Shown here: piece after piece, positions 1-64,000 of the stretch | How positions within the stretch are numbered: position 1 is the stretch's first letter | How the letters are laid out: each line of letters starts with the position of its first letter | From: Podospora anserina | Lineage: Eukaryota | Direction: 5' to 3' | Length of the DNA stretch: 64,000 nt | NCBI GenBank assembly: GCA_017654855.1 | Contig: CM030332.1 | Location: 5,952,001-6,016,000 of the forward strand | The notes under the pieces: generated by a model | The model's database searches: none | Told to the model about the DNA's origin: nothing | The model's input: the letters and a program-made list of their open reading frames with translations, nothing else | Position numbers and translations under genes: made by a program

Positions 1-483
1 TCAAGACCAGAGTTTGTGGGGGATGGATCTTGGATGCAGCTGTTCGGTCCTCGTCTGTTGCAGCCCGCAATAAGAATCAGCACTGTGTATAGACAAGTGT
101 CACACGAAGTATTCACGCCCTGTGGTCTACATCTACGCCAGCGGCCTCGATTTTCACTTACCTCGCTACTGACTTCGATTTTCACCCACCTCGCCAGTGG
201 CCTCGATTTTTGCTTACTTCGCCAACGACTCTCCACTTTACCCACCTCACTAGCGAACCACAGTCACAGCCTCTTTTCGTCGCCCTATGAAGAACGGCAG
301 ATTTGCTGCCACCAGTGTAGTCAAGCATGTTCTAGCTCGGTAAGGGCGGACGCCAACAGAGGGTCGAGATTGGGGCTGGTCAACGAAGGAGTAAGAAGCG
401 GGAATATTTATTATCGCTGCACCTCGCTCCGAAAGCGTCTCCACTATGTTACACTTGCCCGTGTTAGCGTCAGACGACGCAGT
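1..483. repeat. Inverted near-identical copy of 34636-35123, with an internal 103-bp segment flipped
   Basis: 1-358 and 462-483 match the reverse complement of 35123-34760 and 34657-34636, while 359-461 matches 34658-34759 in direct orientation. Confidence 0.95.
133..256 (+). repeat. Imperfect ~28-bp tandem array (core CCTCGATTTTCAC)
   Basis: Units such as cctcgctactgacttcgattttcaccca / cctcgccagtggcctcgatttttgctta; related arrays at 34864-34984, 49499-49620, 28424-28590 and 43620-43785. Confidence 0.8.
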
Positions 484-486
484 ATT

Positions 487-890
487 GCATTGCTCCACTC
501 ACCGCTCACCTACCCTCAATATCCGGGATGGGCACAAGGCTTTTGACGGTGGAGATCCTGAACAGGGATCTTTGGTGGTGGAATTCCCGGAGGCTTTCTG
601 AGTGGCAGGCAGAACGTCTCAGTAAAGCGCAAAAAAGATAATCATCTTCTCCATCTCCAACCTGGCCCTACTTCCCGCAGCCCTCTTCGTCCGATGTATT
701 CTATGACTCGCCTTGTGAGAAACTCGCCTGCTTCCGGTTTTACTTGGAATTCTGGATCCACGGGCAGAGGCAGATACGTTGTCGTTGATGGCGCCGCTAC
801 TTTAGTGCTACCTGTCAGAAGGCTCCCATTCTGGGGGGCTGCCAAGCCAACACCTCCAGCTGAGCGATGCACAGGTACCTCTAAAATCTA
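487..890. repeat. Inverted copy of 29075-29358 carrying a 127-bp insertion (521-647)
   Basis: Reverse-complement match read by eye; the ORF track shows the shared peptide MHRSAGGVGLA at 642..872(-) and 29093..29329(+). Confidence 0.93.
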
Positions 891-988
891 CTACAGTAGA
901 TGGGCTATATGATACCCCTGTCATGTAGTCAGGTACCTGAGTTCCGACCAAACCTTGCACTTTTTATGCACGAGAATAGAGGACGTAT

Positions 989-1285
989 TTAATTGTTCTT
1001 TTCCTCCATGATCACGAACTGGCAGGGACACCTCTCGTAGTGGTCAAGCAGGCCTTTAGAAGCGCCATGCTTCTTCAGAGTCTGATAAAACAAAAGAAGT
1101 TCCGCGGCTTGGGGACAGTTTTCCTCCTTACTTCCAATCTCAGAATCGAGACCTAGATCATCGGCGTGCACAGCATATTGAAGCTCAGCCGTGGTTTTCC
1201 CCATAGCGATCTCGTCGGACACACACGATCCTGACCCTCCGAAGAAGAAGCGGACTCTCTTGATGGCCTTACAGTGGAAGACCAA
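989..1285 (-). CDS. Small hypothetical protein, paralogue of 60229-60546
   Basis: LQYAVHADDL...LLLFYQTLKKHGASKGLLDHYERCPCQFVIMEE aligns with LKYVIHRIDL...LELFRRALAEHGASESLLSTYEGDPCGLEIIMNE; true start uncertain. Confidence 0.55.
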   Translation of the reverse strand: MVFHCKAIKRVRFFFGGSGSCVSDEIAMGKTTAELQYAVHADDLGLDSEIGSKEENCPQAAELLLFYQTLKKHGASKGLLDHYERCPCQFVIMEEKNN

Positions 1286-2139
1286 GAAGCCGAGCCGTCA
1301 GGTAGCCTCGAGCCCGGAGGAAGGCGTTTAGGAGACCGTTCAGGAACAAGCCGCTAGCCAAATTACTATGGCAGCCAGTTCAGTCACCGTTAAGGTTAAT
1401 CCTACAAGGATTCGGTCAGGGAGGGTTACTAGGCCTACTGCCAGAGCTAGAGGCGAGGGTTGAATTCGGTGGAGCAAGTAAAGAGCTCAGTCCCTGAGAA
1501 AGCGATTCCTGGCTGGGTTTAGAAATGAGCTTAGATTTGAGCCCGGGGTAAACACACGCAAAATTGCGCTTAGCTACCGGCCGAACAGCTTAGGCACAGA
1601 AAAAAAGGAAGAAATGTAAGGGGGAAAAGGGCGGAATGGTGGGATAAAATAGTAGGGGTAGCCGGGATGATGGCTCATGATCTTAAAAAGATGGAACCTC
1701 TTCTCCGCCTTGGAGAGAGTATCGATGAACATTGATCACAATGACATTATTGAGTTGGCTCCAGAATATCACTATAATGTTCCCCCGCTCCCATCTTCTG
1801 ATTGTCCTATTTCCATCCACCTTCCTATTCCTTCTTGTCGAACAGGCCAACCGTCCTGGCCAGTCGATCCCGCTCTGCTCTATGACTCAAACGGCAAGCT
1901 GAGGAGAAAACAGGTCAAGCCATCTTCCCGACCCGACAACTACATTAAACACTGACCAGCTCTGACGGCCAAGGTTCGACTGAAATCCCAGAGCAGGTGA
2001 GAGTTTTCACGCGCACATAGCCTCACGGCCTGTAGAGAAGGTGGATTATGAAGGTTGCGGATAAGCTCTCAAAAAGTGGCAGAGCAACTTGGAATTCCAC
2101 AAAACCAGCGCTATCATGCCATCTGCTAAAATTGCAAAC

Positions 2140-2236
2140 TCGAGCGATTCGTTGATCCGCGGTACCAGATCCGACGGTGGGGATAACTCGATGCGCCCGA
2201 GCAATTATGGACAAGACACAGCAGCGGAGCGGGAAT
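2140..2236. repeat. Inverted fragment of the large ORF at ~50970-51066
   Basis: Shared peptide LIRGTRSDGGD(N/D)SMRPSN(Y/H)GQ(D/H)TAAERE and matching DNA. Confidence 0.85.
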
Positions 2237-3323
2237 TTTTCTCTGGCTGTGATTCCCGGGTTCTAACTGGCAAAAGGATCGTCTTATTTTGCATTGGGCG
2301 TCTCTTCGCTTTTACTTGCCTGTTACAGAAAATTTGCAGGGTTGTTCAGCACGCAGTGCTATCTCGGTCAGAGGCATCGAATGCACGGGCGGCGAGACGC
2401 ACAGGCACGGATATCCAGTGAAGCATAAAAAAGGATGCCCGCAATTCGCGTGTAAGGAGGCGGTGTACACACGTTGCTTCAGCTCGACGCAAAAACCTGC
2501 ACCAGGTAGGACTTCTGCTGAGCTGCCGAGGCTCCCGAATTTGCGCTTTAACAACAATCTCCTCATCAAACCCATAATGACAAAGCTGCCCCAGAAACCA
2601 TCACCAGCTACTCATATCTATCACCTCAGGACAAAAGTCAACAATGCTACTGTGCCGGTGCCAAAATAAGGACTGGAAGAAGAACTGCCGCTCGCCGCTG
2701 AACTGCGCAGTCTGGCAAGATAAGGAGCCCTATTGTGAGGGGTGTCGAGTACGCCTAAACCATTTAATCTATCTCCAGACTTGCGCTTTCTGATCACTCC
2801 GGGAGTTTATCCCCTCACCGCACGATTCTCGTGAAATCTCATCTACTATGATGAAAAGCGAAGTTTGATTCTGACACTTGCACAGGATAATAAATGCCAA
2901 TCCAACCAATCACCTGTGCCACTTAGGACCGGATTTGATGGATATCGACTAACGTCGCCTCCTGGCGATATGCTTGTCCACCATGTCAACCTCGTCAAAG
3001 TGCGGGCACCGCAGGACTACCAGATTGGGTTCCAATCATATATTGAGGCTATGGCGGCTGTTGCGCTCGGGAAGGCGCCTGCATCGGAAGTGGTGGAACG
3101 GTTGGATCAAGCTATAAGAGAACACGACGCAAAGAGGCAGGGAGACATAGCTATGAAGGATGGTGATCAGAAGTAGGTTGGCGTATGGATATGTTGATAA
3201 AGGGGTCACTGGGATTTCTTATGGGTCAGGAGTTGTTTTATGAAGATTGTATATTGGCTTGTTCTCTACGTTTGATAAATCATGACATTTCCTTTTACGT
3301 TTGATGTTCTTTCCTATAGCTTA

Positions 3324-3921
3324 GACGGTCTGCCTCAAAACCACCCAGCTCTTCTCTAGCTTGTCCCCTTCGTTTTAACCCCAGAACGCACCAGCATAGT
3401 TGGGTGAAAAGGCTGTGTAGGTAATGACCTCGACAGTATAAATCTCTCTTACCTGTTAAACGGTATGGGACGCTAAGGCGAGTCAGCTCGACGATCGTAG
3501 GAGAGTACTTGCAAGTCCCGAGAATTTGATCAGGCATCACAGTTTTGTGATCCATGTCATCAGGTCAGCCCATCTGCACTTACAGGCATGAGACTGTAAT
3601 ATATGCGTTACAATCACGAGGCGGAAGATTCATTAACGTCATCTTGACTTGACGCCCGGCCAAGGTGGCCCTATTCACTTTTGCTGGTCATATATTATCC
3701 AGCTTTATGGCTTTATAAACCTAGCGGACACTTAGGAATTCGCCTATAACAAAGACCTTAGAAGATAGAGATATTCTCCAGATTGTGTTTTACTCCGACC
3801 TGTCACAAGGAAGGTAGCGTCCACAACCACAATACCATCCGGCCCATCGATATCGACAACCACAGCAACGTAGTTACGTTCGTCCGTATCGATACGCAGC
3901 TCTCCTTACCATAATAAGTCA
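3324..3921. repeat. Rearranged copy of 58810-59348 (3324-3531 direct; 3643-3921 inverted)
   Basis: Direct DNA comparison; shared peptide DQILGTCKYSPTIVELTRLSVPYRL. Confidence 0.9.
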
Positions 3922-4055
3922 AGGACTCTGCATCAGAACCGCCTTTCAGCTCCCGTGTGAACCCACACTCGGTAATCGTGGGAGGGTGCCATGAAGACAT
4001 AATGCAGTTCTTTGGCTTCGTGACCCCGTTGGTGTCCTGAAATTTGAGTTCAGCT

Positions 4056-5058
4056 ACGATCAAGCACTTCGACTATCATACAGCGTTCCGTACGAAGGGT
4101 AAATACCGGTTATTAATCCTCGATGGCCACGAAAGCCACCACTCAACTGAATTCGAGCGCCACTGCCAGCAGAACAATATTATCACGCTCTGCATGCCTC
4201 CACACTCCTCCCACCTCCTCCAGCCACTCGATATTGGCTGCTTTGGGCCGCTAAAACAGGCGTACGGCCGCCAGATCGAGGGCTTAATGCGCATACATAT
4301 CAACCACGTAAGCAAGCTCGAGTTTCTCTGTACCTTCCGCGAGGCTTTCTTCGCCTCTATAACGGAGAAGAATATACAGGGTAGCTTTGCGGGTGCTGGC
4401 CTTGTTCCATACGATCCAGAGGGGTGCTTTCTAAGCTAGATATAAAGCTTCGTACGCCAACACCCCATCCTCAAGGCCGGGCACGGCACTACCTTGGGTA
4501 TTCCAGACACCACAAAACCCCCGAGAAGCCAACTCACAGTCAACGCTTATTAAGACTCGCATTACCAACCATCAAAATAGCTCCCCGACCTCGATGTTGG
4601 TTGCTATAGACCAGCTTACTAAGGGTACGATGGCTGTGATGCACCAGGTGGCCCTCCTTCAGTCAGAGAACGCTTCGCTCCGCAAGGCCAATGAGGCACT
4701 AAGTAAGCGCCGGAGAGCTAAAAAACACGTGTACGGCTCGGAGGATCACTTACTGTGCAAGATGCACATGATCTACTGGACCAGAAGGCCGTGGGTGGGG
4801 AGGCAGTGGAAGAAATACAGCCGGATGGCGGTAGTGCAGGGGGGGCTCGTACGAAGGTTCAGTGCTGTGGTGTGTGCGGCAAGCCTGGCCATAATGCCCG
4901 CACTTGCCAGGAGGCTGCAGAAGGGTCTGATTCAGCTGTTTCTGACGTAATTGTAGTTGGTTCTTAATGTTGTGGTCTAGCAATTGAGGATAGTTATAGT
5001 AAGGTGGTGGAGAGTGCGTCGCTCGCTTATCTGCGTCGCTCGCTTATCATGCACGTTA
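4056..5058 (+). mobile_element. 5'-truncated pogo/Fot1-type (Tc1-mariner) DNA transposon with frameshifted DDE transposase and right TIR
   Basis: RLLILDGHESH, PPHSSHLLQPLDIGCFGPLK and C-terminal CGVCGKPGHNARTC knuckle; TIR 5015-5056 has the internal direct repeat tgcgtcgctcgcttatc x2 and ends ACGT followed by TA. Confidence 0.92.
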
Positions 5059-6209
5059 TCAATGTCCACAAACACTTCATGTACCACCACTAACTCCCGC
5101 TCTGCACCCGCGCCTTCGTACCCTTCCAGGAGAAGGACGAAAAGCTTCACATCGCTACGAGGAATTCTTTCCAGTATCTTCTCATGGTAATAACTTCGTC
5201 TAGCAAACCACTATAATTCAATATCTCTCAAAATCAATAAGTAGACCACTTTTATCGTATGCATCGTGGTTGATATTGCAGTATCTGTTATTTCCACCAT
5301 CATCTATATAATGTTGCAGCAAGACTCCAAGAAACAGCTTCTCCGCATCCAACAGCGCATTGAGGGCTACATGCAACCCACCGAGGAGCCAGATATCACG
5401 GCATCCCCCTCGGCCAAAGTCCTACCTCGAACCCGCGACCTAGTATAAGCCGTAAGGCTTGGGCCGACGCCTATCACACGCTACATCCGCGACATGTAAC
5501 CTTTCGCGACGGAACCATAGGATCCATCGACAACTTTCTAGGCCCTAGCCTCAGCTATAGCAATAATCACGATCAGCAACTACCCTCGGAGGCTAACGAT
5601 ATTAGTCTATAGTACCCCGCTCATTCTCTATTCCAAGCTCTGATGTCCTTGATGGAGTTAACCTACGGTCATGTTCCAATACGGCAATCATCACCTTTTT
5701 CTTCCAGAAGTTGTAATTTTTGCTGGGAAACCCTGCCGTTTCACAAAGCCCTACGAAACCTCATATTGATATCGTTTGCATAGTCTGGGCCGACCGTGAA
5801 AAGTGCGAGACCGGCTGTCTGTACTGAGGTTGGCAAGCACTCCAATGTGCCAGTGTTAAAGATGATAGAGCTAGATTACTCTGGCGCCAACTGAGGACAC
5901 CTTGGCTGCACGACGCTGTGTCACGACCCTGGCACAAGGACGAAAATAACGATTGGTTCTGAGGAAGAACCAATCAGGAACAGGGAAGAAGTAGCCAATC
6001 AAATAGGACAGAACGTGCTCAATGGGGTCGGAACGAGGAAGCAGGGTGTTCAGGGTGCTCAGGAGACTGAGCATGGTGAGCACAATGGGAAGAGTTCTCG
6101 CGGGCTCCACTAACCCGGAAAGGGAAAGGGACAGATAGAGGAAAGAGGCGCACCATTCGCTATCTCATACTTCCCTCGCATGTTACTAAGGTAAAGAGAA
6201 TTGTTTATT

Positions 6210-6886
6210 TTACTTATAAGTTAAGAGACCATGGCAATATTTGGTCAAAAGTTGGTTGTAATTATGTAGATCATCCTCCAAATCCCAAGTAGGGCACTTG
6301 TATCCCACCCACTTAACCGCATAGTAGACAGACCCAGTCTCGGCTTGGTAATGACCAATTATTTTCTCAATCTCGCAATCTAGTTCTCCCTCGATAATTC
6401 CTGGCCGCTGTCGGCATTCTCGCCACATTCGAAGGTTTTGACCATCTTCAAAAACCCAAAGTAGACCTTCGTTATGCGGCCAGTCTCCGAGCTGCTGATC
6501 TAAATTCTCAACTCGTACGCCATGAAAAATAAACTCTGGCCCCCGCACCGTATACAAGACTTGCACTACAACAAGCCGCAAGGACCACTCTGTCCTAATG
6601 GGGGTCCCTAGGCACGCAGCTTTAGGATCCAGACACTGCATGCTGGAACGTTCAGTTTAATGTCGGTAAGATGGGGTGGAAGCTAGATCAGACACCGAGA
6701 GACGAAGCGAAAGAGTACCTTATGCTTTTGAATACATAGCTCAGCATCCAGTTCTGGATTTATCGCAAAGCTTGCTCTGCTTTTAACTGGCCTATTGTGT
6801 AAAAATGCATAAGCGGATCTAACCGCTGTACCAACGGCCTGATAACGGTCGGCGTGAACGCTAACCCCATCCGCCTCCCGTGCCAT
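6210..6886 (-). CDS. Chromodomain-containing protein (exon structure uncertain)
   Basis: C-terminal CEIEKIIGH...YYAVKWVGYKCPTWDLEDDL is a chromo-like motif; upstream ORF 6683-6886 is probably a 5' exon. Confidence 0.65.
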
Positions 6887-7220
6887 TACCTAAGAAAAAC
6901 TGTTGAGTTTAAGGCCTTGATTCCTGAGGCATTACTTCATGGCACCTGTGCCAAGGAGATTACGCGAGGTAGTCTACTGCGGCTTCTCCTGGCTAAGTAA
7001 TAATACATGCTTGAAATACACACAATACAACCTGATCAATTCCAAGTTCTGGTTTTCACAGAAACGTTAGTAACGGCTGTGGCCATTCTATGTGAGGCGG
7101 TTGTGTTCCGCAGACGTTCCTACTGCGCGGTCATGCCATCTCTCCTAGATTCCGGCGAATAGCGAAGGATACGAATTGCTTGAGGGCAAAACGGCCTTTG
7201 GACTGGACCAGAAAGGGATG

Positions 7221-8021
7221 CTAGGTCACGTCAGCGGGTATATCTCGTCGTATGCTGGTGTATCGTACGCAATTATGTGGCCAATTCCCTGATCCCAAGA
7301 TGCTAAGGAACGCAACTGCGTCTTCGCTCCAAGGTTGGATGCTGGTGCCCAATGCCGTCATGACCTTTCCCAGGTATGCAGCCATACGCTCACGCGTGGT
7401 CTCGAGCTTCCGGTCCGTCCCCGGCTTAAAGTTCCAGTCAAGGACTGTGCAGTTAGCTTCCCAGTCTCCTCTCAACGAAGAGGTCCCTTACTTAGTTTGG
7501 CGACTCCATGCAGAGAGATGCGGATGGTTTCGATGCGGAATTCGATACCCCGAGCGATGAGATGCAGGATAGCTTCATATATCTGTGGCCTATTAGTAGT
7601 ACAGGATAAGCAGAGGAGAAGGGGATACTACCTGGGAGACAATGCTAGCAACTTCAACCTCATCGAGGGGGAGCGTGCTGAACAGGCCAAGCTCCACGTA
7701 CTCAGAAACCATATGGATACTTTCTCCTTCGTAGTAAAGCCCCAGCGGCCGAGCGATATTTCTGTGCGCGATTTCAGCCATACGGCGTAAGTGTGTAAAG
7801 CTTTTCTCTCCGATATTTCTGATCACCGCCAGCTGTCGGGCCGTCTGGTGACGATGAGCACCAATCCAAGCACCATCATCGGTAACGGCCAAACATTCGT
7901 AGTCCACAGTCGGATCTCGACCCAAGTATACAGGTGGGAGCACCTTGGCAGGAACAATTACGGACTCTCGAAGGAGGGCCGTTTTACGCCTGGGGAACAT
8001 TTTTATTTTCAGAACAGACAT
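7221..8021 (-). CDS. Short protein-kinase-fold protein, probable pseudokinase, 3 exons
   Basis: AVIR..HRNIARPLGLYY..IHMVSEYVEL..LDEVEVASIVSQ; two GT-AG introns with branch sites restore IYEAILHLIARGIEFRIETIRISLHGVAKL-ILDW; no HRD or DFG. Confidence 0.65.
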
Positions 8022-8123
8022 CGATTCACCCCAAGTTAAGTAGTTACTGTCGGAGCCATATGTGGACGCTAGGGCGGTTACTTATAGAGGCAGCTCGGCA
8101 TCTATACAAGCTTCAGGGCAAAG

Positions 8124-8423
8124 ATGGGTACGCCAAGACCAGCTTCAAGTATATACTCGGACTCGTTTGAGCTGGAGGAACTTCTGGAACGTCTTTCTGA
8201 CCGGCTTTGGCAGCAGGAAACGCACCTTCTCCGGAGTTTGGTAAAGGAGAATGAAAAATTGCAAAGGCAACTTGCAGAACTGAAGGAGATCTGGGAGTCT
8301 ATCTATGCGGTTATGAAGGAGGTAAACGGGACAGCTGGACAGTTGTTCACAGCCCTGGGCAATGCAGAGAGGCTAACACGACGGGAGAAGAACAAGTGGG
8401 TTTCTAACTGCACGGCATTCTAA
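8124..8423 (+). CDS. Small coiled-coil hypothetical protein
   Basis: ATG ORF of 99 aa with the heptad pattern LVKENEKLQRQLAELKE. Confidence 0.5.
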   Translation: MGTPRPASSIYSDSFELEELLERLSDRLWQQETHLLRSLVKENEKLQRQLAELKEIWESIYAVMKEVNGTAGQLFTALGNAERLTRREKNKWVSNCTAF

Positions 8424-8438
8424 ATCTATTTTCTGGGC

Positions 8439-9446
8439 TTATGATTGCGTGTTACTAAACCACAAGTCTTGTTCCGTGTGCGGTTCCATGGGCGGTTCCA
8501 TGGCCTGTTGCGTGGTTTCTAAACATAGCTCCTCCACCCTAAGGGACCAGTGACCAAGTTTCTCGATTAAGTCCTCGATACTATTATTCGTTAGACTTCG
8601 TAGTGCTCTGTAAAACTGCGGAAATGAGGACAAACTCTTTGGTATTATTGTCAAAACTATTCCCCAATGCAGTCACCTGCTCAGACAGGTGGGTGACCAT
8701 CCTGAGGAGATTATTCAAGACCGTAGCCAACTGGCCCTCGTCGGTGAGCTTAGCCGAAGCGCCCCAGCTGCGTAAAGTTAGCAAGTACCCGCACTCATAG
8801 AGACCTGGGCTCCTTACTTTGCATTGATTCCTTCTAGCGGCGTGTCAGCTGGCCCAGTGGGGGACTCCAAGGCCGGTGGGCGGTATTTCCCCGAAAATTG
8901 CGTCCCCGCTCCGGGCTGATGGGGCATGTTAACGTTGTCTGACAGACGGGTGACATTGCTCGAGAGCGCAGTCAACGGGTCCACGTAGGTCGGCTGAGCC
9001 GAAGCGCCCCAGCTGTGCAAGATTAGTAAGTCCTCCGCGCTTATGTGGACCCGGACTCCTTACTTTGCATTGATTTCTTCAGGCGTGTCAACTCGCCCGC
9101 TGGGAGACTCCAAGCCCGATCTGCGGTAATGCATTCTCCTGGACGATTGCGTCCCTGCTCCGGGCTGAAGGGACATACTGACAGCTGGGCCTTCGGGCCC
9201 CGGCATGCCGAGAGGCTCGGACGGCTGCCCTGATGGCGGGCGAGCGCCACGTTTTGGTATGCCCATGCGGCCGCTGTTCCTCCTCATAGTATCACGGTCG
9301 GCGGTGGTGCCCACTCGCCGCTGGTGACGAATGTGGGCGGGATCTTCGAATTGCCTATTGCCGTACATTCTGGATACCAAGATAGGGAATGAATAAAACT
9401 CTGAAAGCGGATGGGGGCGAGCTCTAATACGTCTATTCTGCGCCAC
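8439..9446 (-). pseudogene. Hypothetical gene with an internal tandem duplication of an exon+intron unit; apparent frameshift near 3' end
   Basis: ~245-bp unit repeated (8752-8930 and 8997-9172), each with a GTAAG...CTAA(C/T)...CAG intron joining INA(N) to WGASA. Confidence 0.5.
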
Positions 9447-9640
9447 CTATCGAGACATCTATGATCCGGACGTGGCCTAGGCGCGGAAAGGAAAAAAAGC
9501 GCCAGGAACGGCTGCATTGGATATCACCTGCAGATAGACGATGCCGTTTTTGGCGCCAGAATACAGTCCCTGAACATGACTACAAATTAAAATGAGGCCG
9601 GGTGCAAGGTCAAACAGCGATCATCCAACAACATTCCGTC

Positions 9641-10102
9641 ATGGCGAGTACCCAGGTCACAGCCCCACCGGGCAGCTACTCTATCCCACTCAGGGTTTTC
9701 TGTACGTCGCTTCAAGAATACGGTGCATATGCCAATCAATGGCAGACCTACGCGGGGGATATAGCCCGAGACGCCCAGTCACTTCAAGGCAGGATCGCGG
9801 AGCTAGAAAGGGAAAATGATGAGCTGATGGCCCACAAAGAGGCTCTGCAGCGGATAGCCGACACACAAAGGGAGCTCATCCTTTCCCTCGAGAGAGATCT
9901 GGAGCACCAAGCTCTTTCGTCCGCAGCCGAGTTCAGCGTTCCCTCCAGCACACCATCCAGAGGAACCGACTTCGGACTAACAGAGACGAATTCTTACCCC
10001 ACCGACTCCCTGCTAGCGCTGGTTGAGGAAGGACCGCATTCCACCTCCCAGAAACGGCTAGCGGAGACTGATGCAGGTGGGCTGTTGAAGAAGCAGGGGT
10101 AG
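9641..10102 (+). CDS. Coiled-coil hypothetical protein
   Basis: ATG ORF containing LQGRIAELERENDELMAHKEALQRIADTQRELILSLERDL. Confidence 0.55.
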   Translation: MASTQVTAPPGSYSIPLRVFCTSLQEYGAYANQWQTYAGDIARDAQSLQGRIAELERENDELMAHKEALQRIADTQRELILSLERDLEHQALSSAAEFSVPSSTPSRGTDFGLTETNSYPTDSLLALVEEGPHSTSQKRLAETDAGGLLKKQG

Positions 10103-11354
10103 ACCGCAGCAAGGATATGGGCGTCGGCTGGCTTGGTGGAGATCGCGGCTTAGATTTACAAGATAGCAGCCGGAAGCGGGCGCTGTGTGCTTGATAGCAA
10201 TGTGTATTTATCCGGGCACAGATGCCGACAGATCCTTGTTATCACCTGCAATAATACAGGTTCACCAATAGAAGCATGGACAGGTCTAAATCAGAGCGCA
10301 CCAACCGCAGACACAACTGTGATAGAATCACCCCCCCTTCCAATGCTGATCGATTACGAAATTCGCGGCCTTGGGGGGACGACAACGGCGTTCGACACCA
10401 TGATCGCAAAGAAGCCTGTCTCGATGCAGGACAGGATCGTCGAGCTGTCACGTGAGGTAGGCAGGTGAATGAAGTGCTGCACCTTCCACACGAACGGGTT
10501 GGACTCCGCTGTCCGGGAATTGAATGAAAAGATTGAGCGTGCCAACCTTCGATGGCAGGCCGAAAAGGTAGAGTAACTTGAGAGCTGATGCTTGAGGCCG
10601 AGGCTGTTGTATAGGGTGTGGGATGAAGGATCTCTTACCAAAGAGATATCCACCCTCATGTAGATACTCCACAATACCTAGAAATGGAGCAGAACAAGAA
10701 TCACAACTTTATTGGTTAGGACAACCGGATGGCAAGTCCTGCAGAGCGCCTAGCGCATAAGCAGGCAGTTTCACGTGATGAGCAATCAATTTCGCTTCCA
10801 AACTGTCGGGATAACACTAACCTATTCTGATGTCCCCATGGACCTGGATCCACAACCCCTCTCACGTGCTGCAAACTACCTGCAGCACAGGTTGGGGGGT
10901 GTGAGGTTCCTGCAAGAAGGACCGGAGCGATTGTAGGCGCTTACATTCCCTGCCTTATCGGTAAACAAAGCAGTCGCATGTATTTCCTTACGGGAGCCGG
11001 TTCCGGCCGCCGAATTTGCTAGGAAGGTCCTGAAGCTACTTCATGTAAGGAAACTCCTGCAGGAGCCGATTCTGGCTGTCCAATCCCTAAGGCAATACTA
11101 AGACTTTTATAGTTATATTATTTAGCGAACTACTATAAACAGGAGCCATTATTGGCGTTTGCATATCTTGGGCCGTTCACAGGGGCCAATTCCGGCTATC
11201 AAACGTCTTGGCTGTTTACTGCCAGAGAAGCCAGCGTTTATATCGCAGTTGAAATTGGCGCAGATGCCCCTAGGGAAAAGCAAAAGTCGAGGTCCTCTAT
11301 GCCCATCATTCCCAACCATTGCGCTGCAATTCACCTTGAACGCGTTACTGCAAA

Positions 11355-12292
11355 ATGGGAGGCCACACGAAGCGCCGAAAGGCAATGGTTCGGGAGCACA
11401 CGCACACGAAGCGCCAAAAGGTAATAGTTCGGGATTACACGAGGCGCGAAAAGGAAATGGCTCGGAAGAGAACGAATAGTGCCAAGAAAAAGGCCCGAGA
11501 AACAGGGCTTGCCTGCAACATTTTTGTTGCCCTGGTATATTGGAATCCTACTTACAACAGGATCGAGGGAGATGGGTACCTTCCTGAGAATATGGACGTC
11601 CCAGACGTCAACCAATTTGTAAGAGTTATTTGTCTCTAGTAATAGGAAGATATGCTAATGCATCCTAGCTACGGGAGCTCTTTCACGGCAAGCAGCAGAA
11701 ACGACTTCAAAACCAGCGTGAGCAAGACTCAAACCAAGCCATGGACGAAATTGTCGTCGAGCCAGACGAAAGCTGCTCTTGGGAGGCCGAATCAGGCGAT
11801 GAACAGCGCAGCCCGGATGTTGTGCAGGCCGAAGTGGCGGATTGTGCCGATCGTAGGGTTTCATGCGACAACGGTGGCTTTATCGAAACGGCCTCCAGTA
11901 TCGGCCTGGATGATCAGGAGACGACGGGCGAGCACACGCTGGGCGAGACGGACTTAATGGGCGGCTCGCTGGCAAAGGAGTTGGAGATGGGCAGAGGTAT
12001 ACAGACAAGTGCCGAGGTGGCGACGAGTGAAGAATCCGTGCACCGAGACGCCGATGGGGACGTGCTGGCGGATGCTGACGAGGACTGCACCGCAACCAGC
12101 AATTCTCTAAACGCAATCGCTCGGACATACCGTAGCCCGCCGGCCACTGAAATTACTGACAGCAATGGTTCTCCCCAGAACAGATACTTGCGCAATAAGT
12201 TGGTAGCGGAAAGCATGGTGCAATTTATGAGAGAATTTCGAAGTGTTATTGCCGATTACACCGCCTTGAATCCGATCAAAGGCACGGATTGA
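11355..12292 (+). CDS. Divergent MADS-box/SRF-like protein with acidic tail, 2 exons
   Basis: KRTNSAKKKARETGLACNIFVALVYWNP resembles the MADS core KR..GL.KKA.ELSVLC...VALII; intron 11619-11668 (GTAAGA..GCTAAT..TAG) joins in frame to ORF 11741-12292. Confidence 0.6.
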
Positions 12293-14294
12293 TAGTTAAG
12301 AAACCCCAATTCATCATATTTTTGAACATCTTTACCTTGAATTATCTGTGCTTTCTCATCAACCCCATCTTATTCAATTCATTCCACTCTCTTCACATAC
12401 CCACTTCTTTGCCTACATCAACTCCACCTTACCAAATACCACTTCATTGTTGCAGTATGTGACGAGCACTTGACCAAGCAGGCGGGATTCAGGCAAGCTA
12501 TTATTGTGAGAAATTCTTTCCTTAACCGATACCACGCTAGCTTGTTCCTGGAGGGTGTGGTGGAGGCCCCGTATTCGCTTAGTGTAGCCTGGCATCTAAA
12601 CTTGGTCACAGCGCATGTCCTGCATTAGCGTATCCAAGCTGTCGGGTCGCCAGGCATTGCTCCTGGGGTGCTAACTCTCCCACCCCATTTAGCCGCCTCC
12701 TCACCTGCAGGCAGAGTAACTCATTGACTCCCCAAAATCCCGGAGCATACCAGACTTTCTGGTCTTTCAGCACGATAGAAAAGAGACAGGTTGCACAAAG
12801 GTTTCCATGCAAAGTCAAATATGTACCAATTGATGATTAGAAATCGATCTAGGGTATTAATTCCCTGCATGTTCAGCCAGACAGAACTTCATGACATTCA
12901 GCTTTATACAGCGTTAAAACTGATACCAAACAACGCTCTATTGTCTAAACTCCCCTTTGGCGCTTATTAGGCGCCCCCCAAGCCATAACCTCAATTTCCA
13001 ATGTTAGCTCTCGCTGCGTTGAAACCTTTCCATTATTGCTGTCGTCGTTTCCATCCCTCCTGACCCGGTTGTCTAATTTTTCTGTCTGCATTGGTCGAGT
13101 TAATGGATAGTTTTATCGCGTTACCGCCGGCTGGAAGATCGGAATGCGTGGAACAAGGGGTCTTAAAGAGTGAATAGGCGGGAGGATTCGGATCCGTGAG
13201 TCTCTGAAGCAATCTTCCGGAAACCAGGTCATTGTTTGGTCCGAGATTGCCGAGGAGCCAATCTTGAACAAATTGAGATTTCTGACAAGGGCGGTTTGAA
13301 AATTCTTGACGTTTGCCATGTTGGACGTTCTCAGTCGACCGTGGTTGTACACCCGCCATTGGAGATCGTTCTTTTGAATCAAATCAACTATGGTAATTTG
13401 GGTCAAGTGTCACAGACTATATAAGCAGGCTGTGGGTTATATTCATCCAGATCGGTATACACGGAGGCTGCGGCGAGTAGAGCTGGTGCAGAAAACGGGC
13501 GATAAGGGGGAGTTGTTGCCGTCAACCTAGCGGTCAGGCGATGGAGTCTATCTGCAGGTAATTTGCGGGGGGGAAGTGGGGTGGTATTGCAGTGCCTACT
13601 GGTGTATGCTACGTGGATATGCCTGCTAGTTGAGACCCACCGTAAGACGGAACTCGCTCCCCATCCTAAAAGGCTCCAAAATAGGCGGTGGACACAACAA
13701 GCGTCAGTGGTTGCGAGAAGTCGCCACTGCCACCAAGGACACCTTTCGGTGAGATCTGGCGGATCAGAAGGATACTGGGCGGAAGTACATTCCTTATGCA
13801 CCAAATACAAACAAAACACTTGTTAAAGTCCCGTTAGGAAATGACAACAAGGACTTTGGCAGTAGTCTGGGCATCTTGCCGCCATGGTGTTCATTGGGTT
13901 GGGGGGAAAAGTGACTCCCCAACATCCATTTTAAATGTAGGTACTTTGCTGCTTGGAATAGTAATTCAATTCAACTAATGATACTTAGTGACCTGAGGGT
14001 CCTTGATGGTGATCCTTTTGGCTGATTAGTCTGCCACTTTCCACGCGTGTTTATCCTTCTTCTTGTGGCTCGTGCCATGATGGCCTCAGGCACCATGCCA
14101 AGGTCTGATTATTCCATGGTCTTAGTCCTGCCTCCACTTCTCAACGACTGGCTCAGAGCCTGCAGTTACTCCTCACAGTGGTGTGATGTTGGTCGTGGCC
14201 AAGGCTTGTTGGTAGTTGACGTGTGACATTGGCAGGATCAGTTAATAGCGGGAAACACGAGCACTACACGTAGAGAATCTTTGAAGGATAATCC

Positions 14295-14455
14295 AGGGGG
14301 GAAATCCCGATGGCTCGGCCAAGAATTTTAAGCCCAGTTTTAGCTGGCGGTACCCTGGTTTAAGTGGAGTGCACGCAGAAATAGCGCTCTGGTAAATCGA
14401 TAGCGCAGTGGCGATGACTGGCGGTTCCAGACTGTCGGGACCAAAGTAAGACCGA
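14295..14455 (+). repeat. Diverged ~150-bp direct repeat, partner at ~20165-20320
   Basis: Core cgatgactg(g)cggttccagactgtcgggaccaa near-identical at 14412-14444 and 20279-20310; upstream flanks alignable with mostly transition differences. Confidence 0.8.
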
Positions 14456-16020
14456 ATAGCAATTACCGTCACAGTGTGTGGGGTGTACTGTGTAGTATAT
14501 ACCGTATTTGTCGTCATACAGTAGCGCATCCAGAGTATCGGGTCGCTTTAACCAATCAGCTTACGTGACATGTTGTCAGCAAGGTCGATCGAAAGCTAGC
14601 AATGACGTTTAAAGAAGTTTTCGAAATCGAGCAAAGCCGTCTGACGTTTCATCAAGGTGATACATATTTCACACCACAGATAAGCACAGTTTCGGATATT
14701 TAAGTCCTTCACTATCCCTCTTCGTCTCATCTACCCTCTTATTTTTTCAGTCCGGTAAATACCACAACAAATCAATAGAGGGCCTCTTAAGCACTTACTT
14801 CCGGTGCCCTACCTGTGAACGGCAGAAGATCGGCTGAGAACTGAGGCTTGACCCAGTCACGAGTCGTGCTGAAGTCGAGATACAAAAAGGGAACGGAAGT
14901 AGTGCCAGTTTTCCAATTACATTAGTCCAATGAAGCCGTCGTCGCGATTCTGCAAACCGACGGCACCTCTCACCTATCTAGGCCTTTGAGCCTTAGGTTC
15001 GAGCCGTTACATCTGCCTTCGGCGGAAGCAGCAGTCTTCGGTTCAGCTCTTCCGTCTATTTCCAAGGTGACATTAACGTTGGAGTCAAGTGTAAGGCAGA
15101 GGGTTGCTGGGCCACTGCCGCGAAGGAGCTGTTGCGACATCATGTGTGAACCTAACTTGCACAACTTCCGTGCTTCCGAGTTCAAACAGCATCCTCGCCT
15201 CTGGCGCTCATAGCAGTCAGGATGCCTCGACGGATGTATCCGCAACGGGAGATGCGGGTATGATTTCGAGACGCTAAGATGCGAGATCGGGTATGGGGGC
15301 GACGGAGGGCGGCCGGCATTCGCTGAAAGAGCCTCGACATGTGCAGAGAGCCGGCGCCGGCGTCCTCGGCTTACCCGGTAGTCGGCGGTATCCGCATCTT
15401 GGCGGGGTCTGATGCTCGTCAGCACCAAGGATAGTGCGTGGTGGTTGTGATGGTGTGGTATATGCAAAGGGTCAGAAAGTGCGTGAGGGTAAAGCGTGAG
15501 TGGTATCGTTGACTGGGACTGAGTTGGAGGGTTGGCGGTCGAGTCTGAGTCCTGAGAGCGTGTGCCGGTAAGAACTTCGGGGGTCAAAGATGTCTTGTAT
15601 AGGTCGCGCTCCGTTTCCAGTCCTAGCAGGCCGTCTCCGTTAGGATCGCGTCGTTCTTAGGTAGCAGACCCTCGGGTTGCTAGGGTTTGAGATTAATCCC
15701 TACCTAAGTTGAGCAACTACGAGAGCCCCTACCAGGTTAGATCGAGCTTGGTTCTGTCTCTCTCCACATTGCATTGCATATCACTCGATAAGCAGAGATT
15801 CGAAAACTCATGTAACTAGGGGCGGCATTTTTGGCTCCCGACCGAACCTTTGATTTCCCATCCACATTCACCACCGAAAGGCTGCTCTTCTGTCCGTGCC
15901 AGGTGTCCGTGATATTTTGAAAGATTTGGAGCCGGAAATGGACATCGCTTAAACTAGTGATAAATAACCCTTAACCTCGGACAATCACACTCGCTATGCA
16001 GTCAAAAGCAACCAACTAAG

Positions 16021-19000
16021 ATGCAGCGATCAGATATTCTCCAAAGGGAGTGCGAATTAGCGGCAGAGAGAGTAAACAAACATTGGGGCACTGCTAGTAT
16101 CGATGTCGACATCCTTGATTTCCCATCTGGTGAAGATAAAGAAAACGTGGAGATTCTTGCTGGTTTATTTAAAGATGATTTTCAAGGGCTGAACCCTAAA
16201 TATTATATTCCCGCGAAAATAAGTAAGCAGGACCTCGATGCGGCTCTGCTAGCATCAGGAGTCCCTAGACAGAAACTGCTGGACGGTCCGGCTCCGGGGA
16301 GCGGCTATCCGAATTTAATCTTTCCTCCCGGGTTTCGTCTGCAATGCCTTAGGGGCCGAAGTCGGGCCGAGGCAGTTAAAAAGGCCTTGCCTTCAAGAGC
16401 CAGGCGCTGGGTTGTAGACCTCTTTCACTCAGGTATTCAGCCCCAGACGGTGCAAAGACCCTAATACTCATGTTATCTCTAGACATCGATCTTGCTTTAG
16501 AGACTACCCTCATTGAGGAGTATTCGGCAGAGAAAGACCCAGACCACGGCGAGCTCTATTGCAAAATTCGCCGGTACCAAGGCTATAGAGGACCCGGAGA
16601 TCCCTTCCTAGAGAAGAGATGGTGGGCTCGTTTGGAATACATCTCCAAGAGCAAGGCTAAGAACACGAAGCCCAAGACCGAGATCAAATCCAAGGGAGCC
16701 ATGTTTAATAACCTCAAACAGATATTCCGCAACCCAGAATTCAGGGAGCAGTTCGACATCCAGCTAGATATACCAGGGCTAAGCAGCGGTATGAAACTAA
16801 CCGTAACTCACAAGATGTTTGCCGACTGGCTACATGATGTAAGTCAGCATCCCAAACGTTACCGGACAGAATGTTAAGTTGATAAAGTTATGCCTGAATT
16901 ATCTGCGGTTTTGTCGGAGCGTCTGGCTTGAGGGTATATGCGCAAAGGATCCAGACACCATGCGGAGGATTGATCCAGGCACAGTCAGGGCTGTGGAGGG
17001 CACCGCGCCAGGGTCGTGCCAGAAGGACAAAGAACAGCTCTATGCAAAGTTGCATACCGGAGAAATCTTTGGCGAATTCAACGAACAAGAACGAAGTATT
17101 ATGTGGAGAAGACTGCTCTCTATTAGTACCAATCGCTTGGTGCCCTCATTATCTACCTTTTTCGAGGACCTCAACTGTCTGGAAGGCCCGCTGGGATGTC
17201 TGTCGAGCTTGATACGTCGTTTTCCAGGGGAAAGACTGAACTCTGCCTTGTCGCGAATGTACACGGGCGTAAATCAGGAGCCTGGCTATGTTAAGATCCA
17301 AGAATCCGATTCTGTAATTGCACTTGTTCCAGGAGGCGAGACGGACAGGTTAGATCTTGGGATCCGTCAGGGCTGGATGATCGCGATGCGGAAATGGACA
17401 GAAATTCCTCCAAAGCGTAAAAAGAATGACTGCATTCTTCGAGAAAACCTGGTCCACAAGGAAAATCCTAGAGCTATCCACGAAATTGCTACTCTGCTTC
17501 TCGAACTAGGGTTCGAATCTGAGGAAATCCATGATGTGCTGCGCGTTTCTCCGGAGAGCATAATTGCGCAAAACGCACTATTAGAGGCTCGGCCCCCTGG
17601 CCGGTTTTCATACGAGAGCTCTGACTTCGAGTCTCATAGAAGCCAGATGATAAAATTCTTCCGAACAGCCAGGGAACTGCCAGTGGAAGACGTTATCATG
17701 ACTGCGGAGCTAGATAACGTGGTGGAGTCGCCAACGAGGTGCGGAAAGCCCTCGGTGGCCGAGCGGAAACAAACGAATCCGCTATTTTTCGCAGATAAGC
17801 TACACTGCCAAGAGGATTTAAACGCGGTCACACCGTTCTTTGTGCGAAGATCTGTGTATCTTGCCTTCTTCGGCATGCCTAATTTCAACCATGCAAACAC
17901 CAGCCCCAGGCGAAGGTCAAGGCCGGGAAACAGATTGGCCGACGAAGAGACTCAACACCTGCCACGGCAGGGGCAGGTGCATGAGGGAAGGCTACTAGAG
18001 GAGATGCAACGTGAGTTGGAAGAAAATCGACAGAAGTTGGAGGAGGAGAAAAGGAGTTTGGTACAAGAGGCACAGCAACTAGAAGACAAAAAGCGGAAAC
18101 TGGGACAGGACAAGAACAACCTGGACAACGAAGTCCAACATAGGCTAGAAACGGAGGAGAAGAGGCTTATTGAGAAGCTCGACGAGGAATTTAAAGTGAA
18201 ATGGGAGAATGAAGAGAAGAGGCTTACGGACAGCATTAAGTTACAGCTCCAGAACCAACTTGGAGAAGAGAAGAAGAAGATACGCGGAGAATTTGCGGAA
18301 GAATTAAACCGGAGGTGTCAACAGTATAAGGATCAGCTTAAATGCGAAGCACAGCAACAGCAAGAACAAGAGCGAGAATACCAGCGGTGCTTAGAGGAAG
18401 ACATTAGGAGACTACAAGAAGAAGTTCTCTTTCAGCCGGAGAGCGGGAGGAAAACGCACGAGCAAGAAGCCCAAGAACTCCGAGAGGAGGCTGAGCAGCA
18501 CCCGAGAGAAATAATAGACTTAGAGGAACGTATCCAATACGATAAGCAAAATCGAGAGGAAAAGAAACAGCTAGAGGAACAGCTTCAGCAGCTCCAAGAT
18601 AAGGACGCGCGGCTTCGGTACGAATGCCGACAGCAACTAGAGCAACATAAGAAGAATCAGCAGGAAATAGAAAAAGAGAAAAAGCAACTAAGCGACGAAC
18701 TTAAACAACTTAAAAGCGAAAACGCGCGGCTTCATTACGAATACCAACAGCAATTCGAACAATATAACAAGACCCAGCAAGAAGCAGAAAAAGAGAAAAG
18801 CCAGCTAAGTGGCGAGCTTCAACAACTCCGAAATAAAAACACACAGCTTCTTCACGAATACCAAGAGCAATTAAAACAATATAACAAGAATCAGCAAGAG
18901 TTAGAAACGGAGAAAAGGCAGCTAAATAACCAACTTTACGAACAGCGACAGCAACTAGAACAATATGAGAAGAGTCAGCAGGAAGCAGAAAAAGAGAAAA

Positions 19001-20082
19001 GCCAGTTAAGTGAGCAGCTTCGAAACCTCCTAGAGGAGAAAGGGAAAGTCCAACAGGAGTTTCAGAAGCTCCTGGAAGTGAAAACGGAGCTAGGGAATCA
19101 GCAAGAGTTAGAAAAGGAAAAAAGACAGCAAAATAACCAACTTCATAAATATCGACAGCAACTAGAACAATATAAAAAGAGCCAGCAGGAAGCAGAAGAA
19201 GAGCAAAGGCAGCTAAGTGACCAGCTTCAGGAATACCGACAGCAACTAGAACAATATGAGAAGAGTCAACAGGAAGCAGAAAAAAAGAAAAGGCAGTTAA
19301 GTGAGCAGCTTCGAAACCTCTTAGAGGAGAAAGGGAAAGTCCAACAGGAGTTTCAGAAGCTCTTGGAAGAGAAAATGGAGCTAGAGAAAGGGAGGGGACG
19401 GCAGAAAGCTCAGCAAGTAGTAAGGTTTAAGCAAGCGGAACAACAAGAAGAGATATCGAACTTAAACGAAAAGTTACAAAACGATAACTCAAGCGGGGAT
19501 GGGGGACAGCAGAAAGCAGAACAAGGAAAGGAGCGGGGGCAACTGAGCGGGAAACAGTCGCCGATGCAACGTAGCTCCTCTATACCCCTGGAGGGTGCAG
19601 ACAGTCAGGCCCAGGATGACAACCAAAGCGGCCAGCCCCACTCAAAACCCAGGGAAAACAGTTCAAACTTAGCAAAGAGCAATTCCCGAGCCAACGGAAA
19701 AAGAATCTTGCAGAAGCTCAAACAGCAGGCCGACGAGGCCCGGGAAAAGAACTGGCGGGTAAACCAAGAGCCTGCCCCAACGGTGCAGAGCCAACAGCCC
19801 GCCACAGAAGAACGAGATCAGCAGCAAGAGGAGGGAGAGCAGAGTGAGACGAGTGGACAAAAGCCCCCCGCTCTGTCACGAGCAAAACAAATACGTAAAG
19901 CGAGGGGTTTACTAGCTGCTTGGCGAGAACGAGCCACACAAACCAAAGATCAGAACTCTATAGAGGTTTCGCCTTCGACACTCACAGAGGAAAGCGATTC
20001 GGCCAATGCAAAAGGCGCCCCGGTCACTCTAACTGACGACGAGGGGGTTACCCCCCAAAAGAAGCGGAAAAGAACTTCCTAG
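16021..20082 (+). CDS. DUF3723-like protein (Starship-associated family) with long Q/E/K coiled-coil C-terminus, about 1320 aa
   Basis: Motifs CLRGRSR, WVVDLF, EEYSAE..DHGELYCKIRRY, EKRWWARL, EGTAPG, LVPSLSTFFEDL, FFVRRSVYLAFFG; exons 16021-16432, 16483-16838, 16888-20082 splice in frame; ends in NLS-like PQKKRKRTS. Confidence 0.85.
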
Positions 20083-21063
20083 GTAGCAATACAAGACCGC
20101 CGAGGTGCATAACTACCTTACGCTAGGTAGTGTAGCTTTGAAAGTGCCAACAGATGGCGACCCGCAGGCGGAATCCTGATGCCTTTGGCAAGAGCTTTAG
20201 ACCCAAAACTGGCAGTATCCCGGTTTAGGTGGAGCATATGCACAGATCGCGCGTTCTAGTGAACTGATGGTGCACTCACGATGACTGCGGTTCCAGACTG
20301 TCGGGACCAAGCCAGGCCGCTTCAGGATTGCGGCCCGAATCTCCTCTGTCAAGCGAGCAGTGCATACGAACTATTTAAACTGTTGGTCTATCAACAATAC
20401 GCGCTGTCTCAAATGGGGTTTAAGGTCAGAGTCAGCAATAGCAAAGAGCGGGCTGCACAAGAGAATCCATTATCCGCGCGAAGAGCCTCAAATAACAACA
20501 GCCCCTAACGCTCACCTTCGTCAGCTAGTGTCTTTTTAAGTTGAATCTTCTGAGGCTCTCTTCTATTCCCTGTTTATACATCTCGCTGTATCGATACACA
20601 CTTTATTTTATGCCTCTGTTACTGCCTGCCTAACTTCCCGACCCATTTTTATTTAACATACTTATTCCCATAACAGCCCTATAGTGGGTTCCTTACCTGC
20701 CCGAACTAGCGATAGGCCCCTGCTAGAAGGATGCTATGCCAAGGTGCACTGCATGTTCAGTGCAGGTATCCTCAACAGGGTATTTATAGATGCGTACCGC
20801 CTCTCTAAATTACAAGTCCGAGCGCCGAAAGCTCTACGGCTATTAAGGCTCAGGATCCCCACAGACCAAAAGACCTGACACCAACCTCTCGCTAGCAATG
20901 AGCATCTTCATTTACCATCAGGAATAACTCAGACCAACCTTTCACCATACGCATCCTTAGGTAGAAAGCATCGAAGCTACGTTCTTCACTAGTAGAAGAT
21001 AACCATCTTCGGGGGACACACCTTTATCGTCGTCTCCGCTAGTATCTACCGAGCTAGGAGCTA

Positions 21064-21208
21064 TAAGGTATAACGTGCGCTTGCCTAAGCCCCAGACAAA
21101 GAAACTGTCACTAACACCTTTCCAGTGCTGTGACTGTATCTCACGACCCGGAGTCAGGTATGCCAACCATGGGCCCACCATCTTTGACGAACAGTGTATA
21201 CTTATTTA
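21064..21208 (+). repeat. ~145-bp near-identical direct repeat of 39130-39274
   Basis: Same sequence taaggtataacgtgcgc...gtatacttatttat; here it lies just upstream of the C2H2 gene ATG. Confidence 0.92.
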
Positions 21209-21219
21209 TAATAATAGCG

Positions 21220-21868
21220 ATGGAATCTGGAAGCAGTCTTTTGCCCTCTGATATCTACAAGTTGAATGCCCGAATGCAAACAACGGGAAGCGGCTCCGAA
21301 CCTGTTTATTCACCCGTGGCCGGCCTAACAGCGAGCTCGTCGGCAATGCTGGCGCCATCCCAGGCAGTATTGGTAGCCGAACCTCCGTTTTATTCTCTGC
21401 CATTGTGGTCATCTTTTCTGGGGACTCAGAGCTATCAACTACAGCATGAGCCGGACACCTACCAATCTGCCCCGAGACCACCGTCACACTATATGTATGT
21501 TTCTAATGCCTTCTTGACAAGCTTCTGGCTTCCCTACTAACGCTCAATTTAGCAACACGCCGGTTATGGGTGGCCCAAGCCTGGGAAAGTTTCCAGTTCC
21601 ACCATTGATGGGGCATAATGGTGGACAGGCACGAGCGGTGCTCAGTCCGCGGACACCGCAGTGTTGGGAGCATGGATGCAATGGCCGCTCGTTTTCTACC
21701 TTTAGCAACCTCATCCGGCACCAGCGTGAAAAGTCGGGACAAACGACGAAGGCGACCTGCCCTGAATGCGGTAGGGAATTCACACGGTCGACGGCAAGAA
21801 ACGAGCACTTGGCCAAGAAAAAGTGCAAGGTAGGGGCAACGGGTACTCGCAAGTGGCCCACTAGATAA
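21220..21868 (+). CDS. Fungal C2H2-type zinc-finger protein, 2 exons
   Basis: [26 protein letters not shown]...[17 protein letters not shown]; intron 21495-21552 (GTATGT..CTAAC..TAG) keeps frame. Confidence 0.8.
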
Positions 21869-24294
21869 CCACAACCCCAACAGTTACAGAGGAGCTATCT
21901 AGCAGCTATGGCGTTTAATAGACCGGAATACGAGCCGACGGGATAAAACAAGTCGGGACTCTGCTATAAGCACTGGGACCCCTTTCATCTCGAGGCTTTA
22001 TCTTAGCCGAGGTTTTCGTCTTGTAGATAGTTCTTATTTCTTTTCATCTTTCGCTTAGGATTTGTTCAATAGACATAGCGGTGAGCTAGTTATTAACCTT
22101 GGACACCCTTGTTTACACCAACCCCCTCCCGGCCTTGTTGCACTATGGCAATCTGGAAGCACAAAAGCAGCAGTACAGCTAAGTCACTTGGCCGGTCTTT
22201 TCATGACCTTCTTGTAACTCGGTAGCAACTCGAGAAATTTCGGGAGACCGGAGCGGTAAATATGCCCAGATATGCAAAGAGTGGACTAGGAGGCACTCTA
22301 ACGAAGTTGGAAGCAGTGGACGCCAAAACGCAATATACGCCAACGACGCAGGTGACGACGAGTCATATACCTAGTCAAAATGTGGAAGAAATAGGGCCCT
22401 GTATTTTAGTTCTGATGTTTCTGGAGTATATTACGTACGATAAAGAACGTGCTAGGCCCTAAATACTATTCTTCAGAAGCTCCCTTCAACTCTATCCCTT
22501 TCAGAGGCCCTGATCAGGGGCTCGTCACACCGCAGCCTGGAAGCTGTCGAGATTTCATTATATTCACAAACATCTGCCATGTTAAAATGTGGAAGTGGGG
22601 CGCTCTTTTGAAATGACGAAGTGTTGCGCCAAGCTCTGGGGAACTGCTTATAGCCTCAGGTTGTAACAGTGATCGGATTCGATTTGTGCCGTTTCACAAG
22701 CTTGGCAAGGCGATCTACGGTTTCCGTGATCGTGAGCCTCTTTGCATATATATTGGTCTGGATTCCTACGCTCTTTGGCTTTTGTTTTGTACGGTAAAGT
22801 CAATATTCACTCATTTGGTACTGGATTTCTCCCTCCACATAAAATTTACAAGTTATTTTCAACTTTGCATACATAACCGAGCTTGTAAGGACCAGGAATA
22901 AACGAATGCGGTTGAGGTACCGCTTGTTAGTTGCACACCTTGTAAGCGAGTCCAAAAACCCAACATTACGTAACTGTACGCAAGTATCTTGAAACAGCTC
23001 GGTGACCCGTAAGGTAGTGAAATTAATTGTTGCTCGATTAGCCTGCCGAGCAATGACTTGATACATGGAAGGTAGTTGTTTGCGGTCGAACATAGGTACC
23101 AAGGCTTGTGCACGGCTGGACGTTAACTGCGGAGAGCTCATCCGCATCTAAACCAGAGGGCCGGCTGCAACTAGAGACCGAAACCGACGGGACGTAAACC
23201 CGTCAACAGAAACTCAACTCAGGCAAGCAGCTCCAGAATAACACACAACAATTGTCCCCACCAGCAATTTCATGCAAAGACCAAATCTCTATACGTCAGT
23301 TAACACAGAGATGTGACAGCCATAACTGGCTCCTATAAACCCGCCAAGATATGCAACTGCCTGGCTCTAAGTTACAGCAGTTACACTACCATATGAATCG
23401 GCTCCTTAACCTGTACCGTAAACTAGTCCGCAATTAGTTTGTAGCACGTGAGGGTGTTTATGGATCCGATCCATATAGCAGCGCAGGTCACGTGTGGGTT
23501 ACGCGGGTGGGTGCTTTCGCAGGCCCAAGCTTGGTCATGTCTAAAGCCCTGCTTGCAGCCAGGCATTGTTTACTTTCCTTTTTCTCTCTTCAGCTTACTA
23601 TTCAATAAAATTGGTCAGACTTATCGTAGCTTACCTTGACTATCTACCTCTCTCGTGACTCAGTCTTTCATATGAAACCACACATTTTCGATCGGGCTAA
23701 GGTCTGGGCTCTTTGCTGGCTAGTTTAGCTGTTAATTTCCTAGGCTGGCAATGTACGGCAACAGGGAGATGCCTTATCCTCTTAGAAAAATGGAGATGTC
23801 CTGCTTCCTTCTTCTATAATAAAACATTAAACCGTTAACAAGCGGGCGGAAAGAAGACACTGGGTTCGGCCATCTCTTTTGCGACACGCTAACTGCGGGG
23901 ATACGCAGCTCCCTCATAACGCCCACAGCGGTCACAAGGAGCTACAAAGTTCTCATACAAGCCACTGTGGCCAACTGAACCGATGGAAGTTGTGAGGAGC
24001 GATAAGGAGGAAAACAAGGTCTTGGATACCCATAAAAGGCTCCCCTCGCAGTGTATTTGGAATGGTCTTTTCTTTACTTTCTTAAAACGGTCAAAGTCAA
24101 TAGCTATACTGGTTTACCACACTTTTGTCCAGAGCATAGTTTCCTGTAGTTCAGTGCCTGCCATTCTATTTACAGGGCATAGTTCCCTATACTTGCCTTC
24201 CTTCGATATCACCTCACGCCGTCGTACCTCGCAGTCCAAGGATCCCAGAGTCTTCAGGTAATTGCTTCCGACTTACCCGGCAGGGCCTAATCAA

Positions 24295-26022
24295 CTAGCC
24301 TGCCGGCGACATATCTTGACACCTACCAACCTTAACTACGACGAAACTGTCCCTGTCTGTAGGCGACCCGTCTATACCCTTCTCTAAATCACCTATGTCG
24401 CTTGAGGAAACCGGTGGCTGGCTCGGTCCCTCTTCGATATCATCGACATCTTCTAACCACGTTCTTCCCTCCCACTTAACCTGGATAGTCGTAGTGACTT
24501 GGATGTTGCCTTCCACTGGCTCGTTCTGAATCGTAGAGCAGGCCCTGTTTACATCTTTACCTGTGGGTCCGGCGCTTATATTTGATAACTGCTTTTGCGG
24601 TTGAAATGTGGTGATCCTGTTAGGTAGTTGGATATGTGGTGGCATAGCATTATTTCCATTCATCTCCTGGGAAATCCTGCGGCGCGCGTTGACTAGTAAG
24701 AGTCGCAGGGGTGGTAGGCTCCCGCAAAATATGGCGCAGAACTGCTCGATGGCGGACCAGATGACAATGTCAACGTTGTCCCAGGTCGCATCATACGTGG
24801 TGCTGTATTGCACGACGTACTTCATCCGTATCATCGAGGTGAAACAGGCGCTACGATAGGTTAGCCTACGTGGAGACGGTGGCGCAGCGGGAACTACGTA
24901 CAATGAGCCGATACTGAATATTGCCAACACCGCTAGTCGTTGACGGCGATCAATTCTCAGTTTCCACACCTGTGGGACTGGTAGGAGAAGAATGGCAACG
25001 TCCTCCAGGATACTGAGCGCGCCACTGCTATAGGAAATGGCAGTCGCGTCTAGGCACTTGCGACTGACGACGTAACGATCCCAGATCGAGTAGACAGGGA
25101 GACACTGCAAGGCAGTAAGAAGCGTATACAGGATGCCATGGCAGGCAAGAAAGGCGCTCAGTATGTTAACTGCATATTGTAACCTCGGTGCAGGAAAGAG
25201 GCGCCCATACACAAGCAGGATGGAAATCTTGCCAGCAACGAGGAGGATCATGTAGACCATCGACTCAGCGTAGAATAGCTGGTCTGTAAGCTCAGAAGTG
25301 GAGGGATGGGTGCGTAAAATCTCACCTTGAGAATTAGAATGCCGTTGCCAGTTGGTATTGTCCAGTAGTGCATGCCTAGGCCTAGATGTGCGCTGTAGAG
25401 ATCGATAATGGCGAGCGCAGCGAGCAAGATCTGGAAAGCCGTCAGCGCCGAATCTGAACCTTCCGGACAAGGAAGATACCAACGGCAGCGAAGATCGTTG
25501 CATAGTCATCGACCCATAGTCTCTTAGTATAAGCCATTCTAGTATACAGCCGGAGCGCGATAATCGGGAAGACTATGGAGCAACCAATGATTACCGTCCG
25601 CATTACCTCCCGGCTCCTTGATGCCTTGGGAAAATCGGCACATAATTCAGTCTCTAGTTTCGCTGCGTCTGCGAACGGTCAGAGAGTTTTTTTCACAGCG
25701 GTGATATACAATAGCCACTACTTACTTACTTGATCTGCGTATAAGCAGCTCGTCTGCGTGCACGTAGATAACTCAGATTGCAGGGTGATGTTTGTGCAGA
25801 CATAGGATGCTACGTCCGCCAGGTCGCCGCTGAAACCAACAAGAGCATCAATGATGCAGCCGTGCTGTTTATGTGGGTTAGATGACTATGAAATGCAGCA
25901 GGACCGATACCTACAGTACACGGAGGGGCCTGGGATAGGATATCTGCTGGGGAAGAATCGTGTGCGTGGGTGAGCCATGTAAGGTAGGATAGCAGACAGA
26001 GTACAAGAGGTGGAGATTGCAT
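24295..26022 (-). CDS. CFEM-domain PTH11-like membrane receptor, multi-exon
   Basis: Signal peptide, Cys-spaced CFEM-like exon (PPC..CIID..VCTNITLQSELSTCTQTSC), LRLYTR..LWVDDY, KISILLVYGRLF, EDVAILLLPVP, WSAIEQFCAIFCGSLP. Confidence 0.85.
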
Positions 26023-26413
26023 TGTGGGTTGCCGCGGTGCTTTACATTTGTCCCTGCTAAGTGAGGGATGAGCATGCGGACGGAATATGGAAATCTGTGG
26101 GAACCTTAAGCGTTACGAAGATCCAGAAACCGCTAGTTGCGAAGCTCCAAAAGCGGCTTTATGCTGCTGGAATGCGAAGGAACCAAACGACCCACCCGGG
26201 GCGTGGAAAGTGGCCCAGGCGCTTTGATTGTCACGTCAAGGAGCTGGAGTGGAGCGTATAGCTCTAGAAATGAGCTCTAGTTTATACCGCGTGGCCCGCT
26301 AACTCTATAAATCGCAGGGCAACCACGCCTTTCTGTTTAACAGCTTCTAAGGTGTATCTTGAGCCAGAAAGTTCTAAACGATACGTCTTTTTTCGTAAAG
26401 AATATCAATTCCT

Positions 26414-27960
26414 ATGGCCGCTGCGGATGAAATCCTGCCACCGTCCAGGAGCACCGTGTCAATCGCCAGCTCCAGGACTAGAGGATGGCAGCCTTCTTAC
26501 CATGAACTCGCGATCATGGCAGTCCTGTCTGTCCTATCCTTAATGGTCGCGCTCGATGCCTGCATCATCGTAACCTCGCTAAGTGTCAGGTCACATTACT
26601 CCCTCTTCGAGAGTTGCCATCTCACATGAAAACAGGCCATCATCAGCGACCTGCAAGGCAGCGCCACGCAAGGCTTTTGGGTCGGCACCGCCTATCTCCT
26701 AGCAAATGCCGTCACAATGCCCTTCATCGCCTCCTTAAGCGACATTTTCGGACGGCCAGTGTGTCTCGTTACTTCCGTCGGCGTCTTCGCTCTGGGGTCG
26801 CTCCTCTGTTGCTTGGCGAATGGCATGGACGTTTTGCTTGTCGGTCGATCCTTTCAGGGCATTGGAGGAGCAGGAGTCATCATCCTAAGTCTCATCATCT
26901 TCACAGACATCACCCCGCTCCGCTTCCGGCCGAAATGGTACGGCACTGTGTAAGTTGTCAATCGCACCCACCCGGCCTGTATGTTAACACTCTGGAAGGC
27001 TCGGGGCTTGGGCCCTTGGTAACTGCGCGGGTCCCGTTATCGGCGGTGCGATTGCGCAGATGACCACTTGGCGCTGGATATTCTACATCATGTTCCCTTT
27101 CTGCGGTGCCGGTCTTTTGGTCATACCCTGGCTTGTGACCCTGAAGCCACGGACAGCCTCGGTGGGTGAGAAACTCGGAAGGATTGACTGGCTAGGCAGT
27201 TTCTCGTTCGTGGTGTCGGCTACCTTATTCCTTGTTGCGGTATCCTGGGGAGGTGTCCAATACCCATGGCGTAGTGCTGGCACCCTCGTCCCGCTCTGCT
27301 TAGGCACAGCCGGGCTAGTCTGGACGTTAGTCTACGAGATTGTCTTCGCTAGCGAGCCGTTTCTGCACCTTAGTCTTTTCTGGAATGTTAGCTCGGTTGC
27401 GACCTATATTTGCGGCGCTGTCCAGGGTCTTGTGGTACGTCCGAAATGCTCCGCTATAACTCGTGTACTTACCTTCTTAGATTTACGGTCAACTTTATTA
27501 CATCCCGTTTTACTTTCTTGCGGTGAAGGGTTATGGCCCATTACACACAGGTCTAGTCCTGTTGCCCGTCATGGTTACACTTGTTCCTGGCTCCATCTTG
27601 ACCGGCATCCTGGTGACCCGTACCAACAACTACAGGCACCCTATTTGGGCTGGGTGGGCCCTGACTACCCTCGCGTCTGGTCTCACTCTCGTATGGGATT
27701 TGGATACTCCTCCTACTCTGTGGGCCACCACCCTTGTGGTTCTCGGGTTCGGCCACGGCGCCATCCTCAATGCGCAGAACTTTGCCGCACAAGCTATGTG
27801 CAAAGAGGGCGAGGAAGGGCTCGCGGCAGCTATGTATGGCTTTCTGCGGCAGTTCGGCATGGCACTAGGTGTCGGTGTTGGTGGCTCTACTTTTCAGAAC
27901 GTGATGTTACTGAAGCTTGAGCGGGAAGGGCTGTCGGCGGATATCGCGATGCAGAGCAAA
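26414..27960 (+). pseudogene. MFS drug:H+ antiporter (DHA2-like), apparently 3'-truncated
   Basis: LMVALDACII, SLSDIFGRP, GRSFQGIGGAG, WRWIFYI, RIDWLG, FLRQFGMALGVGVGG; similarity stops after ADIAMQS, before the expected last helix. Confidence 0.75.
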
Positions 27961-28410
27961 AGCTTGCTCAAGCAGAAGATGCCTTCAATAGGGAAAAATC
28001 GGCACAGTGACACACAGCAGCCAAACTTGTGATTGACAGTTTCCTCAGCTCCCGAATGTATCAGAAATGTACAAGTACATGCCGATGGGGGGCTTTCCGG
28101 ATGTGCTCCCAGTCTATGGCACACTAAAGTTGGGCACCGGAAGGGCCAGTCCTTGGTCGAAGCCAGTACCTTGCTCGGAGAAACGGGCGGCTGCGGGACG
28201 TCAGCGGGAGGTGCCTGCATCAGACTAGCAAGAACCAGTTCTTGAGCCTATGGTGGTAAATGGCCGCTGTAATGCCAGAATGGCGAGTTTTGTATTTAAA
28301 ATAGCTATACGCTGGCAGTTGTACTGTCGAGATTAAAAGAATAATGATCTGGTTCAGATTCCGATCTCAACTCCCTACGCTGCTCGTGTATAAGGAACAT
28401 TATAGCAGGA

Positions 28411-28584
28411 GAAAAGTGTCACCGCCGTGGTAAGCGAGAATTTTCCCTACCTTGTTAGTCGTCGCATTTAATCTCACCTACCCCGGCCGTCGAATCCTGC
28501 CCACCCCCGCTTGTAACTTCGAATCTCGCTATCCTACCAGGGCGACCTCGAATCTCGTTTATACGTTTGTAGCTTCGAATCTCT
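28411..28584. repeat. Inverted repeat of 43622-43796 containing a ~28-bp-spaced TCGAATCT array
   Basis: Reverse-complement match; differences are TpG>TpA in this copy. Confidence 0.92.
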
Positions 28585-30798
28585 TACCTTGCTTATAGTT
28601 AAGGTCGCTAATCAAGAAGTTAAGGTCCGCTACGATATGGTTAACCGCGCTTGGTTAAGATCTCTCCCTCGATTTATTTCACCACTTTAACCATATGACC
28701 GGGACTGTTGTATGCCCGAGCAGAACGTATCCGTGCCGGAGATGATCCTATCAACGTCCTCAGTGGCATCGACAGCGGCACCAAAAGCCAGAGTTCTCCC
28801 GGTGCTGCTGCTTAGCGCAAATTATGACCATTGCTGCCACAGCAGCCTGGTAGTCGAAGTGGGCCAGCTCGCGCAGGGCTTGTATTCGAATCTGTAGTCG
28901 GCCAGTCAGAAGACAAACAGCGTGGGACGTTACAACCACGCCAAATTCATATGAACCACAATTGACATCGCGTTGCATATCCTCCGTTGAACCTGGGGTC
29001 CAATATCCGTGAAAATGTGCAGGGTGCAGAAAAAGAAAGATAAGCTGGAAACCTCGTTGGCAGTGCCTGGCCCCTAGATTTTAGAGGTACCTGTGCATCG
29101 CTCAGCTGGAGGTGTTGGCTTGGCGTCTTCAGCCCCCCAGAATGGGAGCCTTCTGACAGGTAGCACTAAAGTAGCGGCGCCATTCAACGACAACGTATCT
29201 GCCTCTGCCCGTGGATCCAGAATTCCAAGTAAAACCGGAAGCAGGCGAGTTTCTCACAAGGCGAGTCATAGAATACATCGGACGAAGAGGGCTGCGGGAA
29301 GTAGGGCCAGGTTGGAGATGGAGAATTGAGGGTAGGTGAGCGGTGAGTGGAGCAATGCCCTCGCCCTGTCTGAAGCTTCTCGGCCCATGGGCGCTAGCCG
29401 GGATGGGTCGTCCGATATTAGGGAACAAGCGTAGCTCACAACTTCCATGACAGGCAGGTGTGGTCATAGCAGCACATGTACAGTAACCACCAGAGAAGGA
29501 TTCCGTAACCGTCGAGATGTAGTGATGTTGGCGTCGTTGAGAACCTCCATGGGCACTCCTCCCTACACCTACCCCTGTCATGAACCCCTCCACCCCTCCA
29601 ACCCATGATTCCCTACTCCACCCCGCCTTTAATCCACACCTCCCTTGTCCATATCACGAACGTTATCCTATCCTACACCTGCGAAGTGGACTTCGATCAA
29701 AGAACTGTTGAGGAACAAGTCATACCCATCGTTTTAGACAGAATACCAAAGCAACAAGCGGTTCGGTCCCATTCCAAGTAGCCGCTCATTTCCCGAGGCG
29801 CCGCTTTCATGTTGAACCCCTGACGAAAGACATCAAAATTAAAATTGACAGCGAAGAATTGAAGCTGTTGGAGCAGCCTACCTATCTAGCTGCCCACCTA
29901 GCTATATAAAGCCCAAGATATGGGACTTCCTGGCCGGTCTGGGTTCTCTCCATATTGGAAGTGAGATGTCTACCTAATAAGAGCTGAGCACACGAAACGA
30001 CCCAACCTGTCTATGTCTTGTCTTTCTAATACGAAGACATTACTCACGACTTTGCCGCTTCGCCCACCACCCTCCGACACATCGTCTCAACTTCCCTTGT
30101 TCTTGTTGTCAGGCACTTCAGGTACCCAAATGCAATCTGTTTCCCGTCCTGTTTCGGAGTTTTAATCATACCGTGCAGGTTGCCGGCAGTGATTCCTGGA
30201 TGCCGGTCACTGGTTGCCAGTAGATCTCCCCTCTCCACCGGTAGTGCTCCAGACAACAAGCGCAAAATACCACCCGATTTTGCTGCCTTCCAACTCGCTG
30301 GGACGGCTTCCATTAGCGCGCTACCGGCTCCACAGCTGCACAAACGCGCAGGGCTACCCACCGCATCACTCAGCGGGCATTCAAGAGTCCCCGCCGCCGC
30401 CGCCGCCGCCTTCTTCCGCTATTGCCTCCCTTTGCCGTCACTGAAAGTCGGTCACTCGGTCTAACCTGGAAGTTCCCACCCTGCAGACGGAGCCAGGCAG
30501 GTAAAAGCACGCGCAGGTCAGCTTGGTCGCCGCCCCCACCAATTCCTCCGGTCCACCTACCGCCCCGCAACAGCCTACCTACTCTCTGTCTGTCTCTTCT
30601 TCATCAAGACATCCCACACTCTCTCTCTCGAAGCAGCCTGGAACTGCCTGAACACTAAGTGCCACGACCCCATATTCTTTGACCAGTCGAATGCTTGTTA
30701 GCCTCCTGCTCACAAGCCACCAACAAGACCTGCTGTCATCGTTTCTGTCTGGCTACGCCCAAAGGTAACACAAGTCTTATAATTCAGCACATCACAGC

Positions 30799-33700
30799 AT
30801 GGCCAACTCCGAGGAAACGCCACCGCCTTCCAAAATCGAGGTTGAGGTGGTGACCGAGAACCTCGAGACCCCCGAGCTGGATGATCGTTCATACCGTGTC
30901 ATCCGTCTGCCCAACGGCTTGGAGGCTCTTCTGGTTCACGACCCCACCACTGACAAGGCCGCGGCCGCGGTTGATGTCAACGTTGGGAGCCACAGTGACG
31001 AGGATGATATGCCAGGAATGGCCCATGCCGTTGAACATGTAAGCTTGCTATTACCGCTCCGCACACTCAGGCTGCAGCCGCTAACTTTGATTGCAGCTTC
31101 TGTTCATGGGGACCAAGAAATTCCCTGTCGAGAATGCCTATCATCAGTACATTTCAAACCATTCTGGGCTCACCAATGCCTTCACGGCGACAACCTCAAC
31201 CAACTACCACTTTGAGGTCTCTGCCAAGCCCAGCAACGATGAAGAGCCATCTGCCACCAATCCCTCACCACTGCTGGGAGCGCTGGATCGCTTTGCCCAG
31301 TTCTTCATCGAGCCACTGTTCTTGGAGAACACTCTGGATCGTGAACTGAGGGCCGTTGATTCAGAAAACAAGAAGAATCTCCAGAGTGACAACTGGCGTC
31401 TGCACCAACTCAAAAAGACTCTCTCCAACCCGAAACACCCCCACCACCACTTCTCTACCGGCAACCTTGAGACGCTCAAGACCATCCCCGAGGCAAAGGG
31501 TATCAACGTGCGAGACAAGTTTATTGAGTTGTATGAGAAACATTATTCTGCCAACCGCATGAAGCTTTGCGTCTTGGGAAGGGAGCCCCTGGATGTTTTG
31601 CAGGCTTGGGTGGCCGAGTATTTCTCTCCCATCAAGAACAAGAATCTGCCACGCAATAGGTGGGAGGATGAGGTTCCGTTCACAAAGGATCACTTGGGAG
31701 TCCAAATCTTCGCCAAGCCTGTGATGGATACTAGAGAAATTACTCTGAGCTTCCCCTTTATGGAGCAAGAGAATCTTTACGAGACGCAGCCTGGTGGATA
31801 CATTAGCCATCTCATCGGCCATGAAGGCCCTGGCAGCATTATGTCCTATGTCAAGTCCAAGGGATGGGCCAACGGTCTGGGCGCCAGGCCAAGTAACATT
31901 TGCCCCGGGTCTCCGGACCTGTTCGACATCGGGATCACCTTGACAGAGGAGGGACTGAAAAACTACAAGGAGATCGTGAAGGTCGTGTTTGAGTACATCG
32001 CCCTTCTGCGAGAGACGGAGCCGCAGCAGTGGATCTTTGATGAGCAGAAAGGCATGGCAGATGTCAATTTCAGGTTCATAGAGAAGTCTCGAGCTTATCG
32101 GTTTGCAAGTTCCGTCAGCCAAAGGATGCAAAAGCCAATCCCCCGCGAGCATCTGGTGTCTGGGTATTCCAAGCTTCGCAGATTCGACCCGAAGTTGATC
32201 AAGCAGGCTTTGGGCTGGCTACGACCCGACAACTTCTTTCTCGTTGTCACCTCACGGAATCCCCCTGTTACGTTGGATAAAAAGGAGAAATGGTATGGGA
32301 CGGAGTACACCGTCCAACCAATTCCGGAGACTCTGATGAAGGAGGTCCAGGCGGCAGCTACCAGCACACCTGACAACCGAAAGCGAAGCTTCATCTCCCC
32401 ACAAGAACCAGTTCATCCCAACAAAGCTAGACGTGGAGAAGAAGGAAGTCAAAGAGCCTGCCATCGCCCCGCGGATTATCCGCAACGACTCTATGGTCCG
32501 GACCTGGTACAAGAAGGACGATACGTTCTGGGTCCCGAAAGCAAGTATAATGGTTAGCTGCCGGACACCAATCACCTCACTGGCGTCTATGCGGGCAGCA
32601 GGCCGTCTTTTCACAGATTCGATCAAGGACGCGCTCGAGGAATACTCATATGATGCCGAACTTGCTGGTGTTAAATATACTGTGATCTGCGAGGAGCGGG
32701 GAATGTATATTGAGGTCTCTGGCTACAACGACAAGCTTTCGGTGCTCCTAGAACAGGTTCTGGTCACCATGCGCGACCTCGACATCCGCGATGATCGATT
32801 CGCCATCATCAAGGAACGCACGATCCGGTCATACCGAAACTGGGAGCTTTCAGCACCATGGACACAGATTGGTGGATACATGAGCTGGCTGACGACGACA
32901 GACCACTACAACACCATCCTGGATATCGCAGAGGAGCTTCCTGCCGTGACAGCTGATGCGGTGCGATCTTTCAAGAGGGAATTCTTGGCCCAGATGCACA
33001 TGGAAGTCTTGGTTCACGGCAACTTTTACAAGGAGGACGCACTGAAGCTGACCGACATGATCGAAAAGACGCTCAAGCCGCGGCCATTCCCTCCATCTCA
33101 GTGGCGTTCACCTCGCGGGCTGGTGTTTTCTCCAGGGTCAAACTACGTCTGGAAGAAAACGCTCAAGGACCCCGCGAACGTGAACCACTCGATCCACTAC
33201 ATGCTCTACACAGGTGCCAAGATTGATCGTCCTCAGAGGGCAAGGACAGCTCTTTTGGACCAGATCATGCATGAGCCTTGTTTCGACCAGCTTCGTACCA
33301 AGGAACAGCTCGGATATATCGTTTACTGTGGCTCTTGGAGCAATGTGACAACGTTTGGTGTCTACTTCATCATTCAAAGTGAGAAGACGGCCCCCTATCT
33401 TGAGACCCGGATCGAAAAGTTCCTGGAGGACATGGGGAAGAGACTCGAGCATATGAGTGAGGAGGATTTCGAGAAGAACAAGCGAAGTTTGATTGAAAGG
33501 ACGCTTGAGAAGGCCAAGTCGCTGGAGGGAGAGAGCAACCGGCACTGGCAGGCCATTGAGTCTGAATACTATATGTTCAACAACCGTAAGTCTAACCTGA
33601 TTATTCCCCTTGGGCCCAAGGCAAAACTGACCCGTATTTCGTGTTATAGGACAGTTGATGGTGGAGAATCTGAAGCCACTGACAAAGGCTGATATGATTG

Positions 33701-34168
33701 AGTTTTTCAACCACTACATCAACCCTTCGTCCCCTTCGCGGGCGAAGGTTGCAGCTTATCTGGAGGCCCAGGCCAAGAGCGATGTGACAACGAAGCAAAT
33801 TACGGATCTCATCAAGACGCTCGATCTCGATGAAAGTACCGCTGCCCAGGCTGCCACTGACCTGCAGTCTCGCCTGAGTGCGGCTGGCCATGACGAGGAA
33901 AAGGAGGTCGAAGGCCTTGTCGACTACCTCCAAGGCCTCGGGGTACCAGACGGCAAGGTAAAGGCTGCGTCTGACGTGGAGAAAGACTACACTCTGAGCA
34001 TGGACCCGGCAGCGGAGTTGTCAGGACGCAGAGCCACCATCATCCAATGGGACGACACCCACCCTCATCAAGGATGTGCGAGACTTCAAGGCACTCCATG
34101 CCACCAGCAGGGCTCCCTATCCAGAGAAGGATCTTGCGGAGTATTATGACCTGGATGCAAAGCTTTAG
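30799..34168 (+). CDS. STE23: M16A metalloprotease (insulysin / a-factor processing enzyme), frameshifted as assembled
   Basis: DDRSYRVIRLPNGLEALLVHD, HAVEH inverted zinc motif, LLFMGTKKFP, HLIGHEGPGS, FDQLRTKEQLGYIV; frame breaks near 32385-32400 and ~33950-34045. Confidence 0.88.
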
Positions 34169-35236
34169 ACATTTCACTTGGAACTATGCGGATCGGGGTA
34201 GAGGGGACTCTAGACTACTGAGCGGAAAACAGACTTATACCCAAAAAGCATTATATTGTCACCATTGTTGGTCATGCAGCGCATAGATGAACTAATCAAA
34301 ACTTTCTTGCTGTTTTATTTCATTGCCTGATGTTCTCCTGAATCTCCGGAACGTTCCTGTGCCACAGCTCAAGATAGATGAAGATCTCACTTGGGCTTTC
34401 CCATATACTACTAGCCCCTAATATCTGTCAGAGAACCAACTGCCAAACGGTTCCTGGCACGGACCAGGCACGGACCAGCTAGGCACTGTGTGTGAACTTC
34501 CATGGCACGGCCACAGGGCAGCGGCCCACTCGCAATGGCAGAAAAGCGATTTTTGTGAAGCCCGTGCCCCTCCAAAAGTCAAAGTGAAGTGCTTGGTAGC
34601 CGCCCGCGTTGCACTTGGGGTATCCCTTTCATCCAACTGCGTCGTCTGACGCTAACAGAGGGTCGAGATTGGGGCTGGTCAACGAAGGAGTAAGAAGCGG
34701 GAATATTTATTATCGCTGCACCTCGCTCCGAAAGCGTCTCCACTATGTTACACTGCCCGTGTTGGCGTCCGCCCTTACCGAGCTAGAACATGCTTGACTA
34801 CACTGGCGGCAGCAAATCTGCCGTTCTTCATAGGGCGACGAAAAGAGGCTGTGACTGTGGTTCGCTAGTGAGGTGGGTAAAGTGGAGAGTCGTTGGCGAA
34901 GTAAGCAAAAATCGAGGCCACTGGCGAGGTGGGTGAAAATCGGAGTCAGTAGCGAGGTAAGTGAAAATCGAGGCCGCTGGCGTAGATGTAGACCACAGGG
35001 CGTGAATTAAAGATACTTCGTGTGACACTTGTCTGTACACAGTGCTGATTCTATTGCGGGCTGCAACAGACGAGGACCGAACAGCTGCATCCAAGATCCA
35101 TCCCCCACAAACTTTGGTCTTGACTGCGCTCCAGAAATGGCTCTCGGAGCCAAACAGACCCACCAGAAAGGCAGCATTCGATAAGCAAATGAACTGTGTT
35201 CCGCAGTAACAACAGCCTAGAAGCGACCCGCATATA

Positions 35237-36905
35237 GGGTGGATGACCAGGAAATGGCCCACCCACGGATATGGACCACCACCCCCACACCAGCCACACA
35301 ACCTTAATGAGATTACCCCTGAATGCTTACACTCCCCACAACAAGACCAATATTGGGTCAATTTCTATGGAATTTATACCAAAATGTAGCTCAATCACTG
35401 TCAGAGTCAGACATTTTGTCTGCTTCCCTCTTACGCCGGGTTTGAACCCGATAACGTGTGCTACGCCGCACAGGCTCGGCTGGCTCCGGCTGCTCCACAT
35501 CCTCCTTAGGCACCACTTCTTCCTCCACCACCCTCCCTTCAATGCGGCCCTCTTCCAGCTCACAGAGCCTCACAAACTTGGAATTCGAGTCTTCTCTATT
35601 CAACTTGCGCCTTTTTCTTGCTTCCTGGGCCTTTTGGGCGTTTTGTTGGTGCCTTGCCGCATCAGCTTTGTGGATGGATACCTCAGATCTCAGTGTGAGT
35701 ATAGTACTGGTGAGAGTCCTTGCCGCAAGCCGTTTTCCGGCCGGCGTATGGTTCTTGAGTAGGTCCTTGACCTTCTTGGCCACCTGGGAATCCCCCACGG
35801 TATGGAAAGTAGGTGTTTTTGAAGAGAGATCCAACGGCACCACAGGGACTACCACCTGGCTTGAAGAGAGCGGTTTGCGCCTACGTATGGGCCATAATCC
35901 TGTCCCACGCCAGCCGCCGGCAATATTCTCTTTCCTGAAGCCCTGCTTGCGGCAAGGTCATACAGCCGGACCAAGTCAACCTTGCCGTCAGGCGTACAGT
36001 TGGTGAGGGCGTCGTTTACAGCCACAAGCCTCTTATACGCCTTCTTCACACTGGAAAAGCAGCCAATATCAAGGGGTTGAAGGACGTGAGAGCAGTGGGG
36101 GGGCAGGAAAAGAAGGTAAATATTACTCCTGTAGCACCGGATCATAAAGTCGTCAGTGGTATGTGAGCCATGACCATCACAAATAAGAAGACGTGGTTCT
36201 GATGGGTCCTTTGGTTGAGTCCTTGGGATAAAGACCTCTTCAAGCCATCCAACGGCCAGGTCGTTACTGGTCCAACCGTTCGATAATACGGCCACATACC
36301 AGTCCTTATCGAATTGGTCCTTGAACCATTGCTTTTGAAGGTCTTGGCCTTTGAAGATTACCCTGGGGGGAAGGACTCTCCCATCCTGGGAGATACACTC
36401 CAGCATAGTAGTCCAGGTCCTTTTTCCATTCTGTTTAACGTATACAGACTTTTTATCCCTCATTGAAGACCCCACCAAGCCGTTCTCTCCCTGACCTTCC
36501 ATTATTCCTACTTCATCATGGTTATACCTGTTCTTAGGCTTGATCCAGTCAACGGTAGAATAAAGGTTAAAGAACTTGTTGATATTCTTCGGGGTAGCTT
36601 CGTTAACTCTAGCGTAATCAATCTTCTTTCCACCTTCGTTTTGATACTGGGATGACGGCCAATGAAGCGGGTTACCCAGTGCTTCCCAATGGAGTAGATA
36701 TCGGCTTGTTCAGCCAGTATACTGGCCGCCAGAGCTCTTACGTTGGCGTGGGTGGGAGCGTAGCCAAGGCTTTCCTGACGAAGGATCGATTGAACGATAA
36801 GGTCTTCCTGGCCCTGAGTAAGCCGCTGTTGATTTTCATGGGCCTGTTTGCAAACCTGGGTTCCTAAGATGCGGTGCCTCAGTGTAGAACGTGGAACCCC
36901 GTGCT
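35237..36905 (-). mobile_element. Pogo/Fot1-type DNA transposon, 5'-truncated and frameshifted
   Basis: HTH (HGVPRSTLRHR, IGKHWVTRFIGRHP) and DDE (WTTMLECIS, LLICDGHGSH, PPHCSHVLQPLDIGCF); candidate TIR 35237-35280 after TA, with internal repeat ggaaatggcccacc/ggatatggaccacc. Confidence 0.88.
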
Positions 36906-37776
36906 TGAGGTTGGGTAGAAAGATTGCAATTTGCCAGCCCAAGAGCAAACCGCGTTCAAGTTCATGGCAAAGGGGGCCATGTTTGGCAAAGGCAAAAATA
37001 ACAGCGAGCACAAGCCCTGCGCCTAGGAAGACGCTGAGTGTAGCGAGCCAGATATGCTTTCTTGTTCTCCACAACTGCAGGTCGTACCGATAAGCAGTTC
37101 CGATGTATAAACCATGGCAGGTCCAGGTTACGATAAATGCGGCGATGGCCCCATGAAGCTGGGCATCAGTGACAAGGGACTGCATCTTTGCAGCTAGGAG
37201 AGAGGGGCAATAAATACGGCAATAGGTGCAAAAGGCAATAACTAAGGCAAAAAATAAGGCAACCGAGGTGGCTTGCAGAAATTAAAAGTGCACTTTTCAG
37301 GGAGACAGCATGGTGCGCATCCTAGGCTTATATCCTTGGTGTCGTTGTGTGGACTGGGCAGGCGGATGGACGGATCACCCAGCAGCACCGCCCCCTGCTC
37401 AATCAAAAGCAGCTGGCTCACCCGATATTAATGAGACTTGAGAAAACAGGGAACTTTTCATGGTTGAATTAGAATCGAATCGCAGTCTCAGATCGTACTC
37501 CAACGCTAAAGCGGGGAGGGGTGCCCAGGAGCACCGGAGCGTGGGGGGCAAGGGCATTTTCACTCGGTCGATAGGTAAGCAGGGGGTGAGAGCAAGGAGT
37601 TAAAATCACTAGCCAGCTCGGAAGCTTCCCCAGATCGCGGGCTTGGTAAATGTTCTGTTGATGTTGCATAGAAGGCGGAGGGAGGGGAGAGGGAGGGGGG
37701 TGTGAAAATAGAACGACCGTAGAGGATTAACTCGTCATTTGCCTTCCAAGATTTATCACGAACATCTCTTAATTCG
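36906..37776 (-). repeat. Inverted paralogous copy of 57269-58098 (upstream region and exon 1 of the 7-TM gene), fused to the transposase
   Basis: DNA and peptide match MQSLVTDAQLHG...IAIFLPNL. Confidence 0.92.
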
Positions 37777-39575
37777 AAATATTCGAGAGAAGAGTAGATA
37801 TAACTTGATTTTAAGCTACATCTTCGCCAGGATCTAGCCGGAAATATTCAATCTGCTTCTCAAAATTTGCCTTCAACATACGCCGGAGCGCCTCAAGATC
37901 TCTCAGCTTATAGGTATGCTGTGGGTGGAATAACTCCGAGCGCGGCTTCCGGATTCCTATGGAAGGGAGCTTATCCTTTGGATGGGGCTGGGGCCGTTAG
38001 CGACTTAGGGTGGATGCTATTTTCTATCTAGATTCCGTAAGAGAAACCAAAAAAAATTATAGACGAATCACGATCTAGCCTTTTCCTACCTTAGATAGAT
38101 AGGTGAGAAATCTCGGCAAATTGCCCATAGCGGTATCGAAATTTAATCGTTCTAGAAACCGCAAGACATAGCTTCTATATTATTAAGCGCAGCTTAGCTG
38201 GTAGCCACGGAAGAGTTCGAACCTAGCATAACTTCTTCTCCCTCGCTTTAAATTCTTATAACAATGCCCCGGCTAGAGAGTCGTTCTCTCCATTATCAGG
38301 ACGCCTCTTGCCTTGCTGTCTCTAAATATGAAGTATGTTTCAAGATAATAGGCGGCCTGTTAGATGTTATGACGGTGCGGATGTACCTGATACAGGAAGA
38401 CCATGCGGCCACGCTGCCCATATAACCCTCTCCTCGACCTCTGCAATCCTCTCCCTTCGCTTTTGCTCCGCCCGTCCCCTCCGCCACTTTCCCTCCGCCA
38501 CTTTCCCTCCACCTAACACATCTCTTCTATATTCTATAGAAAGAGAAGATGCCCTTCGTCTTATTAATAATTTACCTCCTCATAAGCTTATCACCGTCGC
38601 TTGACTTAAGGTACCACATCTTCTCTTGATACCAGAATAGACCACCACGCTTACATTCGCAGATTTGAAAATACGGGACTTTATCCCTCCCGCCGAGAGC
38701 CTTCTAAGATTTGATGGTAGAGCTTTTGAGATAAATAGGGGGGTTTTTACAGTGGAGCTCCTGAACAGGGATTTCTTAGTTGAGCTTTCCAATAAGGGCT
38801 TTTACAAAAGGCTCATAATAAGGATTTTAATAGTGGAGTTCTTTGCATCCGATTGGCTATCACTTATACCATAAAACGCCAGGATTAGGTGCCCAGTCGA
38901 GAGAGGGTTGAGAGAGCCCACACAGTCTATCGCCTGCCTGTCTGGCACCTCGCTGGCCGTTGATCGCTTTAGAGTGGGTTAGGCCCATCCGTACATATCC
39001 TCCATGGGCTTCCCACCCTGACGCTCTCTTCTCTCCACAATCGGCAAATCGGTCGACCTGGACGCGTGATTGCCTCGCTCTCTCTCTTTCTTGTTCATTT
39101 ACATATTGGTTCTTGTTTCTTTTAGGACATAAGGTATAACGTGCGCTTGCCTAAGCCCTAGACAAAGAAACTGTCACTAACACCTTTCCAGTGCTGTGAC
39201 TGTATCTCACGACCCGGAGTCAGGTATGCCAACCATGGGCCCACCATCTTTGACGAACAGTGTATACTTATTTATTACGCTACTTCCCCTTCTTTCACCC
39301 CCCATAGAAAAAGAAAACACAAGCATCAGCAGGCTTGGAGCCAAACAGACCCACCAGAAAGGCAGCCTGATAGGCTCTCGGGCAGGCCCCTGATTTTTAG
39401 CGTGCCATTCCCCCAGAAACAGGGGTTTCAGAGGTGGACTTCTATCTTAACCGGGCATTTTGACGTGTGGGGCTGCGTACGGCGAGGAATTCGCAAAGAA
39501 GGCTGTCGAGACCGGTACCGCAGCGGGGCTAACTCCTTCAATTTCTTAACCCCAATCTACGTGTTAAATGCTCAA

Positions 39576-39788
39576 CGCATCGCCCCCATCTCATCCATGT
39601 CTACCTTGCACCGTCAAAGTCCCTGTTCTCGAGCTCCACTTTTAGAGCCCCCCGTCAACAAACCAGCCGGAAACCCCTCTCGCACCAGGCCCGATACGCT
39701 GGAGGGAGGGATCGAGAGCTTTGGAAGCGCTTGGTCATGACAGCTGGCGCTCTTCGTTCTGCCTGAACATGGTCTCGGCATCAATAGC
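39576..39788 (+). repeat. ~200-bp dispersed repeat, three copies (also 47619-47841 inverted and 56481-56687 direct)
   Basis: All three copies begin at CGCATCGCCCC with unrelated outer flanks. Confidence 0.92.
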
Positions 39789-40309
39789 TTCAGGCAGCCT
39801 TTCTCAGTTATCGGAACTTATTGGGGCTGATCGCCGGAGTTTGTTTAAATTTACACCGAGCTGTGTATCTGAGGGTTGTTAGTAGCGCAGCGGGCGGGTT
39901 TGATAAATATACCCCACCTCCAAGGGAGCATCAGCCATCTCGTTCAACGCGGCCGACCTGTATACACATGATCCGTAACCGACCGCGCCCAGCAAGATCT
40001 GACAAAATGCTTCGCATGGGGTGTGACAACCTGGAATGCTGCAGGCTCTGACCTTCTGACTCACACAATCGGCAGTTGACGCTGAAGTCGAACTCGTCAT
40101 CACTTATCACTGTACTGGTAAATCAGGAAATTACTTGAAGAACTTAATGAGGTTTATTGTCTGTAAAGGTAGTTAAAGTATTTAAGTCTGGCCGATATTC
40201 CCCAATTTGCTTTCATAGCTGTTTCTTATTCTCGACAAGCCAGACGCAGTTTACTTCTATTTATCATCAATTCACTATCACCTTTTGCTTCTGCTCTCAG
40301 CATATCAAT

Positions 40310-41327
40310 ATGGTCAATTTGAGAGACCTTCTCCTTCAGCCCTCCTTGCCAAATGGCACTGCCTCATTAAACACATTACCAGGAGCCAGCAAACCCAGTC
40401 TGACCGAGAAGAACTGGGCGCGGCGTTATCCCCCAGTTCCAATCATGCAACCATTCTATGAAAACCCTACCCGAGACGAGATTGATATACTGTTCGGGCG
40501 CGAAGATGCTTTAGACGCGTTTCTCCTAAATAGGGAGGTGAGCCCTTTGAACAGCACCATGGAATGGCTACAGAACGAGGGCGACAGTGTCAGGACATTC
40601 TACACGAAAGTCTCAGAACCCATCCAGCTTGCCTTCCAACCATTCATGATCCAACGGTCAGAATCAGGACCTCTTGGCCCAACCACTGTCAACCAGACCA
40701 TTGACTTTACTTGGGGATGTGGAGACCGTTGCCTTGTGATAGGGGAGCTTAAAAGGCATGGAATAATCGATGTCGCAAGATGGACGGGAGAGGTTGAAGC
40801 AGATCGCAATAGGAACTGGCTAGGAAGGGAGCTAAGAGCGTAAGTATAACAGCCCTATAATGATAGCTGCTTGCTGATAGGTATAATGATATAGATACTG
40901 CCATTTATACAAATGCTTCGTTGGAGCAGTATTTGACGGCCGGTCCCTCTTGATCCTTATATTTCAAGCTCAGGCGGTTCAGGATATCCAGCAGGGAAAC
41001 TGCCCGATTATCGGCCTTCTTTTCTCAAGCGACTGTGAAACATTGCGCTATGGCCTCTTCCGGACGGTGACCCATCAGATTCGAAGAATGCAAGCTGCCA
41101 CAGCCCCAGAAGCGATCGTGGATGGTTATGTTCGCAGATACAATTTGTTGACAGGGTATCCTTATTGGGTTAATGGGAATGACGAACGCGACGTATATCC
41201 AGTACATCCCAATGGCCATATACGCAAACTTGATCCGAGTGGCGCATGGTACTGGGCTCGCGCGGATGGAAATGCTATCTTGGACGAGAATGGTGACACT
41301 GTTTGGGATACTTTTAGCCTCATGTGA
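40310..41327 (+). CDS. Putative PD-(D/E)XK restriction-endonuclease-fold protein, 2 exons
   Basis: TIDFTW...LVIGELKRHG...RELRAYCHLYKC...FDG; intron 40840-40894 keeps frame; fold call is motif-based only. Confidence 0.6.
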
Positions 41328-41731
41328 CGAACCCCTAATCAGAGCCCCTGGAGGCTGCTCTGAATGACGGTTCTGTGTAGCTAAAAGGTACACTTGGTCT
41401 CAATAACTTAAGCTTGCATTTCTTACAGATCATGGATTACCTTGGATCACTTCTGTCAGATTGATCCCTTGCGCTCCCGTCACCTTTGGATCATGTTGGA
41501 CCACCTTTCCTGGTGATCCATCGGTGCTCCAATCTTGATTGGCTGAGAGCTCTCCATGCTCCCCCCGTACCTAGGGTCGTGTGATGCTGTGGTGCCTAGA
41601 AAAGTGGATCTCACTTGTTTGCTTGTGCTACTATCCTTTTTTTTATTAAAACCTTGAGCCATTCCATCTCGCCTATTTTCCTGCGTTCTAACCATTCTAC
41701 TCTATCACTCTACCCCGTCACTTACTTCAAG

Positions 41732-42571
41732 ATGGAAGACGATGAAGATAACAAGATAATTATCAAGGTATATACTTTAACTTTTAAAGGCTAATAGTTA
41801 CTATTATTAATCCTAATTTTATAGGATATACAGTTTGGCTTCCGACGTTTTCGAGCACCTGCAAAACGAATCTACGGGAATCGGAATGTCTTTCTCTTAG
41901 ATGTCCCGCCGAATCCAATTGCTAGCTGGCTATCATTTTGGATACCGCAGCTCGTCCGCTCCTGGCTACAGCGATTGCTACCAGAGTGGTTCTTGCCGAC
42001 AACTGTCATTCTAAAGGAGCGAAACCCGAACAAGGCTGATAGCTACGAAAACGAAATCGACACATACCTGCATCTTCGATCCCTCCAGGGCACCCACATC
42101 CCGCGTTTGTTTGGTGAAGTAGCCGTCAGCGACCCCCACGCGCAGAGATACCAGATCAGCAAGCGACCCACTCCTGCCATCCTCCTGGAAAACGTCGAAG
42201 GAGTATCGCTACACAATCTCCCAATTAAAGAGCTAGGGAATGATCAGCTTCTCAATCAACTCCAGTACATATATGACCTGCTTACGAAAAACGGGGTTCT
42301 TCATGGCGATCCAAGGCTCCACAATTTTCTACGTGTTGATCAGAGGGTCGTTGCTATCGACTTTGAGCTTTCCGAGCCTCTTGTCGGTGATATAACGAAT
42401 GAGGAAGAATTGGAGACCTTGAAGGGTGATATTAAGAGACGGACTGGGGAGGGAGCTCCCATCAGGCAGCCTCCCTGCCAAACCTCGACGCTCCCTCAAC
42501 GCCGCCCGCTCGCACTAACCACGCCCGCGCCACTTTGTGGAGGGAGACCGGCAGGGTGTGCAAAGGATTGA
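41732..42571 (+). CDS. Small atypical protein kinase (Kdo/RIO-like fold), 2 exons
   Basis: VILKE..ENEIDTYLHL..LQGTHIPRLFG..ILLENVEG..HGDPRLHNFL..IDFE; intron 41768-41824 in frame. Confidence 0.78.
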
Positions 42572-42769
42572 TGATTGGCTCACCAGATGGTCCCGCCGGC
42601 CGGTTACTCGCATCAAACGGATTGCTGAAGATGGTGGGAAAGGAGGAGTGTGATGGTTATGATGGTGATGGAGAGGGAGGGGAAGGGACTGTGGTAAGGG
42701 TGAGGGAAAGGGCTGTGGTAAGTGTGAGGGGAAAGGGCTGTGGTAAGGGTAGGTAGTGGAGGGAAGGGG

Positions 42770-43055
42770 GATTGTCATACGTGTGGTCTTAATTTCGCAC
42801 TCATTTTCGTACTGGATCCACGTCTTCCATCTCTGCGCCACGAGCCATCGTATCACATAGTTATCTTAGGATACTTGCCCCATTCTTCGTTTTTAAACTC
42901 CCCAAAAAGTCGTAACTCTTGAGAATCTCGGCTCGATAGGCGCCGGTGTGTCCCGACATGCAAGAGGTTCCACCGTCGATATTGTGGGTCGCTGAGATTT
43001 CAAAGTTCCTCCTCTCGATATAGGCCGCTCCGAGCCAATTGAAGATGCGCTCGCT
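42770..43055 (-). pseudogene. Internal fragment of a family-2 glycosyltransferase (Cps1/hyaluronan-synthase-like)
   Basis: WLGAAYIERRNFEISATHNIDGGTSCMSGHTGAYRAEIL and RWLVAQRWKTWIQY; no start or end, frameshifted. Confidence 0.7.
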
Positions 43056-43067
43056 GGGTGGCGGAGC

Positions 43068-43495
43068 CACAGATCCCTGTAACTTATATAAACACCAACA
43101 GAACATTGGGAGCCAGGTATGACAGGCTGCGAGTAAGGCGCGCGGATGGGCACCTGTCCTGCATTCTTCGCCCCCTGGGCGCTGGCCGTTCCCCGGCTGC
43201 AGCCAATAAGTGGCTCAAAGCGCACCTTTGGGCCCTCTAGCACAGGCTTCTAAATTTTGCACTTCCTCAAGAAGACCGGGCGCCCGGTTCCTGCCATTGA
43301 ATATCTTCGAACGCGTCGAACGACCCATAACCGGCCCCCTATGTTATTCTTATTACCGAATTCCGTGTCACTTGATCTCGGCATCTATTTCCCCGCCGCA
43401 GTTAATTAATCCGCTTCAAGCAGATGCCCCGCCAACTACCCCGCCGAGATTTGCTTTTACATATAAATTTCCATTAAGAATACTCGCCAGCAAAC
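43068..43495. repeat. Left arm of a ~430-500 bp inverted repeat, right arm 46100-46600
   Basis: Reverse-complement match with small indels; the right arm carries many TpG>TpA changes. Confidence 0.93.
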
Positions 43496-44188
43496 GGGCT
43501 GTTGTGCCAATATAGCGGCTCGATATGCTTCGGAGCAGTTAAGCAAAATGCCTCCAGAGTCGATGTAGCGTTGTCGGCAATATCGAGCGGCCGCTTTAGA
43601 TGCAGCCGGTGTGATTGAGAGAGAGATTCGAAGCCACAAACGTATAAACGAGATTCGAGGTCGCCCTGGCAGGATAGCGAGATTCGAAGTCACAAGCGGG
43701 GGTGGGCAGGATTCGACGGCCGGGGTAGGTGAGATTAAATGCGACGACTAACAAGGTAGGGAAAATTCTCGCTTACCACGGCGGTGACACTTTTCCCGGT
43801 TCAATGCAGAGCCCTTCCATTCAGGCAGCAGGACGTGGGCAGCTTTTTTCAATTGGCTGACATGGGTTGTATGCGAGGCAGCCGGCTGCGAGAAGATAGC
43901 TGCAGATTTGATGGCTGTCCTCGCTCCAGCCCCGTCACCTAGTTACACCTCGCCTAGTCCCTCCGAGTTCTTCCGTATATGTTGGTCGTGGGACAGATAC
44001 GCTGTCATAAAATGTGTGACCGGACGACGTGATAGCCAATCGGATGCAAGAACTCCGCCATCAAAATCCTTACTAAAGAGCGCCAAAATCACTGTTCAAG
44101 AACTCCTGCCTTAAATCTATCGAAAGTCTGTACAAGAGCGTCACCGCCAAAAAAATCTTTGCTTAAGAGCTCGTCTTTTTTCAGTGCC

Positions 44189-45782
44189 ATGAACCCAGAC
44201 GAGAAAGCTGCGAAAATCCTTGCGGATGCACTTGCGCGTTACCCAAACAATGTGTCGCTTTCGAAAAAAGATTTCAGTCGGGTCTACAAATTCCTTGAAA
44301 TGGTATTTATTCCGGGTGTCCTCGGAGATACCACAAAGAGACGTTGCTTCCAACAGCTGAAGCATGAAATACTCCCTGCCGTCGGGGTCCTCCTTAAATC
44401 GAAGGATATCGCCGACAACGCTACATCGACTCTAGAGGCATTTTGCTTAACTGCTCCGAAGCATATCGAGCCGCTATGTTGGCACAACAGCCCAAAGCTC
44501 TGGCAAGCGTGTCTGGGGACTGCGATAAGTGACCCAGCATACTTGACATTCCGGAAAGGTAAGCCTCCACAGTTTGTTAAGTTGTATAAACTAACAATAG
44601 CCTAGTTGCTGTTGATAAGGTCCGACCGCCCTTGGTTCAAGCACTGCCCAGTTCCAATTCTACCCAACCTATTACAATTAGTTCGCTGCTACAAGGAGGG
44701 GCTGCGTCTCAACAAGAGGTGGATACAAGTGTTGCCTCCCTGGGCAACTCTGCACAGACTGCTGTTTCGCCATGGACAATGACTTGCTCTCCATGCAGCA
44801 CGACGGTGCGCCTTCAGTGCGCCTGCAAGCAAACGACTGAGGGTAAACCTTTAGGTTATAATTTATCTTACTTCCACCTAACTAACAACCGGAACCTCAG
44901 GACCGTCTTCCTCGACAAACAGCATTGCGCCGCTGCCAGCAAATCCCACCGCGTCCAGCCCCACGAACACCCCGCTGCTACCCACATTAATCCACCCCAC
45001 CGCGCCTCCCATTGCTACGCCGACAGTGCCACCAAGGGACACAAGCGGGAACAAACCTGTTTCTCTTTTCACGGACTCTGGTGCTATAGCTGGGCCATTA
45101 CAACAAAGGAAACGGCGGAGAGGAGAGGGTAGGCCTGCCTTTGTGCGATTCTTCGCCATGAGCTGACACAGATCCTATCTCAGATACACCCGCGACAGAC
45201 CCTGATAAGCCAAACCTCGTTCCGATCCCCAAATCTCAGGCACACAGCATCGAATCTTCTCTAGCGAATCCAGTCCAGTCGAGCGAGGAGCCTACGTGGC
45301 CTTGGCCAAATAAAAGCCAATTCAACGCTGAGAAGCTTTGCGAATATTTGACGCAGCATATACCCGAAGAGATCGAGTTCACCAGGCACCATCAGCAATA
45401 CATCTCATCTATCTTTTCAGTTGGCATCCAGTTCCAGATCACGTCGGCTTGGTGCGGAGCAAGATCCATTGCATTTAGATCTAGATTCTTTGTTCCTCGG
45501 TCGGTGTTATTGAAAAGTATTTTAGACCACCTACAAGAGGGGGGGAGGCCAGAGAATTATGGTCTCGAGGCCAAACTAGCTCCGAACTCGACGACTTTTA
45601 GAACGTACTGGTGGCACTTTGATAAGACAGGAGACGGAGTTGTCTGGCCAAATGTATTTGGGGACCTTTTGCTAAGATGGCAGCGACCAGTGCATGTTGC
45701 TACTATAATTCGACAGCTTAATTCTGATGAACGTAAAAGACGGTTGGTTGTTCCGACGCAGGTAAAAACGTATCAGAAGTAA
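44189..45782 (+). CDS. Multi-exon hypothetical gene, possibly disrupted
   Basis: ORF pieces 44159-44605 and 45348-45782, with GTAAGC..CTAAC..TAG intron signals between; no recognised domain. Confidence 0.4.
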
Positions 45783-46070
45783 TATATAAATATCTGCCAT
45801 CGTGCGGTTTATTCTTGCCCGTCGATAACCAAACTCGGTCGATGATAATGATACCGGAGGCCCCATCGAAGTCGACGACTACTGCGACATACTCCTGGTC
45901 GGAGCTGTCTATACAAAACTCAAGCTGCGACTGCTGTTCCACGGTCTAAAATGATCAGTACTCGTAAATTTGCATTATAGTGAAGCACGTACAAGCTCCT
46001 TGCCTAATTCTTTTCTCACTGCCTCCAAAATATCGTCATCACTCCAACCTGTAACGTTTATCTCACTCAT
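45718..46070 (-). CDS. Small hypothetical protein, paralogue of 58714-59047
   Basis: WSDDDILEAVRKELG then IDSSDQEYVAVVVDFDGASG...GRYLYITS, versus WTHDEILK..RKYTG then IDTDERNYVAAVVDIDGPDG...GKYLYLTS. Confidence 0.55.
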
Positions 46071-46607
46071 CGTGACAGGACCCAATTCGATTTGCGGAGG
46101 TTTGCTGGCGAGTATTCTCAATGTAAATTTATATGTAAAAGCAAAGATTTGCGTGAGGCATTATGTTTGCAAGGTGACTGTTTGCCCAATTTAGGCCCGA
46201 CGAAATTCTCTCGCAACTTCTCTCGGCGGGGTAGTTGGCGGGGCATCTGCTTGAAGCGGATTAATTAACTGCGGCGGGGAAATAGATGCCGAGATCAAGT
46301 GACACGGAATTCGGTAATAAGAATCAGATTTAGTTTTAGATAACATAGGGGGCCGGTTATGGGTCGTTCGACGCGTTCGAAGATATTCAATGGCAGGAAC
46401 CGGGCGCCCGGTCTTCTTAAGGAAGTGCAAAATTTAGAAGCCTATGCTAGAGGGCCCAAAGGTACGCTTTGAGCCACTTATTAGCTGCAGCCGGCGCCCA
46501 AAATGCAGGACAGGTGACCATCCGCGCGCCTTACTCGCAGCCTGTCATACCTAGCTCCCAATATTCTATTAGTGTTTATATAAGTTACAGGGATCTATAG
46601 TTAGCAA

Positions 46608-47208
46608 CCCTCTTTCCCATAACCTTAAACGCGGTTTACTCTTAGGCTAGGAAATTGCAATCTTTCTACCTAACCTCATTGTCCAGGTACTCCTCCGCTT
46701 TTCGATTTATTGAACCTCCGTTAACCTTTACTTAGTTAATAATAAGGTCGACAGTTACCAGCCTAGTTTTTAAAGCTCGTTCCGTCGAAGATAAACTAAA
46801 CGGCAACATTATCCTTGGCCTGGTCGTAACGGTTGAAGCTATCCTATTGGGTCTCGGGAGCTGGAAGATTCTCGAGGGAATAACCATTGAGTTCGCCTGG
46901 CTCGCGGCTCTTCCCTTCTATCTCTGCCACTTCCTCTCCGCCACTATAACGTTGCGGGGCATAGCACGGGCTGCGATGACTCCAAGGTGTTATTCATGGA
47001 TAGGAGTGCAGGCGGCCGCGATTTTGCTTACCGTTGTCATTCCATTTGTGGTTCCGGTAGAGTATCAACATTTGTCTCACTGCTTCACCTGCATAATTGT
47101 AGCTGGTGAACTTGGTGGCTGGAAGGCAGATGACTGGAGCGATGATGAGATCTTGAAAGAGGTCAGGAAGCATACTGGGCAGGGTAGGTTCTGCTTTTTC
47201 CTCCCAAA
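46608..47208 (+). pseudogene. 3' part of the 7-TM gene (copy of 58028-58793) with two internal deletions
   Basis: Near-identical DNA; deletion junctions at the AAGG and TGAC microhomologies near 47126-47134. Confidence 0.88.
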
Positions 47209-48005
47209 CCCTGACGTGTACAGAATACATTGAGCCATTGTTATCAACATGCATATGCGGAAATCCCAACCGGAAGCGGTTGCACGTCTGGTCACAGCTG
47301 CTGTCCGAAATCCCAGAGCAGGGTGAGAGTTTCCACGCGCACATAAATCCAGCGCTTCGGGTGGATCGGCACCACACAAGGGCGGATCGGGCCAAGCCCA
47401 CTGTTATTCACATTACGGGAGGCGAAAGTGGTGTGTGTGTTGGGCGACCATTTCGCCTCCTCAGCCCTGTGAGAACCAGTCATGCATGCCACTGCCGTCA
47501 TAGTGCAATCAGCACAGTAGGCATCAACCCACCCCCATACTTTCTGGTTGATGGGCTAAATGTCGTGTTGTGAAGGAAGTAAAGCTACCCTGTGTGGTTA
47601 CCTGCATGGAACTTTCATGCTATTAATGCCGAGACCATGTTCAAGCAGAACGAAGAGCGCTAGCTGTCATAACCACGCGCTTCCAAAGTTTCAATCTCTC
47701 TCGATCCCTCCCTCCAGCGTATCTGGCCTGGTGCGAGAGGGGTTTCTGGCTGGTTTTTTGACGGGGGGGCTCTAAAAGTGGGGCTCGAGAACAGGGACTT
47801 TGACGGTGCAGGGTAGACATGGATGAGACGGGGGCGATGCGACTGCCCACACTCCGTGCGGTTATATATGCAGTTGAAGCGGCCTCTTTTGCTGAGATAT
47901 TCATCAAAAGCGCAAACGTCCCTAATCGCGGAGTCCTCCTTCTCATCTTTTCAACGACCTCAAATCGACACCCAAGCGCCCTCCCTCACCGCATACAACT
48001 ACATA

Positions 48006-48893
48006 ATGTCCAGAACTATACCCAAAGCCGCACCGTGTATCGCATATTGGGACCCTTTCCAAATGAAATTTAAACGCGGTCCAGGCTGGGTTGGATACTT
48101 TTCTGGAGTTAGGCAGCTTTCGGAACAGCTTAATTCGGAATTTTACGTCTTTCTAAACGGGGACCCCTACTGCTTCGATTCGAAAAAATGCTGCTGGAGG
48201 TTTGGCCACAGAATAATCTCTATCGAAGAATTTGGCAAACGTTTAATGGCAGCAAACAAACGCCACTCTCTGGAAGCAGCACTATACCGCGCAGATCCTT
48301 CTCAGTTTCCTCTGGTACCCTTTCTAGATGTTCCAGTCCAGCTTCCGCTACAACTATACCTCGATTGTCTCGCTAAGGCTCCTTCCAAAAAACCTACAAC
48401 TCGTCTGGCATGCTGGAGAATCAGAGATGAAGATGCCGGCGGAGAGGGTCCTGTCAATATTGATATCTTGGTGTGCTGCGAAGGACGTCTATCATGGGAG
48501 GAAGAAAACGTACTGCATCAAACGCATAAGAAGCGTTTGCTTACATTCTGGGAGTTAAGGGGGGGAAGGAACTGCGCTTTACTTACACATCGGAAAAAGC
48601 TCCCCACACAGTTCGAGGTTGCTGCTGTTCTTGACTCCCGTTTGGTGTCCAATCGTAAGCAAGAGTTACTGATAGAGTGGGTTGGATACTCTGAGCAGAC
48701 TTGGGTGGGAGAAAACGATATTGATAGCTACTGGGTTAACTCCATAAGGGAACCGGGCGAAGAGAGCAAAAGCAAACGAGAGGAAAGCGGACGAGGGAAG
48801 CGAAAGCGGGAGAGGGAAGCGAAAGCGCAAACAGGCAAGGCAAGCGAAAGCGCAAACAGGCAAGGCAAGCGAAAATGCCGGCGGAAAAAATGA
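48006..48893 (+). CDS. Chromodomain protein with upstream chromo-shadow-like segment and basic tail
   Basis: SWEEENVLHQ..LLTFWELRGGR followed by FEVAAVLDSR..LLIEWVGYSEQTWVGENDI; K/R-rich C-terminus. Confidence 0.72.
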   Translation: MSRTIPKAAPCIAYWDPFQMKFKRGPGWVGYFSGVRQLSEQLNSEFYVFLNGDPYCFDSKKCCWRFGHRIISIEEFGKRLMAANKRHSLEAALYRADPSQFPLVPFLDVPVQLPLQLYLDCLAKAPSKKPTTRLACWRIRDEDAGGEGPVNIDILVCCEGRLSWEEENVLHQTHKKRLLTFWELRGGRNCALLTHRKKLPTQFEVAAVLDSRLVSNRKQELLIEWVGYSEQTWVGENDIDSYWVNSIREPGEESKSKREESGRGKRKREREAKAQTGKASESANRQGKRKCRRKK

Positions 48894-49498
48894 AGGCTAG
48901 GTGGACCGCAGAAATACGCCAGCATGTCACCGTGTAGAATAGATCAGATACACTCGGTAACCCTTATAAGGATCCTTATCGTGCCAGACCGCGTAGTTGA
49001 GCGTTTGCCGCTAAGTACCCAAATATCACTACCTGTCCAACACCAATGACGGTTGCCTCCTCGTACATGTCAGCAAACTCTATCGCCCATGTACCATCAC
49101 CGGTACAAGGTCGAGAACATTGCGATACTCCTCCTTGGGACAGAGCGCTATTCGGTTATTATGTGCTAACCAGCACAGCATATGTAGAGCCTCCATACGT
49201 TCCTTCTCGTGTTGAAGCAGCATTTAAAATGACCCTGCAGAGACGTCCACCATGATAGCTTACACAATTTAAGTTTAATCGGTTATGCGGGACAAAAAGC
49301 TGCACGCAGATTGCAGAACCCAATACGGCTAAGCTTAAATCGGAGGGTATCATGGAGCGCAAATGCGTATTGCTAGAGATAGTTAAGGAGATCGCAGATT
49401 GTGCCACTTGCGGGCAGAGCTCCCCGGTTCGGCGTCTGATCAGTGGTGAATTTGGAGTTTGGATGGTGTTTTGTGGAGATATGGCGGAGAAACTGTCA

Positions 49499-49760
49499 CC
49501 ACGCCAGTAACCCCGATTTTCACCCACCCTGTTAGAGGCCTCGATTATCGCTCACCGCGTCAGCGACCCCGATTTTCTCCCACCTCACCAGTGGTCTCGA
49601 CTTTCCCCTCGCCAGAGGACCGTGACATTGACGCTAGTAACTGCTGTTGGGCACACTTTGTCCAAAAATGGCTCTGCTCCAAAGGCTCTACTCCAAAAAT
49701 GGCTCTGCTCCAAAAATGGCTCTTGGAATCAAACAGACCCACTCAAAAGGTAGCATTCGA
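49499..49760 (+). repeat. 28-bp array followed by a 17-bp tandem repeat (ctccaaaaatggctctg) and a module shared with 35128-35182 and 39335-39367
   Basis: Read directly from the sequence. Confidence 0.75.
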
Positions 49761-50219
49761 TGGCTGGCGGCTCCGTGAGGTAAGTATAAACTAGCGTAAA
49801 AATACAATCTTACATGCCTAATTAAGTTACAAACTATCCAAAGTTTCGGTGAACCGGGATGAACAATGTTTGGAGGGAGATGATTTGTCTGATTTGGACG
49901 AATTCAGAAACTGATCCTGGCTTGGACATACCACGCTGCTTCTGACTCTGGTGAAGGCAGGGGTTGCCTGTCACAATCCCTACCTACTTAACCGAACGGT
50001 CAAAAACAGCTTTAGAATAACCTAGTGGCACGTAAATTCACTCATTTCCACAGAGGGGTCGAAGTGGGAAAAGATAGGCGCAGTGGTAAATGCTTCCTTA
50101 AGCCTACGGGATATTCGAGCTCGTTTCTGGCCTCCCACATCCCTCGCTCCAGCCCCGTCACCTAGTTGCACCTCGCCTAGTCCCTGATAATGGATCCCAG
50201 AAGTGGCCTCATAGCAGTG

Positions 50220-50915
50220 TTAGGTGGTTGGGTGCCTGTCGTCTGCCGATCCATCCCCACCCCTTCCACATGGTGGTCGTGGGACAGATACGCTGTCATA
50301 AAGGCGAGATTGCAAAAGGCGTTGAAGGTAGAACAATCGAAGAGAAAGCGGGTTTAGCATTATTGCTGGTCGTGTCCCAAGGTACCTAGCTAAAGCATCA
50401 CAACACCGAAAGGCGCAGGTGTTACCGGTATAGTCCTGGAGAGGATGTAAAGTTGCCTCAAGGTGGCCAACTTCAAGTGCATCTTGATAGGCTACTTTGT
50501 ACTCGTTCAGCATATCCTCGGTCATACCGTAAGCGGTAAACGTCTTTCGTTTCTTATCAATAATGGCAATAACCCAGTGATTATCGTTAACGTTGTATGG
50601 CATGACAATACTGACAATACTCTCTCCTGCCGTGACCTTTGCCGCCCTCTGAGGTGGGACTCCCAAGGTGTATTCTCCGAACTGTTTAAGTTCCAAACTC
50701 AATAGCTCATGTAGGATACGTCCCGTGATCATTTCCCCGGATTTAAACTGAAGCAAGTCGTCTTGAGGCCAGCGAGAGACGCCAAACTTAATCAAAGTTG
50801 CGAGTTGCTCTCCAATAGTCCCAGAAAGCTCTGGTAAAGTGAGTCCCATAACCACTTCGTCAGTTTGCAAGGGTGGCGAAGAGATGTGGATTGGGGTCGC
50901 CCGGATTGTCCCCAC
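50220..50915 (-). CDS. Ulp1/C48-like SUMO/ubiquitin-like protease domain, divergent
   Basis: MPYNVNDNHWVIAIID...PLQDYTGNTCAF has His, Gln and Cys in Ulp1 spacing; the usual YDS Asp reads YGM. Confidence 0.62.
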   Translation of the reverse strand: MGTIRATPIHISSPPLQTDEVVMGLTLPELSGTIGEQLATLIKFGVSRWPQDDLLQFKSGEMITGRILHELLSLELKQFGEYTLGVPPQRAAKVTAGESIVSIVMPYNVNDNHWVIAIIDKKRKTFTAYGMTEDMLNEYKVAYQDALEVGHLEATLHPLQDYTGNTCAFRCCDALARYLGTRPAIMLNPLSLRLFYLQRLLQSRLYDSVSVPRPPCGRGGDGSADDRHPTT

Positions 50916-53792
50916 GCCTCACTCGGTTGGGCGGGCTGTCAGAAGAAAGATCCGTGACTGTGTGGCCGTATTCCCGCTCCGCTGCTGTGTGTTGTCCATG
51001 ATTGCTCGGGCGCATCGAGTCATCCCCGCCGTCGGATCTGGTACCGCGGATCAACAAATCGCTCGTAGAACCGAGCCGTCCGAAGCCTTGCACGTCTGGT
51101 CCAGTCGGGACTTTGTTAGGCACCAAGTTAGGCTCACTGTGCCGACTGGAATTGAGCGAATTTCCTGTTTCCCACGAGTTTGCCGCGCTCGAGTTACCAT
51201 GTCGAGACTCCTCCTTTCCGTCTCTGTAGTCCGTGCGACCAACCACCTGTTGTTTGGCTATCAGGCCACTGGGCAAGTGCGGCGGACTGTGCAAGGTGTG
51301 TTGGCTACTGGTTTGCCGGGAGCCATTGGGGGGATTGGCAGGTTTCGGGAGGTATCCTGCGGTCTCCGAGCAGTGCTGCGCGTTATTGGAAGGCAAGTTG
51401 AGGCTGGGTGGATTTACCCTCGATAGTTTTGGACTCGGTCCTACAGTCGAATTCTGTGGTGAAGCAGAGGCTGCCGGGGCGTTGCTAGGCAGCGAGGCCC
51501 TACGTTCGCTGTGTTGGCTGGCACCACGTCGTTTCTTGCGGTCTAGATTAGGTCTGGGTCGGAGCTGTTCTGTTGTTGTTTCGCCCGGGCGAAATGCCTG
51601 TCTGTTCCTGTGGTGGTTTACCGCCGTGAACTGTGTACCAGACCCGCCCTGAGAAGCCATTGGCCCGCTGTTGACGACTATCGGGGACAGGGGCTGTGGT
51701 GACAAAATCGGGGTCCCGAGTGCGTTGTTGGGCTGGGCAGGAGCCTCCAAATGATCTGACGCACCATCCGGCCCTAAAATGTGCTGCAGGCTAGCCGCCT
51801 GGCTGGGCTTGCGCACAACGGAAGTCGCTAGTTTAAGTGTGCCCAACAGATTCTTGCTCTTGGCATGATCATTCTCGGTATGTGCTTGGGTCACCGAGCT
51901 GTGTCGTACGCTCCGGGAATTGATCGCTGTGAAACCAGTACTCCGCGAGGGGGTCTGTAGGTTGCTAAGGGCTTGAGCAGCAATGGTCTGCGCGCTGGGG
52001 TGCAATGGTTGCTTGTCGGCCTCTGTTATATCATGGTTCGAAACACTACTTCGGCAGCTGTCAGCAGTCGTTATGCCAGCCAAGCTGAGATTATCTTGTT
52101 CCCACGGACGAACCACAGCAGGGCGCTGCTGTTGGTCAGTAACGCAGTAGCCCGTGTAAAGCCCGGCCGGGGTTGGGTTGTGAATGCCAGAGCCCGGTTT
52201 CCGCTGCGTAGCTGCGGTCGTGCTCAGTGGGCTGGTGATAGGGACCCCGTGCTTATCAAGCTGAGGTAAGCCATTCTTGGCCCTCTCGGCCTTGTTGAGC
52301 TGATTGGCGTTGAAAGGCTTGTAACCATTCTTGAAGGCTTTGATGACCATCTTGTTGTTTATAGCCATCAAATACTTGTTACACCCTTCCACAATCCAGC
52401 CGAGTCTTCTAATAGCTTGGGTGTGCTCCTTCGACAGGCGTCCATGCTGAGCACTGGCCAGGTGCTTGGCAGCTCCTCGAAGTGGATGCTCCCCAAAGTT
52501 GACACCATGCTCGTCGCAGCGAAGGATATAGTAATCTCTCCACCGTCGGGGAACTGAATAATGATGTGCTTGTACTTCGGGTTCCCCCCCCCCAGACCTC
52601 ATTGAAGTGAACAGTTCTCTGTGGACGAACATCTTCATTGCCTGTGGGCGTTGACCGGTCGAGGTCCGCACTATGAGAGGGATGATCTTGCTTTACCCTT
52701 TTAACAGTGGGAGTGGCCGAATTCGTGAGCCTGGCTTTCCGTTTACGCTGTTTCACGGGGTTAGTACTATCAAAGACCAAAGTTAGGTTTCCATAAGACG
52801 TACCGTTCCATCCACATAACCAAGATGATAGAATTGAGGCCCAAGAATTGGAGGCAAAACTTGGTGTTCAGTCGCTGAACCGTTCACAGCCCCATCACCC
52901 TTGAGGTAAGAAGGATGGAGCGGTGGGATTCTATCCTGGGATGCAGAAGCATAATTTTGATATCTTAGCCACCCGTTAGTGGTTAGTGCCCCCGACAAGG
53001 TATGGCGGTCGTTTCTGGTGAGTTGTGGCTGTGGAGGAGGCATTTGGGCCATGGGATGCTGGTTCGCAACGTGCCATGAAGACGGGACCGATGCAGAGTG
53101 GGCATACATGGATTGCCCCGAAGTTTCTCGCGACCCGTTCGCATATGGAGGCTCCAAAGAGGAGCGCATGGTAGAAGGATAGTGTGATGCAATGGTCAGA
53201 GGCCCGTGCCTGACAGGTTCTGAAGAGCCACCGAAGCCTCGATCATAGCCAGAGACTCTTGGAGCCATCAGCGGCCCCTGGAATTTGTTGGGCGGGGCGG
53301 CTGAAGATGGCATTATGACTGGCTGAACCCTTTCAGCCGCGGACATCTGGATATATCTGGTTAGCAAGTAATCATCAACTCCATGGTGTTTCCAGCAAAC
53401 GCTCACCTGACGAAGGTTTGAGGTTGAGGGAAGTACATCAATATTTAGTACGGTCTGCCACTTGCTGGCCTCCAGATCCTTATAGCGCTTTCTGAGGGCT
53501 GCAATATCCTCATAATACTGACGATCCAGCTCTTCGCTCTTGTATGTGGTCACCTCTTCCAACAGCCTCTCTACGCCAGCGTGAAGCTCAGGATGACCCT
53601 CCAAGGCGATATATCAAGTCTGAGGCGTAATTGCTGTTCGTTGTCCTCGCCAAGCTGCCTCAGCTCCAATATTTCCGCATATTGTTTCATCAGGGGATTC
53701 GTATTCACGTGGGGGATATTCATCTCGGGAAGTGAGGCCGGTTGACCGACCATCAGGCTGCCTGGAAGTCGCTGATGGGTTAATAAAGACAA
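50860..53792 (-). pseudogene. Large low-complexity hypothetical gene with a Cys/His domain, frameshifted as assembled
   Basis: YYILRCDEHGVNFGEHPLRGAAKHLASAQHG..GCN domain; colinear ORFs 53571-53792, 52783-53604, 52409-52780 and 50860-52671. Confidence 0.55.
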
Positions 53793-53966
53793 ATAAGATC
53801 ATCAGACGTAAGACGAGATACTTACATCTAATATGCTAACAGAATAGAAAGAACTAAACGCAATGCCTACGATCAGCAGTGAGGTTATAATAGTGGTCGA
53901 TAGTTGACGAATACCAACGGTAGGGATGGTATGGGGAATAGGGCGTGTATATGTGTGTGTCCGTGC

Positions 53967-53970
<4 letters not shown>

Positions 53971-54026
<56 letters not shown>
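53971..54026. repeat. (GT)28 microsatellite
   Basis: Pure GT run. Confidence 0.98.
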
Positions 54027-54028
<2 letters not shown>

Positions 54029-57000
54029 GGAGCGAGATGACTTGCGCCAAAAGTAACCAAAGCATTCACCATCAAGGGCCATGTCTCTGTCTCCGGTACT
54101 GATCTTATGTTTCCCTGTGCAGGGCCCGTCGCTTCTCGATCGCTTGAGAGTGTGGCCTATCGATTCTCCGCTGCTGCACTCGGGTGTGCCTTTGTGCCTA
54201 CTGTCCTGCCAATAAAGATCAGGTTCGGATTCTGATCTCCACTCCCTACGCCGCTCGTATATAGGGGACATTATACGGTGCCATACTCGCGGGTCCGGTT
54301 CGCATGTGGTGGGAGAAACTGTCTGAGAGAAGGTCCGCTTTCAATGGACAGAAAAAAGTGGCGGGAAGCTGACTTTCCGCCTAGGCCCACTTTGGCGCCG
54401 CAAGCGTTCGTTGATCCTTTTCTCGCACGGTGTTTCATTTTCTTGGCCAGGTCAGTGGGAACAGTGTGCTTGCCCTGGCCTCCCTGACACCGAGATCAGG
54501 GATTTTGTTGCCTTTGTTGCCTTTGGCCCCGACAACCCTCGGTGGAGCAGCCCTGCATCCTGAAGACAATGAGAGTATGGACCAGCATGTTCGAGATCTC
54601 AGGCTGCCTCTGTCGAGGCCAAACTTGCTACTTGCTACCTGGGAGGGTCTGCAATGACAACCTTAGAACTCGTTCCGGCCCCAAGGGGCTCAATAGTTCA
54701 GGCCCAGTCCTGACCGATAACCTTGTTGACCTAGATTCGATGACTGCGAACTGGCTGTCCAGGCCGCCTTGCAACCTTGCAGTTTCCACTTCCTTGTCTT
54801 CTTTTCAGCTAGGGACAGTAGAGCAGGTTAAACGCTGTATTGCAGCAGTTTTCCAATCCACCTCCACTTGAGCTTCAGACCTGTCTGCTCCAAACCATCC
54901 AGGCGCTTCACTCAAGACCGCGATGTTGCCTCCCAAAATCAATCACTCAAAGGCGTTACTCCCGCCCCCGGAGCCATGCCGCCTTTCGATCCCCAGATAA
55001 CCGGACACAGCATATCAAGTCGCAATGGTGTTTTCTGGTGCACAGCTTCATAGCGAGCCAGATTCACAAAAACTGGCTTCACGAACGATAAATCTCACTC
55101 GCGACTTTGATCGAGAAGAAATAACAATACACACCGAGGCTTTCAGCCACCATAGCAACAAGTATTATAATTGCTCTGCCAAATCCCGACCGTGCTGTGC
55201 GACCGCCTTCACCGCCTTCACCTGTGACGAGGTCATGAAATTGATCCAAGAAAAATGCGACGAGCAATTTGGACCGGGTTGCTGGCTTTACACTAGGCAA
55301 GGACGCAATCCGTAGATTAAATCAATCTAACTAACAAGCAGATTCCAATGGCTGGCCCCGGTGAACCCGGTGGATGTTGAATGCCAACAAGCTAGCGACT
55401 TGCCAGGCGAAACGCCCGGCTCTCAGGGCAACAGCAATATAACAGCTCACTTGCACAAATTGAGCAAGGACCGGGCCGAGCGGAGATGGCCCGACAAGTC
55501 ACCCAGCTCTCCCCCGGATACTCCCCCGAGAGCCCTTCCGGATTTAGCTTCTTCCGACCTTTACTGGGTTATGCATCAATGGTCTACATGGGGCAAGCCA
55601 GCACGTCCCGAAGTAGCTAAGCCTTGTCCCGACAGTCTGGAACGCTACGTCAGCCCTAATGCAGCCTCGACCACTAGTCACGCGCGATCTTAGCATATGC
55701 TCCAGCTTTAAGCGGGGTGCGGCACTTGACTTGGCAGGTGATGTTCGGAGTGGGTCGCTGCGTGGGCAATGGTATATGCAATGACTGCAAATTTACTCGG
55801 AAGGCTCCTACGCTGAGTCTCCCATATTAGATTCACGTTCTGACCCATGGGCAGACAGATAGGCCTCACGTCATCTCTGAGGGCGCCTGCGAAGAGTCTC
55901 CGCACACAGAACCACCAGCCGAGAGTCTTTCCCTGGCGTCTTATCACTTTGTCCCGACTAAGCCTAATCAATGACCCTAAAGGTGGATGGGGGCTGGCCG
56001 GAGTGCTCACCTCGGCCTGGCTCACAGACTGCAGGTGGGTTCTTGAAGCCCAACCAACCCAGATTTAGATATACTACGTTAAGCCCCCGAGTCTTCAGCA
56101 CCGGATATGACAGAGATGACCATCACGACGGCATGGGGTTGCCAACATGTCTGATCCGGTATGTAAAGTCATAAGCTATTACTAAACTTACCGAGGCGAA
56201 ATTCAAGACAGAGACAACCGTCTGTCTATATTCACGTGTAATTCCACATCTGCAATAATCTAGCCCGATATCCCCCGATAGCCAGTTGTGACTTGCCAAT
56301 ACCGCCCAGGCCTACGAGGGCCACTACACACCGGCGAGGCGCCCGAATGATCGATCACTTTGCATCTCTGTAGGCTCAATCACACCGGCTGCATCTGGAG
56401 CGGCCGCTCGTTGTTTCTGTGTATCAGGTGAAGTGCTGATCATCTCAACAAGGAGGCCGCTTGAAATGCGCATGCGAAGGCGCATCGCCCCCGTCTCATC
56501 CATGTCTACCCTGCACCGTCAAAGTCCCTGTTCTCGAGCTCCACTTTAGAGCCCCCCCGTCAAAAACCAGCCGGAAACCCCCTCTCGCACCAGGCCCGAT
56601 ACGCTGGAGGGAGGGATCGAGAGAGTTTGAAGCTTTGGAAGCGCTTGGTCATGACAGCTGGCGCTCTTCGTTCTGCCTGAGCATGGTACCTTGATGCTCA
56701 CTGTTCGGCCGTGAACACTTCGGTCCCCATCTAAAAACCGAAACTAACTAGACGCATATACGGACTGGATCGCGCGTCGACATATCGTTATCTCAGCCAT
56801 ACATCTCCATCGTGGAGCGATCTCTGCGAACCAACATGGATAGTTCAACACCTTGACTGGATCGCTGAAGTTGATGGTCTACTTTCCCCTGTCCCGGAAC
56901 ACCATGCAGCTTTCAACACGGTTGCATGGGCCGCAAACATACCATTAGTCAGGGGCGTGTGGCCGCTCCTGATTGTCACCTCGCCGAGCTGTGAGCGGTC

Positions 57001-57818
57001 GCACTAAGGTGCATGGTTTGGTCCCTCGACTGGGCCGCCTCGTTGATGGCTGCAGCCTCGCAAGAAGTGGGCCTGTTGCATCGCCAATTTATGAGCACCC
57101 CTGTCCTCGAGCAACTTGTTGACTTTGCGTAATCGCGAATCTGTGAGCGCCCTTGTGGTAGGGCAAGTTCATAGACTGCTCAAGAATCTGTGCGCACCCC
57201 TGTCCACCGACTTAGCGCAACCAAGGATTTGCCCCAGACGACTGGACACAGCACAGCGAGTCGCAATGCGAATTAAGAGATGTCCGTGACAAATCTTGGG
57301 GTGGGCGGCGAGTGAAAATAGAACGACCCGGGCCCCCGACGGCTTCTATGCAATATTAACAGAATATTTACCAAGCCCGCAATCTAGGGAAGCTTCCGAG
57401 CTGCTAGTAATTTTAAATCCTCGCTCTTACCCCCTGAGTGAAAATGATGATTCCCTTGCCCCCCACGCTCCGGTGTTCCTAAGCAACTTTACCCTCTTGT
57501 GATCTGAGACTGCGATTCGTTTTTAATTCAACCATAAAAAGTTCCCTGTCTTTTGAAGTCTCGCTAAATGTCGGGTGAGCCAACTGCTTTTGATTGAGCA
57601 GGGAGCGATGCTGCTTGGGTGATCTGTCCGTCCACCCGTCCGCCCGTCCAGCCCACTAACGACATAAAGGATATAAGCCTAGGACGCGCACCATGCTGGC
57701 CCCCTGAAAAGTGCACTTTCAATTTCTGCAAGTCACCTCGGTTGCCTTATTCGTTGCCTTGGTTGTTGCCTTTTGCACCTATTGCCGTATTTATTGCCCT
57801 TCTCTCCTAGCTGCAAAG

Positions 57819-58716
57819 ATGCAGTCCCTTGTCACTGATGCCCAGCTTCATGGGGCAATCGCCGCATTTATCGTAACCTGGATCTGCCATGGTTTATATA
57901 TCGGAACTGCTTATCGGTACGACGTGCCGTTGTGGAGAACAAGAAAGCATATCTGGCTCGCTACACTAAGCGTCTTCTTAGGCGCAGGGCTTGTGCTCGC
58001 TGTTATTTTTGCCTTTGCCAAACATGGCCCCCTTTCCCATAACCTTGAACGCGGTTTACTCTTAGGCTGGAAAATTGCAATCTTTCTACCCAACCTCATT
58101 GTCCAGGTACTCCTCCGCCTTCCGATTTGTTGAACCTCCGTTAACCTTTACTTAGTTGATAATAGGGTCGAGAGTTACCAGTCTAGTTTTTAAAGCTCGT
58201 TCCTTCGAAGATAAACTAAACGGCAATATTATCCTTGGTCTGATCATGACGGCTGAAGCTGTTCTGTTGGGTCTCGGGAGCTGGAAGATTCTTGAGGGAA
58301 TGACAATTGAGTTCGCCTGGCTCGCGGCTCTTCCCTTCTATCTCTGCCACTTCCTCTCCGCCACTATAACGTTGCGGGGCATAGCACGGGCTGCGATGAC
58401 TCCAAGGTGTTATTCATGGATAGGAGTGCAGGCGGCCGCGATTTTGCTTACCGTTGTCATTCCATTTGTGGTTCCGGTAGAGTATCAACATTTGTCTCAC
58501 TGCTTCACCTGCATAATTGTAGCTGGTGAACTTGGTGGCTGGAAGGTATACCAGGAACACAAAGGGCAGATGACGGGGGTAACGCTACTTCCACGTGATC
58601 CACCAAAAACCCCCCGAAGTTCATGTCAAGTCGGCTCCACCCTCGCGCCTATCACCCCTCCAAGTGACAGCAACAACTACGTCCCTCAACAAGCTGAAGG
58701 CCCAACCAGTGTGTGA
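57819..58716 (+). CDS. Orphan multi-pass membrane protein with about 7 hydrophobic segments, 2 exons
   Basis: Exons 57819-58106 and 58156-58716 join in frame; seven ~20-aa hydrophobic stretches then a P/S-rich tail. Confidence 0.7.
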
Positions 58717-60228
58717 CTGGACCCATGATGAGATCTTGAAATAGGTCAGGAAGTATACTGGGCAGGGTAGGTTCTGCTTTTTCCTCTCCCAAACAATGCC
58801 ATTCTGTACTGACTTATTCTGGTTAGGAGAGCTGCGTATCGATACGGACGAACGTAACTACGTTGCTGCGGTTGTCGATATCGATGGGCCGGATGGTATT
58901 GTGGTTGAGGACGGCACTGTCCTTGTGAGAGTTTGGAGTAAAACACAATCTGGAAAATATCTTTATCTTACTTCCAAGGTTTTTATTATAGGCGATTTCC
59001 TAAGTGTCCGCTGGGTTTGTAAAGTCATAAAGCTGGATAATATATGACTAGTAACAGTAAATAGGGCCACCTTGGCCGGGCGTTAAGTCAAGGCATTTTT
59101 CTTGGGGGAATATGCTTTAATCTAGCTTCCGCGATATATCGACGGTCTGCCTCAAAACTACCCAGCTCTTCTCTAGCTTGTCCACTTCGTTTTAACCCCA
59201 GAACGCACCAGCATAGTTGGGTGAAAAGGCTGTGTAGGTAATGACCTCCACAGTATAAATCTTTCTTACCTGTTAAACGGTATGGGACGCTAAGGCGAGT
59301 CAGCTCGACGATCGTAGGAGAGTACTTGCAAGTCCCAAGAATTTGATCTGCACTTACAGGCATCACAGCTGCATATTTCGATTTCTTATCCGGATACCAT
59401 CTTTTCATACCGCGGTTTGTTGCCCGCCTTGGTCAAGATGATGGCAGTGGCGCTGTCATCGAACTGGGGACGTCCAGCTCGACCTAACATCTACATAACC
59501 TCAAGGTCGGAGTACTCCTGGAGCTTATCATCTAACAAAGCCAGTCTCCGATTTTGGTGATCATGAGCCCACTGTGTATATATTGGTCTGGATTTCTGAT
59601 ATTTCTGCCAGCGTAGATATCGTACAGGTTGAATTTAGGCGACTTGAGAACGTCCATTGCTTGCGAGTAGTCTGGCTTGAACCAAGCCTTGAGCTTGTTG
59701 CAGATGATCTTGATGCTGGTGGTACGGAACATCTCTCTATCGTCATCAATGAGGATATGGCGAACCACGCCATGGCAGGACCTCTCAAGCAGTGCGGGGT
59801 ATACCGTTCAGGTTGGGTGAAGACCTTACGAGACGGTGCGCATGCGGTTTCTCCTACTGCAGAAATCCCTGCCACTAAGCCCCTGCCAACCCCCCCCCAA
59901 CCCCCACTGATATCAGATATCACAAAGATCGGCAGCGGCATGGCACATTCCAGGTTTCCTTCGTCATTTTCACAAACATGCATAAGTTCCCTCTCTTCAC
60001 TAGTGCGAGACATGCGAGACACAAGAGGGTGGAGTGTGTGCCTGTATTTGGATCTCTTGACCTGCTGAGTCGTCCTTCCTCGAAGGTCTCCATTCCAGTC
60101 TAACCCTTGCCATTGGGGCTCTCTTGGTCAAGATTCTACTGGTAAGACTCTTCCTACCCATTTCAGAGTTTCAATTGACAATCACTTATTTAACAAGAAC
60201 CCCAGAATACATCCCATAAGACAACTCG

Positions 60229-60546
60229 ATGGCATTCCTTTACGACCTTGACCAGAACAACTCGAGGGTGCCCTCCCCCGATCGTGGCCACGGCGGTGCC
60301 GCATACACGCCGGATCTGACCGATGAAGTGGCTTTTAATGCCACAATCGACGACCTCAAATATGTTATACACCGGATTGACCTCTGCGAACTTGAAGAAT
60401 GCAATGACGGTCACGATACACCTCACCCTAGTGTTGAGCAACTCGAATTATTTCGCCGGGCTCTCGCAGAGCATGGCGCGAGCGAGAGCCTCCTCTCTAC
60501 ATACGAGGGGGATCCATGTGGACTCGAGATTATCATGAATGAATAG
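60229..60546 (+). CDS. Small acidic hypothetical protein, paralogue of 989-1285
   Basis: ATG ORF of 105 aa; peptide similarity to ORF 989-1285. Confidence 0.6.
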   Translation: MAFLYDLDQNNSRVPSPDRGHGGAAYTPDLTDEVAFNATIDDLKYVIHRIDLCELEECNDGHDTPHPSVEQLELFRRALAEHGASESLLSTYEGDPCGLEIIMNE

Positions 60547-62258
60547 GAGAAGGGGTCTGGAAGCGGAATTCCATCTCTAATTCTTCTCATGCAGCAAAAT
60601 CTCTGGGTTCAGCTTTATATATCATCCCAACGTTTCAGATTTCATCGGCACATTTAGCTTAGGTAGTTGTGGGATAGGTACACTGGGTATAAACGAATAT
60701 TGTTTCTATCTCTATAAACATCCTCTGATTTGCGCGCTTCCCATTTCACAATGATGACTCTCGAAGCAGTCAGTTCACCTCAGGTTTCCAAGCGAACTCC
60801 ATCGACCCCTCGGCTAATAGCTTCAATATGGGAGAGAAGCAGGTGTCAGAATCAGACCTCGTCGGAGAACCACTGATGGCCATGATTATCAAGATCAACC
60901 TCCATAGACCCAGCCGCGCCCATCGACAAACTGAGCTGTCCGGGATAATCGAGCCCGTTTCCTGCCTCCCACAAATCCCTCGCTCCAGCCCCGTCACCTA
61001 GTTGTACCTCCCCTAGTCCCTGTATCAGGGGACTGAGCTGTATTTCTATGCACAGCGGTGCTTGTCGTTGGGGCATTTGGGCGGCTGTAATAGCGAGGTT
61101 GGCTTGAGCGGTCGTCAGGCGCGGTGCGGACCACACCTAGCAAACAAGCAACCTCCAACCTAGAATCTGATAAGGGACGGGAGTAAAGTGAGTGCACCAC
61201 CTAACACTGCCATGAGGCCACTTCTGGGGATTCATTATCGGTGCCGCTTCTTAGACGTTTCCTCGATGGCTCTGCCGGATATGGCTCTGCCGAATCGGTC
61301 TCAGAGTCCCAGGGCCTACATCCCGGCACAACGGGTCCGTCAACCATATAACACTTGAACATTCGGCCGGACCGAGTCGTTCTCGCTCCTCAATCAATGC
61401 TCAATCTTCCAGTGAATACCAAGCACCCGACCGAGGACTTTTCCAACTTACTATCCATACAACGGATTGGATACAATGCGACTGTCACTGCCTAACCTCG
61501 CACAACGGTGAAAAGAAACATGAAACCCACCCCCCCTACCCTACTATAGGGGTGTGCTTTCGTATTGTTATGTTAGCGCTATTACTTGAAAGGGGGTCTT
61601 AGGTTGCGGAATTACTTAGGGGTTATCTATCTCTCATTTCTATTTTTGCGGACGGTTATGGTGGTATTACCATTATCTTTAAAGACTGTAATGTATCAAT
61701 ATTTCCTTCAAAGCTATTCTCCTATTTTTTATTTATGTATTTAATCCCAACCTGTATACCTAGCAAATTATCCGGAAGTTCAGTTTCCCTCTTCTATCTT
61801 CAATATCCCCTCGCCGTAGACAACGATTGCTCCAGAAGACATCGGTATGTAGATAACTACATAGCGCAGCTTGCTTCAGAGCGTCGTCTTTATTGTTAAC
61901 CTTAATATAGGCTTAGGGTCCCCATGGGTGTGCCTTAGCCGCTCCTGGTTCCTTGGACCACGGTCTTGACCACTTCCGTCCCTTGCATTTTATATATTTG
62001 GAAGTAGTATTTGTGAAGCTCCCGACTTAAGGTAGGAGAGTTAGGAGAAAGATATTATCGACAATAATTAGAAATTCTTTAACTCGCTTAGATTCTCAAT
62101 TCCAAGTTCAAACTGCCGAACTGTGCATTCTATTTTTTAAAGGGATATGGCAGCATAAGCTCAGAGTCTTATTATGCGCCAACTTATCCCGCCCACCATG
62201 ATAGATCAGCTGCGGCCTAGCGTGACGTGCCCTTCCTCCACCCCCGGGTGCCCCTGAC

Positions 62259-64000
62259 TTAGGCTGACACGTCAATAAGATCACCAGTGTCCCCCCCGAT
62301 CTTCTCACCAATGTGCATCTTCCACAACTTGGCATACTCGCCATCCTTTGCTATAAGCTTATCGTGAGTACCGCTTTCTATGATTTTACCGTTTGTGCCG
62401 AATACGAAGATCAGATCGGCGTGCCTGACGGAGGATAACCGATGCCTGAGACACCAGATAGGGATAATTAGTTGAAGTATATCGAAGTTAGTTGGGGAAG
62501 GAGACTTACGTAATAAGTATTACCGTCTTATCGGCAAGCCCTTCCTCGATACTCTGCTTGATACCCGCCTCGGTCTCAGCGTCCAAGGTACTAGTCCCTT
62601 CGTTAATAAGCTTGACCTTAGTAGTCTTGTTGAGAAATAGGCGAGAGAGTAGGATACGCTGCCGCTCGCTACCAGAGAAGTTTCTACATCAGACTAGTGG
62701 TTAGTAGCCGAAAGTGGCGTTTAAGCCTGTGTTTCGCAGCAATAAAGGTAACCTACTGTCCGTCCTCCCCCATTAACGTGTTATACCCGCCCTTACGAGA
62801 GATGATGGTCTCGTGGATGCCTGCCTTGCGGCAGGCCTCATATATCTCTTCATCTGTGGTACCTAGATTCGCGTACTTCATATTATATAAGACCGTACTG
62901 TTGAAGATGTATGGATTCTGGGACATTATCGCGATATGGTCGCGTAGTCTAAGAAGTATTTAGTTCAGGTATCTTCATTGAATAAAATGCCGGTAGACTT
63001 ACGAGTCTTTCTTGAGCGTCCTGATATCCTGGTCATCGATGAAGATGGTACCCGCGGTGGGGGTGAGGTTCCCTATCAAGAGGTTACACATCGTAGACTT
63101 CCCTGAGCCGCTCGGCCCAACAAAAGCAACTGTTGAGCCCCCTTCGATCACTATGCTCAGATTATCGATAATCAGCCGGTTCGACCCTGGATAGGAAAAA
63201 GAGACGCCCTGAAACTCTATCTTCCCTGTGTCGTACTTCAGGTTTTGATTACCCTTCTGTGTAGATGGCTCCCATTCTAGGATTCTTCTCAAACGAGCGG
63301 TGTCAAGGAGATCCTCGATCATGTCTGAAACGATAGACGTGAAGTAGTCGATAGGGCTTAAAAGGAAACCCCAAAAGCCGGTGAATGCAACCAGATCACT
63401 AATAGGGCCCTCTCCGGATTAAACCTTATATATAACAAACGTAAAGCAAGTAGTAAACCCAAGGAAGAGTATGGCGGACTGTGTGGCATTAAAACCATAG
63501 CAAATCATCTGATATCGTTGCCGTTGTGATATCCAGGACCTCACGGCTGAGCTAAAAAAACCGGTCTCGTAGTTGGCCTGGTTGTGATTGGACACAGTAC
63601 TCCATCCACGTACGCTACCCTGACGACGACGCTCCTGTTCGTCTCGGAGCGTGTTGCACTTGTCGTGTTCTGCGGCAGCCACCGTCACATATTGTTTTTC
63701 GACGATGCAATAGTAGAGTGCTGTGTGGCTATAGACGAGTACCATGTATAGCCCATACCGGTGGAACATTTGGACTATGGCGACGACGAGGGTTACTAGA
63801 TTCATCTAGAATTCGAAGATAAAGGAGTCGAGTAGCGTGTCAACACTGCCTGCGTTGTCGACAGCCTTAATTACATCTGTCGGTTGGGCTTGCGAGTGAA
63901 ACGAGAAATCTAAGCTTATAATATAGGACTGGACCTTGACTTTAAGCTTCTCGTCGCGGTGGAGACCGACATCGATCCATAGCAGTTTAACGATGAAGGA
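62259..64000 (-). pseudogene. Half-size ABC transporter (HMT1/ATM1-like), RIP-damaged, starts beyond the window
   Basis: Walker A GPSGSGKST, degenerate signature [29 protein letters not shown]; in-frame stops at 63806-63808 and 63419-63421. Confidence 0.85.

Follow-up and report, generated by a model that had tools for sequence, protein, structure and literature searches.

A second insulysin gene within an interrupted repeat of the Podospora Spok block suggests gene entry by DNA repair

Introduction

How a host gene becomes cargo of a mobile element is the question raised by the locus described here. Host-gene uptake by Starship-class giant transposons is still poorly described, and a landing site present both filled and empty within one element would let the mechanism be read directly. 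A first-pass annotation of a 64,000-nucleotide stretch of Podospora anserina DNA (the window) pointed to such a pair and left two readings, namely capture of a host gene into element DNA or later deletion from a duplicated copy. The Spok block of Podospora, to which this DNA belongs, is described in the available passages of the Enterprise paper as rich in pseudogenes and fragments and as having grown by many separate gains of non-repetitive sequence from all chromosomes (PMC8092012). That these were many separate events is inferred there, and the junctions are not given in the passages seen; the same holds for the passages seen of a 2024 paper on cargo acquisition. Neither the text of PMC8092012 nor the supplement files searched give junctions, an uninterrupted paralogue of a landing site or a repair mechanism. 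The window provides the first two.

Results and Discussion

The window appears to be an internal part of a Spok block

The window is fungal and falls within the cargo of a Spok block of Podospora (Enterprise, a giant transposon of the Starship class), apparently in an internal region and very probably at the published locus. Eight domain-bearing ORFs follow the published Spok-block order, i.e. Chromo, DUF3723, Fung_rhodopsin, MFS, M16, APH/kinase-like, Peptidase_C48 and ABC, when compared with rows 00122, 00130, 00137, 00138, 00142, 00146, 00147 and 00155 of Supplementary Table S2 of PMC8092012; Pkinase, expected from row 00123, was not seen by Pfam among the ORFs scanned (see below). In that table the M16 gene is named 'Psk-9.00142 Pa_7_6640_homolog, insulysin' and stands after a DUF3723 gene and the MFS gene Pa_5_3190 homolog and before Scoty and Chekof, with Spok4 far upstream of the rows corresponding to the window (PMC8092012). 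Enterprise is recognised by the tyrosine recombinase Kirc (DUF3435) as first ORF, by its ends bufo and schoutedenella and by an RGGTAG target-site duplication. Pfam detected no DUF3435 in the 62 ORFs of at least 130 aa or in 143 of the 202 ORFs of 75-129 aa; the latter 143 returned no family at all, and the 59 left out sit between 16000 and 37300. As the window appears to be internal, the absence of DUF3435 is expected, and the ends of the element probably fall outside it.

Two copies of a repeat, one of them interrupted

A BLASTN comparison of positions 1-1500 with the whole window demonstrated that 1-890 (copy A) is an inverted paralogue of two segments, L (29075-29358, plus strand) and R (34636-35123, plus strand), which constitute copy B and are set apart by 5277 bp, as first annotated. 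On the minus strand of copy A, 647-890 corresponds to the main part of L (29325-29075; 97.2%, E 4e-119, with 244 of 244 aligned bases identical and indels of 6 and 1 bp) and 487-520 to its last 34 bp (29358-29325, 34/34 identical). The first 22 bp of R (34657-34636) are found at 462-483 (minus strand, 22/22 identical, word size 7), and its distal part (35123-34760) at 1-358 (minus strand), with 96.7% identity over 365 columns, E 2e-174, four substitutions and indels of 7 and 1 bp. Copy A extends to base 1 and is cut by the window edge, so that the repeat length seen is a minimum. Altogether the copies differ by four substitutions in about 777 bp and, beyond the two larger differences described below, by indels of 6, 1, 7, 1 and 1 bp.

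In copy A, L and R are joined through the trinucleotide AAT (minus strand, 486-484), which creates a GCAAT-GCAAT tandem; copy B lacks AAT. The junction sequences thus agree with the earlier description of a 3-bp filler repeating the adjacent GCAAT. The view that the same two segments are contiguous at 1-890 stands as far as the inverted paralogy and the AAT junction are concerned, but has to be qualified, not only for the small indels and the window edge. The alignment places an extra 126 bp (521-646, no strand assigned), absent from copy B, 34 bp from the junction of copy A. In addition, a 102-bp core of R (34658-34759), 22 bp away from the junction, has opposite orientations in the two copies and occupies 359-461 in copy A (no strand assigned), as judged from the orientation of matches relative to their neighbours: positions 349-471 match 34648-34769 in direct orientation, whereas the adjoining parts match inverted. 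This core is bounded in both copies by the same imperfect 10-bp inverted repeat, GACGCTAACA / TGTTGGCGTC, whose arms lie at 34648-34657 and 34760-34769 in copy B; in copy A the left arm, GACGCTAACA, is part of 462-483.

L and R are treated here as putatively non-coding, because Pfam assigned no family to the ORFs lying across them (1-543, plus; 29132-29653, minus; 34831-35364, minus) and the translations look non-coding. Segment R of copy B includes a 28-bp minisatellite (34870-34982) with a relative of 69-80% identity at 49498-49618. The 126-bp piece of copy A contains a 21-bp motif also present at 38752, 39619 and 56524 (four sites against 0.01 expected), which is the motif of a dispersed repeat.

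The interrupting block carries a second copy of Pa_7_6640

The block between L and R (29359-34635, plus strand, 5277 bp) is unique in the window, as self-BLAST yielded no pair inside it. It consists of a complete M16 gene flanked by 1440 bp on the upstream and 467 bp on the downstream side, in line with the annotated STE23 gene and upstream region. Shuffle tests of the block ends upheld the reported lack of terminal repeats: no terminal inverted repeat (TIR) was found (inverted score 7 versus 8.3±1.5 in shuffles, 471 of 500 of which reach this score) and no target-site duplication (TSD) either (direct score across the junctions 8 versus 6.9±1.3, 121/500; flanking k-mers differ for k=2-8). The block starts with CCTCG, ends with ATCCA and sits between C and A. 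Positions 34576-34635 contain no A-run, i.e. there is no poly(A) at the 3′ end.

The gene (30799-34168, plus strand; CDS 30799-31038, 31097-33585 and 33650-34168) was delineated by tblastn of P0001, a database protein of 1082 aa with which it is collinear, together with frame reading, codon comparison and Pfam. It belongs to the insulysin/STE23-like proteases, which are housekeeping enzymes in fungi. The HxxEH zinc-binding motif, which defines the M16A insulysin/STE23 family, is present as HAVEH at the end of exon 1 (31024-31038), and Pfam recovered the four-domain architecture of Peptidase_M16, M16_C (twice), M16_M and PqqF-like_C_4. Both introns are retained with GT..AG borders (31039-31096, 58 nt; 33586-33649, 64 nt). 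In protein comparison the 488-aa exon comes closest to PODANS_7_6640 of P. anserina S mat+ (97%), the next best match reaching 77%. Protein identity to Pa_7_6640 amounts to 98-99%, with eight substitutions and one extra codon relative to the strain S protein. Since strain S, said to have no Spok block, has the core gene Pa_7_6640 on its chromosome 7, the gene in the window is a captured second copy. Retention of both introns and absence of poly(A) point to capture at the DNA level, and we read the block as putatively copied from the DNA of the core Pa_7_6640 locus.

Compared with P0001, the reading frame is interrupted five times, near 32383, 32397-32400, 33978, 33982-33984 and 34023, in each case by a small indel within a short run. 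On this basis the captured copy looks like a pseudogene, and sequencing error may be the source of the breaks. Four of the eight amino-acid changes stem from G>A in the coding strand; a RIP reading of these was dropped as four of eight are too few to call. No strong RIP is reported for the Spok block in the Enterprise paper (PMC8092012). A literature search returned no paper for Pa_7_6640 and none pairing Podospora with insulysin. Capture of this gene is already annotated in print; what is added here is junction-level detail rather than a new phenomenon.

The left junction coincides with a homology limit

An ORF spanning the boundary between L and the block (29132-29653, minus strand) has a single database match, P0121. 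Residues 1-54 of this protein match the window at 29657-29496 (50/54) and residues 55-100 continue down to 29357 (46/46), with one 1-bp indel (n=1), whereas its last 55 residues match nowhere in the window. Homology to P0121 therefore covers 29657-29357 and ends 1-2 nt from 29358, the limit of homology between copies A and B. As judged from this sequence comparison, P0121 is an independent locus whose sequence is collinear with the block at its left end, from which it differs by four changed residues in 100 codons, and it would derive from the chromosome-7 donor locus. The end of its homology, within 1-2 nt of the repeat junction, speaks for an insertion that lengthened copy B rather than a deletion that shortened copy A. 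The interpretation of the first-pass annotation is supported, and of its two readings the left junction favours capture.

The right junction was searched likewise. ORF 34422-34646 (plus strand) had no candidate in a set of 5.8 billion. ORF 34421-34651 (minus strand) had three matches among 1.84 billion representatives, which were judged from the match table to be low-complexity noise: they are 627-2111 aa long, repetitive and aligned in 5-11 short stretches at 37-40% identity.

Origin of the filled and the empty site

These observations are probably best accounted for by an inverted duplication of L-AAT-R followed by break-repair copying of the Pa_7_6640 locus into copy B, which suggests that DNA repair rather than a transposase brought the gene in. 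Element DNA would first have held the short non-coding stretch L-AAT-R, whose duplication in inverted orientation about 28 kb away would have produced the pair A and B. A break that subsequently arose between L and R of copy B may have been repaired by copying about 5.3 kb of the chromosome-7 locus including the promoter region, both introns and the 3′ flank, with a left-junction microhomology of 1-2 nt, loss of the three target bases AAT and no target-site duplication. The latter three features argue for end joining or a microhomology-primed template switch, for which no transposase would be needed. The same imprecise repair probably also left two scars near the junction, the 126-bp difference 34 bp and the 102-bp inversion 22 bp away from it. 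The anatomy of the repeat, the identity of the gene, the Spok-block context and the coincidence at the left breakpoint are observed, whereas the donor origin of P0121, the condition of the right junction, the sequence of events and the pathway of repair are inferred.

The reverse course of events, in which a unit L-gene-R of at least 6 kb was duplicated in inverted orientation and end joining then removed 5277 bp from copy A, leaving a templated 3-bp filler, a local inversion and the 126-bp insertion, is unlikely but has evidence of its own. AAT extends GC to a second GCAAT as is typical of templated filler and would fit a deletion in copy A, and the 126-bp piece carries a dispersed-repeat motif as captured filler might. 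Moreover, the element is rich in segmental duplications and gene fragments; Table S2 contains many homolog/fragment pairs, including a second entry 'Pa_7_6640_Fragment', so that duplication plus deletion seems to be common there (PMC8092012). On the other hand, a deletion would need its left end to fall within 1-2 nt of the limit of the P0121 match, for which the odds are about one in a hundred if the endpoint is drawn at random from the roughly 300 bp that are shared. The rough divergences (four substitutions in about 777 bp between the copies, four changed residues in 100 codons between the upstream region of the block and P0121) lend no support to the proposed order, a comparison that is weak either way. 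Dating the capture relative to the A/B duplication by divergence was rejected as uninformative, with the core copy under selection and the P0121 lineage unplaced.

Transport of the block by a Pack-type TIR element or a Helitron, or its origin as a retrocopy, appears very improbable despite abundant transposon remains in the window, where pogo/Fot DDE_1 occurs at four places. Pack-MULEs are marked by a TIR plus TSD, and Helitrons by a 5′-TC, a 3′-CTRR hairpin end and insertion between A and T. TIR and TSD are absent from the block ends, and a block that starts with CC, ends with CCA and sits between C and A differs from the Helitron pattern; both introns and the lack of poly(A) speak against a retrocopy. 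An assembly artefact, by which the core gene was misplaced into the repeat or junctions became chimeric, is equally hard to credit. It is true that 1-bp indels are unusually frequent (five frame breaks, three single-base indels between A and B, one against P0121) and that some published Podospora assemblies are nanopore-based. Nevertheless, an independent published annotation puts a Pa_7_6640 homolog in the corresponding position among its neighbours, the substitutions and the extra codon described above set this copy apart from the strain S protein, and flanking repeats of less than 500 bp would be too short to mislead long-read assembly. The least probable explanation is that this is the sole orthologous STE23 of a related species with a rearranged neighbourhood: 98-99% identity to Pa_7_6640 is also expected of a sister-species orthologue, but the neighbours follow the cargo order of the Spok block instead of a core neighbourhood and the frame is broken five times. 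With PODANS_7_6640 present in strain S and the neighbours in Spok-block order, the sequence does not show the case of a sole STE23 in its conserved neighbourhood, in which the first-pass annotation had seen its interpretation fail.

Relation to known mechanisms

Insertion of copied DNA at double-strand breaks is known from filler DNA capture and from MMBIR/FoSTeS. As judged from the left junction, the locus would resemble these processes in the absence of TSD and TIR, the 1-2 nt of left microhomology, the loss of 3 bp, the retained donor and the rearrangements clustered at the junction. For classical filler DNA, however, a block of 5.3 kb is long. The duplication of a complete host gene, introns included, into mobile DNA is shared with Pack-MULEs, Pack-type TIR elements and Helitrons, whose defining ends (TIR and TSD, or a TC...CTRR hairpin between A and T) are absent here. 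The A/B pair itself is an inverted internal duplication, similar to those of a 2019 study as cited in PMC8092012 and to the homolog/fragment pairs abundant in Table S2. Internal duplication explains this pair but, on the evidence of the left junction, not the presence and absence of the gene. The closest precedent is the published Enterprise cargo, which belongs to the same type of element and very probably is this very locus (Vogan et al. 2021, PMC8092012).

The chances are about even that one element has kept both the before and the after state of a Starship-class cargo gain by microhomology-primed copying at a break. If so, entry of a whole host gene would be seen at nucleotide level, with an overlap of 1-2 nt, loss of 3 bp and scars of inversion and deletion, and ordinary, error-prone repair of breaks, rather than the recombinase of the element or nested transposons, would be the source of cargo. 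The filled and empty pair would then serve as a template for spotting other acquisitions in the same block.

Other features of the window

Searches of the window for RNA families and tRNA genes gave 0 matches each. To the right of R lies a degraded pogo/Fot-type transposon (35394-37677, minus strand), in which Pfam recognised HTH_Tnp_Tc5 and DDE_1 in overlapping ORFs and for which no convincing TIR was found. As far as the window shows, it is no part of the A/B repeat. Self-BLAST revealed further copies of this element at 57340-58098 and 46608-46678.

Genomic context of the insulysin block

The window is fungal DNA. A Pfam run on all 62 stop-to-stop ORFs of at least 130 aa returned Chromo (6213-6656, minus strand), DUF3723 over three overlapping ORFs (15964-20079, plus; profile positions 4-85, 83-174 and 179-508), Fung_rhodopsin (24298-25572, minus), MFS/TRI12 (26988-28029, plus), M16 domains (30769-33689, plus), a pogo-type HTH_Tnp_Tc5 with DDE_1 (35852-37281, minus), an APH/kinase-like domain (41825-42568, plus), a weak Peptidase_C48 match (50223-50918, minus) and ABC_tran (63002-63418, minus). 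For one P. anserina Spok block, Vogan et al. 2021 (PMC8092012) give hand-annotated genes in Suppl. Table S2, where the rows covered here run 00122 CD_CSD, 00130 DUF3723, 00137 'satratoxin SC1 cluster protein 4', 00138 Pa_5_3190 homolog (MFS), 00142 'Pa_7_6640_homolog, insulysin', 00145 Scoty, 00146 Chekof (kinase-like), 00147 Peptidase_C48 and 00155 MdlB. The row order (PMC8092012) is matched by eight domain-bearing ORFs of the window; none of these rows corresponds to the pogo-type transposon. Row 00123 (Pkinase) was seen neither in the 62 ORFs nor in the 143 of 202 ORFs of 75-129 aa submitted to Pfam, which yielded no family at all. The SC1 protein 4 family presumably bears a fungal rhodopsin domain, which links row 00137 to the Fung_rhodopsin ORF. 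On the strength of the shared order we conclude that the window lies inside a Spok block, and so belongs to the Starship-class giant transposon Enterprise. In PMC8092012 the content of Spok blocks is described as largely shared across strains. The long tail of the DUF3723 gene (15964-20079, plus) is rich in Glu, Lys and Gln and consists of 84- and 117-bp tandem repeats (18605-19316, AT skew 0.53); the gene corresponds to the row 'DUF3723 + PTZ00121' (PMC8092012). By its position, a 610-aa open frame without a Pfam family (50863-52692, minus), adjoining the weak Peptidase_C48 match, could represent the row 'PpBr36_10652 homolog' in that table.

Anatomy of the repeat

The short repeat at 1-890 (copy A) has an inverted paralogue (copy B) made up of segments L (29075-29358) and R (34636-35123). 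BLASTN of window positions 1-1500 against the whole window confirmed that L and R lie 5277 bp apart in copy B: 1-358 matches 35123-34760 (inverted, 96.7%, E 2e-174), 647-890 matches 29325-29075 (inverted, 97.2%, E 4e-119), 487-520 matches 29358-29325 (inverted, 34/34) and 349-471 matches 34648-34769 in direct orientation (97.6%, E 2e-54). A 7-base word search added 462-483 with 34657-34636 (inverted, 22/22). The repeat is thus real and far above chance expectation. That copy A joins L and R with only an AAT filler (GCAATGC-AAT-ACTGCG) also held, but the first-pass annotation had overlooked further differences. Copy A carries 126 bp (521-646) absent from copy B, 34 bp from the junction, and a 102-bp core (34658-34759), starting 22 bp from the junction and flanked in both copies by the same imperfect 10-bp inverted repeat GACGCTAACA...TGTTGGCGTC, is flipped between them. 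Five further small indels (6, 1, 7, 1 and 1 bp) and just four true substitutions were found, the latter all transitions within the 34760-35123 part. As copy A stops at window base 1, the repeat may exceed the length visible in the window.

ORFs spanning L and R matched no Pfam family and their translations appear non-coding. A 28-bp minisatellite inside R (34870-34982) has a 69-80% relative at 49498-49618, and the 55 bp immediately past R (35128-35182) recur at 49707-49761, which marks R as repeated element DNA. The whole window contains no Rfam family and no tRNA.

The captured insulysin gene

In a search with the 488-aa exon 31091-32554 (8000 candidates scored, 2768 proteins at E<=0.001), the closest protein among the best 120 of the 2768 was PODANS_7_6640 of P. 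anserina S mat+ (P0001, 1082 aa) at 97%; the next match listed, from Thermothelomyces, reached 77%. By tblastn, P0001 finds a single locus in the window, giving a plus-strand gene model with CDS 30799-31038, 31097-33585 and 33650-34168, two GT..AG introns of 58 and 64 nt, and an intact HAVEH motif (31024-31038). The block between L and R (29359-34635) does contain the whole STE23-like gene and its upstream region, the gene being flanked by 1440 bp on its 5' side and 467 bp on its 3' side. Since this flanking DNA and both introns were kept and there is no poly(A), capture took place at the DNA level. Nor is the block copy a sole STE23 sitting in its conserved neighbourhood: the core gene Pa_7_6640 is known from chromosome 7, at least for the species, and Table S2 labels the block copy its 'homolog' and has another entry, 'Pa_7_6640_Fragment' (00053), at a different place in the block (PMC8092012).

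Relative to the strain S protein, the block copy has eight substitutions (R12K, M99I, F225L, G344R, M408I, E607K, E646D, D865H), one additional Thr codon and five frame changes, deduced from that protein and not from donor DNA: loss of one base after 32383, of one in the C-run 32397-32400, of two near 33978 and of one near 34023, and a gain of one in the A-run 33982-33984. With a predicted truncation after about codon 509 it looks like a pseudogene, fitting the remark in PMC8092012 (in the parts considered) that many Spok-block genes are pseudogenes or fragments. However, the frame breaks may be sequencing errors, because each of the five falls in a short run, overlapping ORFs also divide DUF3723, MFS and the pogo transposase, and some published Podospora assemblies are nanopore-based. 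Across the window, short runs carry unusually many single-base indels relative to substitutions (e.g. 32383, 32397-32400, 34023, 29495); this excess affects the insulysin copy, the A/B comparison and the comparison with the database protein P0121 described below, and its source could be either real decay or long-read errors left in duplicated DNA.

Insertion into copy B or deletion from copy A

As the window by itself is indecisive on whether the block entered copy B or was lost from copy A, we used non-coding ORFs as probes for the junctions. The ORF 29132-29653 (minus) spans the L/block junction, its codon 99 being 29359-29357. In a set of 5.8 billion proteins its single match was P0121, a 155-aa protein from a 17-kb contig (one at E<=0.01 among 51 candidates). 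In tblastn against the window, P0121 residues 1-54 align with 29657-29496 (50/54) and residues 55-100 continue down to 29357 in a different frame (46/46), a frame switch that a 1-bp indel within the same DNA accounts for. Nothing in the window is similar to residues 101-155, whichever frame is read. Reading the codons back, the C at 29358 is common to both and the G at 29357 possibly so, while 29356 and 29355 differ. An independent locus is therefore collinear with the left end of the block, and its homology ends within 1-2 nt of the limit of the A/B homology (29358). Because the two homologies stop so close together, copy B looks chimeric, part A-like L-R stretch and part P0121-like DNA, with an overlap of 1-2 nt. 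P0121 would derive from the core chromosome 7 locus, since the published Pa_7_6640 fragment retains the middle domain only (PMC8092012, in the part considered) and is unlikely to have kept DNA 1.2-1.4 kb upstream of the start codon. Of two ORF probes at the right junction, one had no candidates and the other matched long repetitive proteins only.

On this left-hand homology limit, insertion of the block into copy B is probably the correct reading. Its later deletion from copy A, which the first-pass annotation had left as an alternative, seems rather unlikely, as an endpoint falling at random in the shared 300 bp would meet the P0121 limit by luck in about one case in 100. Some features do speak for a deletion. 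The AAT filler repeats the neighbouring gcaat, as had been noticed, and the resulting GCAAT-GCAAT tandem in copy A resembles templated filler at a repair junction; homolog/fragment pairs in the rows of Table S2 considered (PMC8092012) indicate that the element often undergoes internal duplication and then deletion. Rough divergences do not favour a capture younger than the A/B duplication either (four substitutions in ~777 bp between A and B, versus four changed residues in 100 codons between P0121 and the block's upstream region), but this argument is weak.

The block ends bear neither TIR nor TSD, as first reported: terminal inverted similarity scored 7 (shuffles 8.3+-1.5; reached by 471 of 500) and direct repeats 8 (6.9+-1.3; 121 of 500), and the flanking k-mers differ for k=2-8. 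Helitron capture was rejected, the block starting with CC and ending with CCA between C and A, unlike the hallmark ends of Helitrons. Given that the donor survives in the species, the DNA was probably copied and not excised. If the block was inserted, a break in element DNA was most likely repaired using chromosome 7 sequence, either by a microhomology-primed template switch to chromosome 7 and back or by end joining of a copied fragment, and three target bases would have been lost. The 126-bp difference and the inversion between 10-bp arms, 34 and 22 bp from the junction, would fit a single multi-switch repair event.

Relation to published work and other repeats

Published annotation already records that the Spok block captured this insulysin gene, and the general conclusion is published too; the present analysis adds modest junction-level detail to a known phenomenon. 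Sections 6 and 7, passages elsewhere and four of the five supplement files of PMC8092012 mention no junctions, empty landing-site paralogue or repair mechanism; the passages covered of a 2024 cargo-acquisition paper offer no junction-level mechanism, and a full-text literature search returned no paper on Pa_7_6640 or on Podospora insulysin.

The window is a mosaic with 42 short repeat pairs (33-782 bp, 67-100% identity). A 21-bp motif, GTGGAGCTCCTGAACAGGGAT (<=3 mismatches), occurs four times (0.01 expected), at 549-569, 38752-38772, 39619-39639 (minus) and 56524-56544 (minus). The first site lies in the 126-bp piece specific to copy A, and two of the four fall within a repeat family of ~210 bp (39576-39788, 47619-47844, 56478-56687). 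In the pair 3324-3921/58810-59348 one neighbouring segment is flipped (3324-3531 = 59141-59348 direct; 3643-3921 = 59092-58810 inverted), and small local inversions between paralogous copies seem recurrent in the element. Inverted repeats of ~500 bp (43071-43584 and 46100-46596, 88-96% identity) surround ~2.5 kb whose ORFs (44036-45779) match no Pfam family; one arm is copied internally at 44405-44493, and the whole (43071-46596) might represent an unclassified element bounded by long terminal inverted repeats. The pogo/Fot-type transposon (DDE_1, HTH_Tnp_Tc5) is present in at least four degraded copies or fragments, 87-95% alike and all with broken frames (35394-37677 (minus), 46608-47209, 57340-58794, 3324-4436). 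Two short pairs with sharp ends, 21063-21209/39129-39275 (147 bp) and 28411-28584/43795-43622 (174 bp), are 98-99% identical and younger than most other repeats of the window.
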